Source of the DNA: a virus | Lineage: Duplodnaviria; Caudoviricetes | Length of the DNA stretch: 53,893 bases | IMG/VR virus record: IMGVR_UViG_3300036760_000504 | Location: 1 to 53,893 of that record | Reading direction: 5' to 3' (one strand) | Shown: piece by piece, positions 1-53,893 of the stretch | Position numbering within the stretch: position 1 is the first letter of the stretch | How the letters are laid out: each line of letters starts with the position of its first letter | Notes under the pieces: model-generated | Told to the model about the DNA's origin: nothing | The model's input: the letters and a program-made list of their open reading frames with translations, nothing else | Database searches by the model: none | Program-made: the position numbers and the translations under genes

Positions 1-127
1 GATTTCCTCCAGCGACGCCTATGAGGCGGTAAGTCAATTCGCCAGTCATGGCCTGGATCCTAGTAAGTTGCAGGCTATTGCCTTGGCAGCTCGGGATTTG
101 GCGGTAGCGGCCGGCAAATCTCCCCAG
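1..127. repeat. Terminal direct overlap, identical to 53767-53893
   Basis: GATTTCCTCCAGCG...GGCAAATCTCCCCAG occurs at both ends; 127 is a common assembler k-mer; it lies inside a CDS. Confidence 0.95.
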
Positions 128-2338
128 GAGATGTTCAATCTCCTCATCGACTCTATTGTCACCGGTACTCCCCGGGCCTTAAAGCAGGCCAAGATTCCTA
201 TCAAGGATTTTCAAGATACGGTTCTGGCAGAAGGCAAGAATCTGGATGACAACCTGAAGCTCTCTGCCCAGGAACGCTCCAAGGTAATGATCGATTTGAT
301 CATGAAATACGCCAAAACCGTGGAAGGGGTCTCAGAATCGACCGCGGGGGCATATTCCCGCCAACTGGGCCAGATCAAATACATGTCCACGGAGGCCAAA
401 GAGGCTTTATGGGACTTCATGGAGCCGCTGCTTACCGCTATCACCGGCGCGAAAATCAAGGTTTGGAGCGATTTGCTGGGATGGCTCAAGGCCAACCGAG
501 AAGAATTGAAACAATGGGGCACGATTATCGGAGAATTTGTCAAGCAGATATGGGGAGTGGTGTCCTCCGTCGTGAAGTGGACAGTTGAAAATGGGAGTCT
601 GCTTAGGTCCTTGGTCGAATTGGCAGTGGCCTTCAAACTTGCCGGCTATGCCATAACTCTGGCGGGTGCCTTGCAAACCGCGGGCGCTGCTGCTGCGGCT
701 TCCGGGTCCATGGCCATGGCGGCAGTGGCCGGGTGGGCGGCGCTGGCCGGGTCTATAAAATTAGCCGCCGCCGCTATAGCGATATATTCCATCTACAAAA
801 CCTTCAAGGAGCCCGGGCAGCTTACCGGCCCAACCGCTTCCGGCGACCCGTTCGCCGACGTGGCCGGCGGAGCCAGGGAAAGCGATTTGGTCTCCGGGCG
901 CAAGCTAACCGTCCCCACGGAGCAGGAGAAATTCCAGAACTTTACCGCGGCCGAAAGACAGAAAGAGATCGATGCGGCAATAGCGAAATGGATTAAGGAT
1001 TTTGGCGACAAGCCCGTGTCCGGCAAGGGCGGCGGCGCTGGCGCCAAGGAAACCGCCGACAACCTCCTGGCCCCCATGCTGGCCATGTTCAAAACTAAGC
1101 GAGAGGCTGAACTTCATGACGCCCAAAACTCCCTGGACTTGCTCAAGTCCACCAATAATAAGAAGAAAGCCGAACTGGAAAAAAACCTGGCTGAGGGGCT
1201 GATCGACGGTCGGACTTATTATCTGCGCCTCCAGGAACTTCAACAGGCCGAAACCACCGCTGCCCTGGCCATGATCGAACGGAAAAAGTCGGCCCAGGTC
1301 AAGGCCTACCAGGAATCCTTAACCCAACTGGAAGCCGATCAGAAATTAAGCCCCGAGGCCAAGGCCATTGCGGAGCAGAAATTAGCGGCCGAGAATCATA
1401 AGGCCCTGGCGAAACTGGACACCGAAGCGGCCCAGGCCCGGCTTGACGGTGAGGTCAAGATCACCAAAGAACTTGAGCGCCAGGCGGAGGTCCGCCGTCA
1501 ATACCAGGAAAAGACCGAAGACCTGAACCTGGAAACCGCCCAACTCCTGGGGGCTATCACCGAACAGGAGGCCAAGTTGCAGAGGCTCGTCATCGACTGG
1601 CAACGGGAAAAGGATAAGGCCATTAAGGCTGAGGCCGGTCCAGAATATTTTACCGCCCTCGACGCCAATCTCGCGGCCAAGCAATTTGACGCTAAATACG
1701 GCGAGTCCATGCGGGGGATCAGCAGCGAGTTTAGCTCCGGCGTGGTCAACATCATCAATGGTATCCGCCAGGGGTCTTTCGATATTGGCAATGCGCTTAT
1801 CCAGATGTTCAATAACATCATGATGGCGGCCCTGAAGCCCGGGTTTGACGCCCTGGGGCAGGTCCTCACCAACGCCGTCAAGGGGCTGCTACAAAGTGCG
1901 GCCTCAGCTATGGGCATCTCATGGGGGGGGGGTCCAGGCACTTCCGGTTACGATTATCAACCCGGGGGATACGGTTTTATGAACTGGGCGCACGGCGGCG
2001 CCTTTTCCCGCGGTGTTCGCATGGCCTTTGCCGGGGGCGGCATTGTCACCCGGCCAACCCTGTTCCCCCTAGCTGGGGGCGCCGGGCTTATGGGCGAGGC
2101 GGGGGAGGAGGGTATCCTGCCCCTCTCCCGGGTAGGTGGCGACCTGGGCGTCAAGGCCCTGCTCCCCTCTTCCGGCCCGCCTGTAGTGAATATCATCAAC
2201 AAAACCGGCACCGAGGCCCAGGGCAGCGCCCAGCAGAATGATGATGGCAGCCTAGATGTTTTCCTTGAGAAGAAGGTCGTCAGTTATGCCTCACGCGGCC
2301 CCTTGAACCAACTGATTAAGGCTATTTCAAAAAGTTAA
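1..2338 (+). CDS. Tape measure protein, 3' part (full gene 53432 across the junction to 2338, about 890 aa)
   Basis: Frame is open from ATG 53432 across the junction into ORF 68..2338; Ala/Leu/Lys-rich helical protein; lambda-type TMP C-terminus FAGGGIVTRPTLF..GLMGEAGEEGILPL. Confidence 0.9.
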   Translation, partial: ISSSDAYEAVSQFASHGLDPSKLQAIALAARDLAVAAGKSPQEMFNLLIDSIVTGTPRALKQAKIPIKDFQDTVLAEGKNLDDNLKLSAQERSKVMIDLIMKYAKTVEGVSESTAGAYSRQLGQIKYMSTEAKEALWDFMEPLLTAITGAKIKVWSDLLGWLKANREELKQWGTIIGEFVKQIWGVVSSVVKWTVENGSLLRSLVELAVAFKLAGYAITLAGALQTAGAAAAASGSMAMAAVAGWAALAGSIKLAAAAIAIYSIYKTFKEPGQLTGPTASGDPFADVAGGARESDLVSGRKLTVPTEQEKFQNFTAAERQKEIDAAIAKWIKDFGDKPVSGKGGGAGAKETADNLLAPMLAMFKTKREAELHDAQNSLDLLKSTNNKKKAELEKNLAEGLIDGRTYYLRLQELQQAETTAALAMIERKKSAQVKAYQESLTQLEADQKLSPEAKAIAEQKLAAENHKALAKLDTEAAQARLDGEVKITKELERQAEVRRQYQEKTEDLNLETAQLLGAITEQEAKLQRLVIDWQREKDKAIKAEAGPEYFTALDANLAAKQFDAKYGESMRGISSEFSSGVVNIINGIRQGSFDIGNALIQMFNNIMMAALKPGFDALGQVLTNAVKGLLQSAASAMGISWGGGPGTSGYDYQPGGYGFMNWAHGGAFSRGVRMAFAGGGIVTRPTLFPLAGGAGLMGEAGEEGILPLSRVGGDLGVKALLPSSGPPVVNIINKTGTEAQGSAQQNDDGSLDVFLEKKVVSYASRGPLNQLIKAISKS

Positions 2339-2347
2339 GGAGATGGT

Positions 2348-2701
2348 ATGCCAGCCTGGCCTGCTACGCTTCCACAGGAACCTAACAACGGGGAGTATAA
2401 AGAAACACCCCCCCATGTCCTGATACAGGATGATAACCAGGAGGGACCAGCCAATGCCCGCCGCCGGCTCGGGGTGCGCAAACTCTCGCTGCCATTTCGC
2501 TTCGACGCAGTGCAGACCGATATTTTTGATGCATGGCTGGATACTGACATAGCGGGCGGGGCATTGTCCTTCGATTTTTCCTGGCCACCGGCCCCTCGGG
2601 CTACCCAGAACGTGTCCGCCCGGATCACGGCGATCCCCACATATGAACATAAAGGCGGCGGGGTTCACGATGTAACTTTGGAGATGATTATTTTGCCATG
2701 A
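2348..2701 (+). CDS. Minor tail / distal tail protein (lambda gpM-like position)
   Basis: Directly after TMP, AAGGAG RBS, MPAWPATLP start, GPANARRR motif. Confidence 0.65.
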   Translation: MPAWPATLPQEPNNGEYKETPPHVLIQDDNQEGPANARRRLGVRKLSLPFRFDAVQTDIFDAWLDTDIAGGALSFDFSWPPAPRATQNVSARITAIPTYEHKGGGVHDVTLEMIILP

Positions 2702-3168
2702 CCGAAACTGACGCCTTCCGCCGAGCTATCAATGCCCAGGAAACTGGGGAACTTTTCCACATCCTGGTGACTATTGAACACCCGGATCTGATAGCTCCGC
2801 TCCGTCTGAATGCCGGGCCGGTTAATGTTGTGAGCCGGGGAGAGACTTTCCTGGCCAGCTTTGTGGAGGCTACGATCATTGACCAGGACCCCACCAGGTC
2901 ACCCCAGGCGCAGTTGACCTTTAGCAATGTCAACCGAGAGACGGTGATCGCCCTACAGAGCACGCCGACGCCGTGCATAGTCACCATGGAGATTGTCAAG
3001 GGCAGCGACCCGGACACGGTTGAGCGGAGCTTAACCAACTTAGAGTTGCGGAATGTGGAGGGGGACGAGATATCGATCCGGGGGGACCTGACCCCGGCGC
3101 GGTGCAAGCCTAAGAAAGCCGTAGATTACTATTTCACCCCGACTACGGCGCCAGGGCTTTTTCAGTAG
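2698..3168 (+). CDS. Minor tail protein (DUF1833-like)
   Basis: AINAQETGE..LVTIEHPDL..YYFTPTTAPGLF pattern; synteny. Confidence 0.7.
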   Translation: MTETDAFRRAINAQETGELFHILVTIEHPDLIAPLRLNAGPVNVVSRGETFLASFVEATIIDQDPTRSPQAQLTFSNVNRETVIALQSTPTPCIVTMEIVKGSDPDTVERSLTNLELRNVEGDEISIRGDLTPARCKPKKAVDYYFTPTTAPGLFQ

Positions 3169-3174
3169 GGGAGG

Positions 3175-3624
3175 CTAACTTTCAAGCCGCATTTTAAGGT
3201 TTTGCAAGGCTTGATAAATTTCATAAGCATCTTTGCTGTGATTGCGGTTCTCTAATTTTTCTAAGCCGGTGCCGGGGTTGGTCACGATGAAAAGATTGAT
3301 TAAAATCCTCACCCCCCCTTGCACATCGGTCAATTGAATTTGCAACCTGTGGTTGGGGATAGGGTTCTGATGGGAGCCATAAAAATATGCCATTACCCCT
3401 TCAGCAGGTTTGTCAAGGATTATTAAGTTTGGAGCGGAGCTCACCAACATGAATCCTTTGCTAGAAGTGTCATTGATTATTTCATTCGCCACTTTTTCTT
3501 TGGTCGTTTTATGAATGATAATTTCTGGTTTGCCGCTTTCAGTTGGAATGACAGGGATAGCAGCACAACCATCCAACACCAGCAGGGCACAGAGCACAAT
3601 GAACCATGAAATTTTCATGACCAT
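3175..3624 (-). CDS. Lipoprotein moron inserted antisense in the tail operon
   Basis: Hydrophobic signal ending LDG-C; AAGGAG RBS before the ATG at 3621; AT-richer than flanks. Confidence 0.7.
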   Translation of the reverse strand: MVMKISWFIVLCALLVLDGCAAIPVIPTESGKPEIIIHKTTKEKVANEIINDTSSKGFMLVSSAPNLIILDKPAEGVMAYFYGSHQNPIPNHRLQIQLTDVQGGVRILINLFIVTNPGTGLEKLENRNHSKDAYEIYQALQNLKMRLES

Positions 3625-3681
3625 CTCCTTAAAAGGGTTTTTACTATGTTAGCCCAAAACCAGCAGAAAAATATCAAGAAA

Positions 3682-4098
3682 ATGAGCCTGGAAGAATTTG
3701 CGGTCCTGGCCATCGGCGTCCCTTTTCACGACCATGGCCGAGATTTCCAGGGCTGGGATTGCTGGGGCCTGGTAGTCCGAGCCTACCGGGAATGTTTCGC
3801 CGTGGAGTTGCCAGATTACTCCTATATCTCAGCTCTGAATTCTCAGGAGGCCGGGGAACTTCTTGAGGCCCAAATGAAATTATGGATAGAGGTTCCGGCG
3901 CACCAGGAGCGCCCTGGTAACGTGATTCTGCTCCGACATGGCTCATGGCCTTGCCATGTGGGCCTGGTGGTTAAGGCGGGCCTCATGCTGCACGTGGATA
4001 TGGATATTGACACCTGTGTCGAACCCTATAACTCCGGGGCCTGGAGGCACCGGCTCATCGGGATTTATCGCCATGCCGAACTTGCCAGCGATAATTGA
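3682..4098 (+). CDS. NlpC/P60 tail-tip protein (gpK-like)
   Basis: GRDFQGWDCWGLV and HVGLV catalytic Cys/His motifs. Confidence 0.85.
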   Translation: MSLEEFAVLAIGVPFHDHGRDFQGWDCWGLVVRAYRECFAVELPDYSYISALNSQEAGELLEAQMKLWIEVPAHQERPGNVILLRHGSWPCHVGLVVKAGLMLHVDMDIDTCVEPYNSGAWRHRLIGIYRHAELASDN

Positions 4099-7000
4099 CC
4101 CCCAACCCTTGCGGGTCACAGCCTGCCCTCATCCGTTCAAGGAGGCGAGTGAGACGCGGAGCCTAGCCCCCGGCATATCCCTGGCCCAAGTGCTGCGGGA
4201 AGTGCAGCCCGACCCCGACCTGCGCCGGTATGGTTACGTCTGGGTCAACGATGAGCCTATCCCCCCAAGGGATTGGGAAACCACTTACCCGGAGGCCGGG
4301 GCCAAGATCGACATTCGAGTGGCGCCGGCCGGCGGGATCGGGCGGATCATCGGCACGATTTTTATTGTCATTGCGGCGATAGTGGCAATGGCTGTTTTCC
4401 AACAGTGGTATTTGGCAGGGGCAGCCCCGACAATTTTATCGGGGGCTTTAACGGGTGTGGTTGGCCTCACCGTGGGCATCGTCGGAAACATGGCCCTGAA
4501 CGCTCTGTTCCCGGTCACTGCCAACCCCTCTCGCCAGGCAGCCCTTATGGGTACAGGGGCCATGATTGGTTACGGCGGGTCCGTTTCCAGCTCCCCCACT
4601 TATAGTCTGAACGGCGGCAGTAACCAGGCCAACAAATACGGCCCTATCCCGAAAATCTATGGTATCCACAAGCATTTTCCCAACTACGGGGTGGAAACTT
4701 ATACTGAAATCTTGGGAGAAGATCAATATCTCCACCTCTATTTTGTCTGGGCTATCTCCCGTGCTGACGGCCCTGGTGTGCGTATCCAGGACCTCAAGAT
4801 CGGCGATACGGCCATAGGGGAATTTGAGGGGATTGAAGTCGAACACCGTAACCTGGAACTCTACCTGCATGACCAGACCATCGCTATTGATGTCACGGCT
4901 AAGACCCTGACGCGGACTTCCGGCTCATGGCTGGTAGACGGGATCAAGGTGGGGGATACCCTGACCCTGGGGGGATGTACCACGGAGACCAATAACACCT
5001 CCTACCCAATTTCCGTGGTAACTGCACTTGTCTTGACCTACACCACCAGCACAGCCACCACCACCGAGGCCGGGAATGGGGCGCAGACGGCTATCATCAT
5101 CTTTGGCTCTGGGGATTTAACCCTATATACAAACAGTATTTACGAGGACCCGACAGTTAAGCAAATCCAGTTGTTACAAGGCGAACCGGTAGTGCGAACC
5201 ACTCATGCCGGCCCCCGGGCGATCTCGATTGACGTCAGTTTTCCCAGTCTCTTTGCCAATGACCCACACTCCGGCGCCCGAGGCGATAAAACCGTAGTGA
5301 TCAAGATTGAATATAGGGTCTCCGGTTCTGGGAGTTGGATAACCGCCACGACCTTGACCATCACGGCGGCCAGCAATGCGGCGGTGCGCCGGGGTTTTCG
5401 CTGGGATGTAAATTCCGGCGCTGATCCTGATGTCATCTATGATGTCCGGGTAACTCGCGTAAGTCCCGGGCTGGACGACTCTTTTTCTCAATCCACCTCT
5501 TATTGGACGGCCCTGCGCAGCATCTGGAAAACCAACCCATTTCAGCCGCCGGTGCCCTGTGCGCTTACCGTGATGCGCATCAAATCCAGCAACCAACTCA
5601 GTGGCACCGTGGATCGTTTCTCCGGGATCTGTTCCGGCATCGAACCAGATTGGGATGCAGGAACCGAAACCTGGATCACTCGGATTACCCAGAACCCGGC
5701 CAGCCATTTGCGGGAACTATGCCAGGGGCTGCAAAACCAGGACCCCTACGCCGCCGATGAAATTGATCTTGAGCAACTGAAGTATTTCCATGGATATTGC
5801 ATCGATCTGGGCTGGGAATATAACAAGATCGTCGATTATGATGTGGATTGGGAAGAGATCTGGGCCGAAATATGCGCCGCGGGACGGGCTTCCCTCAGTT
5901 GGCTTGACTCTAAGAGGAGCCTCATTATTGATGAGCCTCAAGAGTTCACCATCGGCCCGGCTTTCACGCCCCGGAATAGCAAGGGCTATTCTTTCCAGAT
6001 TGTGTACCCGGATAAGGTCCACTGCTGGCGCTGCGCCTTCAAAAACGAGTTGAATGATTGGGCCGACGATGAGCGCCTAGTGCTCCTGGACGGTTATGCT
6101 TTACTGGACGCTAATGGCGACAAAGTCGATGCCTGGGGCAACCCGGCTCCTACCCTACCCCTGGCATCGATCTTCGTTTCCCTGCCGATCCTGGGGGTAA
6201 CGCATCCTGATCTGATCTTTAAACATGCCCGGTTCCACGGGGTACAGCTCAAGTTACGATTTATCACCCACCAGTTCGAGGCGCACCTGGACCAACTGGT
6301 GGCCCGGCGGGGGGACAGGTTCAAGTTTTCTCAGGACGTGATTCTGGCGGGGTCTTCATGGGGCCGGGTGAAATCCCTGATTATGGAGACAATCGGAGAT
6401 CCTCCTGTAGAAACGGGATTATTGGCGGGTGTGATCCTAGACGCTGAGTGTCCCATGGAAGAGGGGACTGATTACGCCATCCGCTTCCGCCTGAGTAACA
6501 ATGTCAGTGTACTTTGCACCGTTGTCACGGCCCCAGGAAATCCCAAAGAACTTACGTTTGTTGATCCTATCCCGCCTTATGATCCCGGGCCCCCTCCTAA
6601 AAATTATTGGCCGGCGGTAGGCGACCTATTCATGTTCGGCGAGGCGGGGAAGGAGGCGGTTGATCTACTGCTGAAATCACTCCGGCCAAACAATGATCTC
6701 GGCGCCAGGATTACGGCGGAGTCCTATGATGAGGCAATTTACCTGGCTGATGTGGGGGTAGTCCCGGCCCACGTTCCCTTGGTAACTATCCCGCCGGAGT
6801 GGTGGGTGCCAGATATTGCCTGGGTGCGTTCAGACGGCACGGTCCTGTGGCGGGACAGCGATGGCACTTTGCGGAGCCGCATCTTAATCTCCCTGCGCAT
6901 CCCGGGGGCATTGAAAGCAAATATTACCGGAGTTGAGGCGCAATACTGGCCTACAGATAGCAATGCTGCTCCCATCACCATGCCGGTGAGTCCTTTGTTT

Positions 7001-7879
7001 GACTGGGAAATTTCCATTTTGCCCGTAGAGGACGGGGTTTCCTACGACTTCCGTCTGCGCTACGTCAAAAAAGATGGTTCCCGTGGACCTTGGGGCGCTA
7101 CCGAAACCGAGGTGGTGGAAGGGAAGATTGCTCCGCCAACGAATGTGACCGGATTCTACGTTTACCAGGTGCAGACGATAGTTACGGCAACCTGGACATG
7201 GGGTGCCGATTTAGACCTGGCTGGGTACGAAATTCGATGCGGAGAAATCGGTTGTGCATGGAGTGAGGCGTTCACCCTGAACGGCACCTTTAAAGGTTCT
7301 ACTTTTACCACCACGGAAGTACCCCCAGGATCCTGGGATTTTCTCATCAAAGCCATTGACACCAGCGGGAATTACAGCGAGACAGAGGCGAGGAAAACCT
7401 TCCAAGTCTATTCCTTCTATGAAATCTTGAGTCAAATAGAGCAATGGCCTCTCTGGGCGGGGACCTTGACCAATTATGTACGGAATCCCATAACCGGAAA
7501 CCTGAACCCGGCTGACCAGGCCCTGGCGAATGCTAACAATTTTGAGCTTTTTGACCATTACGTGGTTGATCCCTACCCGGGGTCATCCTACTTAGCCCCG
7601 GAAATTGATCTGGGGGCAGATAAGGCAGTTAGGGCCTACAACAGAATTATCAGCAACTTGGGGCCGGGGGAGAGCGGGAGCAATAGTCCAGGTCTGGAAG
7701 TGGATTATAGTCTCGACACCGGATCACCCCCAGAGAGAGGATACGACGGGTTTGATCCCTGGACCATCGGCTACCTGACTGCGAGATATGTCAAGGCCCA
7801 GGTAGCGAATGACAACACAGTGGGTGTGGTGCGGTTGACCAGATTTCAGCCAGTAATAGACTTGTCAGAGGCAATTTAA
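4073..7879 (+). CDS. Tail tip / host-specificity protein J-like, with gpI-like N-terminus and FN3-like C-terminal part
   Basis: GPIPKIYG, TQNPA and YDVRVTRV motifs; about 1270 aa; likely start MPNLPAII at 4073. Confidence 0.85.
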   Translation: MPNLPAIIDPQPLRVTACPHPFKEASETRSLAPGISLAQVLREVQPDPDLRRYGYVWVNDEPIPPRDWETTYPEAGAKIDIRVAPAGGIGRIIGTIFIVIAAIVAMAVFQQWYLAGAAPTILSGALTGVVGLTVGIVGNMALNALFPVTANPSRQAALMGTGAMIGYGGSVSSSPTYSLNGGSNQANKYGPIPKIYGIHKHFPNYGVETYTEILGEDQYLHLYFVWAISRADGPGVRIQDLKIGDTAIGEFEGIEVEHRNLELYLHDQTIAIDVTAKTLTRTSGSWLVDGIKVGDTLTLGGCTTETNNTSYPISVVTALVLTYTTSTATTTEAGNGAQTAIIIFGSGDLTLYTNSIYEDPTVKQIQLLQGEPVVRTTHAGPRAISIDVSFPSLFANDPHSGARGDKTVVIKIEYRVSGSGSWITATTLTITAASNAAVRRGFRWDVNSGADPDVIYDVRVTRVSPGLDDSFSQSTSYWTALRSIWKTNPFQPPVPCALTVMRIKSSNQLSGTVDRFSGICSGIEPDWDAGTETWITRITQNPASHLRELCQGLQNQDPYAADEIDLEQLKYFHGYCIDLGWEYNKIVDYDVDWEEIWAEICAAGRASLSWLDSKRSLIIDEPQEFTIGPAFTPRNSKGYSFQIVYPDKVHCWRCAFKNELNDWADDERLVLLDGYALLDANGDKVDAWGNPAPTLPLASIFVSLPILGVTHPDLIFKHARFHGVQLKLRFITHQFEAHLDQLVARRGDRFKFSQDVILAGSSWGRVKSLIMETIGDPPVETGLLAGVILDAECPMEEGTDYAIRFRLSNNVSVLCTVVTAPGNPKELTFVDPIPPYDPGPPPKNYWPAVGDLFMFGEAGKEAVDLLLKSLRPNNDLGARITAESYDEAIYLADVGVVPAHVPLVTIPPEWWVPDIAWVRSDGTVLWRDSDGTLRSRILISLRIPGALKANITGVEAQYWPTDSNAAPITMPVSPLFDWEISILPVEDGVSYDFRLRYVKKDGSRGPWGATETEVVEGKIAPPTNVTGFYVYQVQTIVTATWTWGADLDLAGYEIRCGEIGCAWSEAFTLNGTFKGSTFTTTEVPPGSWDFLIKAIDTSGNYSETEARKTFQVYSFYEILSQIEQWPLWAGTLTNYVRNPITGNLNPADQALANANNFELFDHYVVDPYPGSSYLAPEIDLGADKAVRAYNRIISNLGPGESGSNSPGLEVDYSLDTGSPPERGYDGFDPWTIGYLTARYVKAQVANDNTVGVVRLTRFQPVIDLSEAI

Positions 7880-8049
7880 TGGCAAACATGGTTGATCTTA
7901 TTATGCGGTTGGAACGGCGGCTAATTGCAGTGGAAAATGCCGTGGGGATCAAAGCAGGGACAGCCGACCTAATACATCCCAAAGCATTGGCCCAGGCTGA
8001 CGCAAAGATTGAAGTGGAAAAGGCTGAACTGTTCATCAAGGAGAAATGA
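7879..8049 (+). CDS. Small coiled-coil protein, 56 aa (MANMVDLIMRLERRLIAVE...)
   Basis: Start overlaps the J stop (TAATG); ends 1 nt before the fibre ATG; read manually. Confidence 0.6.
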   Translation: MANMVDLIMRLERRLIAVENAVGIKAGTADLIHPKALAQADAKIEVEKAELFIKEK

Positions 8050-8050
8050 A

Positions 8051-9115
8051 ATGGCTGTCGGGACTTTTGAACAACCCAATTTTGAGACACAGACTGGCAC
8101 CGTCTATAAAACTTCCATCGACAATTCGATCATGGCCCTGGCCCGGATCGGCCAGATGTTCGCCCCCCATGAGGAGGATACTCCTGCCATGACCGTGCGC
8201 CTGGACGCCGGGGCCTTGTGGGTAAGCGGGGCCATAGTCGAAAAGGCGGCCCAGAGCACCGGGACGATTACCGCCCCCACTACGCATCCCCGGATTGATC
8301 GGCTGGTGATCGATAATGCCACCGGCGTGGTATCGGTGATTCCCGGTGAGGAGGCGGATACCCCCTCGCCCCCAGTCATCACGACCGGCAAACTGCCTGT
8401 GGCCCAAGTGCTTCTGCAAACCACCAGCACGGTAATCACCAACGACATGATTACCGATGAGCGGATTCTGGGCGGCGGGGGGGGTGGTGAGGCTTTCCCG
8501 GTGAATAGCGTCTATACCAATCAAGGCACCATTGTTGAATTAGGATATGGAACGTGGGCGCCTTTAATTTGCGTAAATTCTAACTCTGTATATCCTCCAG
8601 CTCAAAACGATACGTATGTTAAAGCAACATCATATTTTTCGACCAACTTTCATCCTTATTATATGACCGATCCAACTAAATCCCTAACAGGTGATTGGAA
8701 CTATAACCAGTGGCTGGCCGGACCCGGGTGGACCACTAACCAGCGATTCCACATAGATTTAGGAACACCGTTAGTAATTGCCAGAATTTACTACGAAAAT
8801 GCTCACAAATATGGTGGGGACCTCGACGCCGGGGCTAAGAATTTTACATTATGGGGTAGTAATGACGCCGCTGCTTTTTCCGAATTAACCTACAATATTG
8901 ATACTGGCTGGACTCAAATAGGCGGTGCTTTTCAGTTTGAGCAGCACATAGCTGCTGACCAGGCAGACCCTAAATTTATTAATGTTGTCCCCAATGGTGC
9001 AGCATATCGCTATTATGCACTAAAAATTGCTGATGGTTGGGGGAGCAGTTACATGGGGGTGAGGCGCATTGAGTTATGGGTTACTGATTGTGTTTTATGG
9101 AAGAGAACAGCATAG
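8051..9115 (+). CDS. Tail fibre / receptor-binding protein with discoidin/F5-8C-like domain
   Basis: N-terminal PRIDRLVI..ITDER; FPVNSVY..GYGTW...LWKRTA frame enclosing NQRFHIDLG..KNFTLWGSND..AYRYYALKI. Confidence 0.7.
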   Translation: MAVGTFEQPNFETQTGTVYKTSIDNSIMALARIGQMFAPHEEDTPAMTVRLDAGALWVSGAIVEKAAQSTGTITAPTTHPRIDRLVIDNATGVVSVIPGEEADTPSPPVITTGKLPVAQVLLQTTSTVITNDMITDERILGGGGGGEAFPVNSVYTNQGTIVELGYGTWAPLICVNSNSVYPPAQNDTYVKATSYFSTNFHPYYMTDPTKSLTGDWNYNQWLAGPGWTTNQRFHIDLGTPLVIARIYYENAHKYGGDLDAGAKNFTLWGSNDAAAFSELTYNIDTGWTQIGGAFQFEQHIAADQADPKFINVVPNGAAYRYYALKIADGWGSSYMGVRRIELWVTDCVLWKRTA

Positions 9116-9133
9116 CACAGGAGGGCCAAATGG

Positions 9134-9487
9134 ATGACCTACCCCGAAGTCCTGGGCGAAAAAGAGTGTCAGTCGGGCTGGCGCATCAAGGCGGTCCCCA
9201 CCTTGCAGGGCGTACTCAACCTCTCCCGGCAACTCATTTATTTTGTCGGCATGATCCCGGACGGCCCCCCCGATGTGCGGCACTATCCCAGTGAGGCGGG
9301 CGGCGGCGGAGTTGGCGTCCAGGTTTACCAACCTCTGGTGGAATCATGGCTGGTAATCTCCACCTGGCCGGCGCATGGGTTCACCCGGGTGAACCTGTCC
9401 TCCTGCAAGCGGTTCGATCATGGGGCGGTGACCAATTATCTGAGCCGGATGGGGGAAGTGCTGATGGACTGGCATAATAAATTATGA
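9134..9487 (+). CDS. S-adenosylmethionine decarboxylase (SpeD)-like pyruvoyl proenzyme, divergent
   Basis: GGVGVQVYQPLVESWLVISTWPAHGFTRVNLSSCK aligns by eye to the G.T...L.ESHISIHTWPE.G....D.FTC consensus. Confidence 0.65.
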   Translation: MTYPEVLGEKECQSGWRIKAVPTLQGVLNLSRQLIYFVGMIPDGPPDVRHYPSEAGGGGVGVQVYQPLVESWLVISTWPAHGFTRVNLSSCKRFDHGAVTNYLSRMGEVLMDWHNKL

Positions 9488-9548
9488 GTGCGAACATCCG
9501 CCCCTGCTACCAGGGCGGTATTGAGTGAGACCAGGGGAGGGTAAATTG

Positions 9549-9824
9549 ATGGCACCTAATGAAACTGAACCGAGAGTTTGGAGTTTAACCAATACCATCT
9601 TGGCTGCTTTGGGAGGTTTTAATATATTACTCCTGACAGCTGGATTTTGGGGAATAAATAATAAGATAGAAACAGGGGATAAACTCATAAATGAGAGATT
9701 ATCTGAATTGTCTGTGCAGTTACGATCTACCAATGACAAATTCCAAAAGCTCTGTGAGGATGTGTCCAGGATAGATACCTATCAAAAGATCAGGCTTGAC
9801 AGAGAAGGTCGGAGGGAGAAATGA
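9549..9824 (+). CDS. Membrane-anchored coiled-coil protein (lysis-module, holin/antiholin-like)
   Basis: One TM segment followed by a coiled coil; GGAGG RBS; precedes the endolysin. Confidence 0.5.
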   Translation: MAPNETEPRVWSLTNTILAALGGFNILLLTAGFWGINNKIETGDKLINERLSELSVQLRSTNDKFQKLCEDVSRIDTYQKIRLDREGRREK

Positions 9825-10324
9825 GCCAGGAACCAGACTGGCTTAAAAACCAGGGGAGGATAGGTAAAATGGTTATCGGGCAAGATTTTATTGATCTTAA
9901 CATAACTCGGCTTGGTGAAGAATACATCTATGGAGCCGATGTAGACCTTGACGACCCTGACTGGCATGGGCCCTGGGATTGTGCTGAGAATGTTACTTGG
10001 GTCGTAAAGCAAAAGACCGGGAAAATTTATGGTGCTCTGGATCGTGATTCTGACAATCCTGATCCTTGGACCGGGGCATGGGCCAGCGATGTAAAGAAGG
10101 GGATCGTTAAAACCATCTCTATTAAACAAGCTGCTAAGACTCCTGGGGCTATTCTCCTGCGTTATCGACAAGGAAGTCACCATATCGTATTCAGCGTTGG
10201 TGATGGTCTTCGTACCATAGGCGCTCAGAACAGCGATGATGGAGTTGCTTATGGCAAGGTTGGATACTTATCAAGTTGGGATTACGGCATTTTAATTCCT
10301 GATGTTAAATATGAGGATGTGTAA
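9821..10324 (+). CDS. Putative endolysin, NlpC/P60-like Cys-His peptidase
   Basis: EEYIYGA..PWDCAE..PGAILLR..HHIVFSVGDG; flanked by membrane proteins. Confidence 0.7.
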   Translation: MSQEPDWLKNQGRIGKMVIGQDFIDLNITRLGEEYIYGADVDLDDPDWHGPWDCAENVTWVVKQKTGKIYGALDRDSDNPDPWTGAWASDVKKGIVKTISIKQAAKTPGAILLRYRQGSHHIVFSVGDGLRTIGAQNSDDGVAYGKVGYLSSWDYGILIPDVKYEDV

Positions 10325-10325
10325 A

Positions 10326-10514
10326 ATGAATCCAACTATCTGGTGGCAATCAAAACAACTTTGGGCTGCAGTTATTGTAGCAGTTGCAACGGCAGTCCAG
10401 GCTAAATATGGATTTGTTATCGACCCTGCTACTCAGGGATACATCGTGAGCGCTATCATGGTCATCTTACGGCTTGTTACTATTGGCCCGGTAGCGGCAA
10501 AGAAGGAACAGTAA
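10326..10514 (+). CDS. Putative holin
   Basis: 62 aa, WWQSKQLW motif, two TM segments, ILRLVT..PV basic tail. Confidence 0.7.
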   Translation: MNPTIWWQSKQLWAAVIVAVATAVQAKYGFVIDPATQGYIVSAIMVILRLVTIGPVAAKKEQ

Positions 10515-10616
10515 ATGGAATATGAATACGCTATATAGCAGAGTTTCAGGACTATGTTGATGCCTTGGAGAGAAGGATTGACCAATTAACCTATGACAAG
10601 TAAAGGAGAACTTACC

Positions 10617-11018
10617 ATGAAAAGACTTATGGTTATCGGCGTGGTTCTGGCCCTGCTCTTCGCGGGATGTGCTGGATTTGGCAAATTTTCAACCGGGGGG
10701 CAGTCAGCTATCGATTTTGTCTGTGCGCCGACTCCAGAACAACAAACCACAGCCACCACTATGCTTGCGGCCCTGGATGCAGCACAGGCCGCTGGTGCAA
10801 TTTTCTACCCGGCTCTCGGGATTGTCAAGGCGTCTGCCGTGTTGACTACGATTTCAGCCGGCGGATGCTTTCTCTTAACAGAGTTAGCTGAGGCATTCAA
10901 GGCTGTGGATGCTGCGAATGTCAGCACGGCTAAGGCTCGGGCTGCCAAAAGCACCGCCGCGGTTCTGGTATGGCAATTGCCTGAATACTCGCCGCTAAGA
11001 AATTTGCTGAAAAAGTGA
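10617..11018 (+). CDS. Lipoprotein (possibly spanin-like)
   Basis: MKRLMVIGVVLALLFAG-C lipobox; AAGGAG RBS; in lysis module. Confidence 0.65.
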   Translation: MKRLMVIGVVLALLFAGCAGFGKFSTGGQSAIDFVCAPTPEQQTTATTMLAALDAAQAAGAIFYPALGIVKASAVLTTISAGGCFLLTELAEAFKAVDAANVSTAKARAAKSTAAVLVWQLPEYSPLRNLLKK

Positions 11019-11093
11019 AGTTACATCGACCCGGGTGCTGGCAGACATGAGGTTTCTGCCGGTGTCCAGTTGATTGAAAGCGAGGAGAAAATA

Positions 11094-11870
11094 ATGAAGG
11101 ACTTTCTGGCAGTAGGCATAAACCACTTTCTCCGTCCAGGCAACGACCTCAACGGGTGCGTGGCGGATGCGGAAGCGATGTCCACCTTGTTTAAGGATGA
11201 TGTCGGAAAAGCATTCTTAAAAGATTCTCGGGCCACCAAAAAAAGGGTTTGGGATTGCCTACAGAAATTAGTGAATGAATCCCAATTAGGTAGGATATCT
11301 TACCTTGGCTTCTCCTATTCTGCTCACGGCACTCATTACCCCAGGCCAGAGGAAGCAGACGGGCTGGGTGAAGCCTTGTGCTGCTATGACACCGATGAAA
11401 AAGATGGGGACTGGAACCCAAACACTATCATCAAAGATGAGGAGTTGCGGGCCTTATTGAATCAAGTGCCGCTAACCTGCACCGTGGAGGTCTGGCTGGA
11501 TACCTGTTACAGTGGCGGGATGGACAGGGCTTTTGAGAACCATCCGACGCGCAACCGCTATATGCACAATCCGGGTAATACTGACAAGGTGCTCCGTCTA
11601 TCGAACAGTGCCATGAACCAAGGGCTCAACTCCAATATCATCATGTGGACAGCTTGCTCAGAGGCTCAGGAAAGCGCAGATGCTTGGATAAACGGCGGAA
11701 GCCACGGGGCCTTTACATGGTATTGGATTCAGGCTTTCCAGGCTAACCCCAAGGCCAGCCGGGTTGAATTGTTGTTAGCTACTAGGGCAGGATTAAGGGC
11801 TGGTGGGTTTGACCAGTTTCCCCGGTTAAAATGCTGGAACAAAGCAGCGCAGGAGGCGGTTGGAAATTGA
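11094..11870 (+). CDS. Caspase-family (peptidase C14) protease
   Basis: LAVGIN..NDLNGCVADA, YSAHG (catalytic His), LDTCYSG (catalytic Cys), ACSEAQESAD, HGAFT. Confidence 0.9.
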   Translation: MKDFLAVGINHFLRPGNDLNGCVADAEAMSTLFKDDVGKAFLKDSRATKKRVWDCLQKLVNESQLGRISYLGFSYSAHGTHYPRPEEADGLGEALCCYDTDEKDGDWNPNTIIKDEELRALLNQVPLTCTVEVWLDTCYSGGMDRAFENHPTRNRYMHNPGNTDKVLRLSNSAMNQGLNSNIIMWTACSEAQESADAWINGGSHGAFTWYWIQAFQANPKASRVELLLATRAGLRAGGFDQFPRLKCWNKAAQEAVGN

Positions 11871-11974
11871 AGTAGCCTACATCTCACCAGATCCCGATGA
11901 TCCAGGGGTAACGCCGATTTTCAGGCGGTTTTTAGCCTGAGGGGTGGGGTCGGGGGTCGGGGGGGAGTGCATGA

Positions 11975-12032
11975 GTTATGGTTAGCACACGCTAAACCAA
12001 AGTGCAAGATATTTTTTCGCACAGGCTAATTT
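11975..12032 (-). promoter_or_regulatory. Leftward PL-like promoter with two repressor operators
   Basis: Minus strand reads TTGCAC-17 bp-TAACCA; operators TTAGCACACGCTAA (11982-11995) and TTCGCACAGGCTAA (12016-12029). Confidence 0.65.
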
Positions 12033-12475
12033 TTTTTGGATGCTCTAAGAACCAGTATTTTTGTTTGGTATGGGGGTTGGATTAATTTCCTGGAAAGCAG
12101 GATTATCGGGGCTTCAATATATTTTAAATCGCCATCATCCGCAACTTTCAATATCACGTCTGCCAGCTTCATTATAAGGCCCTTCTCGTCTTTGTCCATG
12201 GCTTGGGAAATCCTGGCTATACCAATCTGCTCCGGCTCAACAGTCAACTTACAAGGCGATTTTCCCATAAGGGCGTAGGCTACCTGGAAAATTATTTTGA
12301 ACTGTGGCGCTGTCAATTTATTTCCCTTTTTATGATCAGTAACCGTAGGGGCCGATACTCCAGCCTGCTTCGCCAGATAATTTAGTTTCTGCCCCCGGGC
12401 TGCATATCTATTTAGCGCCTCCTCGTAATCGGCTAAAAATTTCTGGGCGGCTATCTCAGCTTTTGTCATGATCAA
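12026..12475 (-). CDS. CI-like repressor (XRE HTH)
   Basis: LNYLAKQAGVSAPTVTDHKKG HTH; divergent from a cro-like gene across operator repeats; no S24 peptidase domain visible. Confidence 0.7.
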   Translation of the reverse strand: MIMTKAEIAAQKFLADYEEALNRYAARGQKLNYLAKQAGVSAPTVTDHKKGNKLTAPQFKIIFQVAYALMGKSPCKLTVEPEQIGIARISQAMDKDEKGLIMKLADVILKVADDGDLKYIEAPIILLSRKLIQPPYQTKILVLRASKKN

Positions 12476-12478
12476 ACC

Positions 12479-12545
12479 TTAGCATAAACTAAATTAGCGC
12501 GGGCAAAAAAATATCTTGACAAGGCTGTTAGTGGGTGCTAACTAT
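12479..12545 (+). promoter_or_regulatory. OR-like region: three TTAGC-N4-GCTAA-type operators and a rightward promoter
   Basis: TTAGCATAAACTAA 12479-12492, TTAGCGCGGGCAAA 12494-12507, TTAGTGGGTGCTAA 12528-12541; TTGACA 12516-12521. Confidence 0.75.
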
Positions 12546-12551
12546 TTTGCC

Positions 12552-12815
12552 ATGAAACTATATGAATATTTTGAAAAGCATCGCATCACGTACACCGCCT
12601 GGGCCAGTGAAAATAAGTTGCCCGGATCATCTATATGTCTGCATTTGGCCTGGGAACGCGGTCTCTCTACGGGGCGTCGCCTCGGGTTTGATTTGTCCTG
12701 TGAGGCTGTCTTAGCTACCAACGGAGAGGTCACCCTTGCCGACCTGTGGCCAGAAAAGGTTGCGAAGCTGGAGAAAATCCACGGACTACCCCAGCCCGCC
12801 CCCTATGAGAGATAA
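12552..12815 (+). CDS. Cro-like regulator
   Basis: MKLYEYFEKH...ATNGEVTLADLWP, typical Cro/YdaS-like ends. Confidence 0.7.
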   Translation: MKLYEYFEKHRITYTAWASENKLPGSSICLHLAWERGLSTGRRLGFDLSCEAVLATNGEVTLADLWPEKVAKLEKIHGLPQPAPYER

Positions 12816-13133
12816 CTGGTGTTATGCAACTATGTCTCCCCCTCCCCCTCCGGCGCCAGCCCCGGAAACATCGCCTTGAGCATTTTCAGGGCGGCTTCGG
12901 CCTGGCGGACGCGTTTGTTTCTGGATAGGTGTTTGCAGTGGGGGCAGGTGGCCAGACAACGGATACAGGGGTGCAAGGTGACTGAGATTTTCATGGCCGG
13001 AATCGTAGTCCCCAAAGGGTTATTTTGCAATGGGTAAATATTTACAAGATTTGGCTCACTGGTTCTCCTGCTTAAACCATAACCGGGAAGGGAAAACACC
13101 CCTATCCTAAAATTCACTTGAACTTAGACACAC

Positions 13134-13463
13134 ATGGATGAATTAGCTGACGTTATCCAGAACCGCCGGGAACTCGTCAAGGGATGGCTATCCCGGACAT
13201 TGCTCAATGCCGGGTCCACCGGGATCACCGTTAGCCGGATTGCCGATGCCATGGGGCTCTCGGAATCCTCGCTTTATAAAAAGGCCAACACCGGCGAGGA
13301 ATCACAAAACCTTCACCTGGCCGATCTGATCCCGCTCTTATCGGAGACGCGGGATTTTTTTATTCTGCATGAGCTGGCCCGGGTGTTCGGGTTCGCACTC
13401 ATCCCTCTGGGTGAGCCGGTGGAGATGCTGCGAGAACTTTTGAAGGCTATGGAGAGGAAATAG
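13134..13463 (+). CDS. CII-like phage regulatory protein
   Basis: IADAMGLSESSLYKKAN HTH; ILHELARVFGFALIP; position after cro. Confidence 0.65.
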   Translation: MDELADVIQNRRELVKGWLSRTLLNAGSTGITVSRIADAMGLSESSLYKKANTGEESQNLHLADLIPLLSETRDFFILHELARVFGFALIPLGEPVEMLRELLKAMERK

Positions 13464-14477
13464 ATGGGTAATTCATCACTGGTTATCATAGAAAAGGCCG
13501 CGATGATGTTGGCAGAGGCCGACACTATTCAAAAATGCGTAGAATTGAAATCTTTGTTTCTGACATCCGCCGACTGGGCGCGGCGGAAAGGCATGGGAGA
13601 GACGGTTATAAAAACGGCCCGCAGTTATGCTATTCAGGCTGAAATCAAAATGGGGGAAATGCTGGCCGCCACCGAAAGGGCGAAGGGGGTTAAGGGACAA
13701 CTTAAAGGGAAAACTTCTGGCGGTACCCCCACGGTACTGCCAGAAAAAGACAAGGCAGCCCCCACCCTGGCCGAGATCGGCGTCAGCAAAAAGGAAGCTG
13801 CGGAGGCGCAATTTTTAGCAAAATTGCCTGATGAGATCAAATCTCAAGTAATCAATGGTGACAAATCCAAGGTGCAAGCAAAGCGGGAGGTCAAGGAAGC
13901 CAAACGAGAATCCCGGCGAGAAGAAAACCGCAAGGTTATAACCGAAATGCCTGAGTTGGCCTCTGTAATTGGAAAATTCGCTACCATCGTGATTGACCCT
14001 CCATGGGATTGGGGAGACGAGGGAGATGTAAACCAACTAGGGAGAGCAAAGCCAGATTATGCCACCATGTCACTTGAAGAGCTTTATGATTTCCCTGTAG
14101 GCGAAAAGGCTGACATTGATTGCCATTTATATTTATGGATAACAAATCGGTCGTTACCAAAAGGGTTCGGCTTGTTAGAGAAGTGGGGATTCAGGTATAT
14201 CACTTGCTTAACATGGTGCAAAGATCATTATGGAATGGGTAACTATTTCCGCGGGCAAACTGAACATATTCTTTTCGGGGTTAAGGGTTCACAGTCATTA
14301 AAACGAAAAGATGTGGGAACCTTCTTTAACGCACCTCGCCCCCGCCATGGTCACAGTTCAAAGCCAGATGAGTTCTATCAACTAATAGAATCATGCAGTC
14401 CAGGTCCTTATCTTGATATTTTTGGCCGGAAAGAAAGGATTGGTTGGATTATCTTTGGAGAGACCCTTGTCACCTAA
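13464..14477 (+). CDS. MT-A70 family N6-adenine DNA methyltransferase with helical N-terminal extension
   Basis: IVIDPPW, YATMSLEEL, HLYLWITN, GMGNYFRGQTEH, HSSKPDEFY, LDIFGR. Confidence 0.9.
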   Translation: MGNSSLVIIEKAAMMLAEADTIQKCVELKSLFLTSADWARRKGMGETVIKTARSYAIQAEIKMGEMLAATERAKGVKGQLKGKTSGGTPTVLPEKDKAAPTLAEIGVSKKEAAEAQFLAKLPDEIKSQVINGDKSKVQAKREVKEAKRESRREENRKVITEMPELASVIGKFATIVIDPPWDWGDEGDVNQLGRAKPDYATMSLEELYDFPVGEKADIDCHLYLWITNRSLPKGFGLLEKWGFRYITCLTWCKDHYGMGNYFRGQTEHILFGVKGSQSLKRKDVGTFFNAPRPRHGHSSKPDEFYQLIESCSPGPYLDIFGRKERIGWIIFGETLVT

Positions 14478-15141
14478 AACATACGACTTTAAGGATCGGC
14501 TGGGGTTAAGCCATGGCCACAGCCAATCGAAAAATATAAAGGAGATATTGCTTGCCCAAATACCTGGAGCACTGCAAGTAATTCCAGCGCATCTTAAAAA
14601 TGACAAACATGGAACTGATTGGTGGATTGAACACGCCACCGGAAAATTTTTAAGCGTAGACGTTAAGGTACGAGAAGAAGATTTTTCCTTAAAGCCAAAT
14701 GGTGGTGATGATTTAGCCTTGGAAACTTTTTCAGTAGTTGAAAAGCAAATAATCGGGTGGACCCGATCCGTAGACAAACAAACCGATTATATTTTGTGGT
14801 TGTGGATGGATAGTGGAAGATGGTGTCTCGTGCCATTCCCAATGCTATGCAAGGTTTTTGTTGATAATTGGCAAAGGTGGATAAAAATGTTTAGAAAAGC
14901 CACCCAACGAACACCGCAAGGAAATGGATTTTATACCAGTGAATGTATTTTTGTGCCCCGGCGCGAAGTGTGGTCTGAAATTTACCGGGTATATGGTGGA
15001 AATCCCAAAAGCTCCATTAATGGAACAACTGCAAACCAAACTGACCCTAAAATCCAGGAACCACCCCCAACCGAGGCCCAGGCCATGTTCTTTGAAGACA
15101 CCAAAACTCTGGACCAGCGAAACCAAAGGACACTATTTTGA
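14413..15141 (+). CDS. Putative PD-(D/E)XK nuclease (true start probably TTG 14467)
   Basis: DKHGTDWW...SVDVKVRE..DLALE motif; overlaps the MTase stop; AT-rich. Confidence 0.55.
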   Translation: MIFLAGKKGLVGLSLERPLSPKTYDFKDRLGLSHGHSQSKNIKEILLAQIPGALQVIPAHLKNDKHGTDWWIEHATGKFLSVDVKVREEDFSLKPNGGDDLALETFSVVEKQIIGWTRSVDKQTDYILWLWMDSGRWCLVPFPMLCKVFVDNWQRWIKMFRKATQRTPQGNGFYTSECIFVPRREVWSEIYRVYGGNPKSSINGTTANQTDPKIQEPPPTEAQAMFFEDTKTLDQRNQRTLF

Positions 15142-15267
15142 CCCGTCCGCGCCCCGACATCGAATACTACTACCGCTGCCATTGCAGCGCCATCCACTAC
15201 GGCGTTCGGTATCACGCCTGGTTCGTTTGTCTTAACTGTTGCAGGAAGGTTAGGGTGAGAGGGTAAT

Positions 15268-16236
15268 ATGGCGCGCACCAAAACCAACACCGTGGAATAT
15301 TTTCCCCACGTCGCCAAATCCGGGAAAACCCTATTCATTCTTGAAGGGAAATACGGGAATGACGGGTATGCTTTCTGGTTCAAATTATTAGAAATTTTGG
15401 CGTTTACAGAGGACCATTTTTACAACGCAGCAGCCGAAACCGACTGGCAATATTTTGTGGCCCGATCACGAGTAAGTGACATTTCTGCGACAGAAATGCT
15501 ATCACTTCTCGCCAATCTGGGGAATATTGACGCCGACCTATGGAAAAACCACAAAATTATATGGTGCCAGGCCCTAATTGACAACTTAGCGGAGGTTTAT
15601 CGCAAGAGAAAAAGAGATCTACCAACCAAGCCAAAACCACTTAACTGCGACAGAAATGAACATATCTGCGACAGAAATACCACAAGCGCCAACATTTCTA
15701 CCCCAGAAAGTACACAAAGTAAAGTAGAGGAGAGTAAAGGAAAGAACCCCCTTACCCCCTTTCAAAAAATCATCGACGCATGGAACACCCTGAAACCCGA
15801 ACTGCTACCCAAAGCCGAACTCACCGACAAGCGTAAACCGAAAATCAAAGCAGCCTGGAAAGAGCATCCCGACATAGCCTGGTTTGAGTCGCTCTTTGAC
15901 GACATCTCGCTTTCATCCTGGCATAGCCACCGGGACAGGTGGCAAGGATGCAGCTTTGACTGGATACTCAAAAACCGAACCGAGATGCGTGAGAAGCTGG
16001 ACGCCATCAAAAACAGCAACGGCGGGTCCCGGCATCCTCCGGCCAATGCCCCCCCGGATGAACCCAAGGATATTCTGGTGCCAGTCCCCCGGTGCCCCTA
16101 TTGCGGCGGCAAGGGAACTGTCCTGGCGCCCCCCGGGTCCCCTAACAAGTACGACACCTGCAAATGTCTTCACCCGGTAAACGAGGTTAAAAATGAGCCC
16201 AGTCAAGCCAGTCAAGCAACTGCCAGCGCCCAATAA
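15268..16236 (+). CDS. Replication initiator (DUF4373/Lin1244-like N-terminus, C-terminal CxxC Zn motif)
   Basis: VEYFPH..LEGKYGNDGYAFWFKLLE; SFDWILK; CPYCGGKG..CKC; directly upstream of DnaB. Confidence 0.8.
   Translation: MARTKTNTVEYFPHVAKSGKTLFILEGKYGNDGYAFWFKLLEILAFTEDHFYNAAAETDWQYFVARSRVSDISATEMLSLLANLGNIDADLWKNHKIIWCQALIDNLAEVYRKRKRDLPTKPKPLNCDRNEHICDRNTTSANISTPESTQSKVEESKGKNPLTPFQKIIDAWNTLKPELLPKAELTDKRKPKIKAAWKEHPDIAWFESLFDDISLSSWHSHRDRWQGCSFDWILKNRTEMREKLDAIKNSNGGSRHPPANAPPDEPKDILVPVPRCPYCGGKGTVLAPPGSPNKYDTCKCLHPVNEVKNEPSQASQATASAQ
15481..15710. repeat. Iteron-like repeats inside the initiator gene (probable origin)
   Basis: CTGCGACAGAAAT at 15485, 15645 and 15666; variant ATTTCTACCCCAGAAAG at 15694; first copy palindromic (ATTTCTG-CGA-CAGAAAT). 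Confidence 0.65.
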
Positions 16237-17560
16237 CGTCACGCCAATTTCGGCGGCTTACACGCCGCCGGCCAACCCCGAGGCCGAGCAGTCGGTGTTG
16301 GGGGCCATCCTGGTGCGCCCGGGGGTCCTGGACCTGGTGGCGGTGCTTATTACTCCTGCCGACTTCTACCGGGAGGCTCATGGCAACATCTACCAGGCCA
16401 TGCTGGATTTGCGGGACAGCGGCAAACCAGTGGATTTAGTGACCGTCACCGCCCTTTTGAAAGAGCGGGGAAAGCTGGAGGGGGCGGGGGGGCCGGTGTT
16501 CCTGGCCGGGCTCAGTGAGCAGGTGGGGTTTGCCACCAACGCCGAATATTACGCCCGGGTGGTCAAGGACAAGGCGAGGCTGCGGCGCTTCATTGACAAG
16601 ACGCAGGCGGTGACTGGCGCGGCCTTTGGCCCTCAGGAAAACGTCTCAGAATTTTTAGAGACTGCGGCCCAAGAGATTCTTGATTCTACCGGCAGCGCCC
16701 ATGAAAACGAGGCGGTGTCTCTCCAAACGATGGTGGAGACACAAAGCTCAGTAGTGGAGCAGCAGTTTTACGAGAAGGAACCAACCGGGATTCCGGTGGG
16801 CTACCTTGACCTGGGCCGGCTGATTTCATGGGAGCCTGGGGACCTGATCATCTTGGCGGCGCGCCCTAGCATGGGCAAGACCGCCCTGGCGCTCAACTTC
16901 ATGCTCAAAGTGGCGGCGGCCGGGTCCCATGCCGGCATTATCACCCTGGAAACCAGTAAGGAGAAGCTGACCCGGCGCTTCATGTCCATCATCGGCCGGA
17001 TCAACGGGCACCGGATGAACCAGGGGCGCCTTCAGGCCAGCGAATGGGTGCAGTTTGTCAAACTGAGGGAGCAGGTAGAGGGCCTGCCGATCTGGATAGA
17101 TGATACGCCCTCGCTGAACATTGCTGAGATACGGGCCCGGGCCAGGAACCAGCGCAAGGCTGGCCAGCTTGACTTCCTGGTGGTGGACTATCTGCAACTT
17201 GCCAAGCCCTTGAAGCGGGGCCGGAGCCGGGAGGAGGAAGTGGCTGAACTGAGCCGGGGCCTCAAGTCGCTGGCCAAAGAGCTCAACATCCCGGTCCTGG
17301 CGGTGTCGGCACTGAACCGCAAATTCGCCGAGCGGACGAACAAGCGGCCCCAGCGGTCGGATTTGCGGGAAAGTGGCGCCATTGAATTTGACGCTGACAA
17401 GATCATGTTTCTTTACCGGGAGGAGGAGGACAAGCCGAATGACGATAAGGTGCGGGGTATTGCCGAATTGGACGTGGACAAGCACAAAGACGGGCCGACG
17501 GGAAAGGTGAAGCTGGCCTTTCAGAAAGAGTTTTTCCGGTTCGAGGATCTGGCGCAATGA
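16193..17560 (+). CDS. dnaB: Replicative DNA helicase DnaB
   Basis: EAEQSVLGAIL, AARPSMGKT, VVDYLQL, SDLRESGAIEFDAD, KHKDGPTG. Confidence 0.95.
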   Translation: MSPVKPVKQLPAPNNVTPISAAYTPPANPEAEQSVLGAILVRPGVLDLVAVLITPADFYREAHGNIYQAMLDLRDSGKPVDLVTVTALLKERGKLEGAGGPVFLAGLSEQVGFATNAEYYARVVKDKARLRRFIDKTQAVTGAAFGPQENVSEFLETAAQEILDSTGSAHENEAVSLQTMVETQSSVVEQQFYEKEPTGIPVGYLDLGRLISWEPGDLIILAARPSMGKTALALNFMLKVAAAGSHAGIITLETSKEKLTRRFMSIIGRINGHRMNQGRLQASEWVQFVKLREQVEGLPIWIDDTPSLNIAEIRARARNQRKAGQLDFLVVDYLQLAKPLKRGRSREEEVAELSRGLKSLAKELNIPVLAVSALNRKFAERTNKRPQRSDLRESGAIEFDADKIMFLYREEEDKPNDDKVRGIAELDVDKHKDGPTGKVKLAFQKEFFRFEDLAQ

Positions 17561-19245
17561 CTTCCCCTGACCGCCGCCGGCCTGAGAGGATTGGTATGAA
17601 AGTCCAGTTGATAAACGCCGATGTGCTGGAGGGGCTGGGAAAATTCCCCGACAATCACTTTGACTCCTGCGTCTGCGATCCGCCTTATGAATTAGGTTTT
17701 ATGGGCAAGAAATGGGATTCAACCGGCATCGCCTATTCGGTGGAGATGTGGCGGGAGGTGCTGCGGGTTTTGAAGCCGGGGGCGCACCTGCTGGCCTTTG
17801 GGGGCAGCCGGACTTATCACCGGCTAGCCTGCGCCATTGAGGACGGCGGGTTTCAAATTCGCGATCAACTGCAATGGATTTTTGGCTCCGGGTTTCCTAA
17901 ATCCCTGGACGTTGGGAAGGCGATTGACAAGGCGGCGGGGGCGGAGCGGACTGAAAAAGTTTGGACTGATCGCTATAAGGATGGGAAAACCCGCCAAAAT
18001 CTTGGGCCGATAGGAAATCTCTGGCCGCATGCGAATGGCAATGAGGCGACCGTCCCGGCCACAGACCTCGCCCGGCAATGGGACGGCTGGGGCACGGCCT
18101 TGAAACCGGCGCATGAGCCGATCGTGGTGGCCCGGAAGCCCCCAGAGGGCACGATCATTCAGAACGTGCTCAAGTGGGGGGCCGGGGCGATAAACGTGGC
18201 GGGGTGCATGATCCCGGTTTCTAAAGAGGATGCGGAGCATACGGCGAGGCCAAACTTAAAAGGTAAAATATCTGCTCCCGGAGGCAAGTTATGGGTAATG
18301 AGAAAATATAAACAAGAACACGATATTTCAAGCGGCCGTTGGCCCGCCAACGTGATTCACGACGGCTCTGATGAGGTGCTGGCGGAGTTTGAGAAATCCG
18401 GGAATAGGCCGTCCGGGGCCATGAAGAAACCCTACACCTATAAGAATAACGGGTTTTCAATGGGTGCGCCTTCTGGCGAGACTCGGGCAAACCATGAATC
18501 GAACACCGGCTCCGCCGCCCGCTTCTTCTACTGGGCCAAAAGTTCACCGGCGGAAAGAAATAAAGGACTTGACAGTACCTATACCGTCAAGTATAATATA
18601 CCCAAAATAGGAGGGGTATTATGCAAAGGCGTGGGTATGGTTCTGGTGGAATTACTGCAAAAGGTTATGTCAGAATCAACCGTGACATGGAGCATAGGCG
18701 AGTCTGGCGAAAGCATTATGGGCCAGTGCCCGTCGGGTTCTTTATCCACCATAAAGACCTTGATAAGCAAAATAACGACATCACAAATCTTGAACTTATT
18801 GACACCCTCACTCATAAACGACTGCATAGCGGGTGCGAACTCAGAGACGGAGAGTGGTGGAAGCCTTGCCGGAAGTGCGGCGAAATTAAGCCAGTCTCAA
18901 CCGAATATTACCAACGGAAGCCAAGCGGAATTAGCCCATGGTGTAAGTCTTGCTGTGTCAGAAATGCTGTCAGTAATAAGCGACGCCGAAAATTGGAAGC
19001 CCTCAAGAAATACCCATAGCACGGTCAAGCCCCTGTCCCTCATGACCTACCTGGTGCGTCTGGTGACTCCGCCGGGGGGCCTGGTGCTGGATTGTTTCTG
19101 CGGGAGTGGAAGCACCCTCATCGCTGCGGCCAAGGAAGGGTTTGACAGCGTGGGGATTGATAAAGAAGCGGCCTACGTTGAAATGAGCCAGAAGCGAATT
19201 GCGGGGGAGATGGGTATGCTGTGCGAGGTGTCCATTGAAGATTGA
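17557..19245 (+). CDS. N6/N4 DNA methyltransferase (beta order) with about 145-aa in-frame insertion; start may be 17596
   Basis: CDPPYELGF, GSGFPKS, ALKPAHEPI, GRWPANV, HSTVKP, LDCFCGSGST. Confidence 0.88.
   Translation: MTSPDRRRPERIGMKVQLINADVLEGLGKFPDNHFDSCVCDPPYELGFMGKKWDSTGIAYSVEMWREVLRVLKPGAHLLAFGGSRTYHRLACAIEDGGFQIRDQLQWIFGSGFPKSLDVGKAIDKAAGAERTEKVWTDRYKDGKTRQNLGPIGNLWPHANGNEATVPATDLARQWDGWGTALKPAHEPIVVARKPPEGTIIQNVLKWGAGAINVAGCMIPVSKEDAEHTARPNLKGKISAPGGKLWVMRKYKQEHDISSGRWPANVIHDGSDEVLAEFEKSGNRPSGAMKKPYTYKNNGFSMGAPSGETRANHESNTGSAARFFYWAKSSPAERNKGLDSTYTVKYNIPKIGGVLCKGVGMVLVELLQKVMSESTVTWSIGESGESIMGQCPSGSLSTIKTLISKITTSQILNLLTPSLINDCIAGANSETESGGSLAGSAAKLSQSQPNITNGSQAELAHGVSLAVSEMLSVISDAENWKPSRNTHSTVKPLSLMTYLVRLVTPPGGLVLDCFCGSGSTLIAAAKEGFDSVGIDKEAAYVEMSQKRIAGEMGMLCEVSIED
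18569..18597 (+). promoter_or_regulatory. Consensus sigma70 promoter inside the MTase gene, driving the nested HNH
   Basis: TTGACA(18569)-17 bp-TATAAT(18592); AGGAGG RBS before ATG 18621. Confidence 0.85.
18621..19019 (+). CDS. HNH endonuclease nested in an alternative frame of the MTase
   Basis: GYVRI..EHRRVW..HHKDLDKQNNDITNLELI..HKRLH, plus C-terminal CRKC/CKSC Zn finger; own promoter and RBS. Confidence 0.88.
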   Translation: MQRRGYGSGGITAKGYVRINRDMEHRRVWRKHYGPVPVGFFIHHKDLDKQNNDITNLELIDTLTHKRLHSGCELRDGEWWKPCRKCGEIKPVSTEYYQRKPSGISPWCKSCCVRNAVSNKRRRKLEALKKYP

Positions 19246-19399
19246 CTGCCCCGGCCCCCTGGATGTGGCCATCGCGATCCTGTCGCCGCTCATCGTGGCG
19301 GTGCTGACGGTGGTGTTTTTGCTGGGGTTTTGGGCGGCGGCGCTATGGCGGTGGGGGAGGGGAGAGGAAATTTAACCACAAAACGACAGGAGGGACGCT

Positions 19400-19609
19400 T
19401 TGAAAGAATCGGGCATTGTGAAATGGTTCAACGACGCTAAGGGGTTTGGTTTCATTGAGCGCAAAGGCAAGCCGGACGTGTTCGTGCATTATTCCGGGAT
19501 CGCCAGTAACGGCAAGGGGCGGCGGACCCTTTACAAGGGGAACTCGGTTGAGTTCGAGTTGGGCCAGGGCCCCAAGGGGCTTCAGGCGCTTGGCGTCATG
19601 GTCAAGTGA
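19400..19609 (+). CDS. Cold-shock domain protein (TTG start)
   Basis: [25 protein letters not shown]1/RNP2 motifs; AGGAGG RBS. Confidence 0.92.
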
Positions 19610-19627
19610 GCGGCAAGGAGAATAATC

Positions 19628-19879
19628 ATGGTTAGCTGGTTCTGGATTCCATTGGCGGCGTTCGGAGGCTTCATCTTGGGCGGCAATATCCTGGCGCTTT
19701 TATCATCTGGCCGGGAGGAAGATGCCTATTCTGATGGGTATGTAATTGGGCGTCATGTGGGATTTGAGGCCTGGATTAAGAGCATCGGGGGGGCAGGACC
19801 CGGGGGGCAAGCGGAACCGATATCCACCAACCCGCCGGACAATAATTGGAGTTCGGTTGAAAGGCTGGTGGCCCCATGA
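19628..19879 (+). CDS. Hypothetical membrane protein
   Basis: AAGGAG RBS; N-terminal TM segment. Confidence 0.55.
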   Translation: MVSWFWIPLAAFGGFILGGNILALLSSGREEDAYSDGYVIGRHVGFEAWIKSIGGAGPGGQAEPISTNPPDNNWSSVERLVAP

Positions 19880-20565
19880 AAAACTATATCAGCATGGGGT
19901 TTGGGGTTAATTCGGTCGCTCTGTACCTTGACCAGAAAGATAAAGGCGTAGATTTTGAGGCAGTCTATGTCGATCTTGAGTGTGATTGGCCCGAAACAAA
20001 AGAATATGTTGAAATGTTCTGCAATAAATATCCGGTGACAATTATTAAGCCAGGATATGTTAGGGAATCTTTAAGAAAGATTTATGATAATCTTTATGAT
20101 TATTGTATTGACATGAAAATCATTCCATATCGCACGCAAAGATGGTGTACAGCCAATTTTAAGGTTATTCCGTTGCTTCATTATTTCCAAACTCCATGTT
20201 TTGTCTTAATGGGCATAGACGCAGGAGAATCACATAGAGCAAAATTATCAAGCACTAAAGGAACTGAGAACCGTTTCCCCTTGATCGAAGATGGTATAGA
20301 CCGGAACGGTTGTATAGAAATCATTAAATCTCATGGATTGCCGGTTCCAGTAAAGTCAGGTTGTTGGTTTTGCCCTTTTCAACGGGTTTCCGAATTTAGG
20401 AAATTACGCAGATTGCATCCCGATCTATTCTGCAAAGCCGTAGAGATTGAAAAAAACTCTGGTAAATTTTTAGTGGCAACCAATACTTTGTCGAAAATCA
20501 TCAATGAGCCAGATGCCTTCCTTTTCGAGGAACTGGCTTATCCACCCTGCCAATGTGGGCTTTAA
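19876..20565 (+). CDS. PAPS-reductase-like (PP-loop) protein
   Basis: ISMGFGVNS, RWCTANFK, KSGCWFCPF, C-terminal CQC; AT-rich. Confidence 0.75.
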   Translation: MKNYISMGFGVNSVALYLDQKDKGVDFEAVYVDLECDWPETKEYVEMFCNKYPVTIIKPGYVRESLRKIYDNLYDYCIDMKIIPYRTQRWCTANFKVIPLLHYFQTPCFVLMGIDAGESHRAKLSSTKGTENRFPLIEDGIDRNGCIEIIKSHGLPVPVKSGCWFCPFQRVSEFRKLRRLHPDLFCKAVEIEKNSGKFLVATNTLSKIINEPDAFLFEELAYPPCQCGL

Positions 20566-20734
20566 CATGAAAAGACCTTCCAAAATCTTGAACAGAATCG
20601 TGGATAAGGTGCTGGCCTACAAGCCCAAGCCTAAAACCAAAAAGGCTAAGGATTCCAAGGATGAAGAACCAAATAGGGACTAAAGTATATAATTCCCTTA
20701 TTTTTGTACTCAAGCAAGCCTGGAGGCAGGAGGC

Positions 20735-21145
20735 ATGACCGGCCTGGCTATGGCGCTTCTGTTGGCCTGGATGCGGGTCTGCTCCCTGCACTATGGGGTG
20801 GAGCCGGAATTTGCTCTGGCGGTTGCCCGGGTGGAATCTGGGGTGCCAGGGGGCCCGGCGCTCCGGTGCGGACCCCTGGGACGATCGGGCAAATATTATG
20901 GGCCGTTCGGCTTACATCGGGACTTTCTGCGGCGCTGGCCTATTGACAATCCGTTTGTCAACGTCGAGATCGGAGTCAAGGCGCTTCGGGGCCAGGATAA
21001 GCTCCGGGTGCTGAGACGGTATAATCCTACACGATTGAACCGAGCTTATGAGCAGGCCGTGATGAGGCTCTATCGTCAAGAGAAGGCCAGGAGGCAAACC
21101 AATGAAACCGGCGACATGCGGGTTTTTTCATCCAAGCGCCATTAA
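20735..21145 (+). CDS. Lytic transglycosylase (SLT-like)
   Basis: YGVEPEFALAVARVESG catalytic Glu motif; NVEIGV; RRYN. Confidence 0.7.
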   Translation: MTGLAMALLLAWMRVCSLHYGVEPEFALAVARVESGVPGGPALRCGPLGRSGKYYGPFGLHRDFLRRWPIDNPFVNVEIGVKALRGQDKLRVLRRYNPTRLNRAYEQAVMRLYRQEKARRQTNETGDMRVFSSKRH

Positions 21146-21294
21146 CCCGAATGTCTGCGCCAAATGGATTAAACCCCTGGAACCCGGGAAGCCGCCTTTC
21201 TGCCTAGCCGATGAGGAGTGTCGGACCCAGGGGTTACGCTGGGCACCGCGGGCCGACTCGGATGATGATGGTGAGATTGACTAAGAGGGAAAGG

Positions 21295-21600
21295 ATGGCA
21301 AAGCCTCAGAAACCCGAAACAGCCTTGAAAAGGTCGTGCTCCCAACTCTTGCGAACGTTCGGGGGATTCTCTATCCCTATCCCTGGCGGCGCCTATGGAA
21401 TGCCAGGCGCCCCCGACCGGATAGTATTTTTTCAGGGGCAGGCTTTCGCAACTGAGTTTAAGGCGCCCGGCAAAAACCTGGGGCCAAAGCAAGTTGAGAT
21501 CAAAGAGCGCATTGAGGCCACCGGTTGCCCATACCTGCTCATCCGGTCGGTAAGGGATTTCGTGCAGGCCCTGGGCCTGCCAGTGAGGGGGCTGTTCTGA
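21295..21600 (+). CDS. VRR-NUC-like nuclease / resolvase
   Basis: PETAL..GAPDRIV..TEFKAPGKNLGPKQ. Confidence 0.8.
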   Translation: MAKPQKPETALKRSCSQLLRTFGGFSIPIPGGAYGMPGAPDRIVFFQGQAFATEFKAPGKNLGPKQVEIKERIEATGCPYLLIRSVRDFVQALGLPVRGLF

Positions 21601-21800
21601 TGCCAGGGCCACCACTCGCCACCATCATAATCCAGAAGATCGAGTTCTGGCGGGGCGTGCCGGTCATAGCCCAGGCCCTGGGGATGCACGAGCGCACGGT
21701 GCGGAGGCTGATAGCGGCGGGCAAGCTCCCGGTAAAGCGCGATGAAACCGGGGCATGGGTGCTTAATTCGCTCGACTATTACCGTTCGCTCCAAGGGTAG
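21600..21800 (+). CDS. Small HTH (excisionase/MerR-like) DNA-binding protein
   Basis: IAQALGMHERTVRRLIAAGKLP..GAW; TGATG coupling to the upstream gene. Confidence 0.7.
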   Translation: MPGPPLATIIIQKIEFWRGVPVIAQALGMHERTVRRLIAAGKLPVKRDETGAWVLNSLDYYRSLQG

Positions 21801-21804
21801 GTGA

Positions 21805-22392
21805 GTGGAAGAACCAAAACCCAGATTTTATGCGTCGGTGAAGTGGGGAATCGAAAACCCGACCGTTATGCTGGTCGCCGTGTACACGCCGCCGCCAACA
21901 GACCACCTTCATGTCTTTCGGGAGTTGTATGAGGAGGGCTTTTACTTTGATGACCTCCTGCCTATTGCTAAGGCCTGGGCCGCAGAATTTAACATCAGGA
22001 AGTTTTTCGCAGACCCCAAGGAGCCGGAGTTTATCAAACGGATGCGGCGGCAACGGTTGTGGGCGGTGGAGGGCCGGGATGAGCTGGCTCTGGCCCGGAA
22101 TCTGATAGGCAAAAGGATGAGGCAATCAATAACAATAGCGGCGGCATTCAAGGGGGAGCACGACCCGGCCAAGCGGTCGGTGCTTATGAAGAGCATTGTC
22201 GGGGGGATCAGTTTTTCCCAGGACTGCCCCCGGACGGTGCAAGAGTTTTTCCATTATCGGATGCCGGAGAAAAATCCCAGGAAGCCGTCTCGGGACAAGC
22301 CCTTGGATATGGACAATTTCGGTATTGGGGCACTGCATTTTCTGGTTTTGGGGTTGGCGAGCGAGGTAACGCCGCGGGTGAGGTGGTTGTGA
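21805..22392 (+). CDS. Stand-alone terminase nuclease-like (RNase H fold) domain, catalytically degenerate
   Basis: SVKWGIENPT (usual VDWG..NP), HVFRELY, FFADP, CPRTVQEFFHY, KPLDMDNFGIGALHF (usual D.H..DALRY). Confidence 0.6.
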   Translation: MEEPKPRFYASVKWGIENPTVMLVAVYTPPPTDHLHVFRELYEEGFYFDDLLPIAKAWAAEFNIRKFFADPKEPEFIKRMRRQRLWAVEGRDELALARNLIGKRMRQSITIAAAFKGEHDPAKRSVLMKSIVGGISFSQDCPRTVQEFFHYRMPEKNPRKPSRDKPLDMDNFGIGALHFLVLGLASEVTPRVRWL

Positions 22393-22428
22393 CAATAAAT
22401 AGGGTGAATCATTGAAGGAGGTCAAGTA

Positions 22429-22614
22429 ATGGCTGAGGTAGTTCTGTCTGATGGGGAACAGCGGGAAGTAAAAGAGCTGAGGAAAGCTTTGGATAAGCTG
22501 GATGCGATCTACGACCAGGACCCCGAGGACCTTGAACTGATCGTGCCCACCGCCAAGGTTATGCGGCATCTGGCGCGTCTATTTCTGTGGGCGCATAAGG
22601 AGGGCAGAATCTGA
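22429..22614 (+). CDS. Hypothetical protein
   Basis: AAGGAGG RBS; 61 aa. Confidence 0.6.
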   Translation: MAEVVLSDGEQREVKELRKALDKLDAIYDQDPEDLELIVPTAKVMRHLARLFLWAHKEGRI

Positions 22615-22821
22615 TGGCATACGATCCGAGCAAAGACGTGGAGTTGAAGGCGTGGCGCATCCCATTCCGACCATGGCAGTATTGGGAGGCTTTGAAGTGC
22701 TCAAAGGCAACGGGCTGATCATCCCCGACGGCACCCTGAATCACTTGGTGGAAACCTTGCTCCAGAAGGAGGCAGCGGGGGCCTTCATGAACAAGCTGGG
22801 ACTCAGACCCGGAGACCTAAA

Positions 22822-22980
22822 ATGATGCTCTTCGGCCCGCCACCCAAGGACGGCTTCGTTACCTACGTGGATGCCAGGAAGGTGCGTTCTACAAACCCCG
22901 GTTACTGTTTCCTCAAATCCGGCTGGCGCCGGGTGGGGAAATCAAAGAGTGGGAAAATCCTGTTACAGGCAAACCAATGA
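22822..22980 (+). pseudogene. C-terminal remnant of a Mom-like DNA-modification protein
   Basis: Manual translation FVTYVDARKVRSTNPGYCFLKSGWRRVG; only 52 aa. Confidence 0.45.
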
Positions 22981-23489
22981 GCCGCAACCTTGCCGTTTTT
23001 GACTACCGCCCCGACTGGCCCCTCTTCCTGGCCCTTGATTTCGGCTGGTGGAACAACTTCACCGGCTGGGTGCAGCCGTCGGGAAACGGTGATCGGGTGA
23101 TCGTGCTCTACGGCCACTATCAGGAGATGCGAACCAATGAGGAAAACGCCAAGCTGGCCCTGGCCATTCACCAGGCCCGGGGTTACGGCCAACTCACCGG
23201 CGGCTGGGGCGACCCTTCCAAGCCGGAAGCGTTGCGTTCATATTCTCAGGTGTTCGGGGCCTTAATCCTGGGGGCCGGGGGCCGGGTAGAAGATGGCCAT
23301 GAACTAGTGCGCCGGTGGCTCAAGGCGGCGCAGATGACCCGGGGCGAGTCGGGACTGGTGTTCTCCCGGCATTGCCCGGCCCGGCTGTTCAAAGAGTGGC
23401 GAGACTACCGGGAGCATCGGCCGGGTATCGGGGCACATCATAGCTGTGACGCGGTGCGCTACTTTCTCAAGGGCTGGACGGGGCGATGA
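22977..23489 (+). CDS. Terminase large subunit nuclease domain as a separate gene
   Basis: LALDFGW, GWGDPS, VEDGHELVRRWL, FSRHC...EWRDY, HSCDAVRYF with acidic residues intact. Confidence 0.72.
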   Translation: MSRNLAVFDYRPDWPLFLALDFGWWNNFTGWVQPSGNGDRVIVLYGHYQEMRTNEENAKLALAIHQARGYGQLTGGWGDPSKPEALRSYSQVFGALILGAGGRVEDGHELVRRWLKAAQMTRGESGLVFSRHCPARLFKEWRDYREHRPGIGAHHSCDAVRYFLKGWTGR

Positions 23490-23610
23490 GAGCACGCTGA
23501 GCGATCCGCCCATGCAATGTGTAGGGTGTGGGGGAGTTCGGGGCAAGGCGGGGCACAAACTGATTTGAGACTTAATCTGTCCACAAGCGCCGGGAGGAGC
23601 GGCACGGCAT

Positions 23611-24093
23611 ATGGGTAAGCGGGAAGAAACCGATAATCTGGCGATGGAGGTCTATTCGCTAACTTTGCAAAACATGAGCAAGGTGCAGATCGCCAAATAT
23701 CTTGGTATCGACCGGAAGCAGGTTTACCGCCTGATTAAGCGCTACAAAGCCATCCTCCGGTGGCTCGCTGACCATATCGACGGCGCGCTGCACCTGGGGG
23801 AAACCCTTGTCGGCCTTAAACAGTTATACCGGGATGCCCTGGAAAACATTGGGAAGTCGGACCCCGGAAGCGCGGTTGCCGTGGGCTGGGCGAGGGTAGC
23901 CCTGGACGCCCTGAAGGAAATGAAGAAACTCCTGCAAGAGTGCGGGGCGGTGTTCAAAATGCCGGAGTCGGTAGAGGACGGGATACCGTTCGATGACCCG
24001 GAGATTCGGAGAGATTACATGGAACTTCAGGCGCGGGCTTGGGCCAAGGGCAAGGTACTGGCCGGGGGGAAGGAGGGGAGCGGGGATGAGTAA
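23611..24093 (+). CDS. Putative terminase small subunit (HTH)
   Basis: SKVQIAKYLGIDRKQVYRLIK HTH followed by helices; GGAGG RBS; packaging context. Confidence 0.6.
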   Translation: MGKREETDNLAMEVYSLTLQNMSKVQIAKYLGIDRKQVYRLIKRYKAILRWLADHIDGALHLGETLVGLKQLYRDALENIGKSDPGSAVAVGWARVALDALKEMKKLLQECGAVFKMPESVEDGIPFDDPEIRRDYMELQARAWAKGKVLAGGKEGSGDE

Positions 24094-25285
24094 GAAGCCG
24101 GTGGGATTGAAGGATTTCAAAACTGAAATGGTGGCGGTGGCGGACTTGATCCCCTATGTCAACAATCCAAAGGCGCACCCGGCCGGCCAGGTGGACAAGA
24201 TCGCCTCGTCAATCAAAAATTTCGGCTTCCTGGTACCCCTGGTAGTGGACGGGGGAAATGAAATCGTGGCGGGCCATGGGCGCTATGAAGCAGCGCAGAA
24301 GCTCGGCCTGGGGGTGGTGCCATGCGTCCGGGCGGATAATCTCACGCCTGGTGAGGTCAGACTTTTCAGGATTGCTGACAACCGCACCGCCGAAAGCGCC
24401 TGGTTCCCCGAATCGCTGGCACTCGAACTCAAGGCCCTGGAGGAAATGGACTTTGATTTGGGGTTGACCGGGTTTGACCTTGATGAGCTTGAGGAAATGG
24501 GAATCGGCGCGGGCAACGACCCTTCCCCGGAAGACCCCGGCCCACAGATTGACCGGGCCGCGGAGTTGCAGGAGAAGTGGGGGACGAAGCGGGGCCAGAT
24601 ATGGCAGGTCGGGAGACATAGGGTTACGTGCGGAGATAGTAATAAGCAATCCGATGTTAATTTATTATTAGGAAATAATAAACCAGATACGTTAATTTTT
24701 GATCCTGAATGGGATCAGATGAATGGAATTATAAAATATAACTGCGAATATTATAAGTCAGTATTGGCTTTTACCGATGCAAGAAGAATCGGGGAATCTA
24801 TAAAAATATTCGGAATACCTACTTGGTTATTTGTTTGGGATGCTCAAGCATGTTGGTACACCCCAAATAGACCATTACAGAGGGCTAAATATTGTTTGTG
24901 GTATGGAGATATTACTAAATATAACTTCGATGGGGCACATTATGGGGAGCCATTAGAATCGAAAACAGTGAGCAATACCCGCGGCACATATAATTATAAA
25001 TCAGACCCAAGAGGCAAACACTTAGCTGACATTTACTGTGAACAACTTACGAAAGTTCACAAAGAAAGCGGCCACAGCCATAGTAAACCTTTAGATTGGA
25101 TGCGGTGTTTAATCGGTTGCTGTGGAATTGGTGATGTTTTTGATCCTTTCCTTGGAAGTGGTGCAAGCCTTGCAGCTTGCGAGAAATTAGATAGGATTTG
25201 TTATGGAATAGAAATTAATCCGGCATTTATAGCCGTAGCCTTGGATTTGGCCGAACAAATGGGCTTGCAACCGGAGTTATTATGA
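24086..25285 (+). CDS. ParB-like domain fused to a DNA methyltransferase
   Basis: LIPYVNNPKAH..IVAGHGRYEAA..RIADNR; GRHRVTCGDS; IFDPEW; HSHSKP; VFDPFLGSG. Confidence 0.85.
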   Translation: MSKKPVGLKDFKTEMVAVADLIPYVNNPKAHPAGQVDKIASSIKNFGFLVPLVVDGGNEIVAGHGRYEAAQKLGLGVVPCVRADNLTPGEVRLFRIADNRTAESAWFPESLALELKALEEMDFDLGLTGFDLDELEEMGIGAGNDPSPEDPGPQIDRAAELQEKWGTKRGQIWQVGRHRVTCGDSNKQSDVNLLLGNNKPDTLIFDPEWDQMNGIIKYNCEYYKSVLAFTDARRIGESIKIFGIPTWLFVWDAQACWYTPNRPLQRAKYCLWYGDITKYNFDGAHYGEPLESKTVSNTRGTYNYKSDPRGKHLADIYCEQLTKVHKESGHSHSKPLDWMRCLIGCCGIGDVFDPFLGSGASLAACEKLDRICYGIEINPAFIAVALDLAEQMGLQPELL

Positions 25286-26013
25286 GCCGCCCGCAAATCC
25301 TTTTTGATCAGATAGGGCTTCCCGAGTCTTTCCAATTGGGCAATGGCCCTCTCCCGGAATCCAGGCCAGTCAATTTCTTTGGCCAGGGGATGATAGTTCA
25401 GTTTTCCCACTTTGAAGAAATCCACAAGGGGGGCCGTGGCATCCAGGAGTCGGTACACCGCTTCCGGGTCAATGACGGGCTCAAAGGAAACCCACGTTTT
25501 GATACCAGCATCATGGGCGATCCTGAGAGATTCAATCCGGTCTGCCGGGAGAGCGGCGCCGGGTTCCCACTCCACGCTGACAACCGGGTCGTCATGGGTC
25601 AAGGTTACGCTCCAGGCGTTGAGGGGGTTCATCTTGAGCAGGTCCATATCTCGGATGATTCCCCAGGAGCCGCCTTTGGTAAGAATGGTAGCCGTGAGTT
25701 TGTTTTCCATGAGGGTTTTCAGGGCCATGCGGGTGATCTTTTTGGTTTTCTCACAAGGCTGGTAGGGGTCACTGGTGAAGCTCAAAAGGATTTCCCGAAG
25801 GTCACCGGCCATCTTTGGGGCTTCGTTAAACAGTGCGGTCAGGATGCCGGGCCGGGCTTGAATGTAATCCGGAGAAGAGAATTTCTTCCGGTCGGTAAAT
25901 GTGGCAGATGGTGCAAAACAGTAAACACAGGCATGGGAACAGCCTTTGTAGAGATTCAGGGCCAGGGGAGAATATTCTTTAGCCTTGCCACGGGGTTCAT
26001 AGATTGCTGGCAT
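25201..26013 (-). CDS. Radical SAM protein (SPL-like)
   Basis: NLYKGCSHACVYC CxxxCxxC; SFTSDPYQ; ILTKG; WVSFEP. Confidence 0.85.
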   Translation of the reverse strand: MPAIYEPRGKAKEYSPLALNLYKGCSHACVYCFAPSATFTDRKKFSSPDYIQARPGILTALFNEAPKMAGDLREILLSFTSDPYQPCEKTKKITRMALKTLMENKLTATILTKGGSWGIIRDMDLLKMNPLNAWSVTLTHDDPVVSVEWEPGAALPADRIESLRIAHDAGIKTWVSFEPVIDPEAVYRLLDATAPLVDFFKVGKLNYHPLAKEIDWPGFRERAIAQLERLGKPYLIKKDLRAAHNNSGCKPICSAKSKATAINAGLISIP

Positions 26014-26182
26014 TAGATTTTTCCTCCAGACAGGTAAGAAATTTAGAAACCCAATCAGGGATATTGCGATATCCCTGTTCCCAGTCCTCCACCCGGCGCA
26101 CCGTGACCCCCAGGGCGGCGGCTAAATCCTGTTGCCGCCAGCCCTTAGAGTTTCGTAAATCTTTGAGGTCAGCCGGAGACAT
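25997..26182 (-). CDS. XRE-family HTH protein
   Basis: LKDLRNSKGWRQQDLAAALGVTVRRVEDWEQG. Confidence 0.85.
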   Translation of the reverse strand: MSPADLKDLRNSKGWRQQDLAAALGVTVRRVEDWEQGYRNIPDWVSKFLTCLEEKSNASNL

Positions 26183-26183
26183 A

Positions 26184-26864
26184 TTAATCTTCAGCCTCCA
26201 TTGCGGCCAGGATTTGTTTCACCTGTTCCAAATCAGATTTTTTGCAGAACAGGGCCACCGTCTCACTCTGCTCATCCGTAAATTTTTCAATCAATTTATC
26301 AAACGGGTCGGGGTTTTCCTGGATTTGCTCAAACTGCTCTCTGGAGAGTACCCCGTCATTATAGCCGCCATTATCATTCCAGGCCAACATGACCCAATCG
26401 GGATTCACGGTATCGGAGTCGATCATCCGCCATTCGTCCACAACCCTATAGGTGATGGTGCCCCAGGGATAGGTTTTAATGTCCGGCTCAGAGCAATAAT
26501 GCTCGCTCCGCAGGGGGATAAAAAACTGATGATTGTTGCCGTTCCAAACGTTACCAGTGATTTCCGAGAGTTGCGCTCGGTGCAAACTGCCCTCATTGGA
26601 GATCATGTCGTAAATTTCGTTTTCATTGTCCTCAGTAATCTCGATTTTGGTTCCATCATCGGTAATGAGGGTGATGATGGTTTCGCCCCGACCGATGTTA
26701 CCAAAACAGCCCCGAGTGTCGATGCGCCGATATTCCGCCCAATCCAGCATGTAGGCCAGATTTGCCCTGGTGGCATCCATTTCCTCTGGGACCGCCCACG
26801 CGTCCCGATCACTGCGGTAAATGCCCTCGGCCAATTCGGTGATCATTTGAATTTTCATTGTCAT
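26184..26864 (-). CDS. Acidic hypothetical protein
   Basis: AGGAGG RBS; first gene of the inverted cassette. Confidence 0.7.
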   Translation of the reverse strand: MTMKIQMITELAEGIYRSDRDAWAVPEEMDATRANLAYMLDWAEYRRIDTRGCFGNIGRGETIITLITDDGTKIEITEDNENEIYDMISNEGSLHRAQLSEITGNVWNGNNHQFFIPLRSEHYCSEPDIKTYPWGTITYRVVDEWRMIDSDTVNPDWVMLAWNDNGGYNDGVLSREQFEQIQENPDPFDKLIEKFTDEQSETVALFCKKSDLEQVKQILAAMEAED

Positions 26865-26888
26865 GCCTCCTGTAGATTTGTTAAATAT

Positions 26889-26917
26889 AGATTAATCCCG
26901 GTTTGCGGGAATGTCAA
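26889..26917 (-). promoter_or_regulatory. Sigma70 promoter of the inverted cassette with a palindromic spacer
   Basis: Minus strand TTGACA-17 bp-TAATCT; spacer contains TCCCG-N5-CGGGA. Confidence 0.7.
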
Positions 26918-26961
26918 GAAAAAAAGAGAAGGTAAGTGAAAAATAATTTCGAGGCCCCCCC

Positions 26962-27288
26962 ATGCGCAAAATAGCCCTCATCCGCTCATCCCCCACGCTC
27001 TACCGGTTGGCGCTCGCCTGGCCCGCGGTGGATAGGGAGGATGTCACCCCGGCCCTGGATGCCCCGGCGGACCCCTGGGCCTGCATCCGGTTCGACTTCA
27101 CCCGCCTGGCATATCTGGCCGATGTGTCCGCCGGAGTTGCCCTCGCTGGGTTTGACCGGCTCAAGGCCCATGGGATCATCACCCCTGATGGCGGCCTGGC
27201 CCCTACGGTAGAGAAGTATTTCCGGGCTGAGGGGCTGGCCGGGTTCGGGGTGAAGGTGAAGCCGCCAAAAGCCCCGGCAGCCGAGTAA
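26962..27288 (+). CDS. Hypothetical protein preceding the terminase ATPase
   Basis: Ends 3 nt before the next ATG; paralogous fragment at 22673-22825. Confidence 0.6.
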   Translation: MRKIALIRSSPTLYRLALAWPAVDREDVTPALDAPADPWACIRFDFTRLAYLADVSAGVALAGFDRLKAHGIITPDGGLAPTVEKYFRAEGLAGFGVKVKPPKAPAAE

Positions 27289-27291
27289 CCC

Positions 27292-28248
27292 ATGTTCACC
27301 GCCGACAACCGCCGCCTGATTGAGCACTATCGCCAGCACCCATTTTCCAATGACGCTGAGCTCCTACTGTTCGTCAAGGCCCTGTTTAAGGGGAAGGCCA
27401 GCGAACCCCTCAGCATCCCCCAGGCCCAGGTATGCCCCGAACATGATTCCCCCGCCCAATATTTCTGCGACGCCGTCTTTGAACGCACCCTGAACGCTAT
27501 CTGCTGGGCGAACCGGGGCGGCGGCAAGACCCTCCTGGGGGCGCTGGTGACTTGGCTGGATACGGTATTCAAGGCGGGCTGCTCCACCCAAGTCCTGGCC
27601 GGGTCCCTTGAGCAGAGCAACCGCATGTACGAACACATGACCGGCGGGGGGGATGGCTGGGGCCTGGTGAACGAAAACTTCTATCACCTGCTCGCCTCAG
27701 CCAAACAAATGCGCCGGGGGAAAACTGACAAAGACGGCGAAATGCTCACCCGGTCGATGGTGCTGAAGAACTTCTCAAGCATCAACCTGCTTACCGCCTC
27801 CCCCAAGAGCGTCCGGGGCGCACATCCCCAGAAAGTCAAGCTCGATGAGATTGACGAAATGGACCCCCGGATTTATGAGGCGGCGCTGTCAACCCCGATG
27901 ACTAAGGGCGGGCACCAGGCCAGTACCCACATTTACAGCACCATGCACAAGACTTACGGCCTTATGCAGCGGGTCGTAGAAGAGGCCCCGGCACGGGGCT
28001 ATCGGCTTTACAAGTGGTGTGTTCTGGACGTCTTGGAGCGGTGCAAGGGTCGGGAATGCACCGGGTGCGATCTGTACCCCGAATGCCAGGGCCGGGCCCG
28101 GGAAGCAGACGGCTACTATTCGATTGAAAACGCTATCACCAAAAAGCGCCAGGTGTCTGAACAGACGTGGCTTTCGGAGTACCTGTGCCAGATTCCTAGC
28201 AGTGAAGGGTTGATTTACCCTGAGTTCGATATGTGTCTTGTGGTCTGA
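27292..28248 (+). CDS. Terminase large subunit, ATPase domain only
   Basis: Walker A ANRGGGKT, SVRGAH, Walker B VKLDEID, YSTMH coupling motif; ends at SEYLC..GLIYPEF, the usual ATPase/nuclease linker. Confidence 0.82.
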   Translation: MFTADNRRLIEHYRQHPFSNDAELLLFVKALFKGKASEPLSIPQAQVCPEHDSPAQYFCDAVFERTLNAICWANRGGGKTLLGALVTWLDTVFKAGCSTQVLAGSLEQSNRMYEHMTGGGDGWGLVNENFYHLLASAKQMRRGKTDKDGEMLTRSMVLKNFSSINLLTASPKSVRGAHPQKVKLDEIDEMDPRIYEAALSTPMTKGGHQASTHIYSTMHKTYGLMQRVVEEAPARGYRLYKWCVLDVLERCKGRECTGCDLYPECQGRAREADGYYSIENAITKKRQVSEQTWLSEYLCQIPSSEGLIYPEFDMCLVV

Positions 28249-28315
28249 GGTACACCCCCCTCGCTAACCACCCCCGTTATTCGCTCCGATTAACCCCCCC
28301 TGAGAATTAAAAAAA

Positions 28316-28372
28316 AATTAGCGGACGCAAAATAAAACTTGACATAACCATTAGCGTGTGCTAACCTATAAT
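28316..28372 (+). promoter_or_regulatory. Repressor-controlled early promoter with two operators
   Basis: TTAGCGGACGCAAA 28318; TTGACA 28339-17 bp-TAACCT 28362; TTAGCGTGTGCTAA 28351 is the exact reverse complement of the 11982 operator. Confidence 0.8.
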
Positions 28373-28374
28373 CA

Positions 28375-28960
28375 ACCAATCAATCAATCATAATCAAACC
28401 AGGAGGTTAGCGCCAACCGACAAAAAACCAAAAAAATCAGGGCGGGGGTGGCCAGGCTCACGGCGGCCAGTAAAAAAAAGCAGAAACCGGACCCCAGCCA
28501 ATCAGAGACGGGATAACAACCGTAGAGGGTAGCGCCTCATAAAAATTGCAAATAGAGCGCAGGAGGCCCCAGCGGCCCCGAGGCTCCCCCCGGAAACCAG
28601 ATCGAATCTGGCAGTTGCGGGTAGGCGGCACGACCGAAAGTGACCTGGCGGCAAGCGCCAAGGTGATGAGCCTGAATCTTGAGACAATTTAGGGGAGCAC
28701 GGCCCCGGCAACCGTGGCGAAGCTAAAAACCGGAAACGAGGCGAACCAGAGGCGGCGCGACGTAGGGAAACCCCAGGTAAGGCCGGCAGAGTAGCCCAGG
28801 CGGTGAAGTGTAGGCCGGGGAGTATCCGAAAGCGCCAAGCATGGAGAGCAGCCGGGAAGGGCGACGGTGGTGATGACCTTTAACTGAAGCAAGGCTCTGA
28901 ACGGGGTTCGGGAGTTCTGGCGGATTCCTGGACCTTCTTGAGCGCACTTGCTCAAATCTA
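28375..28960 (+). ncRNA. Candidate long structured non-coding RNA / leader
   Basis: No plus-strand ORF of 60 aa or more until 28948; follows a strong promoter; several hairpins and GAAA/GCAA loops. Confidence 0.4.
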
Positions 28961-29113
28961 AAAACTTGGAGTCAAGATCATGCAAAGCACAGTTCAGCGA
29001 ATCCACCCAGAAGCGAACCAGAAACCCGAACTCAACCCCTTACCTGGGAAGCACTCATGTTACGTCTGCGCCGATAATCAGGGTTGCAAACCAGGCCCCA
29101 AAAGGAGGTCGTG

Positions 29114-29296
29114 ATGCCCTTATACAAATATCTCTGCGTGGATTGTGGAGAGGAGGACTCCCGAATTGCCGGGGTTGACGACTACACGGCCCTGTGCATT
29201 GAGTGCGGCGGTCCCATGCTGAGGCTGGACGAGGATATTTGGGCGCCGTTGTGGTCGGAGCAAGAGGCCGAGGCGGTGCAGGAGGTGGAACCGTGA
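29114..29296 (+). CDS. FmdB-like zinc-ribbon protein
   Basis: MPLYKYLCVDCG...CIECGGPM; AAGGAGG RBS. Confidence 0.75.
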   Translation: MPLYKYLCVDCGEEDSRIAGVDDYTALCIECGGPMLRLDEDIWAPLWSEQEAEAVQEVEP

Positions 29297-29409
29297 ACGA
29301 TTTAATCAAGGAAATCGGGCGATTCATTTTTTTTCTGCTCCTGGTGAGCGGGTGGACGTATTTTCTGCTTTTACTGGCGGCGAGCCGGTAAGGGTAAGGA
29401 GGGTTTTTT

Positions 29410-30474
29410 ATGGCGATTAAGGGACTTACACCGCAATTGGCAGAGAGGGGTAAAATAAAAATAGGCGGTCTGGGAGATGAACGGAAAAAGCGGGATGGCT
29501 CCGGGACATACATGCTTCCAATCAAGTACGACCACTTCGTCATTACCACCATGCAGCGGGACGCGGCCGGCCGGTTCATGCCGGATGACGCTCTGATGAA
29601 AATGGTGAACCCGGGCGGCACTAAGCTGGTGGAACTCCCGGTGCAGCTCCTGTACGACGACATTGACCTCAATTTTATGACCCGGTACTCCGCTTATCAG
29701 GGCTCCCGGTGCTGGTGTTCTGGGGACGGTGAAGAAGCTCAACGGCTTACCGGCGACAATGGGAAGTATGCCCCGGTCCCCTGCCCCTGCGAACGGTTAG
29801 CGGCGGATTACAAAGGGCAACCGCGCTGCAAACCCCTGGGCACCCTGCAAGTGCTCCTGGAAGGAGTTGACCGGGTGGGCGGCGTCTGGAAATTCCGTAC
29901 TACATCGTGGAACAGTGTCAACGCTATCCTGTCCAGCCTGGCACTCATCAAAACGATCACGGGTGGTCCTCTGGCCGGGATTCCCTTGACGCTGGTGCTC
30001 TCGCCCAAAACGGTCACGGCCCCAGATGGCAAGAGCATGGTGGCATTCATCGTCTCCATTGAGTTTCGTGGTCCAGAGCAGAAGTTGGCCGAGATCGGTT
30101 ACGAGATCGCCATGCGGCGTATTGAGCGCCGGGTGAAGATGGAAACGGTAGAAGCCGAAGCCCGAAAACTATTGTTGCTCCCACACATGGAACCCCCCCC
30201 GGATCAGGAAGATACCGCTGCGGAGTTCTACCCGGTAGAATTGGGACCGGGGGCAAAGCCGGCCTCACCAGACCCCGCCCAGGGCAAGAAAAAGGCCTCC
30301 CCTACCCAACCACCTACCCAGGCCCCGGAAGTTTCAGCAGCGGGAGGGACGCAAAACCAGGCCCCCGGAAACGGAGGGGAGCAGGAGGCCCCGGAACCCA
30401 ATGAGATCGTCACGGCCCCTCTTCCCCAACCCAAAGGAAACGCGGGGCAGGGCGCTCGTAAGTCTCTATTTTAA
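29410..30474 (+). CDS. Gp3/RDF-like putative recombination (annealing) protein
   Basis: ERGKIKIG..DHFVIT..CSGDGE..CPC..CKPLGTL..GVWKFRTTSWNS; Pro-rich tail; next to an exonuclease. Confidence 0.65.
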   Translation: MAIKGLTPQLAERGKIKIGGLGDERKKRDGSGTYMLPIKYDHFVITTMQRDAAGRFMPDDALMKMVNPGGTKLVELPVQLLYDDIDLNFMTRYSAYQGSRCWCSGDGEEAQRLTGDNGKYAPVPCPCERLAADYKGQPRCKPLGTLQVLLEGVDRVGGVWKFRTTSWNSVNAILSSLALIKTITGGPLAGIPLTLVLSPKTVTAPDGKSMVAFIVSIEFRGPEQKLAEIGYEIAMRRIERRVKMETVEAEARKLLLLPHMEPPPDQEDTAAEFYPVELGPGAKPASPDPAQGKKKASPTQPPTQAPEVSAAGGTQNQAPGNGGEQEAPEPNEIVTAPLPQPKGNAGQGARKSLF

Positions 30475-30480
30475 CCTATA

Positions 30481-30515
30481 GGTAAAGGGGTCCATACCCG
30501 GGCCCCTACCTTTTT
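30481..30515 (+). terminator. Putative intrinsic terminator
   Basis: GGTAAAGGGGTCC-ATACCC-GGGCCCCTACC followed by TTTTT. Confidence 0.5.
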
Positions 30516-30527
30516 GAAGGAGGCACC

Positions 30528-31643
30528 ATGGCAACCCCCAAAAAGCCCCCGGGCTATTCATTTTCAGCCCTGGATTTGTTTGATCACTGCCCTTGGGCGT
30601 ACAAGTTGGTACGTCTCGACCGCATCCCCCGCGGCGAATCCGAACCCCTGATCATCGGCGCCACAATTCACCGGATTGTGGCGGACTATCTGAATCGGCT
30701 GATCCTCAATCGGCTGTCCACCGATTGGCAGTGGGCCGAGGAAGCAGGGAATTTCATCGACGTGCCCGCCGATGTCCTGGAAATCTGGGAACGGTTCTAT
30801 CAAACCTTCGTGCTTCCTCCCGGCATTGAAGACCCCGGCATTGAAAAAAAGCTGGCTTTTGACCGCAACTGGCAGCCGACAGAGTTCTTTTCCGCAGATG
30901 CCTATTTCCGAGCTGTCGTGGACTTCACCTTCCGGCAGGGGGGGCTGGTGGCGGTTGTTGATTGGAAATCTAACTACATGATCTATGAGGTTGAGAAGAA
31001 CCTCCAGGCCAAAATCTACGGATGGGCGGTGCGCCGGGCGATTTACCCCGATGCCCAGGAGATTCTACTGCGACTCCACTTCCTGCGCTACGGCGCCGAA
31101 CGTGAAATCCTCCTGCTCCCGGAGGACCTGGACACCGTGCCGGCGGAGCTTGAAGCCAAGATCGCCGTCATCGAAGCCGAGAAGCATTTTGACCCACGGC
31201 CCGGGTCTTACTGCTCGTGGTGTGGTGTCCAGAGCCACTGTCCTGTCATGCAGTCGGCCCTGGTCCCCGTAGAGATCATGGCCCCAGCGACCCGGGAACA
31301 AGCCGAGAAAGCGGCGACATTGCTCCTGGCCGTGCGGGAAATGGACAAGATGATCACCGGGCGGCTCAAGGAATACGTGCAGGCGAACGGCCCGGTTCAG
31401 GTAGGAGATCAAATCTATGGCCCTTCCCTGTCCACCAGCTACAACCTGGACCCCCGGGGCGTGACCGAACACCTCCTGGCCGAGGGCCTGGAGGTTGACC
31501 AGGTGTGGGGGATGCTGAACCTCACAAAGACGGGGTTGGAGCGGGGCCTCAAGAAGTTGAAGCGCAAGGACCTGCTCGATGCGATCCTGGCCGGGGCTCC
31601 GAGTACTCAGACCGAACGGATCGGATTTGCCAAGGCCAAATAA
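30528..31643 (+). CDS. PD-(D/E)XK (RecB/Cas4-like) exonuclease
   Basis: YSFSAL..CP, GATIH, RAVVD..VVDWKS..QAKIY, CSWC..CP. Confidence 0.85.
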   Translation: MATPKKPPGYSFSALDLFDHCPWAYKLVRLDRIPRGESEPLIIGATIHRIVADYLNRLILNRLSTDWQWAEEAGNFIDVPADVLEIWERFYQTFVLPPGIEDPGIEKKLAFDRNWQPTEFFSADAYFRAVVDFTFRQGGLVAVVDWKSNYMIYEVEKNLQAKIYGWAVRRAIYPDAQEILLRLHFLRYGAEREILLLPEDLDTVPAELEAKIAVIEAEKHFDPRPGSYCSWCGVQSHCPVMQSALVPVEIMAPATREQAEKAATLLLAVREMDKMITGRLKEYVQANGPVQVGDQIYGPSLSTSYNLDPRGVTEHLLAEGLEVDQVWGMLNLTKTGLERGLKKLKRKDLLDAILAGAPSTQTERIGFAKAK

Positions 31644-31805
31644 TTTGCACCTCGCGCCCCCAGTCTCCACCGCTGCTCGCTGAGGCGGGACACGCCGGGA
31701 TGCTCTTTTTGAAGTCAAGAGTTAAACCGCCGGGGGCAAGCCATATCATCATCTGGCGGTAATTCCGAGCACCAGGCGCTGGCCCCGAGCGAGAGAGGGG
31801 CACTT

Positions 31806-32067
31806 GGAACGGGGCGAGGCCGGGCCGGGCACGGCCGGGCAAGGCGGGGCGGGGCCGGGCGAGGCTTGGAACGAGTCCGGGCATGGCGCGGCCTGGCGAG
31901 GTAAGGCTTGGAACGCGGCATGGTATGGCAGGGAACACGGCTTGGCAGGGCCGGACCAGGCGGGGCGTGGCATGGCTGGGCGAGGAACGTGGCATGGCGG
32001 GGCAGTGCCTGACAAGGCAGTGCGCGGCTTGGCAGTGCAAGTCACGGCGAGGCAAGGAACATGGTAG
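31806..32067 (+). repeat. Phased (GGY-NN)n pentamer array A: five units delimited by GGAAC; candidate guide-RNA array
   Basis: GGAAC at 31806, 31868, 31910, 31932, 31984, 32056; units hold 11, 7, 3, 9 and 13 pentamers in exact 5-nt phase. Confidence 0.9.
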
Positions 32068-32095
32068 TTAAAATTAAGGAACACGGAGGAAGCAA

Positions 32096-32764
32096 ATGAA
32101 ACCGAAAACGTACGCAGTGGAACTGATTGGCGAAACCCCCTTACTGATGCATCATGACAACCTGTCATGGACCGAAACGATGAAGCTATGGGAAAAGGAC
32201 CCGGCAAACCAGGCGATCTCCGTTAAGGGTGATGACAGGTCCCCCGCTTGGCGCTGGATCGGCAACCTGTATGTCGAAGCTGGCCGCATCGTGATCCCCA
32301 GCGACAACCTGATGACTATACTCCGGGAAGGCGGCAAGCGGTGCCCGACTGGTAAAGGTCAGACCACCTTCAAGTCGCAGACTCAAAGCGGTTTGTTAGT
32401 GAACCAGAGTTCCTGGCCGCTAAATGTAAACGGGGGAGCGGAAATCCCCTACGCCCCCATCAAAGCGCTCATCGAGGAGCCGGAGTTTCCTCTGCACGAG
32501 ATGCAGGTGCAGGACCTGGGATTCAACCTGTTTGTCAAACGGGCCAAAATTGGCCAGACCAAGCATGTGCGAGTTCGGCCCCGGTTTGACCAGTGGTCTT
32601 GCAAGGGGACCATCACCATATTCGATGAGACGATCTCACGCGATATCCTGGCGAATATCCTGACCTTTGCCGGCACTTACGCCGGTATGGGCGATTGGCG
32701 TCCCTCATCCCCGAAATCACCGGGGCCCTGGGGCAAATTCACCGCCAAGATCAAGGAGGTGTAA
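32096..32764 (+). CDS. Cas7/RAMP-like protein
   Basis: VELIGETPLLMH first strand; IVIPSDNLMTILREGG; RVRPRFDQW; G-rich loop AGTYAGMGDWRP..GPWGKF at the C-terminus. Confidence 0.7.
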   Translation: MKPKTYAVELIGETPLLMHHDNLSWTETMKLWEKDPANQAISVKGDDRSPAWRWIGNLYVEAGRIVIPSDNLMTILREGGKRCPTGKGQTTFKSQTQSGLLVNQSSWPLNVNGGAEIPYAPIKALIEEPEFPLHEMQVQDLGFNLFVKRAKIGQTKHVRVRPRFDQWSCKGTITIFDETISRDILANILTFAGTYAGMGDWRPSSPKSPGPWGKFTAKIKEV

Positions 32765-32765
32765 C

Positions 32766-33236
32766 GTGAGTACAGTGAAATTTGGCTTTGGCGGAATCCC
32801 CACTGACATTGATGTTAGGAGGTTGCAGGAACAGTTCGGCATACCAAAACCAGGAGAGGTCGTGTCCTACGCAGCTATTTCTGAGTGCATAGGCAATTCC
32901 AAAACTGAATCCAGATTTTGGTCGGTTACAAATGCGTGGCGAAAACAGCTTTTCCGGGAAAACAATCTCGTGACAGAGGCCATTCGCAATGAGGGTTTTG
33001 AGTTTCTTGACGCCCATAAGCGGGTTGGGCATTCGGTCGGCAAGTTTAAGCAGGGCCTACGGAGGGTGAGTAAGGCCTCTATGGTCGCAGCGAGCACCGA
33101 CCGGAGAGATTTGACCCCCGAAGAAAACCGTGTTTGCGACCATATACAGAACACGGGGGCCCAGATCAGACTTGCAGCGGCGACAGCGGCCCGGCAATTA
33201 ACTTATGTGGACCCGGTGAAAGTGCCGTTGCCGTAA
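32766..33236 (+). CDS. Partner protein of the RAMP-like gene (156 aa, possible winged helix plus helical tail)
   Basis: GTG 1 nt after the RAMP stop with AAGGAGG RBS; enclosed between the two arrays. Confidence 0.7.
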   Translation: MSTVKFGFGGIPTDIDVRRLQEQFGIPKPGEVVSYAAISECIGNSKTESRFWSVTNAWRKQLFRENNLVTEAIRNEGFEFLDAHKRVGHSVGKFKQGLRRVSKASMVAASTDRRDLTPEENRVCDHIQNTGAQIRLAAATAARQLTYVDPVKVPLP

Positions 33237-33239
33237 CGT

Positions 33240-33301
33240 GGAACGCGGCATGGCTTGGCAGGGCTTGGCCGGGCATGGCAGGGCCGGGCCTGGCAAGGCA
33301 C
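33240..33301 (+). repeat. Phased (GGC-NN)11 array B, one GGAAC-led unit
   Basis: GGAAC GC GGC AT GGC TT GGC AG GGC TT GGC CG GGC AT GGC AG GGC CG GGC CT GGC AA GGC AC. Confidence 0.9.
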
Positions 33302-33303
33302 GG

Positions 33304-33337
33304 AGGGGGCCGCTCACCCCGGCCCCCTAATTTTTTT
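33304..33337 (+). terminator. Intrinsic terminator closing array B
   Basis: AGGGGGCCG-CTCACCC-CGGCCCCCT perfect 9-bp stem, then AATTTTTTT. Confidence 0.75.
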
Positions 33338-33354
33338 AAAGGAGGGAAAAATCA

Positions 33355-33588
33355 ATGAAGACTATCATGCTTATTGTCACGTTGTTAATGTGTTCCGGGT
33401 GCGCTTCGACGCCCATGAATGTCGTCATGACCAACCCGGGAACCGGCAAGTCGATCTACATCGCGCATTATTCGTATGGGGTCGGATTTGGAGCTATAGG
33501 CCCCGCCATCGTAGCCGAACAACAGCAGAAAAAAGCCATCGAGGCTGCCAAGATGATGGGGTTCACTGAAATGCAGGTGGTGAAATGA
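33355..33588 (+). CDS. Small lipoprotein
   Basis: MKTIMLIVTLLMCSG-C lipobox; AGGAGG RBS. Confidence 0.7.
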   Translation: MKTIMLIVTLLMCSGCASTPMNVVMTNPGTGKSIYIAHYSYGVGFGAIGPAIVAEQQQKKAIEAAKMMGFTEMQVVK

Positions 33589-35417
33589 AAATTCAATCCA
33601 TCGAAATCCACAACGTACTCGCCCTGGAGCAGGTGACGCTTGAACTCCAGGCCCCCATAAACCTACTTATCGGCCCTAACGAGGCGGGCAAGTCCAGCAT
33701 TAGGGATAGTCTGCAAGTCGCCCTCACGGGCCAGGCCCGGGGCTTAAAGAAGCACGAGGATCAAGCATACCTCATCCGGGAGGGCGCCAAGGCCGCGGAT
33801 ATCAAGATCATCCTGGCGGACGGCCAGGACCCGATAACCTGGCATAAGACCCCCAAGGTAGCGGCCACCAGAACCGGCCCGATCCCCGATGACGCGGTTA
33901 TGATGAGCATCCTGGCGGACCCCATGCACTTCCTTTCTCTGGAAGATAAGGCCCGGCGGGAGGTGCTTTTCCGGTTGATACCCGGACTTTCCCCCACCTC
34001 CGGCGCCCTGGCAAAAGAGCTGGCAGCGGTCCCCGGGGTTAAAGAAATCATCGGGGAAGAGGTGCACCCGGCCTGGCAAGCGGTTTCCGGCCTGGGTCAC
34101 ATGGCCGCGACTGAGGGTTTTCAGAAAGCCGAAAACGAAGCCATAATCCGACGTCGCCTCGCCAAACGCACCCGAGACGAGGCCCAGGTGAAGGACCCCG
34201 CAACCAAGGCCACCATCGGCGGGGTGCTCCGCATCCTTCCCGACATTCAGTCGGCGGACGTGGAGGCCGGGCTGTCCACGATCCGGGCCGAACGGGACAA
34301 ACTGCAGCGCACCCGGGGCAAAGTAGAGGCCCAGGCCGACCAGCTCCCGGAGTTGGAAGCGGCCCTGGTATCCCTGGAAGCCTCCCCCCCGGAGGCCCCG
34401 GACCCCGACCGCCCGGTGGAGGACTTTGTCAAGGCACTGGAAATCAACCAAGGCATCCTGGTAAAGTGTCGGGCGAAAGTGGCGGCGATGACTGAGGGTC
34501 AGGACCCGCAGAAGTTCCCGGCCCTGTGCCCGGCTTTTAATATCGGGTGCCCCAGCGCCGGGAAGGAGGCCATCAAGGGCACGAAGCCCAAGGACGTGGA
34601 CCCCAAGGCCCTGGCTAAGGCCCAGGCCGACCTCCAGGAGCAGGAAAAGGAAGTCGGGCTGATCGAAGCCGACCTTGCGGCCGCACGGCTGGCCCAGGCC
34701 ACCTATGATGATTACACGAAGCAGCGCCAGGCCCTGGTGGACAAGATCGCCAAGATTAAGGAGGCTCAGGGTCAGGCCGTGGACGCGGCCACCATCGACG
34801 AACAGATCACCGCCCTGGACCAGCGCATGGTTATCGGCCACGAACTGCTGGACGCGGTGCGGGAGTTCTGGCGCAAGAAAGATGCGGCGGACCAGGCGGC
34901 CGGCAAGTTGGCTGAGGTCGAAAAGGAGATTGCCCTGTACGATGCTTTGGCTAAGGCCCTGGCCCCGGATGGTATCCCGAGCACCTTGATCGCTGAGGCC
35001 CTGGGACCGGTGAATGAACGGTTGGCCTTTGCCTCCGGGTATCTATTCCCGGACATTGACGAACATGAACCCCTGCACCTTACGCAAGATCTGGAGGTTT
35101 ACCGGGGGATCACCCCCTATGCGCTTTTATCGAAGTCCGCCAGATACAGAACCGGGATTGCTTTTCAATTTGCCCTGGCCGTTCTATCCGGGGCAAGGAT
35201 CATGATGATCGATGAAGGCGACATCCTGGACCCTCCGAACAGAGCCAACCTCATTGATTTTCTCCTGGCCATCCGTCAGGATTTCGACACGATCCTCGTA
35301 TTCGCCACTAGTGACCATGCCGACCCTTCACCTATCCCGGAGCTGGCAGTCTGGTGGTTGGAGGAGGGGAGGATCAGCCCGGTGGTGATGCAGGAGATGA
35401 AGGAACAGGCCGCCTGA
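33585..35417 (+). CDS. SMC/Rad50(SbcC)-like ATPase
   Basis: Walker A GPNEAGKS, coiled coil with central CPAFNIGCP, LSKSARY signature, Walker B MMIDEGD. Confidence 0.85.
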   Translation: MKIQSIEIHNVLALEQVTLELQAPINLLIGPNEAGKSSIRDSLQVALTGQARGLKKHEDQAYLIREGAKAADIKIILADGQDPITWHKTPKVAATRTGPIPDDAVMMSILADPMHFLSLEDKARREVLFRLIPGLSPTSGALAKELAAVPGVKEIIGEEVHPAWQAVSGLGHMAATEGFQKAENEAIIRRRLAKRTRDEAQVKDPATKATIGGVLRILPDIQSADVEAGLSTIRAERDKLQRTRGKVEAQADQLPELEAALVSLEASPPEAPDPDRPVEDFVKALEINQGILVKCRAKVAAMTEGQDPQKFPALCPAFNIGCPSAGKEAIKGTKPKDVDPKALAKAQADLQEQEKEVGLIEADLAAARLAQATYDDYTKQRQALVDKIAKIKEAQGQAVDAATIDEQITALDQRMVIGHELLDAVREFWRKKDAADQAAGKLAEVEKEIALYDALAKALAPDGIPSTLIAEALGPVNERLAFASGYLFPDIDEHEPLHLTQDLEVYRGITPYALLSKSARYRTGIAFQFALAVLSGARIMMIDEGDILDPPNRANLIDFLLAIRQDFDTILVFATSDHADPSPIPELAVWWLEEGRISPVVMQEMKEQAA

Positions 35418-35449
35418 TAGGTGGCAGTAAAATACTTACCAAACTCAGC

Positions 35450-35485
35450 GCCGGGGTCCCTTCGGGGGTCCCGGCTCTTTTTTTT
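35450..35485 (+). terminator. Intrinsic terminator ending the early operon
   Basis: GCCGGGGTCCC-TTCG-GGGGTCCCGGC followed by a T-run. Confidence 0.8.
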
Positions 35486-35672
35486 GCTCAAAATCTGCTA
35501 CGTCAATATTCATGCCAAAAAACCGCAGTGGCCGCAAATGCCATGCCTGTGTCACCCCCTAAAAATGCTTTGCCGTGAATAAATAAATACTTAGCCCCTC
35601 TCACAAAAAATGCACGTGGCCACAAATGCCCGGTTGCATTATTGAATTGGTAAGCTGACAATTCTGTAAGAT

Positions 35673-38600
35673 ATGGGACTCATACGCCGAGGATTGGAAT
35701 ATGTGCAGCGATTGGGTGGCCTCTTGGGGAGGGGTTCGGACGACGGGCGTGATATAGTGATGCGCCAGGCCGATCCCATCTCCCCCACCTTCGGGGCCGT
35801 CGAACAGAGGTTCATGGCCGGCTCTTTTAGCCTGTCAAACCTCTTGCCCGGCGTGACAAAACCATACACCCAGCACGTCTGGGTCTATGCCTGTGTCAAT
35901 GCCATCGCCCAGAACATCGCCGGGGTCCCCCTGAATTTCTACTCCGGCACGAAAAAGAACAAGCGCCTGATAGAGTCAGGTCCCCTGGTCAAGTTATTTG
36001 AAACCCCGAACCCCATGATGAGCGGGTATCAGCTCATCGAAGCCACGCTCATTTTCCTGGGGATCACCGGGGAGGCGTTCTACATCCTGGACCGGCCCAA
36101 TATCACCGCCCTGCCGAGAGAAATCTGGACCTTTCACCCTAGCCGGTTTGAGCATGTGCCAGCGAAGAATGGCGGAGGCCAGGGGTGGATTTACAGCAAG
36201 GGCAGCCAACGAATCCCCCTGGAACCGTATGAGATGGTCCATTTCAGGCGGTTCAATCCCTACGATGATTACCGCGGCCTTTCTCCTATTGAGGTGGCCC
36301 GGCTGAGTCTTGAACAGGATAACTATGCCGCGCAATACAACCGCAATTTTTTCATCAATGGCGCCCAGCCCGGCGGGGTCCTGGAAAGCAAAGAGAACCT
36401 GATGCAGGAGGAGTTTGACCGCCTCCTGGCGCAATGGAATGACCGGCACCAGGGCATCGACAAGGTCCACCAGATAGCCCTCCTGGAAGGCGGAATAACT
36501 TACAAGCAAACCAGCCTGTCTCAATCAGACATGCTCTTCCTGGAAGGCCGGAAGCTGAATCGGGATGAAATCCTGGGCGGGATTTACAAGGTCCCCCTGG
36601 GTGAACTTGGGCTTAATGAAGATGTGGGATCTGAAGCGCGGGAAAAGGTGCGCCGGAAACAGTTCTGGGAGACATGCCTTGACCCCCAGATGGTCCTCCT
36701 CGAGATGGGGTTATGGAGCCAGCTATGTCGTGACCTCACCGGCCCTGAAGTATGGCCGGAGTTTGACCGCAAATCCGTCCCGGCCCTTCAGGAAGACCGG
36801 GACCTGCTCTTGGGGCAGGCGGGGAAACTTTGGGCCATGGGCTATCCGGCCAACGTGGTCAACGAATATCTGGATCTGGGGTTGCCTAAGATTGAGGGCG
36901 GCGATACTGGCTACCTCCCCTTCAATTTGCAGCCGGTAGGGTCCGTCGCTTCCGCTCCCTCGGCTACTGAACCGCAGAAAGCTACGGTCATCTCAATTCA
37001 GGATGCTCCGCTAAAATCCCTGCCCGCCCCAGCCAAGGCCAAGCATGACCCTAAGACATATTGGCAGGAATGGAACAAACTGCGCTCTGCTCTGGAGGAA
37101 AAGGCCCACAGCAAAATCAAGAGATTTTTCTATGAGCAGCGCAAGGTCCAACTCAAACTCCTGGCCGACAAGCTGGGCGGGAAAGCGGTCTTCAAAGAGT
37201 TTGTGGACGACCTCCTGTTCCCGGCGGCCGAAGCCAACGAGCAACTCCAAAAGACATTATCCGGTCTTTACCTGAACATCGGCCAGGCCGCCGGTGAAGA
37301 CCTCTACGCCGGTCTGAATTTTGACCCTTCGGACTTTGTTATGGCCGACAGCGACGCCATTTCCGTTCTGCTGGAAAAGCTCGTGCAGAAGGTGGTGGAT
37401 ATTAACGAGATCACCCGCAGTCAACTCCGGGACGCTATATCTGAGGGCCTGTCGAAAGTTGAGTCTGTCGGCAAAATTCAGGACCGGGTGCGAGAAGTCT
37501 TCAACTCCTATGAGCACCCTGACAAAGGATCGTTTTCCCGTAGTTTGACCATTGCCCGAACGGAAACGGGCCAGGCCATGGCAACGGCTCGGGATTCGGC
37601 CATGGACCAGTTGAAGGTGGAGAAACTTGAGTGGGGCACGGCGGGGGACGGGGAAGTCAGGGAATCCCACGCGGCCCAGGATGGGATGATAGTGCAGCGC
37701 GGTGAAACCTTCCCGAACGGCTGTCGTTATCCCTGCGATCCGGCGGGGGAGGCGGGGGAAGTGATCAACTGCTTTCTGGACCACCAGGTTCCTATTTTCA
37801 CTACTGAAGGTTGGAAACCCATTGGCAAGATTCGGCCTGGCGACATGGTGCTTACTCATAGAAACCGCTTCCGGCCTGTTTTAAGGCTGTCACCCCAGCC
37901 CACTTATGCCGGCAAAGCAGTCAAGTTGGTCCTGTCTGGTACTACAGGGAACGGACGCCGCGGCATCTTGATTACCCCGAACCACAAATTTTTAATGGCG
38001 GGGGGTTCATGGAAGCGGGCACAGGACATTCGGGCTGGCGAGTCTGTGCAGGTCATGGCTTCTTTTTGCGGGTATTGCGGCACCCCCATCCCCTACTGGC
38101 GGAAATACTGTGACCATTCCTGCTTGAGCAAAGCCATTACCAAAAAGCAATGGAGCAACTCGGCCCACCGGGAAAACATCAGCCGCAAGGCCAGTGCGCA
38201 GATGATAAGGGAATATGCGGCGGGGATAAGAGACCCGAAAGAAATTGTCAAAAAGGCCCGGAGGGTTTGCTTCGAGAAGTATGGTGCCGGTGGAATTTTT
38301 GCAATAGCGGATCGGTCTCCAGGGACGCCGTTTCGAGAAAGCATAGAGGCCGGAATCACCAGGAAATGGGGGTCTCGTCTGGCAATGCTCAAAAAGACGG
38401 CCTTCGTTGGTTGCGGCAAGGCAAGTTGGCATGGCTCAAGTTTTGACCGGAAGCTGAAAGCAGTGTTAGACAAGGAAGGCAGAGGATACATTCAACAGTT
38501 CCGGGTAGGTAAAAGGCGAGTCGATTTTTACCTGCCTGATGAAAAGCTCTTCATTGAATGTGACACCCCTATCTATCACGGCCCAGAAAGCGTGTTTGGC

Positions 38601-38903
38601 TACCATAGAAACGAACGGAAAAGAGACCTCGAAATTCTTACTCAATACCCAGACCACAAAATAGAGCACATAATTTTTGACGGCAATGCTCCCCCCCGCC
38701 ATAAGACCTTCGACCTGCTCACTTTAAATCATGCCGGAACTTACGCCCAAATTAAAGTTGAAATATCCGAGGCCGACATTGTTGAACTCAGGAAGCCCCG
38801 GCGCACCTATAACTTCGCAGTAGAAGAGGATGAAAGCTATATAGCCAAGGGGTTTGTCGCATCGAACTGCCGGTGTGTCAGCATTCCCGTACTGGAGGGT
38901 TGA
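35673..38903 (+). CDS. HK97-type portal fused to gpF/gp7-like head morphogenesis domain, containing an intein
   Basis: WVYACVNAIAQNIA, RGLSPIE, FFINGAQPGGVL; then RSLTIARTET, W.TAGDGEVRESH, IN-C[intein]N-CRC. Confidence 0.9.
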   Translation: MGLIRRGLEYVQRLGGLLGRGSDDGRDIVMRQADPISPTFGAVEQRFMAGSFSLSNLLPGVTKPYTQHVWVYACVNAIAQNIAGVPLNFYSGTKKNKRLIESGPLVKLFETPNPMMSGYQLIEATLIFLGITGEAFYILDRPNITALPREIWTFHPSRFEHVPAKNGGGQGWIYSKGSQRIPLEPYEMVHFRRFNPYDDYRGLSPIEVARLSLEQDNYAAQYNRNFFINGAQPGGVLESKENLMQEEFDRLLAQWNDRHQGIDKVHQIALLEGGITYKQTSLSQSDMLFLEGRKLNRDEILGGIYKVPLGELGLNEDVGSEAREKVRRKQFWETCLDPQMVLLEMGLWSQLCRDLTGPEVWPEFDRKSVPALQEDRDLLLGQAGKLWAMGYPANVVNEYLDLGLPKIEGGDTGYLPFNLQPVGSVASAPSATEPQKATVISIQDAPLKSLPAPAKAKHDPKTYWQEWNKLRSALEEKAHSKIKRFFYEQRKVQLKLLADKLGGKAVFKEFVDDLLFPAAEANEQLQKTLSGLYLNIGQAAGEDLYAGLNFDPSDFVMADSDAISVLLEKLVQKVVDINEITRSQLRDAISEGLSKVESVGKIQDRVREVFNSYEHPDKGSFSRSLTIARTETGQAMATARDSAMDQLKVEKLEWGTAGDGEVRESHAAQDGMIVQRGETFPNGCRYPCDPAGEAGEVINCFLDHQVPIFTTEGWKPIGKIRPGDMVLTHRNRFRPVLRLSPQPTYAGKAVKLVLSGTTGNGRRGILITPNHKFLMAGGSWKRAQDIRAGESVQVMASFCGYCGTPIPYWRKYCDHSCLSKAITKKQWSNSAHRENISRKASAQMIREYAAGIRDPKEIVKKARRVCFEKYGAGGIFAIADRSPGTPFRESIEAGITRKWGSRLAMLKKTAFVGCGKASWHGSSFDRKLKAVLDKEGRGYIQQFRVGKRRVDFYLPDEKLFIECDTPIYHGPESVFGYHRNERKRDLEILTQYPDHKIEHIIFDGNAPPRHKTFDLLTLNHAGTYAQIKVEISEADIVELRKPRRTYNFAVEEDESYIAKGFVASNCRCVSIPVLEG
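37770..38867 (+). mobile_element. Intein (366 aa) with DUF559/Vsr-like endonuclease
   Basis: N-term CFLDHQVPIFTTEGWKPIG..GDMVLTH; ITPNHKFL block B; TYNFAVEEDESYIAKGFVASN then +1 Cys; internal QFRVGKRRVDFYLPDEKLFIECD..YH. Confidence 0.9.
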
Positions 38904-38907
38904 GGCC

Positions 38908-39183
38908 ATGACAATCAAGATAGGCGTGCGATTCTCGCCAAGGGTTTTGGAGATGCTGATGAGAGTTGGAACCAGGATTACCGGCGAGCATGGGTTTGCT
39001 GTTCGCCTTACCGAAGACGGTATCCCGGAGAATTTCAAACTGCTCAATAGCGGGGTGGACCCGGAGACGGGTGAATTTTTCCTGGTGTTCAGCGAAGGTG
39101 GCCAGAAGTCGCCCGATCCGGTGCAATGGCAGTCCCCAATTTACGAGAAAGTGAAGGAGGCAAGCAATGGAACTGATTCATAA
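38908..39183 (+). CDS. Hypothetical protein
   Basis: Fills the gap between portal and protease; GAGG RBS. Confidence 0.55.
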   Translation: MTIKIGVRFSPRVLEMLMRVGTRITGEHGFAVRLTEDGIPENFKLLNSGVDPETGEFFLVFSEGGQKSPDPVQWQSPIYEKVKEASNGTDS

Positions 39184-40483
39184 GACCATAGATTTTCAAG
39201 TCCGCGAGGTGGGCGATCCAACCGACCGGGTTTTGGAATTTGTCGGTTCTACCGCTGACGTGGATCGCTACGGCGACATCATCGAAGTGGAAGGCTGGGA
39301 CCTGAAGAACTTCAAGAAAAACTCCCCCTTTCTCTGGGTGCATAATTACGTGGCCCCCCCGGTCGGCACGGTGGTTAAGGCATTTACCGACGAGAGGGGT
39401 TTGATCTGCCACACCTATTTCCCCACAGATGAGGAAATCGCCGTCCAGGGCTGGCCCAGCAATATCCCGACGCCGGAAACGGTTTACCGGCTTTATAAAA
39501 TCGGCTCACTCAAAGCGACCTCCGTTGGGTTTGCCGGACTGGAGCGGGAACCGATCATCGACAAGAAAAACGGGGGCCAGCAGACCGGCTGGCGTTATCT
39601 CAAATCCGAGCTTTACGAGCTCTCGGCTGTCCCCGTCCCCGCCAACCCCTATGCGGTGATCCAGCAGGCGGTCCAAAAAGGGGTCATCTCGGAAGAGCAG
39701 GCCCGGGTCTTTCAGGCCAGCGATCCTCTGGAAGAGAAGGGCATCATCCCCTACAAGGAATACCCCACCGATGAACCCGGGGCAGCTTGGGATGGGCCGG
39801 CAGAGATTAAGGCTGCGGAGGTTTCTGACCTCAAGAAAATGTGCGCCTGGTTCGACTCCGAGAACCCCGATATCAAGAACTCCTATAAACTCCCCCACCA
39901 CCGGGCCAAGGGATACAACACCGTATGGAAAGGTGTCTCGGCGGCCATGGGTGCTCTTCTGGGGGCCAGAGGCGGGGTGAATATCCCTGATGCTGACCGT
40001 AAGGGGGTCTATAACCACCTGGCAAAGCATTATGCCCAGTTTCAGAAGACCCCGCCAGAGTTTAAGAACTACATGGAGATAATCGAATCCCTCGAAGCCG
40101 AATTGGCCGAGGCCAAAGCCCAGGCCCCCAAGCCCCTCACAATGTCCCTGATCCTGGATGAAAAGCAGCTTGAGGCGATCCGGCAGGATGTGGCGAAACA
40201 ATTCGATTTTGATGCCCTCACCAAAGCCGGCGCCGTCCTCAGCGCCAAAAACAAGGCCGCCCTGAAAGATGCCCAGGCCTTGATTCAGCAGGTCCTGGAT
40301 GCAGCCGAACCCGTCGGCAATGAAGGCAAGGCGGCTACCTCCAAAAAGAGCATTTATTCTCCCGCGTCAAACCCTGGCCCTGAGCCTGAAGGGGAGAGAC
40401 GAGCGGAGAGAGTTGAAGTCGATATGACTGAAATCCGAAATCTTACCAAAAACCTTCATACAAGCATGTGCCCTGACAAGTAA
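39167..40483 (+). CDS. HK97-type prohead protease with extra C-terminal domains
   Basis: STADVDRYGDII, FLWVHN, ATSVGF, ELYELSAVPVPANP; later YKLPHH..LLGARGG domain. Confidence 0.9.
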   Translation: MELIHKTIDFQVREVGDPTDRVLEFVGSTADVDRYGDIIEVEGWDLKNFKKNSPFLWVHNYVAPPVGTVVKAFTDERGLICHTYFPTDEEIAVQGWPSNIPTPETVYRLYKIGSLKATSVGFAGLEREPIIDKKNGGQQTGWRYLKSELYELSAVPVPANPYAVIQQAVQKGVISEEQARVFQASDPLEEKGIIPYKEYPTDEPGAAWDGPAEIKAAEVSDLKKMCAWFDSENPDIKNSYKLPHHRAKGYNTVWKGVSAAMGALLGARGGVNIPDADRKGVYNHLAKHYAQFQKTPPEFKNYMEIIESLEAELAEAKAQAPKPLTMSLILDEKQLEAIRQDVAKQFDFDALTKAGAVLSAKNKAALKDAQALIQQVLDAAEPVGNEGKAATSKKSIYSPASNPGPEPEGERRAERVEVDMTEIRNLTKNLHTSMCPDK

Positions 40484-40501
40484 CGGGGCAAAGGAGCAAA
40501 T

Positions 40502-41767
40502 ATGCCGAACACTGCACTGGCAGAAGAGATAAAGGCGATGTTGGCCGATGTCAAGGGCCAGCTCGAAACCAAAACTGAGGACGGCCAGGTCATCAAACTG
40601 ATCGACCTCTTTAAGATGTTCCCGGTGCTCCAGGAGAAGTACACCTCCCTGGAAATCCGCCTGCAAGAGTTCGAGAAGCAGGCCAAGAGCCGCAAGTGGG
40701 CGGGGCTGCCCGGGCTCGAACTGGACGCCGACAAGTTTTCCATCCTGCGGGCGCTGCCCTACATCAAGAACAACGTCCCCATGGACAACTGGAAGAACGC
40801 CGAGTTTGAGGCCGACGTGTTCCGGCAGACGGCACAACAGCGCACTATGGGAACCACGGATGACGCGACCGGCGGTTATCTCGTGCCGGCCCAGGCCATG
40901 CCCGACTTCATCGAAATGTACCGGGCTGAGTCGGTCTGCGTGAGCATGGGGGCCCGGGTCCTCTCCGGCCTCACCGGAAGCCCGGTGACCTTCGTCAAGC
41001 AAACCGGCGGATGCACTGCCTACTGGGTAGGTGAAGGCGGCGCCATCACCCCGTCTGACCTGGGCACTGGCCTGATCAAGATGGTTCCCAAGAAACTGGC
41101 GGGGCTGACCTACATCAACAACGAACTGATCCGGCGCGGGTCCCCGTCGGCTGAGGCCCTGGTGCGCCAGGACTTCGCTATGGCCTTGGGCCTGGCCCTG
41201 GACCTGGCTATTCTCCGCGGCTCTGGTTCGGAAAACCAGCCCCTGGGGATCGCCAATACGGTCGGGATCAACACCGTCACTCTGGGGACCGGGTCCGGTG
41301 CGGTACCGGATTGGGTCAACCCCTGGCCGCAAATGCGGTATGAACTGGCGGTGGACAACGCCCTGCGCGGCAAACTGGGGTTCGTGTTTCACCCGGCCAT
41401 CTCCAATGTGCTGCGCAAACTGCGGAATCCGTACTTCTCCGGGGATACCGGCGGGGAATACCCGCTCCTGCCCTTGACCGACCCGCAGATCGCCGCGGCA
41501 ATCGGTTATCCCTTCGCCGAAACCACGCAGCTCCCCATCAATCTGGTGGCCAGCGGCTCCACCAACTGCACCGAGATTTATTTCGGCAACTGGCTGGAGG
41601 TGCTGATCGGCGAATGGATGGGGTTTGAGGTCCTAGCCTCGAACGTGGCCGGGACCGCTTTCTCCACCGACCAGACTTGGGTGCGGATTCTCACGGAAGT
41701 TGATACGGCGCTGCGGCACGCCGAGAGCTTCTGTCTCTGCAATACCGCCCGGATCGCTGCGGCGTAA
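40502..41767 (+). CDS. Major capsid protein (HK97 fold)
   Basis: GGYLVP, AYWVGEG, PKKLA, LDLAILRGSG..QPLGI, FSTDQTWVR. Confidence 0.93.
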   Translation: MPNTALAEEIKAMLADVKGQLETKTEDGQVIKLIDLFKMFPVLQEKYTSLEIRLQEFEKQAKSRKWAGLPGLELDADKFSILRALPYIKNNVPMDNWKNAEFEADVFRQTAQQRTMGTTDDATGGYLVPAQAMPDFIEMYRAESVCVSMGARVLSGLTGSPVTFVKQTGGCTAYWVGEGGAITPSDLGTGLIKMVPKKLAGLTYINNELIRRGSPSAEALVRQDFAMALGLALDLAILRGSGSENQPLGIANTVGINTVTLGTGSGAVPDWVNPWPQMRYELAVDNALRGKLGFVFHPAISNVLRKLRNPYFSGDTGGEYPLLPLTDPQIAAAIGYPFAETTQLPINLVASGSTNCTEIYFGNWLEVLIGEWMGFEVLASNVAGTAFSTDQTWVRILTEVDTALRHAESFCLCNTARIAAA

Positions 41768-41833
41768 CCTGAAACCCTGACATGGGGGCCAGGGTCTTAG
41801 GGTTCTGGCCCCGTTACCATAAGGAGAAATGAC

Positions 41834-42256
41834 ATGCCGAAAAGAACTGCTTCTCAAGAAATGGTGCCCAAGGTGCTCCACACCCCTATAGCCCAGGCCG
41901 CCGGGACCGTCAATGGCACCGGGATTGACTGCATGGGGTATGATGAGTCCCTTATCCTCCTGGCCCTGGGGACCATCCCCAGTACCGGGACGGTTGACGT
42001 GAAAATTCAAGAATCCAGGGATAACGGCGTGGCGGACACTTTCACCGACATCACCGGCGCGGTCTTCACCCAAAAGGTTGCGGGCACGGGTGCCCTAACC
42101 TACGTGGGCCGGATCAACCTGCACGGGCGGAAACGCTATCTGCGCTCTGTCGTGGTGGTGGCGAACCAGACTGTCCCCATGGGCGTCCTGGCGATTCTCT
42201 CCCAGGCCCAGGTGAACCCGGTTACTCAGGTCAACGCCGTGGCTTTTAACGTCTAA
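41834..42256 (+). CDS. Capsid decoration / cement-like protein
   Basis: Follows the capsid gene; TVNGTGID..VKIQES..KRYLR beta-rich pattern. Confidence 0.65.
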   Translation: MPKRTASQEMVPKVLHTPIAQAAGTVNGTGIDCMGYDESLILLALGTIPSTGTVDVKIQESRDNGVADTFTDITGAVFTQKVAGTGALTYVGRINLHGRKRYLRSVVVVANQTVPMGVLAILSQAQVNPVTQVNAVAFNV

Positions 42257-42269
42257 CGCATCGAACGGA

Positions 42270-43886
42270 GTGGCAATGGAAGCAACGGTTTACCGAGTTC
42301 GGCCGGGATACATCATTCACCTGCCTTTCAAGCAGATGCTCCGGGGAGGGGACCTTTTGGAGAACCCCTCCCCCGAGCTGGTTACGAATAATGCCTGGAA
42401 GCTGGAGCAGCTGTACTCAGTTACCACTCCGCCTACTGACATTTTAGAGAGACAGAAATGGGAGGAAGAGACTCATCGGCAATGGGAAGCAGAGACGGCT
42501 AAAAGTATTGACAGCAAACCAGACCGTCAAGCTCCCGTGGTTGATCTGACTCTCACATCGAACCGCGCATGGCAGGGGCGTCGCTGCTTTATCATCGGTG
42601 GCGGCCCGAGCCTTGCCGGGTTCGACTTCTCTCAACTCCGGGGCGAGCTGGTGATCGGGATTAACCGGGCATTCGAGAAGATTGACCCGGCAGTTATTTT
42701 CTCAATGGACAGCCGGCTTTATACCTGGATCAAAAACGGGATGCTTGGCCAGGAAGCATTCGAAAAATACGAAAAGTCAGCCGCGCGCAAAATTTGGGTG
42801 GACACCCACAGCTTTAAGTTTGGCCCAGAAGTTTTAACCGTGCCGCGCCTGGAAGGAGTCGGGATCGGGCGGTCTCTATCCGGCGGGCTTTACACCGGGT
42901 CCAACTCCGGCCTGGCTGCGTTGAACCTGGCCGTGGTGCTGGGGGCCAACCCGATTTACCTCCTGGGGTTTGACCTCATCTCCCGGGACCAATTTCAGCA
43001 GTGGTGGCATGACGGCTACCCAACGGTCCAACGGGACAAGGTTTACCAGACCTTCAGGGAAGAATTTGAAGAGGTGGCGCCGGCGCTGAAAAAAATGGGT
43101 GTGAGCGTGATCAACCTCAACCCGAAATCGGGTTTGACATGCTTCGATTTCGGCAAGATGCCGGAGACCCCGCAGCCCGTTGAAGACAAGGTGACGGTCG
43201 TCACCCCCACCGGGGACCGGCCCGAGGCCCTGGAGCTTTTGAGGCGCTGGATAGCCTCCCAGACCCGGAAGCCTGACCAGTGGCTCATCGTTGACGACGG
43301 GAAGCATCGCATCAAGCCCCGGAGAATACCTGAGGCAACGGTGGTCCGCCGGAAGCCGCGGCCCGATGATCCGCCCTGCACCCTGGGGAAAAACCTCGAG
43401 GCCATCTTGCCCCTGGTTGCCCATGACAAGGTGCTGATCATGGAAGACGATGATTGGTACGGGCCGGAGTACATCGAAACCATGGCGGCACTCCTGGACG
43501 CCCACGAGCTGGTGGGAATCTCAGGCACCAAATATTATCACCCGGGCATTCCTGGGTTCAGGGAGATGGGCGGGGGAGACCATGCTTCCCTGTCGCAGAC
43601 CGGTTTTCGCAAGTCGGCAATCCCGGAGGTGCTTAAGGCTATCCCGGGGGACGGTGTGCTCCCGGATTGCTCGGTTGACCTGCGGCTCTGGCAAAATTGC
43701 CACGGCCAGGGGCAACTGATCCCCGGTAAGGGGCGGCAGCTTCATTGCTCGATCAAGGGCCTGCCCGGGCGTCCAGGGGCAGGTGTGGGGCACGACAAGC
43801 GGTTCTACACCCAGGACAACAACCTGAGCAAGTTCAGGGAATGGTGCGGCGACGTGGAGGCCTATCGTGGCTTTATCAAAGGCTGA
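42270..43886 (+). CDS. DUF115/MAF-like domain fused to a GT-A glycosyltransferase
   Basis: CFIIGGGPSL..IGINR..SNSG..ALNLA..IYLLGFD; then VVTPTGDRP..WLIVDDG..MEDDDWY. Confidence 0.75.
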   Translation: MAMEATVYRVRPGYIIHLPFKQMLRGGDLLENPSPELVTNNAWKLEQLYSVTTPPTDILERQKWEEETHRQWEAETAKSIDSKPDRQAPVVDLTLTSNRAWQGRRCFIIGGGPSLAGFDFSQLRGELVIGINRAFEKIDPAVIFSMDSRLYTWIKNGMLGQEAFEKYEKSAARKIWVDTHSFKFGPEVLTVPRLEGVGIGRSLSGGLYTGSNSGLAALNLAVVLGANPIYLLGFDLISRDQFQQWWHDGYPTVQRDKVYQTFREEFEEVAPALKKMGVSVINLNPKSGLTCFDFGKMPETPQPVEDKVTVVTPTGDRPEALELLRRWIASQTRKPDQWLIVDDGKHRIKPRRIPEATVVRRKPRPDDPPCTLGKNLEAILPLVAHDKVLIMEDDDWYGPEYIETMAALLDAHELVGISGTKYYHPGIPGFREMGGGDHASLSQTGFRKSAIPEVLKAIPGDGVLPDCSVDLRLWQNCHGQGQLIPGKGRQLHCSIKGLPGRPGAGVGHDKRFYTQDNNLSKFREWCGDVEAYRGFIKG

Positions 43887-44568
43887 CAGGCTGGTGGTTT
43901 ACACCGCCATCGCCGGGAGCGGGCGGGATGCACTCCTTGACCCTACCCCCGCCCCTGGGGTGGACTATGTTTGCTTCACTGACCAGCCTTTGGTCTCCCA
44001 AGTCTGGGATATTCGCCCTTTTGAATATGTGCATCCAGTCGAAGCTGTGCGTACCGCCAAGCACCCCAAGGTGTTGCCCCACAAATATTTTCCCGGCCAT
44101 GGCATGAGCGTCTGGGTGGACGGGAATATCACCCCCGGGGCTGACATTGCCTGGATCGCGCGGGAATATCTGGCCCAGCGCGACATAGCTGTTTACCGGC
44201 ATCCAAGGCGGACTTGCCTCTATAAAGAGGCTGCCCTGGTAGCCAGCCAAAAAAATGACTTCCCGGAGTTGATCGAAACCGTTGTGCAGCGGTATTTCGC
44301 AGCCGGAGTCCCGCCGAGGGCCGGTCTTTATGAGTGCGGCGTGCTCTTTAGGCGCCACCAGGCCCCGGCAGTCAAGGCGGCCATGAAACTCTGGTGGCAG
44401 GAACTCAGCACCGGGACGCAATCGGATCAAATCTCCTGGGCTTACGTCATGTGGAAAACCGGTCTGGGGGCAAACGTCATCGAGGGCGACCTGAGAAAAA
44501 GCCCGCACTGGGCTTACCGCCCTCACGAGATGATCAAATGGGGAAGGACTGCATGTTCCAACTCGTGA
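43867..44568 (+). CDS. DUF616-like glycosyltransferase
   Basis: VVYTAI..DYVCFTD..KVLPHKYFP..SVWVDGN..HP.RTCLY.E..DQIS. Confidence 0.8.
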   Translation: MALSKADRLVVYTAIAGSGRDALLDPTPAPGVDYVCFTDQPLVSQVWDIRPFEYVHPVEAVRTAKHPKVLPHKYFPGHGMSVWVDGNITPGADIAWIAREYLAQRDIAVYRHPRRTCLYKEAALVASQKNDFPELIETVVQRYFAAGVPPRAGLYECGVLFRRHQAPAVKAAMKLWWQELSTGTQSDQISWAYVMWKTGLGANVIEGDLRKSPHWAYRPHEMIKWGRTACSNS

Positions 44569-45320
44569 CCTACATCATAGCGACCTGGAACCGCAAAGAC
44601 GCCTTGAAGCGGCACCTTGACCTGTTGATGCAGCAGACCTGGCCGCATTGGTTCGAGGTGATCGTTTGCGATGACGGGTCCACTGATGGAACCCAGGAAA
44701 TGTTGGGCGAGTTGAAGAACACGCACAAATATACCATCCAGTGGTTCGACACGGGGAACGTCGATAAGGCCTGCCCCGCTCAGTCCAGAAACAACGGCAT
44801 CCGGGCGGGCAAGGGCGAGATCATCATAATGGTTGACGATGACTGTCTGCCTCATAACCGGCTCATCGAATCTTTTGCCGGGAACTATGATCCGCGAGAA
44901 GTTCAATGCGGCCACAAGTCGAACCATGAAAGCTATTTGTCTATGCCCCTGCCGGTCCCCATTGAAGAAGGGCAAATGACCATCTGGTGGAATGACTGGC
45001 AGGCCGGGCGATTCGGCCATTTTCAGACCAATAGTTGCTGCATGTCGGCCAAGGCCGCCCGGACCCGGGCCAAAGATGGGAGTATCGGGTTTGACGAGCG
45101 GTTTGTGGGTTACGGGCATGAGGATACGGAGTTTGGGCTCCGCCTCTATTCCGCAGGCTACAAGCCCGTTTTCAATCCTGACGCGGTGGTCTGGCACATG
45201 AACCCATCCCTTGCCCCACAACAGGATCACCCGTGGAAGGAAGCTGAGAAGATCAAAAGCCAGGACTTAATGAGAAGAATCTTAGCGGAACCCTGGCCGG
45301 TCTATCCTGCACCGGCATGA
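44553..45320 (+). CDS. Glycosyltransferase family 2
   Basis: IIATWNR, EVIVCDDGSTDGT, SRNNGI, MVDDD, GFDERFVGYGHEDTE. Confidence 0.9.
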   Translation: MFQLVTYIIATWNRKDALKRHLDLLMQQTWPHWFEVIVCDDGSTDGTQEMLGELKNTHKYTIQWFDTGNVDKACPAQSRNNGIRAGKGEIIIMVDDDCLPHNRLIESFAGNYDPREVQCGHKSNHESYLSMPLPVPIEEGQMTIWWNDWQAGRFGHFQTNSCCMSAKAARTRAKDGSIGFDERFVGYGHEDTEFGLRLYSAGYKPVFNPDAVVWHMNPSLAPQQDHPWKEAEKIKSQDLMRRILAEPWPVYPAPA

Positions 45321-45326
45321 TCGGTC

Positions 45327-45611
45327 ATGGCCGACATCGAAGCATGGCTCCCGAAGACAGTCAAGATGATCGCGGGCCATGATTATGAGGCAAAGCAGCA
45401 CCCCGGCGTAGTCCAGGCAGTTGACGAAATGTTCGTCGGTGCCCATGGCCTTGTTGATACCATCTGGTTTGTGAGATTGGAACTCATGAAAGAGAAACCC
45501 GAAGATAAAGATGGCACTGAAGGCAAGGCCAATGCCAGGGAGATTAAGCGCCCGCCCCAGGACCGCATGATTAAGGAACCGCCGGAGAGAAAGGATTATA
45601 AGGATGCGTGA
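45327..45611 (+). pseudogene. Truncated class I methyltransferase C-terminus fused to a charged tail
   Basis: DIEAWLPK..IAGHDY..PGVVQAVDE with no SAM-binding N-terminus; ends RPPQDRMIK. Confidence 0.5.
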
Positions 45612-45747
45612 CCATGCAAGCTCTGGTGAATGAAGCTGAGGCCCTTGAATCTGGTAAAGACCCTGACAATGAGGTTTATCAGAAGATCATTGCAGACTTA
45701 CTGGCGGGCGAGTGCACCTGGTTTGGAAAGCGCCCGGGGGTTAAATA

Positions 45748-48216
45748 ATGGCCACTTATACATCAACTCAAGCTGGTGATTGGAATGATCCCGCCACTTG
45801 GGGCGGCGGCGGATACCCCTCAGCTGCCGGAGACCTGGCTGTCATCGGCCATGCGGTTAATTATAACGTTTCTCACGCCTTTGTAGATATTGACGGTATG
45901 ACGAAGGCCAACCCCGGCGTAGTGTCTCAAACCGCACACGGGTTTCTATCGGACGACATTATTCAATTCCGTGGGATAACCCAGGACCCGACTCTCTCTA
46001 CCCAATGGGTGGCGATGAATAACCAGGGATATATTGTCGTAAAAATTGACAATAATTCCTATTCCCTGAAAACCTTGGCAGGAGTTGCGGTAGACACCTC
46101 CACTTTTACGAACGCCCTCGCCGCCGGCGATCCTGGCCAGGTACGGAAGCTGATACCATTAGGCACCGGCACCAGTGATGCGATTACCATTAATTCAGGC
46201 GGCGTGCTTAGTTTTGATAAAACTATGAACACCGATTTAACCCTGGCTCATAATGATATTAAAACTAATAACGGAGGCGAGTTCAGAGTTGGCAGTTCCG
46301 GCGGAAACAAAATCCCGAAACAATTCCTCGCTGAGGTTATGTTTATCAACACGGCGGATAACGCCAAGGGGTTAAATTTTGCTGATGGCGGCAAATTCAC
46401 CGCCTACGGCGACCCAAGTTACTTTGGGTCTGACTATCACTCAGTCCTCAAATATGGCGATATTGGAGGGTTAACCAGCACCTCGCCGGTAACCGTTACC
46501 TGGACCGGACATGGCCTTAGCAACGGGGACTATGTCTCTTTTGCTAATATTGCTCAGGCCGATTGGTCAACGCTTAATCAAGTAGCTTTCCAAATCACAT
46601 GGGTTTCTGCTGATACGTTTACTATTGTAAAAAATGCCGCTGCTTATGCTGCTTACAATACTGCCGACCCCGGCCTTGTGGGGTATGCTGCGGTTATCCC
46701 TGCCGCCGGAAATTCGGTTACTCTCAGGATTGCCGGAGACTTCACCACCAAATGGATTGCAGGTCAAGAACTCCTGGTACACAAAGGCGGGAACTACGCT
46801 AATGTCAGCAATGATTTTTGCCGTCTGGCCATTACCTCTGTTGCTGCCAATGGAAGCAATACTGATGTAGCTTGCACCGTCACTGAAAGGCCCGCTGCGT
46901 CATTAACCTGTTTAGTTAGCGCCGATGTGCTCAACGTCAGCCGCAACGTCATGTTTTACAAACTTGGCTACAATCCCAACCTTGGCCAAATTCAGACAAT
47001 TCGCCCAAGATTAGCCAATGCCAATGCGGCTGGAACCAGCAACATGAATATTCACGATGTTATGTTTGGCGGATGGTATACTGCTATTAGTGGAAACAAT
47101 GTGATATTTGAAGGCGTTATCAGAAACGGGTTTAGAAATGGTGGTACATTATGTACAATAACTGGAATAATAATGGCACATAGTGATGCCTTTTATGGTT
47201 TAATAAATTCATCATTTAATGGTTATATTGTAAATGGTGGTACAATTCAGGGTGGTAGAGAAGGCAGTGTGTCAGGAAATATTTATGGTTGCAATACTGC
47301 ACTCAATGCTCCTATGAACCATATATATGCCAACGTCTATTCTTGTTCAGTTGGATTGGCAAGTGGTGACGGAGCAATAATGACTGGAAATCTGGGCTTT
47401 AATGGAGCCGGGATTGCAATGGCAAATGCCACTACTTTAAACTTTGGCGGTGGAGGTGTAAGTAATGCCAGTCCAATTCCTGATGCAATCTTGATAAATA
47501 GTAAGACGCCAAGCACATTAGTAATAACAAATCGCAATAATCTCATATATGTTGGCCGGTATAGATTTGAGCACTACCAGCAGGTAGCCAATACCCATTA
47601 TATCTGCAATGCCTATGGGGATGTTTTCAAAGTGCCAACTGGCGGCGTAGGCCCGGACGGCGTAAACGATAACCCAACCCAGCGAAGCGGTGGTAACGCC
47701 GATGTCATAAAAGCCTGCAATATACAGACCAACTGCTCTGCCTCTAACTATTTGGAACTTTTCAATATCCGCCTATGGGCCGAAGCAAGTGTTAGCAAGA
47801 CCTATCGCTTCTATGTGCAAACCACCTATGCCACAGGAAGCCCCCCTCTGCCAACCGCCTCTTTCAAGCTCTACGGCGAATATCTTGACCAAGGAAGCGG
47901 GGGACGCCTGGCCACGGTTTCCTCAACTCAGGATATTGCTACCAGAGCTAACGCCGCCGATTGGACTCAGTATGTAGAAGTGACAATTAATCCGGCGCAG
48001 ACAGGATATATCAACCTTTATCTCCGGCTCATGGAGTATGAATCAGGCAATAAGGTGTGGATAGACCCGATGGTCGCCATAACTGGCGGCAATGCCGTAA
48101 CCGTAACGCCGAGATGGAGTTATGGAGAGGTGCAGTTAGATATTGACCCGGTGGGCGGAGGTGGAGGTGGAGGTCTGTTAACTCATCCTGGGATGAGAGG
48201 AGGATTAAACGGATGA
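45748..48216 (+). CDS. Large beta-rich virion protein (possible head fibre/spike)
   Basis: GDWNDPATW..P start, two T.A.P.VV...HG...D repeats, Asn/Gly-rich beta-helix-like AT-rich centre, poly-Gly tail. Confidence 0.55.
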   Translation: MATYTSTQAGDWNDPATWGGGGYPSAAGDLAVIGHAVNYNVSHAFVDIDGMTKANPGVVSQTAHGFLSDDIIQFRGITQDPTLSTQWVAMNNQGYIVVKIDNNSYSLKTLAGVAVDTSTFTNALAAGDPGQVRKLIPLGTGTSDAITINSGGVLSFDKTMNTDLTLAHNDIKTNNGGEFRVGSSGGNKIPKQFLAEVMFINTADNAKGLNFADGGKFTAYGDPSYFGSDYHSVLKYGDIGGLTSTSPVTVTWTGHGLSNGDYVSFANIAQADWSTLNQVAFQITWVSADTFTIVKNAAAYAAYNTADPGLVGYAAVIPAAGNSVTLRIAGDFTTKWIAGQELLVHKGGNYANVSNDFCRLAITSVAANGSNTDVACTVTERPAASLTCLVSADVLNVSRNVMFYKLGYNPNLGQIQTIRPRLANANAAGTSNMNIHDVMFGGWYTAISGNNVIFEGVIRNGFRNGGTLCTITGIIMAHSDAFYGLINSSFNGYIVNGGTIQGGREGSVSGNIYGCNTALNAPMNHIYANVYSCSVGLASGDGAIMTGNLGFNGAGIAMANATTLNFGGGGVSNASPIPDAILINSKTPSTLVITNRNNLIYVGRYRFEHYQQVANTHYICNAYGDVFKVPTGGVGPDGVNDNPTQRSGGNADVIKACNIQTNCSASNYLELFNIRLWAEASVSKTYRFYVQTTYATGSPPLPTASFKLYGEYLDQGSGGRLATVSSTQDIATRANAADWTQYVEVTINPAQTGYINLYLRLMEYESGNKVWIDPMVAITGGNAVTVTPRWSYGEVQLDIDPVGGGGGGGLLTHPGMRGGLNG

Positions 48217-49772
48217 TTTTACCTCCTGGCGTTACCTCAGTTATAAAACACGTTTTCCTCCAAGACAGCACTGTTACAACCGGGGCCGGCAAGACCGCCC
48301 TGGCCTTTGGAGACATCACCGCCTACTACGTCCGGGCTGGGGGGACGTTGACCGCATTAACACTGGAAACCATTGCCACCCTCGGTACCTGGGCCTCTGG
48401 TGGAGATAACCATCTTGGCTTCAAAAAATTAGACGATACCAATGCGCCTGGGGTCTATGAGATCCACCTCCCGAACAACATCCTGGCGGCCGGTGCTAAT
48501 CAGGTCACTATCCAGTTGAGAGCGGCTGGTGCTGCTCCCTGCAACATTGAAATCCAACTCAGAGCAGTGCCCGCTCAGGTAACAAGCCAGGACAACATCG
48601 ACTTCGGTGCCCTTCAAAAGGCTTCTCTAAACGCCGCAACCCCGGCCAGTGTGCAAAATATCCCAGCGACAGGTTCTGGATTTACGGCGCTGGGGGATAC
48701 CCGGATTGCCAACCTGGATGCGGCGGTGAGCAGCCGGTCAACTTTGACTGCCCAACAGGTTTGGGAATATACCACCCGCACATTAAGCAGCTTCGGGACA
48801 TTAGCAGCTGATGTAGCAACGGCGGTTTGGGGAGCAGGAGCCCGCACCCTTACCAGTTTCGGCACCCTGGCAGCTGATGCGGCGGCAGCGGTGTGGGCGA
48901 GTGTTACCCGGAGCCTAACCGATAAGGCCGGATTTACTATCTCGGGCGCCAAGACGACCTTGGATGCCCTACAAGATTTATCTCAGGCTGGAGCGCAGGC
49001 GGGTTCGATGGCGGCCCTCAATGCTTATGACCCCCCAACTAAGGCTGAAATGGAATCTGCGGTGTCTCCTCTGGCCTTGGAGGCCACTCTGACCGCCATT
49101 AAAGGAGGAGGCTGGAGCACTCAAACCCTGGTGGCTATATCCGCCCTGGTGGACGACCTGGAGGGGCGTCTGACGGTGGCTCGGGCCGGCTACCTGGATG
49201 AACTGGCCCCGGCAAATATCCCGGCTGATATTGATACTCTTTTGGCACGGTTGACAGCACCCCGGGCCGGGTATCTGGATAACCTCTCAGCCGGCCCGGT
49301 AGCCCTGGAAGCAAATGTCCAGACCCACGCGGCTGCGGCTCTGACCGCCTATGATCCGCCCACCAAAGCCGAGTTGGATGATGCCCAGGCAGCCATCGAG
49401 ACCGCAATCAATCACATAGTCGTACCCCCTCCTGAGGGAGTAGCCCTTGAGACCACCCTAACTGCCATGAAGGGTGCCGGGTGGACGGACGAAACTCTCA
49501 AATCAATCAAAGCAGCCGTACTTGCCCAGGCGGGCAGCGGGACCGGGGCCATCACCTGGACCTATACCCTGACCCGATCAGATAATGGCCTGCCTATTGC
49601 CGACGCGGAGGTGTGGGTAACGACGGACCTGGCAGGGGTAAACGTCATCGCCTCGGGGCGCACCGATCAGAACGGGGTATTGACTTTCCGCCTGGACGCC
49701 GGGCCGGTTTATGTCTGGCGGAAAAAAACCGGATTTAATTTCGTCAATCCAGATTTAGAGGTGGTGAGCTAA
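48213..49772 (+). CDS. Virion structural protein with internal repeats
   Basis: Repeats RTLSSFGTLAAD, AYDPPTKAE, RAGYLD, LE.TLTA.KG.GW. Confidence 0.55.
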   Translation: MILPPGVTSVIKHVFLQDSTVTTGAGKTALAFGDITAYYVRAGGTLTALTLETIATLGTWASGGDNHLGFKKLDDTNAPGVYEIHLPNNILAAGANQVTIQLRAAGAAPCNIEIQLRAVPAQVTSQDNIDFGALQKASLNAATPASVQNIPATGSGFTALGDTRIANLDAAVSSRSTLTAQQVWEYTTRTLSSFGTLAADVATAVWGAGARTLTSFGTLAADAAAAVWASVTRSLTDKAGFTISGAKTTLDALQDLSQAGAQAGSMAALNAYDPPTKAEMESAVSPLALEATLTAIKGGGWSTQTLVAISALVDDLEGRLTVARAGYLDELAPANIPADIDTLLARLTAPRAGYLDNLSAGPVALEANVQTHAAAALTAYDPPTKAELDDAQAAIETAINHIVVPPPEGVALETTLTAMKGAGWTDETLKSIKAAVLAQAGSGTGAITWTYTLTRSDNGLPIADAEVWVTTDLAGVNVIASGRTDQNGVLTFRLDAGPVYVWRKKTGFNFVNPDLEVVS

Positions 49773-50377
49773 TGGGCGGCGCAGGGACCGGGACTCCAGC
49801 TTCAGGGGCTTTTGCTTTAACTACTCTCGCCAGCGTTACGCAACTTCTCGGCGAAACCGAAGCCCTGGATGTTGACGTGCAGGCGCAACTGGAAGCTAAG
49901 ATCACTGAGATTTCGGCTCGGGCCGCACAGTTTTGTAATCGTGAGTTCGAACTGGTGGAGAGGGTATCCTATCACGACGGCGGGGGCCGGTTTCTCTTCC
50001 TGACCGAAGTGCCGGTATCCGAGGTCGCCAAAATTCTCTATTCCTACACCTGGGAATGGGAAGCGGCAACCGAGTATGGCACCTCTGACTATGCCCTGGT
50101 GAACGCCGCGGCCGGGATGATCGGGTATAAGGGCGGGGGGTGCTGGCCAGGCGGAAGCAAGGCTTACCAAGTAACCTACACCGGGGGATATGCCACTATC
50201 CCGGCGGACCTTGAAGGGGCTGTCTGTCAGCAGGTCGTCTATGAATGGCGCCGGCGCAACGACCCGGGCCTGAGTGCTGTTTCCCTCCCAGATGGCACGA
50301 TCAACAAGATGCAGGTGGGCGAATGGCTTGAGTCAGTGAAGGCCACCCTTAACCGTTACCGCGTGAGGCCTGGGTGA
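49772..50377 (+). CDS. Head-tail adaptor
   Basis: ALTTLASV..FCNREF..VTYTGGYATIPADLE..LNRYR. Confidence 0.75.
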   Translation: MGGAGTGTPASGAFALTTLASVTQLLGETEALDVDVQAQLEAKITEISARAAQFCNREFELVERVSYHDGGGRFLFLTEVPVSEVAKILYSYTWEWEAATEYGTSDYALVNAAAGMIGYKGGGCWPGGSKAYQVTYTGGYATIPADLEGAVCQQVVYEWRRRNDPGLSAVSLPDGTINKMQVGEWLESVKATLNRYRVRPG

Positions 50378-51009
50378 TGGCTGAGAAAGACGCAATTCAG
50401 AACATTGATAAGATGATCCAGACTATCATCCCCAAGGTGATCCAGGCGGTTTCCCGCACGGCCACGAAGGTTGAGGAGAAGTTGCTACGGCAGCACATGG
50501 CGGGGGCCAGCGATCATTCTCTCGCCAAGCGCACCGGGACCGCCGCCAGGAGTTTGAAGGCGGAGCCCGCCACGGCACAGGGAACCATTGTTACATCTAA
50601 GATCACCAGCGGGGTCGGTTACTTGAGGATCCATTTCACCGGCGGAACCATCAAAGCCACGAAAAAGTTCCTGACCATCCCGACTGACTTCGCCAAAACT
50701 AACGCCGGAGTCGCCAAGGGGCGGATGATTAAGGAAGGCAACACCTGGACCTTTTTGGGGATGCCGACCTTCATAGCCAAAGGGATCATTTTCGGCAAGG
50801 TCGGCGGGGCGCTGAGACGCTCTGAAGGTATCCGGCAGCGCCGGACGGCGGGGGAGAAGATGGCCCAAGGGACAATCATCCCCCTGTTCATCCTCAAGAA
50901 CTCGGTGGTCATCAAGCGCCGGATTGATCCACAGGTGGACATCGTGCAGTGGGCCAAGCCGGTTTTAACGGAGGAGCTTAAAAAGGCCGGGCTTCTCACG
51001 GTTGGGTAA
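50377..51009 (+). CDS. Neck / tail-completion protein
   Basis: LAKRTGTAARSL..IHFTGGTIKA..FLTIP; synteny. Confidence 0.6.
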   Translation: MAEKDAIQNIDKMIQTIIPKVIQAVSRTATKVEEKLLRQHMAGASDHSLAKRTGTAARSLKAEPATAQGTIVTSKITSGVGYLRIHFTGGTIKATKKFLTIPTDFAKTNAGVAKGRMIKEGNTWTFLGMPTFIAKGIIFGKVGGALRRSEGIRQRRTAGEKMAQGTIIPLFILKNSVVIKRRIDPQVDIVQWAKPVLTEELKKAGLLTVG

Positions 51010-51012
51010 ATC

Positions 51013-51474
51013 ATGGCGGATACCATTCAGACGCAGTTTATGAAAACCCTGGAAACGGCCCTGACAGCCGGGGTCGCCGGAGTTGAAAAAGTGCATCGTC
51101 GCGACCCCCAAGGGACCGATTTGGAGAAGATTAAGCGGGCTCAGCTATTTTTTTACGAGGCTGATCCTGCTACCCGGGAGCGCGGCAACCGCCATGCTGA
51201 AGGGAAATTATCTATTGAAATGGTGGCCTGGGTTCGTCTCAAGGCCGACAAAGATTATGGCTATCCAACCTTCTACGACAAAGCGGAAGAGATCGCCGCC
51301 CAGGTGTACACGGTGATGTTCGGCGCAACGGTCCTGGTCAGCCCGGTAAAAAAGGTTGAAGAGGAACTGAAGCGCCCGGCTATCGGAAATGAGTCGTTTG
51401 GCGAACTGGTCCTGCGTTACCGGGTCACCTACGGTCACGCCCTTAATAACCCCTTTACCGTCACATTAACTTAG
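51013..51474 (+). CDS. Tail terminator-like protein
   Basis: Size and position before the major tail protein. Confidence 0.55.
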   Translation: MADTIQTQFMKTLETALTAGVAGVEKVHRRDPQGTDLEKIKRAQLFFYEADPATRERGNRHAEGKLSIEMVAWVRLKADKDYGYPTFYDKAEEIAAQVYTVMFGATVLVSPVKKVEEELKRPAIGNESFGELVLRYRVTYGHALNNPFTVTLT

Positions 51475-51486
51475 GAGGATTGAACC

Positions 51487-52653
51487 ATGTCAACCCCGCC
51501 GAGCTTAAACAATATCACTGTCCCCGGTGGTATCAGCCTGCATTTCGATACTGGCACCGGGATGCGCGACCTGGGGGAAATTGTTCCCGATAGCGTGAAG
51601 ATTAAACAGAAAACCGATGAGCTGCGGATTGATTCGCAGCGGTCAGGGAAACTCCGGCTCATGGACATCATCTCCAAACGGGAAGAGTTCTCCCTGGAAT
51701 TTACCCTGATTGACCCGGTGATCGACAACCTGCGGCCTTTCCTGAAGGGCGGGGCCGTCACTGTGGTTGGCGAAGGCACCGATGCCATTGTGGACCAGAA
51801 AGCCACACTGTCCGGCATCCTGCTTACCTCCCTGGGGAAATACGGCCTCACGGCGGTCACGGTGCGCCAGTTCCTGGACAAGTGTTTCGTCTATGACGGG
51901 GCGGCCTACACCGACCGCTCGGCGGAGGCGGACACCCTGGCCGGCACCCCCTTCACCACCCTTACCGATGCGAATGACGTGCTTTATCTGGGCAAGCTCA
52001 CCCCGTTTACCGAGGTGTATTTCGACTTCGCGGTGAACGGGAATTATGGAGCCGTGGTGGTGAAATACTGGAACGGCAGCACTTGGGCGGCAGTAACCAA
52101 TCTGGGCGGCCCGGCAGCGGCCTTGGCGGCGGACGGCAAGATGTACTGGGATTTGCCAGCCGACTGGGCCACTACCATCGTCAACAGCTCTGATGCGATG
52201 TACTGGATCATGATCACGGCCACCACGCCCTGGACTACTCCGGCCACCATCAACTGCATCCGGCAAAACGCGGTCCAAAACACCGACTACATCCTGGACC
52301 CGGGCCAGGTCACCGGCGGGCTGTACACGGGCCGGGTTGGCCGGCTGGCCGGCGGGTTCCTGGCGGATGGCGAAGAGGTCATGGTGAGCTTCACCTACGC
52401 CACCTGGGAAAGCTTGAAGTTCCCCATCGGGGCAGCAGATTTTCAGCAGGGTTCGGCCCGGATGGACTTCTCTCCGGATGTCGGGCTGTCGGGAAAGTGC
52501 CATATCCACAAGTGCCGGATAAAGCCGAATGGGGATCTGGATTTTAACCCGGATAAGGAATTGCGGCTCCCAATGGTTTTGGAAGCCCTGGACAACTACG
52601 CGATCACGCCTACGTCTCCGTATGCGGATTGGGAAGCCCTGAGTGAGTCGTGA
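51487..52653 (+). CDS. Major tail tube protein with an inserted beta domain
   Basis: AGGAGG RBS; RDLGEI..KPNGDLDF tube motifs; YWNGSTW..YWIMI insert. Confidence 0.7.
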   Translation: MSTPPSLNNITVPGGISLHFDTGTGMRDLGEIVPDSVKIKQKTDELRIDSQRSGKLRLMDIISKREEFSLEFTLIDPVIDNLRPFLKGGAVTVVGEGTDAIVDQKATLSGILLTSLGKYGLTAVTVRQFLDKCFVYDGAAYTDRSAEADTLAGTPFTTLTDANDVLYLGKLTPFTEVYFDFAVNGNYGAVVVKYWNGSTWAAVTNLGGPAAALAADGKMYWDLPADWATTIVNSSDAMYWIMITATTPWTTPATINCIRQNAVQNTDYILDPGQVTGGLYTGRVGRLAGGFLADGEEVMVSFTYATWESLKFPIGAADFQQGSARMDFSPDVGLSGKCHIHKCRIKPNGDLDFNPDKELRLPMVLEALDNYAITPTSPYADWEALSES

Positions 52654-52671
52654 GCCGGGGCCGGAGGGTTA

Positions 52672-53088
52672 ATGGCTACTGGAAAAGATAAGACGGCAGC
52701 GCCGAAGGGGCCGGATGAACTTGACGTCCTACTTTCGGAAGTTGAGATCGGCCCCTATTCGATCAAGCCCTGGTCTTTCGGGCGGTTCAAAAAGGTCTAT
52801 CCGGTTTTGGTTGGGATGATCCCTGCCTTCCAGGGCCTGGGCCTGACTGCGGATAACCTTCAAGAGGAACTGACAAGCCGGGGTCTGGAAATTGTCGGGG
52901 CGGTCTTGCCGGTTGTTTCGCCCTTGGTTGCGGCCACACTGGACATCCCGGAAACGGAAGTCGATGAGATGGACTTTGAGCGAGCCGCGGTCATTGGTCT
53001 GACTATCATCGCCCAGAACGTGGGCCGGATAAAAAACTCCTTGCCCCTGATCATGGGTCAGTTCAAGTCGATGGTCAGGGCGGCTTAA
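52672..53088 (+). CDS. Tail assembly chaperone (gpG-like)
   Basis: Between tail tube and TMP; slippery A-AAA-AAC at 53031-53037. Confidence 0.75.
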   Translation: MATGKDKTAAPKGPDELDVLLSEVEIGPYSIKPWSFGRFKKVYPVLVGMIPAFQGLGLTADNLQEELTSRGLEIVGAVLPVVSPLVAATLDIPETEVDEMDFERAAVIGLTIIAQNVGRIKNSLPLIMGQFKSMVRAA

Positions 53089-53429
53089 ACTTTACCCGGG
53101 CACTTGAGGTGCTATCCAACCGCGGCCACAGCCTCAAGGCCCTGCTGCATGAATACCCTATGGACTTGGTAGCAAATCTCTACCGGGCAGCCATGGAAAA
53201 CCGGCGGGACGAGATCAAGGCCGAGGTATTGGGGCTGACAGTCGCGGTCACGAATGCCATAGACGTAACCATCGGCGGCGGTAAGGGGAACATCTTGAAC
53301 GACTGGTTCAAGGCAATGGACGATCCTGGGAGAGAACGGCTGCAAGAGCCCAAGCCCAAGCGGTCAAAACTCTCCCCGGACGCCATAGCGTTTTTTAGCG
53401 GCCTACCCACGAAACCCAAAAAGGATTGA
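53031..53429 (+). CDS. gpT-like frameshift extension (-1 programmed frameshift)
   Basis: The -1 frame from A AAA AAC is open through 53109 to the stop at 53429. Confidence 0.7.
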   Translation, partial: KKLLAPDHGSVQVDGQGGLNFTRALEVLSNRGHSLKALLHEYPMDLVANLYRAAMENRRDEIKAEVLGLTVAVTNAIDVTIGGGKGNILNDWFKAMDDPGRERLQEPKPKRSKLSPDAIAFFSGLPTKPKKD

Positions 53430-53431
53430 CC

Positions 53432-53893
53432 ATGGCTGACAATGAAGCCCTTGGAACCCTGATATCTAAATTAGTGGTTGATGTAGCCGACTTGAAGAAG
53501 GGACTTCAAGATGGCCGCAATGAGCTCACTGCTTTTAAGTCTTTCAGTAGCGACCTGTCTGCCAAGATTAAGACCGCTTTAACCTTCACCGTGGGAATCC
53601 TGGGCGTTAGCGCCCTGATAGGCGAACTCAAAAGTCTGACTGAGGATGTGGTCAGCGTCGGGTCCAAACTGCAAACCCTTAAACTGGCGGCTTATGCCGT
53701 GGGTCAGAACTTCGGCTATACCGCCGGGGTAATCGACTCTTTTGTCGTGGACCTGAAAAAGCTCAGGATTTCCTCCAGCGACGCCTATGAGGCGGTAAGT
53801 CAATTCGCCAGTCATGGCCTGGATCCTAGTAAGTTGCAGGCTATTGCCTTGGCAGCTCGGGATTTGGCGGTAGCGGCCGGCAAATCTCCCCAG
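53432..53893 (+). CDS. Tape measure protein, 5' part (continues at position 128)
   Basis: MADNEALGTLISKLVVDVADLKKGL; in frame with ORF 68..2338 across the overlap. Confidence 0.88.
   Translation, partial: MADNEALGTLISKLVVDVADLKKGLQDGRNELTAFKSFSSDLSAKIKTALTFTVGILGVSALIGELKSLTEDVVSVGSKLQTLKLAAYAVGQNFGYTAGVIDSFVVDLKKLRISSSDAYEAVSQFASHGLDPSKLQAIALAARDLAVAAGKSPQ

Follow-up and report, generated by a model that had tools for sequence, protein, structure and literature searches.

An HNH endonuclease gene lies out of frame inside a phage DNA methyltransferase (MTase) gene whose own reading frame runs through it without a stop codon, and relatives of the element are nested in the same manner in environmental viral and metagenome-assembled sequences. 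The stretch of DNA analysed here (53,893 nucleotides, hereafter the window) sits in a complete 53.9-kb phage genome. In our reading, a mobile HNH gene has inserted into a tolerant loop of the methylase and is read through by dual coding, and this account as a whole, which includes putative homing, putative use of an internal promoter and a putatively active methylase, is probably correct. It builds on direct observations: how the locus is laid out, that stop codons are avoided, that the promoter is conserved and the loop tolerant, and that the element and its host gene have conflicting phylogenies.

The methylase gene and its insertion

The host gene (17557-19245, + strand) encodes a beta-class N6/N4 DNA methyltransferase of 562 aa that is stop-free through the insertion. 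The PF01555 profile matches the protein in a single stretch (aa 36-546, E 1.2e-28). The catalytic motif IV, DPPY (17677-17688, + strand; aa 41-44), precedes HxTxKP and the S-adenosylmethionine-binding motif I, FxGxG (FCGSGS, 19096-19113, + strand; aa 514-519), which lies 3' of the insertion and shares its frame with the N-terminal part; this motif order and a Rossmann-like fold are those of the beta-class PF01555 enzymes. Residues D41, P42, P43, G516 and G518 are invariant in an alignment of 50 sequences. The AF2 model of the MTase matches M.BceJIV, CcrM and M.RsrI (Foldseek, E ~1e-9, TM(target) 0.73), and its predicted core fold closes across the insert. Part of the read-through peptide receives moderate confidence in this model (pLDDT 65-82 at aa 339-410 and 461-483); the peptide may be more than a passive loop, or these values could be an artefact of constraints from the overlapping frame. 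Mycobacteriophage PF01555 methylases of the ShiLan type are 46-49% identical to the window's MTase, and the phages collection holds no record covering at least 80% of it, with all matches below 60% identity.

The insertion occupies exactly 435 nt (18571-19005, + strand), or 145 stop-free MTase-frame codons, between the motifs ERNKGL (18553-18570, + strand; aa 333-338) and RNTHSTVKP (19006-19032, + strand; aa 484-492), which agrees with the preliminary description of this DNA. Its GC content is 0.469 vs 0.565 for the rest of the MTase gene, a foreign composition. The preliminary description had proposed an alignment to insert-free homologues; these exist, and all 77 evaluated viral homologues of this PF01555 phage methylase lack the insert and carry at exactly this site a hypervariable loop of 0-43 aa with unrelated sequences (site length -9 to 126 nt). 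No invaded allele could be paired with a closely similar empty one to fix the boundaries, the best methylase homologue being ~52% identical. We propose that the 435 nt are mobile DNA that has inserted into a surface loop which is hypervariable by nature, directly before H-P-T-V-K-P.

In the window this motif reads H-S-T-V-K-P (19015-19032, + strand; aa 487-492) and overlaps the stop codon of the HNH gene. Among 95 insert-free copies, 86 have HPT and 4 have HST, whereas among 76 invaded copies 46 have HST and only 14 have HPT. The earlier remark that HSTVKP replaces the usual HPTVKP therefore holds statistically. The candidate reading that HSTVKP is unrelated to the insertion, being native in mycobacteriophage methylases, was dropped on these counts.

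The nested HNH gene and its signals

The inserted gene is a complete ORF of 132 aa (18621-19019, + strand) that encodes an HNH_3 protein with a CxxC-CxxC zinc finger, and it occupies the third frame with respect to the MTase ((18621-17557) mod 3 = 2), a frame other than the MTase's as had been claimed. It matches PF13392 (HNH_3) with E 8.7e-15 and 54.5 bits (cut-off 24.8) and has an HH pair at residue 43, with CxxC motifs at 83 and 108. Across 15 HNH sequences, H43, H44, N52, N56, H65, H69, C83, C86, C108 and C111 are invariant, so that the profile, the conserved catalytic His and Asn residues and the zinc-binding Cys pair-of-pairs of the HNH_3/His-Me finger class are all present. The AF2 model of the protein (pLDDT 89) has its best structural match in the homing endonuclease I-HmuI (PDB 1U3E; Z 5.9, rmsd 3.3, 70 residues aligned, 26% identity), the sole chain with Z of at least 5 in a wider VIA search, aligned over model residues 5-74. 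A Foldseek search with the same model returned nothing at E <= 0.001, I-HmuI appearing at E 0.39.

The signals of the element appear to be written on host codons, with the -35 box on G-L-D, the -10 box 17 nt further on, a Shine-Dalgarno sequence, an ATG and a stop in H-S. The internal sigma-70-type promoter TTGACA-17-TATAAT (18569-18597, + strand) matches the consensus at 12/12 positions and is thus as perfect as first described; its -35 box overlies the MTase codons G-L-D, of which L-D is CTT GAC. The reported ribosome-binding site, the Shine-Dalgarno sequence AGGAGG (18609-18614, + strand), stands 6 nt 5' of the HNH ATG, and the HNH stop TAG (19017-19019, + strand) is indeed formed by the MTase codons CAT AGC. 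The number of promoter sites is by itself ordinary, since a scan of the region found 2 vs 1.5 +/- 1.4 in shuffles. Across relatives, 55 of 77 nested copies carry the pattern TTGACN-16..18-TAnnnT, the other 22 lack it, and it occurs in 0/4 free-standing copies. The 55 promoter-bearing copies comprise 41 with a leader of 20-32 nt and 14 in which the ATG lies 5-8 nt past the -10 box; a strong Shine-Dalgarno sequence (AGGAGG, GGAGG or AGGAG) is found in 25 of the 77 nested relatives. Moreover, CTTGAC is present in 26/29 invaded genes vs at most 2/51 uninvaded ones. We infer that the internal promoter would be used for the HNH gene and that the 562-aa methylase would be active. A search of sequencing runs for this DNA listed two with DNA, one of them perhaps from the source sample, and none with RNA.

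An inverted repeat with 11-bp arms (ACTTGACAGTA ... TACCGTCAAGT, 18567-18592) extends over the -35 box as well as the promoter spacer. In the right arm, ACC GTC AAG (T V K) duplicates the native T-V-K codons at 19021-19029.

The methylase frame is kept free of stop codons

A metagenome scan yielded 353 matching stretches, of which 80 were examined, and loci with an HNH match of at least 90 aa (118) were classed. Among these 118 examined loci, the HNH gene is nested in 111, nested in a methylase intein in 3 and placed directly downstream of a methylase gene in 4. The MTase frame is stop-free in all 111 nested loci, with 2-4 stops counted in the 4 free-standing copies of this set, and 78/78 examined non-redundant nested relatives, at 43-84% identity, contain 0 MTase-frame stops. 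The expected number per nested relative is 1.35 when its own codons are shuffled (mean P0 0.20) and 4.7 under host codon usage (mean P0 0.025). The remaining frame of the nested copies contains 0-21 stops, and the four free-standing relatives have 2-6 stops in the corresponding frame (4/4). Stop-codon depletion across homologues, proposed beforehand as a check, is therefore what the family displays (78/78 nested copies stop-free, 4/4 free-standing copies with stops), and frequent MTase-frame stops in homologous inserts, which would have spoken against dual coding, are the opposite of what was seen (0 in 78/78).

Judged from the window by itself, the absence of stops is no more than suggestive: the probability of no stop is 0.18-0.21 when the ORF's own codons are shuffled synonymously, and under the codon usage of the host gene 0/300 draws were stop-free, with 4.8 stops expected. 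The open frame could be read as chance or inertia, with a dead or split methylase and only the HNH protein of consequence, and the roughly 20% of synonymous own-codon shuffles in which the window's ORF stays open are in keeping with that. However, the frame is open in 78/78 examined non-redundant relatives down to 43% identity and closed in 4/4 free-standing ones, the methylase motifs on both flanks are intact and invariant, and the predicted core fold closes across the insert. Given the relatives, chance seems an unlikely cause of the open frame, and the fuller reading with a dead or split methylase is hardly credible.

The two frames differ in conservation. Mean identity is 67.5% in the HNH frame vs 44% in the MTase frame, with the HNH frame higher in 2628/2628 pairs, and by this sequence comparison the HNH frame is the conserved one. 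Selection would keep the MTase frame stop-free without conserving the read-through sequence. As a separate observation, codon-position divergence in the HNH frame of 19 ORFs is 0.40, 0.30 and 0.49 at positions 1, 2 and 3, and third positions look damped.

Splicing is unlikely to account for the open frame

The preliminary description had noted no intron or intein boundary motifs, and this was borne out with Rfam and Pfam. A cmscan of positions 17000-20000 against Rfam at E <= 10, a search that a very divergent ribozyme could escape by itself, found no intron family; its only matches, mir-637 and ST7-OT3_4 (both E >= 1), are irrelevant. On the in-frame peptide encoded by 18571-19005, Pfam found 0 families at E <= 0.01, with neither Hint_2 nor Intein_splicing among them. 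An intron identity and an intein identity of the insert were rejected on these two results, respectively.

If the insert were a group I or group II intron with an HNH ORF inside, it would be spliced from the mRNA and would make the open MTase frame incidental. It is established that HNH genes are a frequent cargo of phage group I introns (PMC11855218, section 3.5). In the window, however, the HNH ORF and its signals occupy 451 of ~453 nt, which leaves no space for a ribozyme core. Together with the Rfam result, and with host-frame stop avoidance in 78/78 examined relatives, for which an intron offers no reason, this makes the intron reading very improbable.

Protein splicing of the 145 in-frame residues as a degenerate or unusual intein has a precedent within the family: distant HNH relatives (45-53% identity; loci L200, L205, L206 and L207) are nested out of frame in a recognisable intein, inserted at HP/TMKP in ParB-methylase fusions (the slash marks the insertion point). 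In L205 and L207 the intein reads CLCPG...TGNHPF...SHN/T and matches Hint_2 at E 5e-5 and 3e-6. By contrast, the window's peptide starts DSTY and ends SRNT(H); it has no Cys/Ser/Ala start in block A, no TxxH block and no HN end, and it lacks a Pfam match at E <= 0.01. In addition, its 145 aa are almost wholly occupied by the overlapping HNH ORF, and it is poorly conserved (44% mean identity). We thus regard an intein as very improbable. The element is more plausibly removed by neither RNA nor protein splicing, so that the methylase would be translated straight through, with a loop longer by 145 residues.

The element and the methylase have conflicting histories

The 78 HNH homologues are up to 84% identical, and the window-type family is drawn from environmental contigs, viral or MAG, that belong to many phyla; in the phages collection, the window's HNH finds only partial matches (31-51% identity, 22 records). 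Relatives are nested in other methylase subfamilies, inside an intein at HP/T, or just downstream of methylase genes (free-standing in L008, L197, L199 and L203).

Pairwise identities of HNH and MTase are uncorrelated (R2 0.052, 496 pairs). With groups that were named after both trees had been seen, the main HNH split is rejected by the MTase data (p-AU 0.002) and a MTase clade by the HNH data (p-AU 3.4e-10). The methylase data do not reject two small clades defined by the HNH (p 0.36 and 0.76), and the clade of the window, L003 and L117 is compatible with co-inheritance of HNH and methylase (p 0.76). A single clade of all invaded methylases is likewise not rejected (p-AU 0.351), so the methylase tree alone allows a single origin and does not prove repeated invasion; in favour of transfer, the tree shows 10 label changes, at least 3 of them forced. 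Taken together, the sequence data indicate that the histories of HNH and MTase are in conflict.

These results also bear on the idea that the HNH protein is a working partner of the methylase, as a restriction-modification-like or addiction pair or as a domesticated nuclease, with nesting to secure joint inheritance. Among the 118 examined loci the HNH relatives are always tied to this methylase family (111 nested, 3 in inteins, 4 downstream), no decayed HNH copy was found among 114 complete ORFs, and the AU test permits a single origin in the methylase tree (p 0.351). However, a homing endonuclease aimed at the methylase gene predicts identical linkage, and the conflicting histories with uncorrelated identities (R2 0.052) do not fit joint inheritance. 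The HNH is missing from all 77 closest insert-free viral methylases, which shows that the methylase works without it. An HNH gene inside an intein is typical of a homing module and not of a restriction gene, and the nearest fold is that of the homing enzyme I-HmuI. A partnership is therefore unlikely, if less so than splicing. Linkage to the methylase gene in three contexts and the conflicting phylogenies are indirect evidence for putative homing by the window's HNH, whereby the nuclease would cut insert-free methylase alleles near the HPTVKP codons and be copied in by repair.

Significance of the proposed dual coding

The common view is that homing endonuclease genes persist inside genes only with an intron or intein. 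The proposal that the window's HNH gene avoids killing its host gene by dual coding in a tolerant loop, rather than by splicing, is supported by the variable loops (77/77), the stop-free frames (78/78), the lack of intron and intein matches and the conflicting histories. If it is true, a nuclease gene can settle in another gene and leave it functional through dual coding in a loop, as well as by way of an intron or an intein. The strategy appears widespread in environmental phages, given the 353 matching metagenome stretches (80 examined), and the selection behind it is measurable, with 78/78 nested copies stop-free and 4/4 free-standing controls not. The HNH family also offers a clean natural data set for the evolution of overlapping genes, and the window's element, being compact and equipped with clear signals, would be convenient to study experimentally in E. 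coli.

One HNH lineage is found in three states round the same few codons: free-standing downstream of the methylase, nested unspliced in the loop, and nested in an intein at HP/T two to three codons away. More speculatively, and with rather less likelihood than not, this series may record homing endonuclease genes joining or outliving self-splicing elements, dual coding in loops may be a general third route, and the read-through peptide may become a methylase domain by overprinting.

Comparison with known systems

The principle of a stop-free dual-coding insertion is already published as the ShiLan domain, a hidden out-of-frame HNH insertion in the mycobacteriophage methylase ShiLan gp65 and its relatives (Gosselin et al., Genes 2023, PMC9957025; Arsenault, Gosselin & Gogarten, Genes 2025;16:178, PMC11855218). 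As presented in the latter paper, the proposal came from about ten actinophage sequences, without statistics. According to these accounts, the ShiLan domain and the window's element share the host family (PF01555 phage methylases), a host frame that is stop-free across the insertion, an HNH and zinc-finger ORF in the third frame, the lack of intron or intein signals, and a Pro adjoining the insert that invaded alleles swap for Ser or Thr. In both, the phylogeny of the element is uncoupled from that of its host (R2 0.001-0.12 as given for ShiLan, 0.052 in the window family).

The two differ in site and lineage. The ShiLan-type site (Bipolar, MISSy) lies at TALKP.YEP / FEPIVVARKP, corresponding to ~aa 195 of the window's MTase, whereas that of the window is at aa 338/484, ahead of HPTVKP. 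The ShiLan HNH has 184-195 aa and the window's 132 aa, with 28% identity over 83 aa (pairwise E 3e-5). By sequence, the window's element is of the same kind as the ShiLan domain but a different element, and the out-of-frame insertion strategy thus recurs at a second methylase site with a different HNH lineage. ShiLan was reported from actinophages, whereas the window family occurs on viral and MAG contigs from the environment, spread over many phyla. For ShiLan, expression from a leaderless GTG without a ribosome-binding site was proposed, and PMC11855218 mentions a promoter 0 times; the window has a perfect promoter, a Shine-Dalgarno sequence and an ATG. To the question of hidden nuclease expression, as raised there, the window family offers an answer: an internal sigma-70 promoter on host codons, followed by a Shine-Dalgarno leader or a leaderless start.

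Pacc40 gp60, as described in section 3.6 of PMC11855218, likewise has an out-of-frame nuclease ORF in a stop-free phage methylase insertion, and free-standing relatives of its nuclease also adjoin related methylase genes, upstream there and downstream in the window family. Compared by description, its methylase is divergent (a helicase-methylase), and the insertion differs in position and in nuclease lineage. Actinophage inteins with non-canonical, out-of-frame or antisense homing endonucleases (bioRxiv 10.1101/2025.01.02.630785) resemble the window, by that account, in carrying a nuclease in frame 3 of a host frame that must stay open, and the window's HNH relatives L205 and L207 lie in exactly such an intein with an out-of-frame nuclease. 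The actinophage-intein nucleases are endonuclease VII-like, as reported there, with DNA polymerase, minor capsid, terminase and thymidylate synthase as hosts, and the window differs from them in having no intein at all.

I-HmuI, an HNH nicking homing endonuclease of phage SPO1, belongs with the window's HNH to the His-Me finger class, but its gene lies in a group I intron, it carries further DNA-binding domains, and its similarity to the window's HNH model is middling (Z 5.9). The mobE gene in nrdA of Aeromonas phage Aeh1 is a nuclease gene that lies, without a self-splicing element, inside a conserved gene whose function survives. There the host gene is split into two separately translated pieces, whereas in the window one continuous polypeptide would be kept by dual coding.

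An HNH gene nested out of frame in a phage methylase gene

The window is a viral record of 53,893 bases, complete and bounded by direct terminal repeats. It contains a methylase ORF (17557-19245, 562 aa) that matches PF01555 (N6_N4_Mtase) in a single stretch (aa 36-546, E 1.2e-28). Between its motifs ERNKGL, ending at nt 18570, and RNTHSTVKP, starting at nt 19006, lies an insert of exactly 435 nt that is stop-free in the methylase frame and has a GC content of 0.469, against 0.565 across the remainder of the gene. The third frame encodes a 132-aa protein (18621-19019) matching PF13392 (HNH_3; E 8.7e-15, exceeding the curated cut-off), with HH at residue 43 and CxxC at 83 and 108, and the gene for this protein is present once in the phage genome. 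A TTGACA-17-TATAAT promoter sequence (18569-18597) matches 12/12 consensus positions, AGGAGG (18609-18614) stands 6 nt ahead of the HNH ATG, and the HNH stop TAG (19017-19019) is formed by the methylase codons CAT AGC. Every part of the preliminary description of this arrangement, namely coordinates, motifs, frames, promoter, AGGAGG and the origin of the TAG, was confirmed, and the finding is real.

An inverted repeat with 11-bp arms (18567-18592) spans the promoter spacer. The insert begins with a second T-V-K (ACC GTC AAG), a duplicate of the native T-V-K codons at 19021-19029, and thereby forms this repeat, CTTGAC of the L-D codons being the reverse complement of GTCAAG of the V-K codons. 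The repeat and the duplication may represent a remnant of the target site, an operator or a chance occurrence; the start of the published ShiLan insert likewise repeats flank residues (PMC11855218). A second low-GC patch (0.46-0.48) at 18200-18380 of the methylase gene, with no notable ORF in the other frames, falls in a low-confidence region (aa 230-323) of the AF2 model.

Stop avoidance in the methylase frame

The evidence against chance from the window alone is weak. The methylase frame stays open in 18-21% of own-codon synonymous shuffles of the HNH ORF and in 0 of 300 draws from host-gene codon usage (4.8 stops expected), and a promoter scan of the region gave 2 sites versus 1.5 ± 1.4 in shuffles. 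We consider the comparison across relatives, rather than the window, to be decisive. Relatives were collected by searching the HNH protein against viral contigs (31 loci, 24 with a real HNH), the HNH alignment against metagenome contigs (best 80 of 353 relatives) and genome contigs (17 loci), and the N-terminal part of the methylase against viral contigs (80 loci). These searches gave 118 loci in which the HNH match spans 90 aa or more, and in 111 of them the HNH lies inside a methylase homologue. The methylase flanks of these 111 share one frame, the HNH frame +1 (both flanks in 90, C-terminal only in 19, N-terminal only in 2), and inserts with stops in that frame across the HNH were looked for and found in none of them.

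When only complete ORFs were kept and those at least 97% identical were collapsed, 82 ORFs remained. All 78 nested ORFs in this set have 0 methylase-frame stops, with 1.35 expected from own-codon shuffles (mean P of none 0.20) and 4.7 from host codon usage (mean P of none 0.025), and their remaining forward frame contains 0-21. The four free-standing relatives, in contrast, each carry 2-6 stops in the +1 frame. The avoidance is therefore specific to the methylase frame and occurs only where the HNH is nested, a depletion in line with the dual coding proposed at the outset.

Over the same DNA, mean identity is 67.5% in the HNH frame and 44% in the methylase frame, the HNH frame being more conserved in 2628/2628 pairs among 73 loop-nested ORFs. 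Because the methylase-frame peptide, rich in Ser, Leu and Thr, also matches no Pfam family, the HNH is the conserved protein, and the methylase frame appears to be held open but otherwise free to vary. In an AF2 methylase model built with a 50-sequence alignment, the core is well modelled, and the read-through has a pLDDT of 65-82 at aa 339-410 and 461-483 and below 50 at aa 420-453; this partial confidence may be real or carried over from overlapping-frame constraints, two readings that the model cannot tell apart. A structure search with the whole model retrieved the beta-class methylases M.BceJIV, CcrM and M.RsrI (E about 1e-9, TM(target) about 0.73), whose alignments cover it on both sides of the insert.

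The insertion site

Both flanks could be placed in 77 of 80 viral methylase loci, and the HNH is absent from all 77. Their segment from ...ERNxGL to NxHPTVKP measures -9 to 126 nt (0-43 aa) and consists of mutually unrelated sequences, indicating that the element occupies a naturally hypervariable loop right before a nearly invariant motif, as the tolerant loop of the preliminary description implied. H487, T489, K491 and P492 are invariant in the 50-sequence alignment. The HNH stop lies in or beside the HPTVKP-type motif and is formed differently by lineage, from CAT AGC (TAG), ACT AAT (TAA), TGT GAC (TGA) or, within V-K, GTT AAA (TAA). The motif reads HPT in 86/95 insert-free copies versus HST in 46 of 76 invaded ones (HPT in 14, HAT in 8, HNT in 4), so that HSTVKP in place of the usual HPTVKP extends beyond the window. 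The overlapping stop may require this replacement of Pro by Ser; the replacement may also, or instead, shield the invaded allele from the nuclease that it encodes. At the same site, four insert-free loci (L049, L082, L083 and L089) have an in-frame Cys-rich loop of 42-43 aa (such as ...KCATCS...GCNCP...) resembling a small zinc-binding insertion.

Expression signals

The strict promoter pattern TTGACN-(16-18)-TAnnnT precedes the HNH ATG in 55/77 nested non-redundant loci versus 0/4 free-standing ones; it is absent from 22/77, some of which have near matches. All but one of these 55 have the -35 box in a single shared phase, on the methylase codons G-L-D (54/55). The ATG lies 20-32 nt past the -10 box in 41/55 and just 5-8 nt past it in 14/55, the latter spacing suggesting leaderless mRNAs, and a strong Shine-Dalgarno sequence is found in 25/77 nested loci. 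The L-D codons are CTTGAC in 26/29 invaded methylases, whereas those of 51 uninvaded methylases vary, with CTTGAC in at most 2, a bound set by its falling outside the eight commonest L-D forms. The -35 box is thus part of the element or under selection. L204, a contig titled actinobacterium MAG whose methylase hosts this HNH lineage (1278-3089), has a promoter-like pattern in a different codon phase.

Introns and inteins

An intron was rejected because no Rfam intron family matched at E ≤ 10 within 17000-20000 and because the insert is taken up by the HNH ORF with its signals, leaving no room for a ribozyme. An intein was rejected because the peptide read in the methylase frame matches no Hint or intein family and does not have the terminal residues that inteins require. 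The initial impression that no intron or intein signals are visible therefore stands.

Inteins do accompany some relatives. In four betaproteobacterial MAG contigs (L200, L205, L206 and L207), a distantly related HNH (45-53% identity) is encoded out of frame within a recognisable intein (CLCPG...TGNHPF...SHN, followed by T; intein and HNH region at about 2100-2950 in each locus) inserted between HP and TMKP of a ParB_N-methylase fusion. The intein matches, to Hint_2 (E 5e-5 and 3e-6) and Intein_splicing (E 7e-5 and 3e-4), are all below Pfam's own cut-offs. L202 is of the same intein-nested type, with a frameshift after the HNH that puts the C-terminal part of the methylase in another frame. 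The mycobacteriophage methylases of Lilac (L210) and Bobi (L213) have an in-frame insertion of ~330 aa after ...WLYG, starting CLTADTEVLT, which is presumably the intein reported for this methylase family; the Bobi methylase gene is annotated as two pieces, genes 73 and 75.

Mobility and relatives of the HNH

Across 496 pairs from 32 loci with complete genes, HNH identity does not correlate with methylase identity (R2 0.052). For example, L174 and L179 have methylases 46% and HNHs 79% identical, and L003 and L013 have methylases 73% and HNHs 54% identical. The methylase data reject the main division of the HNH tree, 22 rows versus 10 (p-AU 0.002), and the HNH data reject a six-member methylase clade (p-AU 3.4e-10); both rejections are weakened by the groups having been named after both trees were inspected. 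The methylase data are consistent with the HNH clade of the window, L003 and L117 (p 0.76). Together, the uncorrelated identities and the rejections support transfer of the HNH between methylase lineages, as judged from these sequences. The data do not prove that empty alleles were invaded repeatedly. On a methylase tree of 97 rows the invaded label needs 10 changes, of which well-supported branches force at least 3; the AU test nevertheless does not reject a single clade of invaded methylases (p 0.351).

The AF2 model of the HNH (pLDDT 89) had no Foldseek match at E ≤ 0.001, and an exhaustive structural search placed I-HmuI at the top (Z 5.9, rmsd 3.3, 70 residues aligned) as the only chain with Z ≥ 5. 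H43, H44, N52, N56, H65, H69 and the four Cys are invariant in 15 HNH sequences.

The free-standing HNHs (L008:2965-3396, L197:1502-1858, L199:2501-2872 and L203:1171-1554), the only non-nested relatives in the set, each lie directly downstream of a complete same-family methylase gene. A contig titled Pseudolabrys MAG (L201) encodes an 869-aa methylase whose frame stays open across a pair of out-of-frame HNH genes, one at the ShiLan site (805-1434; 56% identity with the HNH hidden in phage Bipolar, E 1e-65) and one of the window type before HPTVKP (1933-2358). The same HNH lineage occurs before YPTEKP in a much shorter, divergent PF01555 methylase (L198:1887-3128). L006 and L007 (337-3616) have three tandem methylase paralogues, with an HNH in the third only.

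Comparison with known systems

The principle of a stop-free, out-of-frame HNH insertion in a phage methylase is already published. According to Arsenault, Gosselin & Gogarten (Genes 2025;16:178; PMC11855218), a mycobacteriophage DNA methylase contains the ShiLan domain, an in-frame insertion of 202 aa that is free of stops and conceals, in its third frame, an HNH of 195 aa. The domain involves neither intron nor intein and has a disjunct distribution, and Pacc40 gp60 is a second case. Decoupled phylogenies were shown earlier (PMC9957025). Promoter and metagenomes each have 0 occurrences in PMC11855218, and a full-text search, with most subscription journals outside its scope, found no literature on HNH insertion at the HPTVKP site.

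The methylases hosting ShiLan are homologous to that of the window (46-49% identity). However, the Bipolar/MISSy insert occupies another position in the gene (about aa 195, numbered as in the window's methylase), and its HNH is just 28% identical to the window's over 83 aa. The reading of the insert as a putative homing-type parasite kept by dual coding in a tolerant loop, rather than by splicing, is supported by sequence comparison. To the known system, this analysis adds insertion at a second site by a second HNH lineage, a large family of nested HNH elements from environmental sequences, a quantification, against natural controls, of stop avoidance confined to one frame, a conserved internal promoter predicted from sequence, and HNH relatives in free-standing and intein-nested states.

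Follow-up and report, generated by a model that had tools for sequence, protein, structure and literature searches.

Evidence that a phage clade encodes its large terminase as two separate genes in permuted order

What is to be made of a phage whose packaging ATPase stops where its nuclease domain should begin, and whose matching nuclease is encoded upstream? The large terminase (TerL) is normally one polypeptide, ATPase then nuclease, and present-day models of the motor rely on movement between TerL domains that are covalently linked. A packaging-machinery review depicts the large terminase as an ATPase and a nuclease connected by a flexible linker (PMC7617512), and a comparative study calls the TerL-associated nuclease domain a universal feature of tailed phages (PMC7824862). 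The window analysed here, a 53,893-nt stretch of DNA, is a complete circular phage genome, with a 127-bp end overlap and a CheckV completeness of 100%. A sequence-only reading of the window proposed that its TerL is encoded by two genes in reversed order, and separate ORFs with the nuclease gene upstream are indeed found in place of a single ATPase-then-nuclease chain (Table 1). A six-frame profile search of the window identified three terminase-like pieces only, at 21808-22389, 22986-23486 and 27304-28245, and no other terminase was found anywhere in the complete genome. A 610-aa gene just before the portal gene was considered as the real terminase and rejected, since it encodes an SbcC/AAA_23-type ATPase.

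Table 1. Features of the split terminase locus, in window coordinates
Feature	Position	Strand	Remarks
VRR-NUC-like gene	21211-21600		
nucB, stand-alone TerL-nuclease-like gene, 195 aa	21805..22392	+	Degenerate active site
orf57	22652..22825	+	Short paralogue of the o108 C-terminal half
orf52, phrog_24928-like	22822..22980	+	Stop overlaps nucA start (ATGA)
nucA, TerL nuclease subunit, 170 aa, RNase H-like	22977..23489	+	Catalytic D21, D79 and D158 intact
HTH protein, 160 aa, small-terminase-like candidate	23611..24093	+	Sits between the two TerL genes
ParB-N/DNA methyltransferase fusion	23993..25285	+	Variable cargo inside the split; a variant contig from run X2 joins 24478 to 26959
Radical SAM protein	25201..26013	-	Cargo
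226-aa protein	26184..26864	-	Cargo; no family found in family searches
o108, conserved small cassette protein	26962..27288	+	Immediately precedes the ATPase gene: TAA stop, 3 nt, ATG
TerL ATPase subunit, 318 aa	27292..28248	+	ASCE ATPase and lid with 4-Cys cluster; ends in interdomain linker
Conserved structured RNA-like element, ~600 nt	28400..29010	+	Directly downstream of the ATPase gene

Evidence that the ATPase gene is a TerL lacking its second half came from motif and alignment data. The protein carries Walker A (ANRGGGKT), Walker B (KLDEID) and coupling (C) (STMH) motifs, and the columns G77, G78, K79, T80, D185, E186, S216 and T217 are invariant in a 34-sequence family alignment that includes one-chain TerLs. 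Its C-terminus, ...SEYLCQIPSSEGLIYPEFDMCLVV followed by the stop, aligns with ...DFDRSVHV in a one-chain relative of 474 aa, immediately ahead of the nuclease domain of that protein, and the end of the ORF corresponds to residues ~286-293 of the one-chain relative P0103. These data bear out the earlier claims that the gene has all ATPase motifs and stops at the linker; the further claim, that no frameshifted continuation follows, agrees with the six-frame search and with the frame after the stop, which is itself full of stops and holds nothing nuclease-like. Among 120 listed homologues, 104 are 200-362 aa long, all ATPase-only and without a nuclease domain; the other 16 are one-chain TerLs of 427-536 aa with 36-45% identity, six of them with PF17289. 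The Terminase_6N (PF03237) score of the window ATPase is 14.8 bits (E 0.022), below the cut-off of 22. GenBank phages gave a single weak match, at 22% identity, to Microcystis phage Mvi-JY20, and the GenBank phage collection thus holds no cultured relative.

The upstream gene, nucA, has the motifs LDFG, GDPS and H..DAVRY. A Pfam scan of the window nucA gave no match and a PDB sequence search with a nucA profile gave nothing relevant; because direct family scans of the ATPase and nucA were weak or empty, profile-profile and fold comparisons were needed. Against the TerL family profile, nucA aligned by hhalign with a probability of 99.1 (E 7.6e-19) over columns 305-478, past the 318-residue ATPase. 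BLASTP matched it to residues 295-460 of P0103 (E 3e-12), such that nucA and the ATPase tile this one-chain protein without overlap or gap, as expected of a clean cut. The AF2 model of nucA (pLDDT 92.6) has the nucleases of the SPP1 G2P, D6E, P22 and HCMV terminases as its top Foldseek matches, and the best PDB matches (2wc9, 5oe8 and 4dkw) are terminase nucleases. The sequence-only reading had let the split depend on this gene having a TerL nuclease fold, and hhalign, the AF2 model and Foldseek all point to that fold. Close relatives of nucA (E<1e-30) are all <=179 aa, whereas the distant ones are the C-terminal part of 370-560-aa proteins; the annotated TerL of Arthrobacter phage Wollypog matches nucA over residues 269-411. 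In a 63-row nuclease alignment (A4) of nucA copies together with their close and distant relatives, Terminase_3C was matched by 23 rows, Terminase_6C (PF17289) by 23 and Terminase_6N (PF03237) by 20. The catalytic residues are kept in 32-33 of 33 nucA copies. The gene had been placed ~4 kb upstream of the ATPase, before a small-terminase (TerS) candidate; the distance is 3802 nt, on the same strand, and the HTH gene comes next.

An assembly error, or a dead and decaying terminase gene, could in principle produce such a locus. The genome is a metagenome assembly, and the contigs of run X1, possibly its source, leave 23033-23454 uncovered. However, contigs from a run of another study span 22834-23955 and 26986-28523, bridging both gene ends, so that an independent metagenome assembly confirms them and speaks against the misassembly that had been raised as a concern. 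Moreover, the split recurs throughout the clade, a check that the sequence-only reading had proposed for related phages. Of 38 related viral contigs, 32 have nucA upstream of the ATPase gene and in the same orientation, as do 15 of 25 informative loci from metagenome-assembled genomes (MAGs), the contigs and loci coming from many samples; of the six viral contigs without an upstream nucA, five reach <1.4 kb upstream. The genes follow one another in the conserved order o108, nucA, HTH protein, ATPase. On the ATPase tree, the split and fused states require one change (SH-aLRT 97). Estimates of dN/dS are 0.05-0.25 (0.05-0.11 for the ATPase gene, 0.12-0.21 for nucA and 0.11-0.15 for nucB), which are rough values because dS is >1 and which indicate purifying selection. 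With selection of this kind and invariant catalytic residues, an artefact or a decaying gene can be given almost no credence. Clade-wide conservation, a single origin, purifying selection and the lack of any other terminase provide strong support for a TerL encoded as two separately translated genes in permuted order, both under selection and maintained as functional.

Splicing, an intein, recoding or a DNA rearrangement might nevertheless restore a single chain from the two pieces. Broken terL genes have precedents: terL is interrupted by group I introns in Jug phages (PMC12880540) and by inteins in Microcystis phage Mic1 (PMC7156551). The locus studied here resembles these in that a terminase reading frame is interrupted in the genome. 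It differs in that the Jug and Mic1 pieces are colinear and are spliced into one chain at the RNA or protein level, whereas here the genes are permuted and independent, with no intron or intein found. A further point in favour of rejoining is the large structured RNA right after the ATPase gene. By nhmmer this element recurs in 26 related loci (E 1e-46 to 1e-120), on the same strand each time, with 85.1% of cells paired, as against 33-49% in slid controls, and 51 pairs with compensatory changes. Rfam 15 has no family, introns included, that reaches its gathering threshold in the window or E<=1 over 28200-29150, and the element is wholly absent from the satellite-like copies of the locus described below. 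The order of the pieces is reversed, protein-coding genes lie between them on both strands, and the two pieces have separate starts and stops in all relatives; the nucA start overlaps the stop of the upstream gene. Intein halves would not fit, since 8 residues follow ...EFD in the ATPase and 9 lead up to the first nuclease strand. On this evidence trans-splicing, split inteins, frameshifting and excision of a 5.3-kb circle were each rejected as routes, and rejoining by any of them is very improbable. The element also occupies the place where a promoter had been reported, after position 28248. That promoter was not reproduced: TTGACA and TATAAT hexamers follow the ATPase gene 22 nt apart, and a consensus promoter scan of the + strand over 28249-29083 listed none. 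The RNA-like element adjoins the split, and any part that it plays there would be hypothetical.

Taken as two proteins, the pieces suggest a model in which an ancestral one-chain TerL was cut once at its linker and the resulting subunits work together in packaging, which is quite probably the case. The data show the fission itself, at the flexible linker between the two domains, which left the ATPase and lid as the putative motor subunit and the RNase H-like nuclease nucA as the putative cutting subunit. The HTH protein would mark the phage DNA, the ATPase would form the translocating ring on the portal, and nucA would be brought in non-covalently to cut at initiation and termination, as a covalently attached domain does elsewhere. 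The simplest accounts of the reversed order are that a small-terminase/TerL unit was duplicated in tandem and the outer halves were then lost, which would leave nuclease, TerS and ATPase in that order, or that the nuclease-coding segment was transposed. The physical association of the ATPase with nucA, their division of labour and the route of rearrangement are all inferred.

The role given to the HTH protein in this model depends on its being the small terminase. It has a Pfam match to HTH_23 and lies between nucA and the ATPase gene in 34 of 38 viral loci. Whole-span structural matches of its AF2 model (pLDDT 84.5) are to the G20c/P74-26 small terminases only, with Z-scores of 7.6-8.1, which are middling for helical proteins; Foldseek with the same model returned none at E<=1e-3, and the TerS family phrog_7067 was matched by 2 of 16 HTH family members, at about 1e-3. 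An HTH homologue lies directly upstream of the fused TerL in L089/L090 and, in total, in 3 of 92 fused loci, as would be expected if the ancestral order were TerS then TerL. From these middling Z-scores and the three fused loci, the HTH protein is probably the small terminase.

A different view is that the ATPase-only protein is the whole motor, either in the manner of phi29 or with another nuclease such as the VRR-NUC-like protein, and that nucA and nucB do another job, e.g., resolving branched DNA or an anti-defence role. The packaging ATPase of phi29, gp16, is without an active nuclease on its own chain, and a pRNA is encoded in the phi29 genome; phi29 packages protein-primed unit genomes, for which cutting is not needed. 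The present phage is similar in having a packaging ATPase without a nuclease on its own chain and a structured RNA in the genome. Unlike phi29, it keeps an intact nuclease gene beside the ATPase gene, and its RNA element is linked to the ATPase gene by position. In favour of a self-sufficient ATPase are loci in which nucA is missing and the Walker motifs are intact, namely 9 of 25 informative MAG loci and one viral contig (L041). Three whole MAGs have the ATPase-only gene and entirely lack a terminase nuclease. These cases show that an ATPase gene is able to persist with no nucA in cis. In addition, the Holliday-junction resolvases Ydc2 and RuvC are among the weaker Foldseek matches to nucA, and nuclease genes other than nucA and nucB also lie near the locus. 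However, the nearest relatives of nucA by sequence and fold are terminase nuclease domains, not resolvases; on one-chain relatives, nucA starts exactly at the end of the ATPase gene; and 32 viral loci show synteny of nucA with the ATPase and HTH genes. Most nucA-less loci, moreover, are small integrase/primase islands or decayed remnants rather than complete phages. An ATPase that is the whole motor is therefore unlikely.

Among the nucA-less loci, five appear to be satellite-like elements and three decaying remnants. The satellite-like elements, small and integrated in the same host lineage, were not mentioned in the sequence-only reading; they encode o108, the HTH protein and an ATPase-only TerL, without the nuclease. 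L109, L110 and L122 are ~8-9 kb islands in which an integrase, primase-like genes and packaging genes are flanked by host genes; these three, L113 and L041 encode an integrase together with primase-like or DUF3987 proteins, host genes follow immediately on the ATPase gene, and no portal or capsid matches were found within any of the five. Phage satellites of the PICI/cf-PICI type carry their own packaging genes, and the three islands are alike in combining integrase, primase-like and packaging genes. They differ from PICI/cf-PICI elements in carrying o108, HTH and ATPase-only TerL genes with no nuclease; any reliance on a helper would be putative, and a search of the L109 island turned up no att repeats.

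The second nuclease paralogue, nucB, was also absent from the sequence-only reading, and it complicates a simple two-subunit picture. It matches the TerL family profile over columns 312-478 (hhalign probability 98.3, E 1.4e-14) and the D6E large terminase 5oe8 at E 0.002. Every one of 15 copies has K, N or Q in place of the first catalytic Asp, and a single copy of the 15 retains the third. The nucB gene occurs in 17 of 38 viral loci, upstream of nucA every time. A tentative and rather doubtful extension of the two-subunit model is that the split might have made the nuclease freely exchangeable, with satellites borrowing the nucA and capsids of a helper phage so as to package their own DNA, and that the catalytically dead nucB might serve as a third, non-cutting subunit or regulator.

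The modules themselves are those of T4 gp17, D6E, P74-26/G20c TerL and SPP1 G2P, i.e., an ASCE ATPase and an RNase H-like nuclease with three acidic residues. What sets the locus apart from T4/Terminase_6-type one-chain TerLs is that the linker is cut to give two genes, nuclease first, with a small-terminase-like gene and cargo between them. HK97 TerL keeps its own nuclease domain and is helped by a separate, unrelated HNH endonuclease. The parallel is that a separate polypeptide supplies or assists terminase nuclease activity; in the present phage, unlike HK97, that polypeptide is the terminase's own RNase H-like domain. A full-text literature search of a limited collection found no description of a natural two-gene ATPase/nuclease terminase. 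A large clade with separate, permuted halves indicates that the covalent ATPase-nuclease link is not essential, and provides a natural test of why the terminase is normally one chain. It raises the questions of how the nuclease is recruited, and silenced during translocation, which half docks on the portal, and whether satellites or anti-defence pressures can reshape a motor whose halves are separable.

The small protein o108 gave no PHROG match and no Atlas lead above 0.8. Of 38 viral loci, 27 have a member of its family, in most cases immediately upstream of nucA. In the window, the o108 family profile matches orf57 at 22664-22801 (E 4e-15), and orf57 is 52-62% identical (tblastn) to the o108-like genes that precede nucA in L004, L007 and L009. 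Relatives of this clade of tailed phages occur in Thermodesulfobacteriota MAGs, and dozens of uncultured relatives of the phage share its two-gene terminase.

The phage encodes its large terminase in two separate genes. The sequence-only reading had described an ORF that contains all the ATPase motifs and stops in the linker, and both observations hold for this ORF, which is 318 aa long. Walker A, Walker B and the coupling motif are present, and their columns are invariant in a 34-member family alignment that includes one-chain terminases. The protein ends in ...SSEGLIYPEFDMCLVV, followed by the stop codon. In the closest one-chain relatives, the equivalent stretch reads ...AVFGDFDRSVHV and continues into RPCDYDPNLPLYRTIDFG..., the first strand of the nuclease domain. 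The stand-alone nuclease, nucA (170 aa), begins with MSRNLAVFDYRPDWPLFLALDFG...; over its full length it aligns with residues 295-460 of a 474-aa one-chain relative (E 3e-12). These alignments show that nucA and the ATPase together correspond to one whole large terminase, cut at the linker, without loss or duplication of any part. A promoter proposed to follow position 28248 was not reproduced. Four cysteines in the lid region of the ATPase (C251, C256, C259 and C265) are invariant in split and fused family members and may form a metal-binding knuckle.

Direct searches of Pfam and PHROG with the two proteins gave weak matches or none, and identification of the nuclease was based on profile-profile comparison, exhaustive profile search and structure. 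All three support the earlier proposal that nucA is a terminase nuclease. Comparison of nucA with the large terminase family using hhalign gave a probability of 99.1 (E 7.6e-19). In the exhaustive search, the ten closest matches were all at most 179 aa long, and distant matches were to the C-terminal part of 370-560-aa proteins. When nucA copies and profile-search matches were aligned in 63 rows, Terminase_3C was found in 23, Terminase_6C in 23 and Terminase_6N in 20. The predicted nucA model (pLDDT 92.6) has the expected fold, its best PDB matches being the terminase nucleases of SPP1 G2P, D6E TerL, P22 and HCMV UL89. The sole match among GenBank phages is to residues 269-411, the C-terminal half, of the annotated large terminase of Arthrobacter phage Wollypog.

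The 53,893-base sequence has identical ends over 127 bases, and the virus record lists direct terminal repeats and a CheckV completeness of 100, indicating a complete circular tailed-phage assembly. Its genes include a portal/MuF fusion, a protease, a major capsid protein, tape-measure, tail J-like and replication genes, and several DNA methyltransferases; no tRNA or Rfam family was found in the window. Searches of the complete genome for TerL_ATPase, GpA_ATPase and Terminase_3 found no other terminase, and our own family profiles match only three pieces: nucA, the ATPase and nucB, a second nuclease-like gene. The gene before the portal, the usual position of a terminase, encodes an SbcC/AAA_23-type ATPase and was rejected as a candidate. 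The portal ORF (1076 aa) also matches MuF-like head morphogenesis families.

Positions of features in the window and in related loci
Locus	Feature	Position	Strand	Remark
Window	nucB	21805-22392	+	second nuclease-like gene
Window	o108 paralogue, short	22652-22825		before nucA
Window	nucA	22977-23489	+	terminase nuclease
Window	HTH protein gene	23611-24093	+	160 aa; candidate small terminase
Window	ParB-methyltransferase, longest ORF	from 23993		overlaps end of HTH gene by 101 nt (23993-24093)
Window	o108, full	26962-27288	+	before ATPase gene
Window	ATPase gene	27292-28248	+	
Window	region without a long ORF	28249-29083		835 nt
Window	RNA element core	~28400-29010	+	~600 nt
Window	gene before portal	33585-35417		
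Window	portal ORF	35673-38903		
L025	o108	1759-2070		compact cassette
L025	nucA	2094-2588		compact cassette
L025	HTH protein gene	2654-3073		compact cassette
L025	ATPase gene	3142-4023		compact cassette
L109	nuclease-less island, ~8 kb	1126-8873		integrase, two unknown genes, o108, HTH gene, small ORF, ATPase
L110	nuclease-less island, ~8 kb			gene content as L109
L122	nuclease-less locus	3-8885		integrase, DUF3987 protein, helicase, HTH gene, ATPase, then host defence genes
L113, L041	nuclease-less loci			846-aa primase-like protein common to both; L041 viral
L097, L103, L116	nuclease-less loci			decayed look: adjacent host genes or IS elements, frameshifted HTH gene or truncated ATPase
L111, L120	nuclease-less MAG loci			

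The split terminase is neither an artefact nor a relic. Misassembly had been raised as a concern, and contigs from another study's sequencing run bridge 22834-23234, 23205-23955 and 26986-28523, regions that span the nucA start, the junction between nucA and the gene for an HTH protein, and the entire ATPase gene including its stop codon. The same split, which the earlier reading had suggested looking for in related phages, is widespread among them. A protein word-index search with the ATPase gave 170 matches, and among the 120 listed, 104 are 200-362 aa long (49-100% identity) and all lack a nuclease domain, while the other 16 are 427-536 aa long (36-45% identity), with PF17289 in six. Two scans of viral contigs yielded 92 distinct loci: 38 split, 39 fused in one ORF, and 15 with long or contig-end-cut ORFs whose C-terminal part was beyond the reach of the profile used. 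Of the 38 split loci, 32 have a nucA homologue upstream of the ATPase gene on the same strand, at a distance of 491-3818 nt. Five of the other six have less than 1.4 kb of upstream sequence; the sixth, L041, has 4 kb, yet no nucA. In an ATPase-domain tree of 66 proteins, from which four fragments shorter than 280 aa were dropped and in which split proteins were thinned to every second one, a single change between split and fused forms suffices (branch SH-aLRT 97). The acidic residues and conserved His of nucA are kept in 32-33 of 33 copies. NG86 dN/dS values, which are rough because dS exceeds 1, are 0.12-0.21 (nucA), 0.05-0.11 (ATPase) and 0.14-0.25 (HTH protein).

In reviews and surveys, the large terminase is a single chain, and its RNase H-like nuclease domain is universal in tailed phages (PMC7617512, PMC7824862). 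Known "split" terL genes contain group I introns (PMC12880540) or inteins (PMC7156551), and their pieces are rejoined. No account of a natural two-gene ATPase/nuclease terminase was found in full-text literature searches. The isolated domains of T4 gp17, when mixed, reportedly do not package DNA; if this is so, a natural split is the more instructive. The large terminase described here is real, ancient and under selection; it is encoded by two genes in permuted order, accompanied by a degenerate nuclease paralogue, nuclease-less satellite-like derivatives and an adjacent candidate structured RNA. We infer that the two chains associate and divide the labour.

In 34 of the 38 split viral loci, the gene for the HTH protein is placed between those for nucA and the ATPase. 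The only structures that match its predicted model (pLDDT 84.5) over the whole span are the G20c and P74-26 small terminases, with Z scores of 7.6-8.1 over 107-108 aligned residues, a level common among helical proteins. A homologue lies directly upstream of the fused terminase in L089 and L090, although just three of 92 fused loci have any match. Because of these middling matches and the L089/L090 neighbourhood, the protein is labelled small-terminase-like, a candidate rather than a proven TerS. Two routes could have led to the permuted order. If a TerS-TerL unit was duplicated in tandem and the outer halves were then lost, the remaining genes would be nuclease, TerS-like gene and ATPase, which is the order found. 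Transposition of the nuclease segment would give the same final order, and the two routes are not distinguishable here. The window carries two paralogues of o108, a small cassette protein that in most relatives is present as a single copy directly before nucA; the two copies may be a trace of a gene-permuting duplication.

The compact cassette, as in L025, runs in the order o108, nucA, HTH gene, ATPase. In the window it is stretched: three genes, which encode a ParB-methyltransferase fusion, a radical SAM protein and a 226-aa protein, separate the HTH gene from o108 and the ATPase gene. A variant contig from X2, a sequencing run compared with the window, joins 24478 to 26959, omitting the C-terminal part of the ParB-methyltransferase and the other two genes. 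This junction suggests that the region inside the split holds variable cargo. Pfam and PHROG matches to the ParB-methyltransferase start at about residue 40, so translation probably begins at an internal Met near 24086.

The second nuclease-like gene, nucB, is also a homologue of terminase nucleases by hhalign (probability 98.3, E 1.4e-14), and it matches D6E TerL at E 0.002. Of the 38 viral loci, 17 carry nucB, in every case upstream of nucA. The first catalytic Asp is replaced in all 15 copies compared (K in 13, N in one, Q in one), and the third is kept in one of 15; in one MAG copy none of the three catalytic residues remains. The dN/dS of nucB is nevertheless 0.11-0.15. It is probably a paralogue without catalytic activity that has kept a role.

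Evidence on hosts came from contigs of one genome per species (L096-L175). The 27 split-clade loci are from MAGs labelled Syntrophobacterales, Desulfobaccales, Syntrophales, Desulfobacteraceae, Thermodesulfobacteriota, "Deltaproteobacteria" or "Proteobacteria". Planctomycetota MAGs are the main source of the 53 fused relatives (37-42% identity). Since binning can mislead, this apparently sharp host-phylum divide is tentative. Among 25 informative split MAG loci, nucA is present in 15 (cut by the contig end in two), found as fragments in two frames in one, and absent from nine. In whole-MAG searches, three of the MAGs with nucA-less loci had no terminase nuclease anywhere; the MAG of L113 also has a nucA-bearing locus, on another contig.

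The nuclease-less loci differ from ordinary prophages. L109 adjoins a tRNA-SeC gene and is followed by host transporter genes; a search of this island found no att sites. Capsid genes, a terminase nuclease and the RNA element are absent from the satellite-like loci L109, L110, L122, L113 and L041. These small integrated islands have genes for an integrase, a primase-like protein or both, then o108, the HTH gene and an intact ATPase-only terminase gene, with host genes immediately after. Six ATPases were checked (L041, L097, L109, L110, L113 and L122), and all keep every motif. Five stop just past the linker, ending in HV, then V or I; that of L041 is 13 residues longer. The pattern fits satellites that would borrow the nuclease of a helper, and these loci count as evidence against obligatory pairing of the ATPase and nucA in cis.

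Iterated nhmmer searches found the core of the region after the ATPase gene in 26 related loci (E 1e-46 to 1e-120), always downstream of the ATPase gene and on its strand. Most of 23 aligned copies run into GGAGG...ATG, and the element is perhaps the leader of the downstream early operon (starts 29084/29410); any link to packaging is speculative. No Rfam family matches the core, which is a candidate for a new type of large structured RNA. RIBOSUM RNAalifold, applied to a MAFFT alignment of the 23 sequences, gave 94 pairs in 22 helices, with strong support from covariation. In a test that shares this alignment, and is thus biased in favour of the structure, 85.1% of cells were paired, versus 33-49% with partners slid by 1-3 columns, and 51 pairs were changed on both sides, versus 22-37 after sliding. 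Covariation scored 0.322, compared with 0.06-0.12 for slid and 0.163 for shuffled alignments, and was reached by none of 500 shuffles.

Follow-up and report, generated by a model that had tools for sequence, protein, structure and literature searches.

A probable VIPR system with tail-less, punctuated guide arrays in a complete tailed-phage genome

Introduction

Positions 31804-33338 of the window, as we call the whole stretch of 53,893 nucleotides analysed here, lie in a complete tailed-phage genome and very probably make up a VIPR (Viral Interference Programmable Repeat) system; we put the probability of this explanation, taken as a whole, at about 0.9. Systems of this kind are already in print (10.64898/2026.04.26.720920, 10.64898/2026.04.26.720927, 10.64898/2026.10.15.759431), and the window locus adds a member to that described family. 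The useful addition is the anatomy of its tail-less arrays, namely the NNGGAAC punctuation between guide blocks, the spread of this punctuation among relatives, and a natural variant in which two blocks are fused. Together they provide a concrete and testable rule for the division of arrays into guides. The locus also brings a complete environmental phage genome into a family known mainly from Escherichia and Pseudomonas models, and it illustrates that a VIPR locus can be recognised by a reader from raw sequence alone. The first-pass annotation of this DNA had already proposed a new member of the VIPR-type systems, and its interpretation is supported: wherever it could be put to the test in this analysis it held up, the family being in print and the 222-aa protein being a sequence homologue of the Vipr of Escherichia phage SUSP1, and a single detail, the exact 5-nt period of the arrays, required correction.

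The core of published VIPR systems consists of two genes, vipr and vap, which are found mainly in phages and prophages, and the published vrRNAs contain 9-16 YNNGG repeats (10.64898/2026.04.26.720920). These RNAs are held in a helical filament with one Vipr protomer per repeat, in which the GGY bases are flipped into Vipr and the NN bases pair with double-stranded DNA, every third base being skipped; in SUSP1 Vipr, H17 and D177 read G1, R138 and W178 read G2, and R179 helps to hold the pyrimidine (10.64898/2026.04.26.720927). VIPR silences the transcription of rival satellites and prophages (10.64898/2026.04.26.720920). The discovery preprint lists 667 systems and divides them into seven types with varied array architectures, including 'staggered arrays with overlapping vrRNAs'; according to the preprint, small-RNA sequencing confirmed only the ribozyme and single-vrRNA architectures (10.64898/2026.04.26.720920). 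The vrRNAs of type II have a conserved tail, and a pseudoknot caps the filament (10.64898/2026.04.26.720920, 10.64898/2026.04.26.720927).

The locus and its genomic setting

The IMG/VR record is a complete virus genome of 53,893 bp (direct terminal repeats class, 100% complete), and its terminal repeats measure 127 bp. PHROG matches include structural genes (tape measure, tail fibre J, portal, major head and head-tail adaptor) as well as genes of replication and DNA metabolism (replication initiator, DnaB helicase and several DNA methyltransferases), and the genome is therefore that of a tailed phage. The public runs that contain this phage are sediment metagenomes.

The unit under study is compact and lies on the + strand (31804-33338), where array A, a 222-aa gene, a 156-aa gene, array B and an intrinsic terminator follow one another just as the first-pass annotation had placed them. 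Its left neighbour is a gene for a PD-(D/E)XK exonuclease (30528-31643; Pfam E 2.6e-18), and its right neighbour encodes an SbcC-like ATPase (33585-35417; Pfam and PHROGs). The gene for the 222-aa RAMP-fold protein, vipr (32096-32764, + strand), begins with ATG behind a GGAGG ribosome-binding site at 32085-32089. The gene for the 156-aa accessory protein, vap (32766-33236, + strand), begins with a GTG located 1 nt past the vipr stop and preceded by AAGGAGG; vap is predicted to be translationally coupled to vipr. The unit is closed by the terminator (33304-33338, + strand), which consists of a hairpin at 33304-33328, with a 9-bp stem that includes 8 G-C pairs, and a subsequent T run. A simple consensus scan of the + strand found no sigma-70-like promoter upstream of array A, and an Rfam search of 31000-34000 at E <= 1 matched zero families, hammerhead included.

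Architecture of the guide arrays

Arrays A and B, both on the + strand, were first delineated as 31806-32067 and 33240-33301. Array A is composed of five blocks of NNGGY units (12, 8, 4, 10 and 14 units) plus one degenerate block, each closed by a 7-nt NNGGAAC delimiter at which the register moves by +2; the delimiters end at 31810, 31872, 31914, 31936, 31988, 32060 and 32082. The exact 5-nt period described in the first-pass annotation thus holds within blocks and breaks down across array A, where each NNGGAAC shifts the register.

In detail, and again on the + strand throughout, a leader delimiter, TTGGAAC (31804-31810), precedes the first guide block, vr1 (31811-31872), in which 11 perfect NNGGC units and a terminal TTGGAAC provide 12 NN positions. 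The next block, vr2 (31873-31914), has 8 NN positions, reads GTC in place of GGY in its first unit and closes with TTGGAAC. It is followed by the short block vr3 (31915-31936), with 4 NN positions and a closing AGGGAAC; by vr4 (31937-31988), with 10 NN positions, one GAC unit and a closing GAGGAAC; and by vr5 (31989-32060), with 14 NN positions and a closing AAGGAAC. The degenerate block (32061-32082) spans 22 nt and consists of ATGGT, two non-GGY units and AAGGAAC, with the vipr ribosome-binding site coming next. On the other side of the two genes, the delimiter GTGGAAC (33238-33244) stands ahead of array B, whose guide block vrB (33245-33304) has 11 perfect NNGGC units and ACGGA, with 12 NN positions, and continues directly into the terminator.

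If NNGGAAC marks the ends, the blocks hold 12, 8, 4, 10, 14 and 12 NN positions, and four of the six fall within the published range of 9-16. An invariable structured 3' tail is absent, the blocks being separated by the 7-nt delimiters only. Two features sit less comfortably with a VIPR reading: in 5 of the 14 units of vr5 the triplet is degenerate (TGC three times, GAC and GTC once each), and vr3, at 4 units, lies under the published range.

The composition of the units is strongly position-dependent. The six blocks contain 54 in-register units. G occupies position 3 in 51 of them and position 4 in 50, C occupies position 5 in 52, with T in the other 2, and all four bases occur at positions 1-2; this confirms the near-constant triplet (with a few GAC, GTC and TGC) and the variable dinucleotide that had been noticed at first pass. 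The NNGGY arrays are far beyond chance. Perfect runs of 4 or more NNGGY units account for 37 units in the window, and the longest such run has 11. When the window was simulated 200 times with a second-order Markov model, these runs held 2.1 units on average and never exceeded a length of 5; not one of 2000 simulations trained on array composition attained the observed values.

Could the arrays have nothing to do with the genes next to them, and simply be a G-rich coding repeat or microsatellites produced by slippage? An 87-aa ORF can indeed be drawn across array A, and repeat detection with TRF gives short periods (5, 10 and 15) in the arrays. A reading frame, however, is not maintainable with a 5-nt period, and slippage is contradicted by a triplet that stays fixed next to a dinucleotide that varies, as the first-pass annotation had argued. 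Furthermore, 24 of 26 related loci, which come from many phyla and differ in NN content, have their arrays on the strand of vipr, and the substitutions in a natural variant of the array sit on NN positions (both described below). We consider this explanation to have almost no chance of being correct.

The Vipr protein

A Pfam search with the 222-aa protein returned nothing, and a search of PHROGs matched phrog_4652, a family of unknown function (E 1.5e-17). The homology to Vipr emerges from a family profile, A1, of 68 sequences: compared with the PDB, it matched 36pp_D, 'SUSP1 Vipr protein', with E 2.2e-16, and the runner-up had E 0.17. By BLASTP, the 222-aa protein matches its homologue from the Felixounavirus VpaE1 with E 3e-13 and 22% identity. 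Pairwise and profile alignments place the SUSP1 contacts H17, R138, D177, W178 and R179 opposite H19, R161, D200, W201 and R202, which are the predicted GGY-contact residues of the window protein. Each of these five is at least 90% conserved among the 68 members of A1, and the VpaE1 homologue bears the five contact residues at SUSP1 numbering.

The AlphaFold model of the 222-aa protein (pLDDT 97, pTM 0.91) gave 62 Foldseek matches at E <= 1e-3, and among the matches listed (41) all are CRISPR RAMP complexes. The first-pass annotation had suggested a RAMP/Cas7-like fold, pointing to the motifs TPLLMH and GMGDWRP..GPWGKF; both motifs are found in the translation, and the modelled fold agrees with the suggestion. 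Among solved folds, Cas7, Csm3 and Cmr4 come nearest, as might also be expected if the unit were the remnant of a degenerate CRISPR-Cas module with an orphan Cas7. That origin is extremely improbable, considering that a model search of the 62 ORFs matched cas genes in 0 of 62, that no CRISPR repeat-spacer array was found in the genome (both in keeping with the first-pass annotation), and that SUSP1 Vipr is the sole significant PDB match of profile A1, with no Cas protein reaching significance.

The Vipr family is very large, and one further member is therefore not surprising in itself. Clusters at 90% identity supply 2479 proteins with E <= 0.001; at 50% identity there are 1159 representatives, 188 of them with E <= 1e-30. 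In the phage collection, 94 records match the 222-aa protein at 21-26% identity; most are Felixounavirus-like phages of Escherichia and Salmonella, and Pseudomonas phage LESphi2 and Gordonia phages are also among them. A small Vipr tree, which left out the fragments L022 and L029 and in which L010 showed an aberrant long branch that probably stems from the coordinates used for its translation, puts the SUSP1-like and LESphi2 proteins on a long separate branch.

The Vap protein

As in published VIPR systems, an accessory gene with a predicted DNA interaction adjoins vipr. Homologues of the 156-aa protein occur in 16 of the 26 related loci, mostly directly downstream of vipr, and the large database holds only 12 cluster representatives for it. 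When profiles are compared, the 156-aa protein aligns with what VpaE1 encodes at its vap position with a probability of 91% (hhalign, E 1.1e-6), and with the LESphi2 protein at the corresponding position with a probability of 43%. A Foldseek search with the 156-aa protein yielded no match at E <= 1e-3; the weak rows beyond that threshold are nearly all winged-helix DNA-binding domains. The N-terminal domain of the protein (residues 12-81) looks winged-helix-like, and its C-terminal part is a helical hairpin. This fits the 'predicted DNA-binding' vap of the preprint without proving it.

Related loci

We examined 26 related loci, 3 on viral contigs and 23 on genome contigs from many phyla; the profile scan of the genome collection used an alignment, A2, that is closer than A1. 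An array was counted when at least 4 perfect units lay on the vipr strand, no more than 900 nt upstream or 1500 nt downstream. By this measure, same-strand arrays are present in 24 of the 26 loci, which bears out the expectation of the first-pass annotation that homologues would co-occur with GGY-NN tracts. In the two loci that have no array, the contig begins inside the gene (L022) or the gene is a fragment (L029). On the opposite strand, the 26 loci together have only 2 runs, both short.

Even close relatives have wholly different NN content, as do, for example, the window and L001, whose proteins are 82% identical. The closest matches in genomes belong to different phyla (a Syntrophobacteraceae MAG at 65%, Geothrix at 59% and Nitrospira at 55%), and loci of the Vipr family are assigned to at least 10 phyla. 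In the VpaE1 and LESphi2 loci, a Vipr homologue is likewise accompanied by intergenic GGY-NN runs, which are followed there by conserved tails.

Punctuation by NNGGAAC and a natural fusion variant

The punctuation seen in array A recurs among relatives. Among the short gaps that separate blocks, taken over the window and all 26 loci, a length of 7 nt is the most frequent, with 27 cases; 26 of these gaps read NNGGA.. and 16 read GGAAC, and they are distributed over the window and 8 loci. Other relatives have short hairpin tails, AT-rich spacers of 25-28 nt, or very long uninterrupted runs. When loci are labelled by array architecture (7-nt delimiter, long tail or other, a crude division), the labels are not significantly clustered on the Vipr tree, the delimiter label requiring 6 changes and 115 of 500 shuffles being equally low.

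A second sample provides a DNA contig of 1542 nt that covers 31773-33316 with 8 substitutions and 2 gaps. In this contig, a change at 31934 and the loss of 31935 and 31937 convert the delimiter between vr3 and vr4 into an in-register unit, so that the net loss of 2 nt joins vr3 (4 units) and vr4 (10 units) into one block of 14. The other array substitutions listed, at 31943, 31958 and 31995, are all at NN positions; among the substitutions listed (6 of the 8), 2 are in vipr and 0 in vap. The natural fusion of vr3 and vr4 supports a modular view of the guide blocks.

Targets and expression

Self-targets in the phage genome, scored under the 1-nt-skip rule, stay at the level of shuffled guides, with top scores of 16/24, 12/16, 13/20, 18/28 and 17/24 against 16-19, 11-13, 13-14, 17-19 and 16 for the respective shuffles. 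The discovery preprint likewise reports no self-targets for its systems (10.64898/2026.04.26.720920). A test of cross-targeting, with 81 guides of at least 8 good units from 27 sources against the DNA gathered here, gave 0 matches at NN identity of at least 85%. Scans of viral contigs that allowed no mismatch gave 0 matches each for vr1 (12 units), vrB (12) and vr4 (10), and equally exact scans of metagenome contigs gave 0 each for vrB and vr1 (11 units each). Such absence means little, because the scans were exact, whereas target calling in the VIPR preprints accepts NN identity of at least 80%.

These results bear on what a working system would be aimed at. A functional VIPR might use its guides on host genes, or to regulate the phage itself, instead of turning them on rival mobile elements, and vrRNAs aimed at host decoy sites have in fact been reported (10.64898/2026.10.15.759431). 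On the other hand, the phage genome offers no self-match above the shuffle level, and the natural targets in the discovery preprint are mostly satellites and prophages (10.64898/2026.04.26.720920). We regard regulation of host or self as unlikely, while giving it some weight.

It is more doubtful still that the locus is VIPR by descent only, now decaying or idle, with guides that match nothing any longer and some blocks broken. The degenerate triplets of vr5, the 4 units of vr3, the mostly non-GGY block at the end of array A and the failure of exact scans to yield a target would all agree with decay. Yet each ORF remains intact behind a ribosome-binding site, the two starts are coupled, all of the contact residues are retained, and vr1 and vrB keep perfect runs of 11 units. 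The unit is also carried in the second sample, with its 8 substitutions and 2 gaps over 1542 nt, and the missing target weighs little, given the insensitivity of exact-match scans.

With regard to expression, a metatranscriptome run contains a contig of 834 nt over the vipr of a relative (48 differences), along with short array-like contigs. These may be DNA carry-over, and they are no proof of transcription or of RNA ends.

A model for the window system

If the window unit is a VIPR system, its workings can be sketched by homology to the experimentally studied systems of SUSP1 and the P. fulva prophage. The unit would be transcribed as one + strand RNA that terminates at the hairpin, and the arrays would be cut into vrRNAs. 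One Vipr protomer would bind each pentamer, with H19 and D200 reading G1, R161 and W201 reading G2, and the pyrimidine held by the pocket of the next protomer with R202. The exposed NN pairs would then read double-stranded DNA, with one base skipped per pair, and binding would silence the transcription of a competing mobile element, presumably assisted by the winged-helix-like Vap. The first-pass annotation had independently supposed that each subunit grips one GGY and presents NN, and this is the arrangement that the cryo-EM preprint reports for VIPR (10.64898/2026.04.26.720927). Considering that identity to SUSP1-type Vipr is about 22% and that the tree separates the proteins by a long branch, the finer points of the mechanism, the 1-nt skip rule among them, are extrapolated.

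How would such arrays be divided into guides? The pyrimidine pocket of Vipr sterically excludes purines (10.64898/2026.04.26.720927), and for this reason we infer that GGA followed by two extra bases may end one filament: the purine would be barred from the Y pocket and the 2 extra bases would break the register. Filaments would then halt at NNGGAAC and the bare linker would be cut, leaving tail-less guides of about 8-14 units that have no 3' pseudoknot of the SUSP1 type. We suggest tentatively, at rather less than even odds, that NNGGAAC is a stop read by the protein, which lets a clade of VIPR systems pack guides head to tail without tail, ribozyme or spacer. The suggestion includes, with the same reserve, that the 2-nt shift of register ends one Vipr filament and starts the next. 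If it is true, gain or loss of 2 nt would split or fuse guides, which would be a simple route for the evolution of guide number and length and would provide a minimal design rule for multiplexed VIPR arrays.

Comparison with known systems

Several differences set the window system apart from the backbone RAMP proteins of class 1 CRISPR systems (Cas7 of type VII, Csm3, Cmr4 and Cas7-11). The window Vipr has no sequence-level match to Cas proteins, CRISPR array and cas genes are lacking, and the repeat has a period of 5 nt, in contrast to 6 for CRISPR, with a guide that is non-contiguous.

The likeness to type II VIPR, as found in Escherichia phage SUSP1 and the P. fulva prophage, is much closer. 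Here too a two-gene core is accompanied by intergenic GGY-NN arrays on the same strand and resides in a phage; the Vipr proteins are homologous and keep the five GGY-contact residues, and cas genes are absent. A distant similarity also links the window Vap to its positional counterpart in the Felixounavirus locus. Nonetheless, identity to SUSP1-type Vipr is low, and the window protein is longer, at 222 aa compared to 195-202 aa for type II. The triplet is nearly always GGC in the window and mostly GGT in VpaE1. The guides of VpaE1 close with a conserved tail of roughly 40 nt, and each guide of type II has its conserved 3' tail and pseudoknot; the window guides are tail-less, with the 7-nt NNGGAAC in the corresponding place. 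The back-to-back, register-shifted blocks of the window fit the legend 'staggered vrRNA arrays' of fig. S18 in the discovery preprint (10.64898/2026.04.26.720920), and the tail-less punctuated arrays, compared by description only, probably correspond to this published architecture.

Variation of the guide array

In the DNA run X2, a second sample carrying the same unit, a contig compared with window positions 31930-31995 has lost the NNGGAAC delimiter between guide blocks vr3 (31915-31936) and vr4 (31937-31988) through a net loss of 2 nt, and the two blocks are replaced by a single block of 14 units. A further three substitutions in this comparison each fall at NN positions, the variable dinucleotides of the NNGGY units. 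Breaks or divergence in X2 contigs also occur near 31802 and within array B, so variants of the VIPR cassette may coexist.

In the sediment metatranscriptome run X4, a 40-nt contig (depth 62) from the RNA library matches array-like sequence at window positions 33247-33284 with 4 differences, and the vipr gene of a relative is covered by an 834-nt contig with 48 differences. Together these contigs hint at, rather than demonstrate, expression of related VIPR loci in the sediment.

Other genes in the window

Directly after the VIPR terminator lies a 77-aa ORF (33355-33588) with a lipoprotein-like N-terminus, a hydrophobic stretch followed by Cys; its matches to Rz-like spanins are weak (E 0.05-0.06). 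A 266-aa ORF (11070-11867) gives a weak PADLOC "caspase" match over residues 13-109 (E 2.1e-6). At 13464-14474, 17557-19242, 23993-25282 and 19876-20562, PHROG and PADLOC matches identify three genes for DNA methyltransferases, one of which also encodes a fused ParB-like domain, together with one PAPS-reductase/SspD-like gene. This set suggests that the phage invests heavily in DNA modification or anti-restriction.

Comparison with related arrays

Loci encoding Vipr homologues organize their arrays in several ways. L016, a contig from a Saccharibacteria MAG, has eight guide blocks at 1637-2284, each 8-17 units long. Between them lie conserved, AT-rich spacers of 25-28 nt that start NNGGAT, an architecture unlike that of the window and also unlike that of phage SUSP1. 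In the downstream arrays of L017, L025, L026 and L027, the guides finish with a short hairpin tail that is conserved and has the form GGGNGCCAATGGCNC. Another tail, starting AAGGGCTGT, is common to L003 and phage LESphi2. Finally, beside its Vipr homologue L023 carries uninterrupted runs of 28 (2298-2437) and 22 (3180-3289) perfect NNGGY units, both far longer than the 9-16 units given in print for a guide RNA (vrRNA).

What the first reader, a model, noticed from the sequence alone, without database searches (positions are those of the whole stretch)
31806..32067. GGAAC punctuation splits the arrays into six discrete guide-like units
Seen: GGAAC recurs at 31806, 31868, 31910, 31932, 31984, 32056 and 33240. 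Every intervening stretch is exactly 2+5n nt (57, 37, 17, 47, 67; array B 57). A hairpin GCCCC-N10-GGGGC lies just before the first unit. Inference: GGAAC is a processing or boundary signal that releases individual RNAs of different lengths, and hence filaments with different subunit numbers.
Basis: partly seen in the sequence, partly recalled or inferred. Interest (0 to 1): 0.8.

Follow-up and report, generated by a model that had tools for sequence, protein, structure and literature searches.

The report
VIPR guide array with AA punctuation
The GGAAC marks are two-base "commas" between the guide RNAs of a phage VIPR system, a CRISPR-like DNA silencer first described in 2026, so the element is real and of a known kind, with a comma type that the parts of the papers I could read do not describe.

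Summary
Every gap is 5n+2.

The locus is a VIPR system (bioRxiv 10.64898/2026.04.26.720920):
- The 222-aa gene is a Vipr RAMP protein: SUSP1 Vipr in the PDB at E 1.9e-16 by profile, with a Cas7-like fold.
- The 156-aa gene is its conserved partner (vap).
- The arrays are YNNGG vrRNA repeats.

In that notation GGAAC is GG-AA-C, a 2-nt spacer between tracts of 12, 8, 4, 10 and 14 repeats, plus 12 in array B.

The delimiter is conserved. In 93 distinct related loci, 163 of 210 short junctions are exactly 2 nt. Of these, 94 read GGAAC and 147 read GGA-N-Y. Arrays are bracketed by half-sites, and inner tracts are guide-sized (median 10). The layout marks one Vipr clade. A near-identical strain lacks one AA, which fuses 4+10 repeats in register.

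Not shown: RNA ends (no RNA run listed) and targets (none found).

The system is known. The published "staggered" arrays overlap by 1 nt, whereas these have a 2-nt spacer. This scan has noted VIPR arrays on other DNA many times (715 notes).

The parts
31782..31801 (+). Hairpin GCCCC-N10-GGGGC upstream of array A. Present, but not conserved in relatives.
   Evidence: -10.5 kcal/mol; upstream region z +0.77; 1 of 27 related arrays with z below -2.
31806..31809 (+). 5' bracket half-site GGAA before the first tract.
   Evidence: GG at -4/-3 upstream of the first tract in 27 of 35 related arrays, GGA in 21 of 35.
31810..31869 (+). Guide tract A1: 12 YNNGG repeats, 12 of 12 conform.
31870..31871 (+). 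AA spacer.
31872..31911 (+). Guide tract A2: 8 repeats, 7 of 8 conform.
31912..31913 (+). AA spacer.
31914..31933 (+). Tract A3: only 4 repeats.
   Evidence: Tracts of 4-7 repeats are 9 of 100 inner tracts in relatives.
31934..31935 (+). AA spacer that is absent in a near-identical strain (run X2). There A3 and A4 are fused in register into 14 repeats.
   Evidence: on one contig, 31934 A>C and single-base deletions at 31935 and 31937.
31936..31985 (+). Guide tract A4: 10 repeats, 9 of 10 conform.
   Evidence: Two X2 substitutions (31943, 31958) fall on NN positions.
31986..31987 (+). AA spacer.
31988..32057 (+). Tract A5: 14 repeats, degenerate scaffold (9 of 14 conform).
   Evidence: X2 substitution 31995 falls on an NN position.
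32058..32064 (+). 3' bracket half-site AA-C-AT-GG that closes array A.
   Evidence: A-N-Y-NN-GG follows the last tract in 23 of 35 related arrays.
32078..32082 (+). Eighth GGAAC, just before the ribosome-binding site GGAGG of vipr. No pentamer tract follows it; role unknown.
32096..32764 (+). vipr: 222-aa RAMP protein that binds one repeat per protomer (by homology).
   Evidence: SUSP1 Vipr, PDB 36pp; pLDDT 97.6, Cas7/Csm3 fold; conserved H19, R161, D200, W201, R202.
32766..33236 (+). vap-like partner gene: 156 aa, GTG start, winged-helix-like N-terminal half plus two long helices.
   Evidence: homologue on the same strand in 68 of 103 loci; pLDDT 87.6; only weak fold matches, best E 0.035.
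33240..33243 (+). 5' bracket half-site GGAA of array B.
33244..33303 (+). Guide tract B1: 12 repeats, 12 of 12 conform.
33304..33338 (+). Intrinsic terminator (9-bp stem, T run) that closes the operon directly after B1.

Best explanation
The locus 31806-33338 is a VIPR (Viral Interference Programmable Repeat) system of a complete 53.9-kb phage genome. It consists of vipr, a vap-like gene and two flanking vrRNA arrays on the same strand.

Each array is a run of YNNGG repeats. By homology with the solved SUSP1 system, one Vipr protomer binds each repeat, buries GGY and presents the NN bases for gapped pairing with DNA.

GGAAC is GG-AA-C: the last GG of one guide tract, a 2-nt A-rich spacer, and the first pyrimidine of the next tract. 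The spacer shifts the pentamer register by +2. It also puts a purine where the next protomer needs a pyrimidine, so the filament cannot continue across it (inferred).

The array is therefore read as separate guides of 12, 8, 4, 10, 14 and 12 repeats, each giving a filament of that many subunits. Whether the RNA is also cut at the exposed AA is inferred, not shown.
For: Identity:
- SUSP1 Vipr (PDB 36pp) matches at E 6.3e-7 with the single protein and 1.9e-16 with the family profile.
- In those alignments SUSP1 H17, R138, D177, W178 and R179 pair with H19, R161, D200, W201 and R202. All five are at least 90% conserved in 70 homologues.
- The AF2 model has pLDDT 97.6, and its best PDB folds are type VII Cas7 and Csm3.
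- All 80 viral loci fetched with the family carry YNNGG tracts on the vipr strand, with few or none on the other strand.
- A vap homologue lies on the same strand in 68 of 103 loci.

Delimiter:
- In 93 distinct related loci, 163 of 210 short junctions are exactly 2 nt. Of these, 94 read GGAAC and 147 read GGA-N-Y.
- The first spacer base is A in 149 of 165 junctions. The unit before the spacer is C-R-A-GG (R 155, A 119 of 165). The unit after it starts Y-R (141 of 165). Interior NN bases are near even.
- Arrays are bracketed by half-sites: GG upstream in 27 of 35, A-N-Y-NN-GG downstream in 23 of 35.
- Inner tracts have a median of 10 repeats and an interquartile range of 9-12 (n = 100). Type II vrRNAs are reported with 9-16 repeats (paper Results).
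- All 39 Vipr rows with 2-nt-spacer arrays lie in one 43-row group (SH-aLRT 84, quick tree). The 39-row sister group has none.

Natural variation:
- A contig of run X2, near-identical over 1.5 kb, lacks the AA at 31934-31935 and fuses A3 and A4 in register.
- Its 3 substitutions inside array A all fall on NN positions.

Against: - No RNA evidence: no listed run is RNA, so ends and processing are unknown.
- No natural target was found for A1, A4 or B1 under the published 1-nt-skip rule. So no match shows that pairing stops at a unit boundary.
- One unit (A3) has only 4 repeats and one (A5) has a decayed scaffold, so not all six need be working guides.
- The window's own last units fit the C-R-A-GG consensus only in part: 2 of 6 tracts have both R and A, A3 has R but not A, and A1, A2 and B1 fit neither.
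- The tree is the quick one. The careful search did not finish, the key branch has SH-aLRT 84, and the root is at the midpoint.
- The alignment of the N-terminal half to SUSP1 is weak (domain i-Evalue 3.4).
- The characterised type II vrRNAs end in a structured tail of about 40 nt that caps the filament. No such tail exists here, so the end-defining mechanism is not the published one.
Confidence: 0.7

Rival explanations
1. Boundary without cutting. The whole array A stays one transcript of about 250 nt. The AA spacers only break the register, so several Vipr filaments sit side by side on one RNA and no discrete small RNAs are released.
For: No ribozyme, hairpin handle or tail lies between the units. 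Nothing in the sequence names a nuclease. All the comparative evidence fits a register break as well as it fits a cut.
Against: Published VIPR systems give discrete vrRNAs of about 100 nt or less (paper Results). The legend of fig. S18 speaks of 'individual processed vrRNAs' in tail-less arrays. An unprotected AA linker between two filaments is an obvious target for cell RNases (inference).
Confidence: 0.2
2. Slippage scars. The AA insertions are neutral 2-nt indels in a pentamer repeat and carry no function. The whole array acts as one long guide or is decaying.
For: A 2-nt indel at one junction separates two near-identical strains, so such events do happen. Tract A5 is degenerate.
Against: Neutral indels would not be of one length (163 of 210 short junctions are 2 nt) or of one composition (A first in 149 of 165). 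They would not have biased flanking units, would not bracket the array ends, and would not space themselves at a median of 10 repeats.
Confidence: 0.05
3. DNA-level repeats, for example a centromere-like or packaging site bound by a DNA-binding protein, or a protein-coding ORF (the 87-aa frame 31804-32067).
For: An 87-aa ORF is open across array A. The locus lies between terminase and portal genes.
Against: The adjacent protein is a homologue of an RNA-binding RAMP with a solved RNA-bound structure. The repeats are strand-specific with respect to vipr in all 80 viral loci. A 5-nt period with +2 shifts cannot keep a reading frame, and tract numbers differ freely between relatives.
Confidence: 0.03

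Closest known systems
VIPR systems, type II reference systems of Escherichia phage SUSP1 and a Pseudomonas fulva prophage (bioRxiv 10.64898/2026.04.26.720920 and 10.64898/2026.04.26.720927)
   Same: A phage-borne two-gene module (vipr RAMP plus vap) flanked by YNNGG / GGY-NN repeat RNAs on the same strand. The GG- and Y-binding residues are conserved. Tracts are guide-sized. NN positions are variable.
   Different: The protein is distant: only the C-terminal half aligns well, at E 6.3e-7 with the single sequence. There is no 3' tail of about 40 nt and no pseudoknot between guides; only 2 nt (AA) separate them. Expression, binding and targets are untested here.
'Staggered vrRNA arrays' of VIPR (legend of fig. 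S18 of 10.64898/2026.04.26.720920; figure not visible to me)
   Same: [quoted passage not shown]
   Different: [quoted passage not shown] Here neighbours are separated by a 2-nt A-rich spacer (register +2). None of the 210 short junctions in 93 related loci had a gap of -1. I could not see the figure or the supplementary data, so the authors may have seen this layout too.
Class 1 CRISPR backbone filaments (Cas7/Csm3/Cmr4 on crRNA)
   Same: The same RAMP fold: the best PDB fold matches are type VII Cas7 and Csm3, E about 1e-5. One subunit binds per fixed number of RNA bases, and filament length is set by RNA length.
   Different: The period is 5 nt, not 6. There is no repeat-spacer array, no cas1/cas2 and no Cas6 or handle. 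The guide information is non-contiguous. The system sits in a virus.

Membership tests
VIPR system | Vipr protein homologous to characterised Vipr | tested here: met
   PDB 36pp 'SUSP1 Vipr protein': E 6.3e-7 (phmmer) and E 1.9e-16 (profile of 70 homologues).
VIPR system | Minimal RAMP fold (RRM core, G-loop, thumb) | tested here: met
   AF2 pLDDT 97.6, pTM 0.91. Foldseek against the PDB gives 56 matches at E <= 0.001; the listed ones are CRISPR RAMP complexes: type VII Cas7, Csm and Cmr subunits, Cas7-11. The G-loop GDWRP is at 199-203.
VIPR system | Residues that hold G1, G2 and Y3 (SUSP1 H17, R138, D177, W178, R179) | tested here: met
   They align to H19, R161, D200, W201 and R202, each at least 90% conserved in alignment A1. 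The H17/H19 pairing rests on a weak N-terminal alignment.
VIPR system | Tandem YNNGG (GGY/NN) repeats next to vipr, on its strand | tested here: met
   In this genome only this locus has tracts of 6 or more fully conforming units. All 80 viral relatives have such tracts on the vipr strand.
VIPR system | GGY constant, NN hypervariable | tested here: met
   Interior NN composition is near even. No guide is shared between the window and 103 other loci. All 3 array A substitutions in strain X2 are at NN positions.
VIPR system | Accessory vap gene beside vipr | tested here: met
   A homologue of the 156-aa gene lies on the same strand in 68 of 103 loci. Its fold is winged-helix-like, with weak matches only. 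Which published vap class it is: not testable, supplements closed.
VIPR system | vrRNAs are expressed and bound by Vipr | not testable with these tools
   No RNA run is listed for this DNA.
VIPR system | Guides match natural DNA targets by the 1-nt-skip rule | tested here: inconclusive
   No match above the shuffled-guide null in the window and 103 loci. Exact scans of viral and metagenome contigs gave 0 hits or chance-level hits. Scans with mismatches over the collections were not possible.
VIPR type II vrRNA architecture | Invariable structured 3' tail (about 40 nt) after each repeat tract | tested here: not met
   Only 2 nt lie between tracts. B1 runs straight into the terminator.
VIPR 'staggered' arrays (fig. 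S18 legend) | Neighbouring vrRNAs overlap by 1 nt | tested here: not met
   Junctions here are +2 nt. 0 of 210 short junctions in related loci have a gap of -1. The figure itself was not seen.
CRISPR-Cas | Array of direct repeats of about 25-40 nt with spacers | tested here: not met
   Tandem Repeats Finder gives only periods of 5, 10 and 15 at the locus.

The most novel reading that the evidence does not exclude
A large, tail-less subfamily of VIPR systems, found in phages of many phyla, sets its guide boundaries with nothing but a 2-nt purine spacer (GG-A-N-Y). It uses no structured tail, ribozyme or 1-nt overlap. The purine cannot enter the pyrimidine pocket of the next Vipr protomer, so filament assembly itself parses the transcript into guides, and the exposed spacer is then trimmed. 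Single 2-nt indels would therefore split or fuse guides. This is seen in nature between two sediment strains, where 4+10 repeats become 14. It would give these phages a one-step way to change guide length and footprint. Two helix-1 positions (T74, R77) that separate this clade from its tailed sister clade may be the protein side of the change.
Probability: 0.35. Interest if true: 0.55.

Novelty: new variant of a known kind. Interest (0 to 1): 0.38.

Why it matters
VIPR is a new class of RNA-guided DNA binder, and only its tailed type II guides have been studied at the bench. How guides are delimited in tail-less arrays is open. The preprint says that, of the other layouts, the ribozyme and single-guide ones were confirmed by small-RNA sequencing.

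A boundary made of two bases would be the simplest known punctuation of a guide-RNA array. It is easy to test by deleting or inserting AA. It would also help in designing compact multi-guide VIPR arrays.

For annotation, the rule (YNNGG)n-AA-(YNNGG)m with bracketing half-sites lets the guides of this clade be called from sequence alone.

Tried and rejected
- Rfam at gathering thresholds over the whole window: 0 families.
- Sigma-70 promoter scan of 31500-33500: nothing upstream of array A. Only the terminator after array B was found.
- Fold of 31740-32100: z -3.8, but with no recurring element between units.
- Upstream hairpin: not conserved.
- Parity of tract lengths (all even here): chance.
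- Shared guides, to look for gain or loss of whole units: none between the window and 103 loci. Sharing occurs only among near-identical loci.
- Self-targets and targets in relatives' VIPR loci: none above the shuffled-guide null.
- Natural targets in the collections:
  - B1 full length in viral contigs: 0.
  - B1 units 2-10: 3 hits that extend at chance level, 19, 19 and 21 of 24.
  - A1 units 2-11: 0.
  - A4 full length: 0.
  - B1 units 2-11 in metagenome contigs: 4 hits, each 21 of 24, in contigs of 32-45% GC; judged chance.
  - Exact-match scans miss targets with mismatches, so this is no evidence of absence.
- Expression: no RNA holder listed.
- Host: relatives sit in genomes of many phyla, so no host was inferred and no host-genome pattern search was made.
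- vap fold: no PDB match at E <= 0.001.
- The 87-aa ORF over array A: rejected as a by-product of the repeat.
- Complex prediction was not used. Supplementary files of the papers are closed. The figures, tables and data files on VIPR types, on the array architectures and on targets (figs S16-S18, data S3 and S4) may already show this layout.

Full report
**What is there.** The stretches between them are 57, 37, 17, 47, 67 and 17 nt. All are 5n+2, and their bodies are NNGGC pentamers. GGAAC is not enriched in the window as a whole: 112 matches against a shuffle mean of 133.9. But 7 copies fall in the 277 nt of array A, where 0.38 are expected. Among pentamer tracts of six or more units, only those at this locus are fully conforming. 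The window is a complete virus record with direct terminal repeats, from a sediment metagenome.

**What it is.** The 222-aa gene after array A has no Pfam family and belongs to PHROG 4652, of unknown function.
- It matches one solved structure, 'SUSP1 Vipr protein' (PDB 36pp), at E 6.3e-7 alone and at E 1.9e-16 with a profile of 70 homologues.
- Its AF2 model is very confident (pLDDT 97.6). Its best PDB folds are Cas7-type RAMPs of type VII and type III CRISPR complexes.

Vipr is the protein of VIPR systems, described in 2026 preprints. VIPR systems are a phage-borne pair of genes (vipr, vap) flanked by vrRNAs made of 9-16 YNNGG repeats.
- One Vipr protomer binds each repeat, hides GGY and presents the NN bases.
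- The NN bases pair with DNA while skipping every third base.
- My sources are 10.64898/2026.04.26.720920 (Results, Discussion and one Methods section read) and 10.64898/2026.04.26.720927 (section 5 and passages).

The residues that hold the two G and the pyrimidine in SUSP1 align to H19, R161, D200, W201 and R202, all conserved in the family. The 156-aa gene is a conserved partner, found on the same strand in 68 of 103 related loci. It has a winged-helix-like N-terminal half and only weak fold matches.

**Re-reading GGAAC.** In the paper's YNNGG notation, array A is (YNNGG)12-AA-(YNNGG)8-AA-(YNNGG)4-AA-(YNNGG)10-AA-(YNNGG)14-AA-C-AT-GG. Array B is GGAA-(YNNGG)12 followed at once by an intrinsic terminator. 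So GGAAC is the last GG of one tract, a 2-nt spacer, and the first C of the next tract. Each spacer shifts the register by +2. Tract A5 has a decayed scaffold (9 of 14 repeats conform), and the stretch after 32060 is not a tract.

**Is the delimiter conserved?** I fetched 80 viral loci and 23 genome loci with Vipr relatives of 38-82% identity.
- All 80 viral loci carry YNNGG tracts on the vipr strand, with few or none on the other strand.
- After removing duplicates (93 distinct array contents, window excluded), 163 of 210 junctions of 12 nt or less are exactly 2 nt. Of these, 94 read GGAAC and 147 read GGA-N-Y. A 2-nt junction occurs in 41 loci, and 26 of them have at least one exact GGAAC.
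- The first spacer base is A in 149 of 165 junctions. The unit before the spacer is C-R-A-GG (purine 155, A 119 of 165). The unit after it begins Y-R (141 of 165). Interior NN bases are near even (window included).
- In 35 distinct arrays with two or more such junctions, GG stands at -4/-3 before the first tract in 27, and A-N-Y-NN-GG follows the last tract in 23. Every guide thus has the signal on both sides, including the outermost ones.
- Inner tracts have a median of 10 repeats and an interquartile range of 9-12 (n = 100). They are as often odd as even.
- On a quick maximum-likelihood tree of 85 Vipr proteins, all 39 rows with 2-nt-spacer arrays fall in one 43-row group (SH-aLRT 84). The 39-row sister group has none; it has spacers of 13-36 nt or 40-90 nt, or single tracts. 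The careful search did not finish and the root is at the midpoint.

**Natural variation.** Contigs of a second sediment run (X2) hold a near-identical strain. On one 1,542-nt contig the AA at 31934-31935 is gone: 31934 A>C, with 31935 and 31937 deleted. A3 and A4 therefore become one in-register tract of 14 repeats. The three substitutions inside array A (31943, 31958, 31995) all fall on NN positions. Boundaries thus come and go by 2-nt events, and the guide-defining bases are the ones that change. The direction of the event is unknown. X1 may be the source sample of this DNA and is not independent.

**How it most likely works.**
- Shown by homology: Vipr binds one repeat per protomer, and RNA length sets filament length.
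- Inferred: the published pyrimidine pocket 'sterically excludes purines', so an A right after GG should stop the filament. The next filament starts at the following C in a new register.
- Inferred: the bare AA linker is then cut or trimmed.
- Not shown: any RNA end. No RNA run is listed.
- Not shown: any target. Scans of the window, of the relatives' loci, of viral contigs and of metagenome contigs gave nothing above chance. I therefore could not test whether pairing stops at unit boundaries.

**Comparison with what is known.** The system is a member of a published kind. The array layout differs from the characterised type II, where each tract ends in a structured tail of about 40 nt. It also differs from the wording of the fig. 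[quoted passage not shown] Here they are 2 nt apart, and no junction with a gap of -1 occurs in the related loci.
- The string GGAAC does not occur in the main text of the first paper.
- A search for vrRNA, VIPR and staggered listed four relevant papers. Of the fourth, 10.64898/2026.10.21.760802, I read passages only.
- Earlier notes of this scan describe one-base-slip arrays (GGCA|GG) in other phages, for example e1-5861242 and e1-6136648. Those notes gave me the contrast. They are unchecked AI notes.
- VIPR arrays have been noted by this scan 715 times in at least 477 genomes.

**Verdict.** It is a real VIPR array with a clade-specific 2-nt comma. Interest is moderate to low, because the system is already known.

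Noticed in passing
window 31802 and 33287-33316 (run X2): In run X2 one contig matches the window up to 31802 and then continues with unrelated AT-rich sequence. Summed contig depth is 20.8 before the locus, 12.7 across it and 24.7 after it. Part of that related population may lack this VIPR cassette or carry something else in its place.
   Followed up: no
window 32315-32326 (Vipr residues 74 and 77) and after residue 85: Two positions on RNA-binding helix-1 separate the 2-nt-spacer clade from its sister clade: T74 (81%) against R (85%), and R77 (100%) against M (97%). The sister clade also has a 2-residue P-G insertion after residue 85. The structure paper places pyrimidine-pocket residues on this helix.
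   Followed up: partly
loci L035-L056 and others (sister clade): Related Vipr loci have tracts separated by 52-62 nt (tail-like), by about 18 nt, or single tracts. Within the near-identical group L035-L056, some guides are shared and others replaced, so guide turnover is visible there.
   Followed up: partly
locus L098 (Nanoarchaeia MAG contig) and L085-L104: 2-nt-spacer VIPR loci sit on contigs binned to very different lineages: Acidobacteriota, Nitrospirota, Bacillota, Planctomycetota, Lentisphaerota, Thermodesulfobacteriota and one Nanoarchaeia MAG. The last may be a binning artefact or an archaeal virus.
   Followed up: no
window 32078-32095: An eighth GGAAC lies 22 nt after the last junction and directly before the GGAGG ribosome-binding site of vipr. 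A relative (L028) has a similar 'aacaaggaac' after its array. Vipr might bind here and regulate its own translation; this is speculation.
   Followed up: no
window 29410-31643 and 33585-35417: The VIPR module sits inside a block of recombination-type genes: a Gp3-like PF18897 protein, a PD-(D/E)XK exonuclease and an SbcC/Rad50-like ATPase. The block lies between a short terminase-like ORF (27292-28248) and a 1076-aa portal-region ORF (35673-38903).
   Followed up: no
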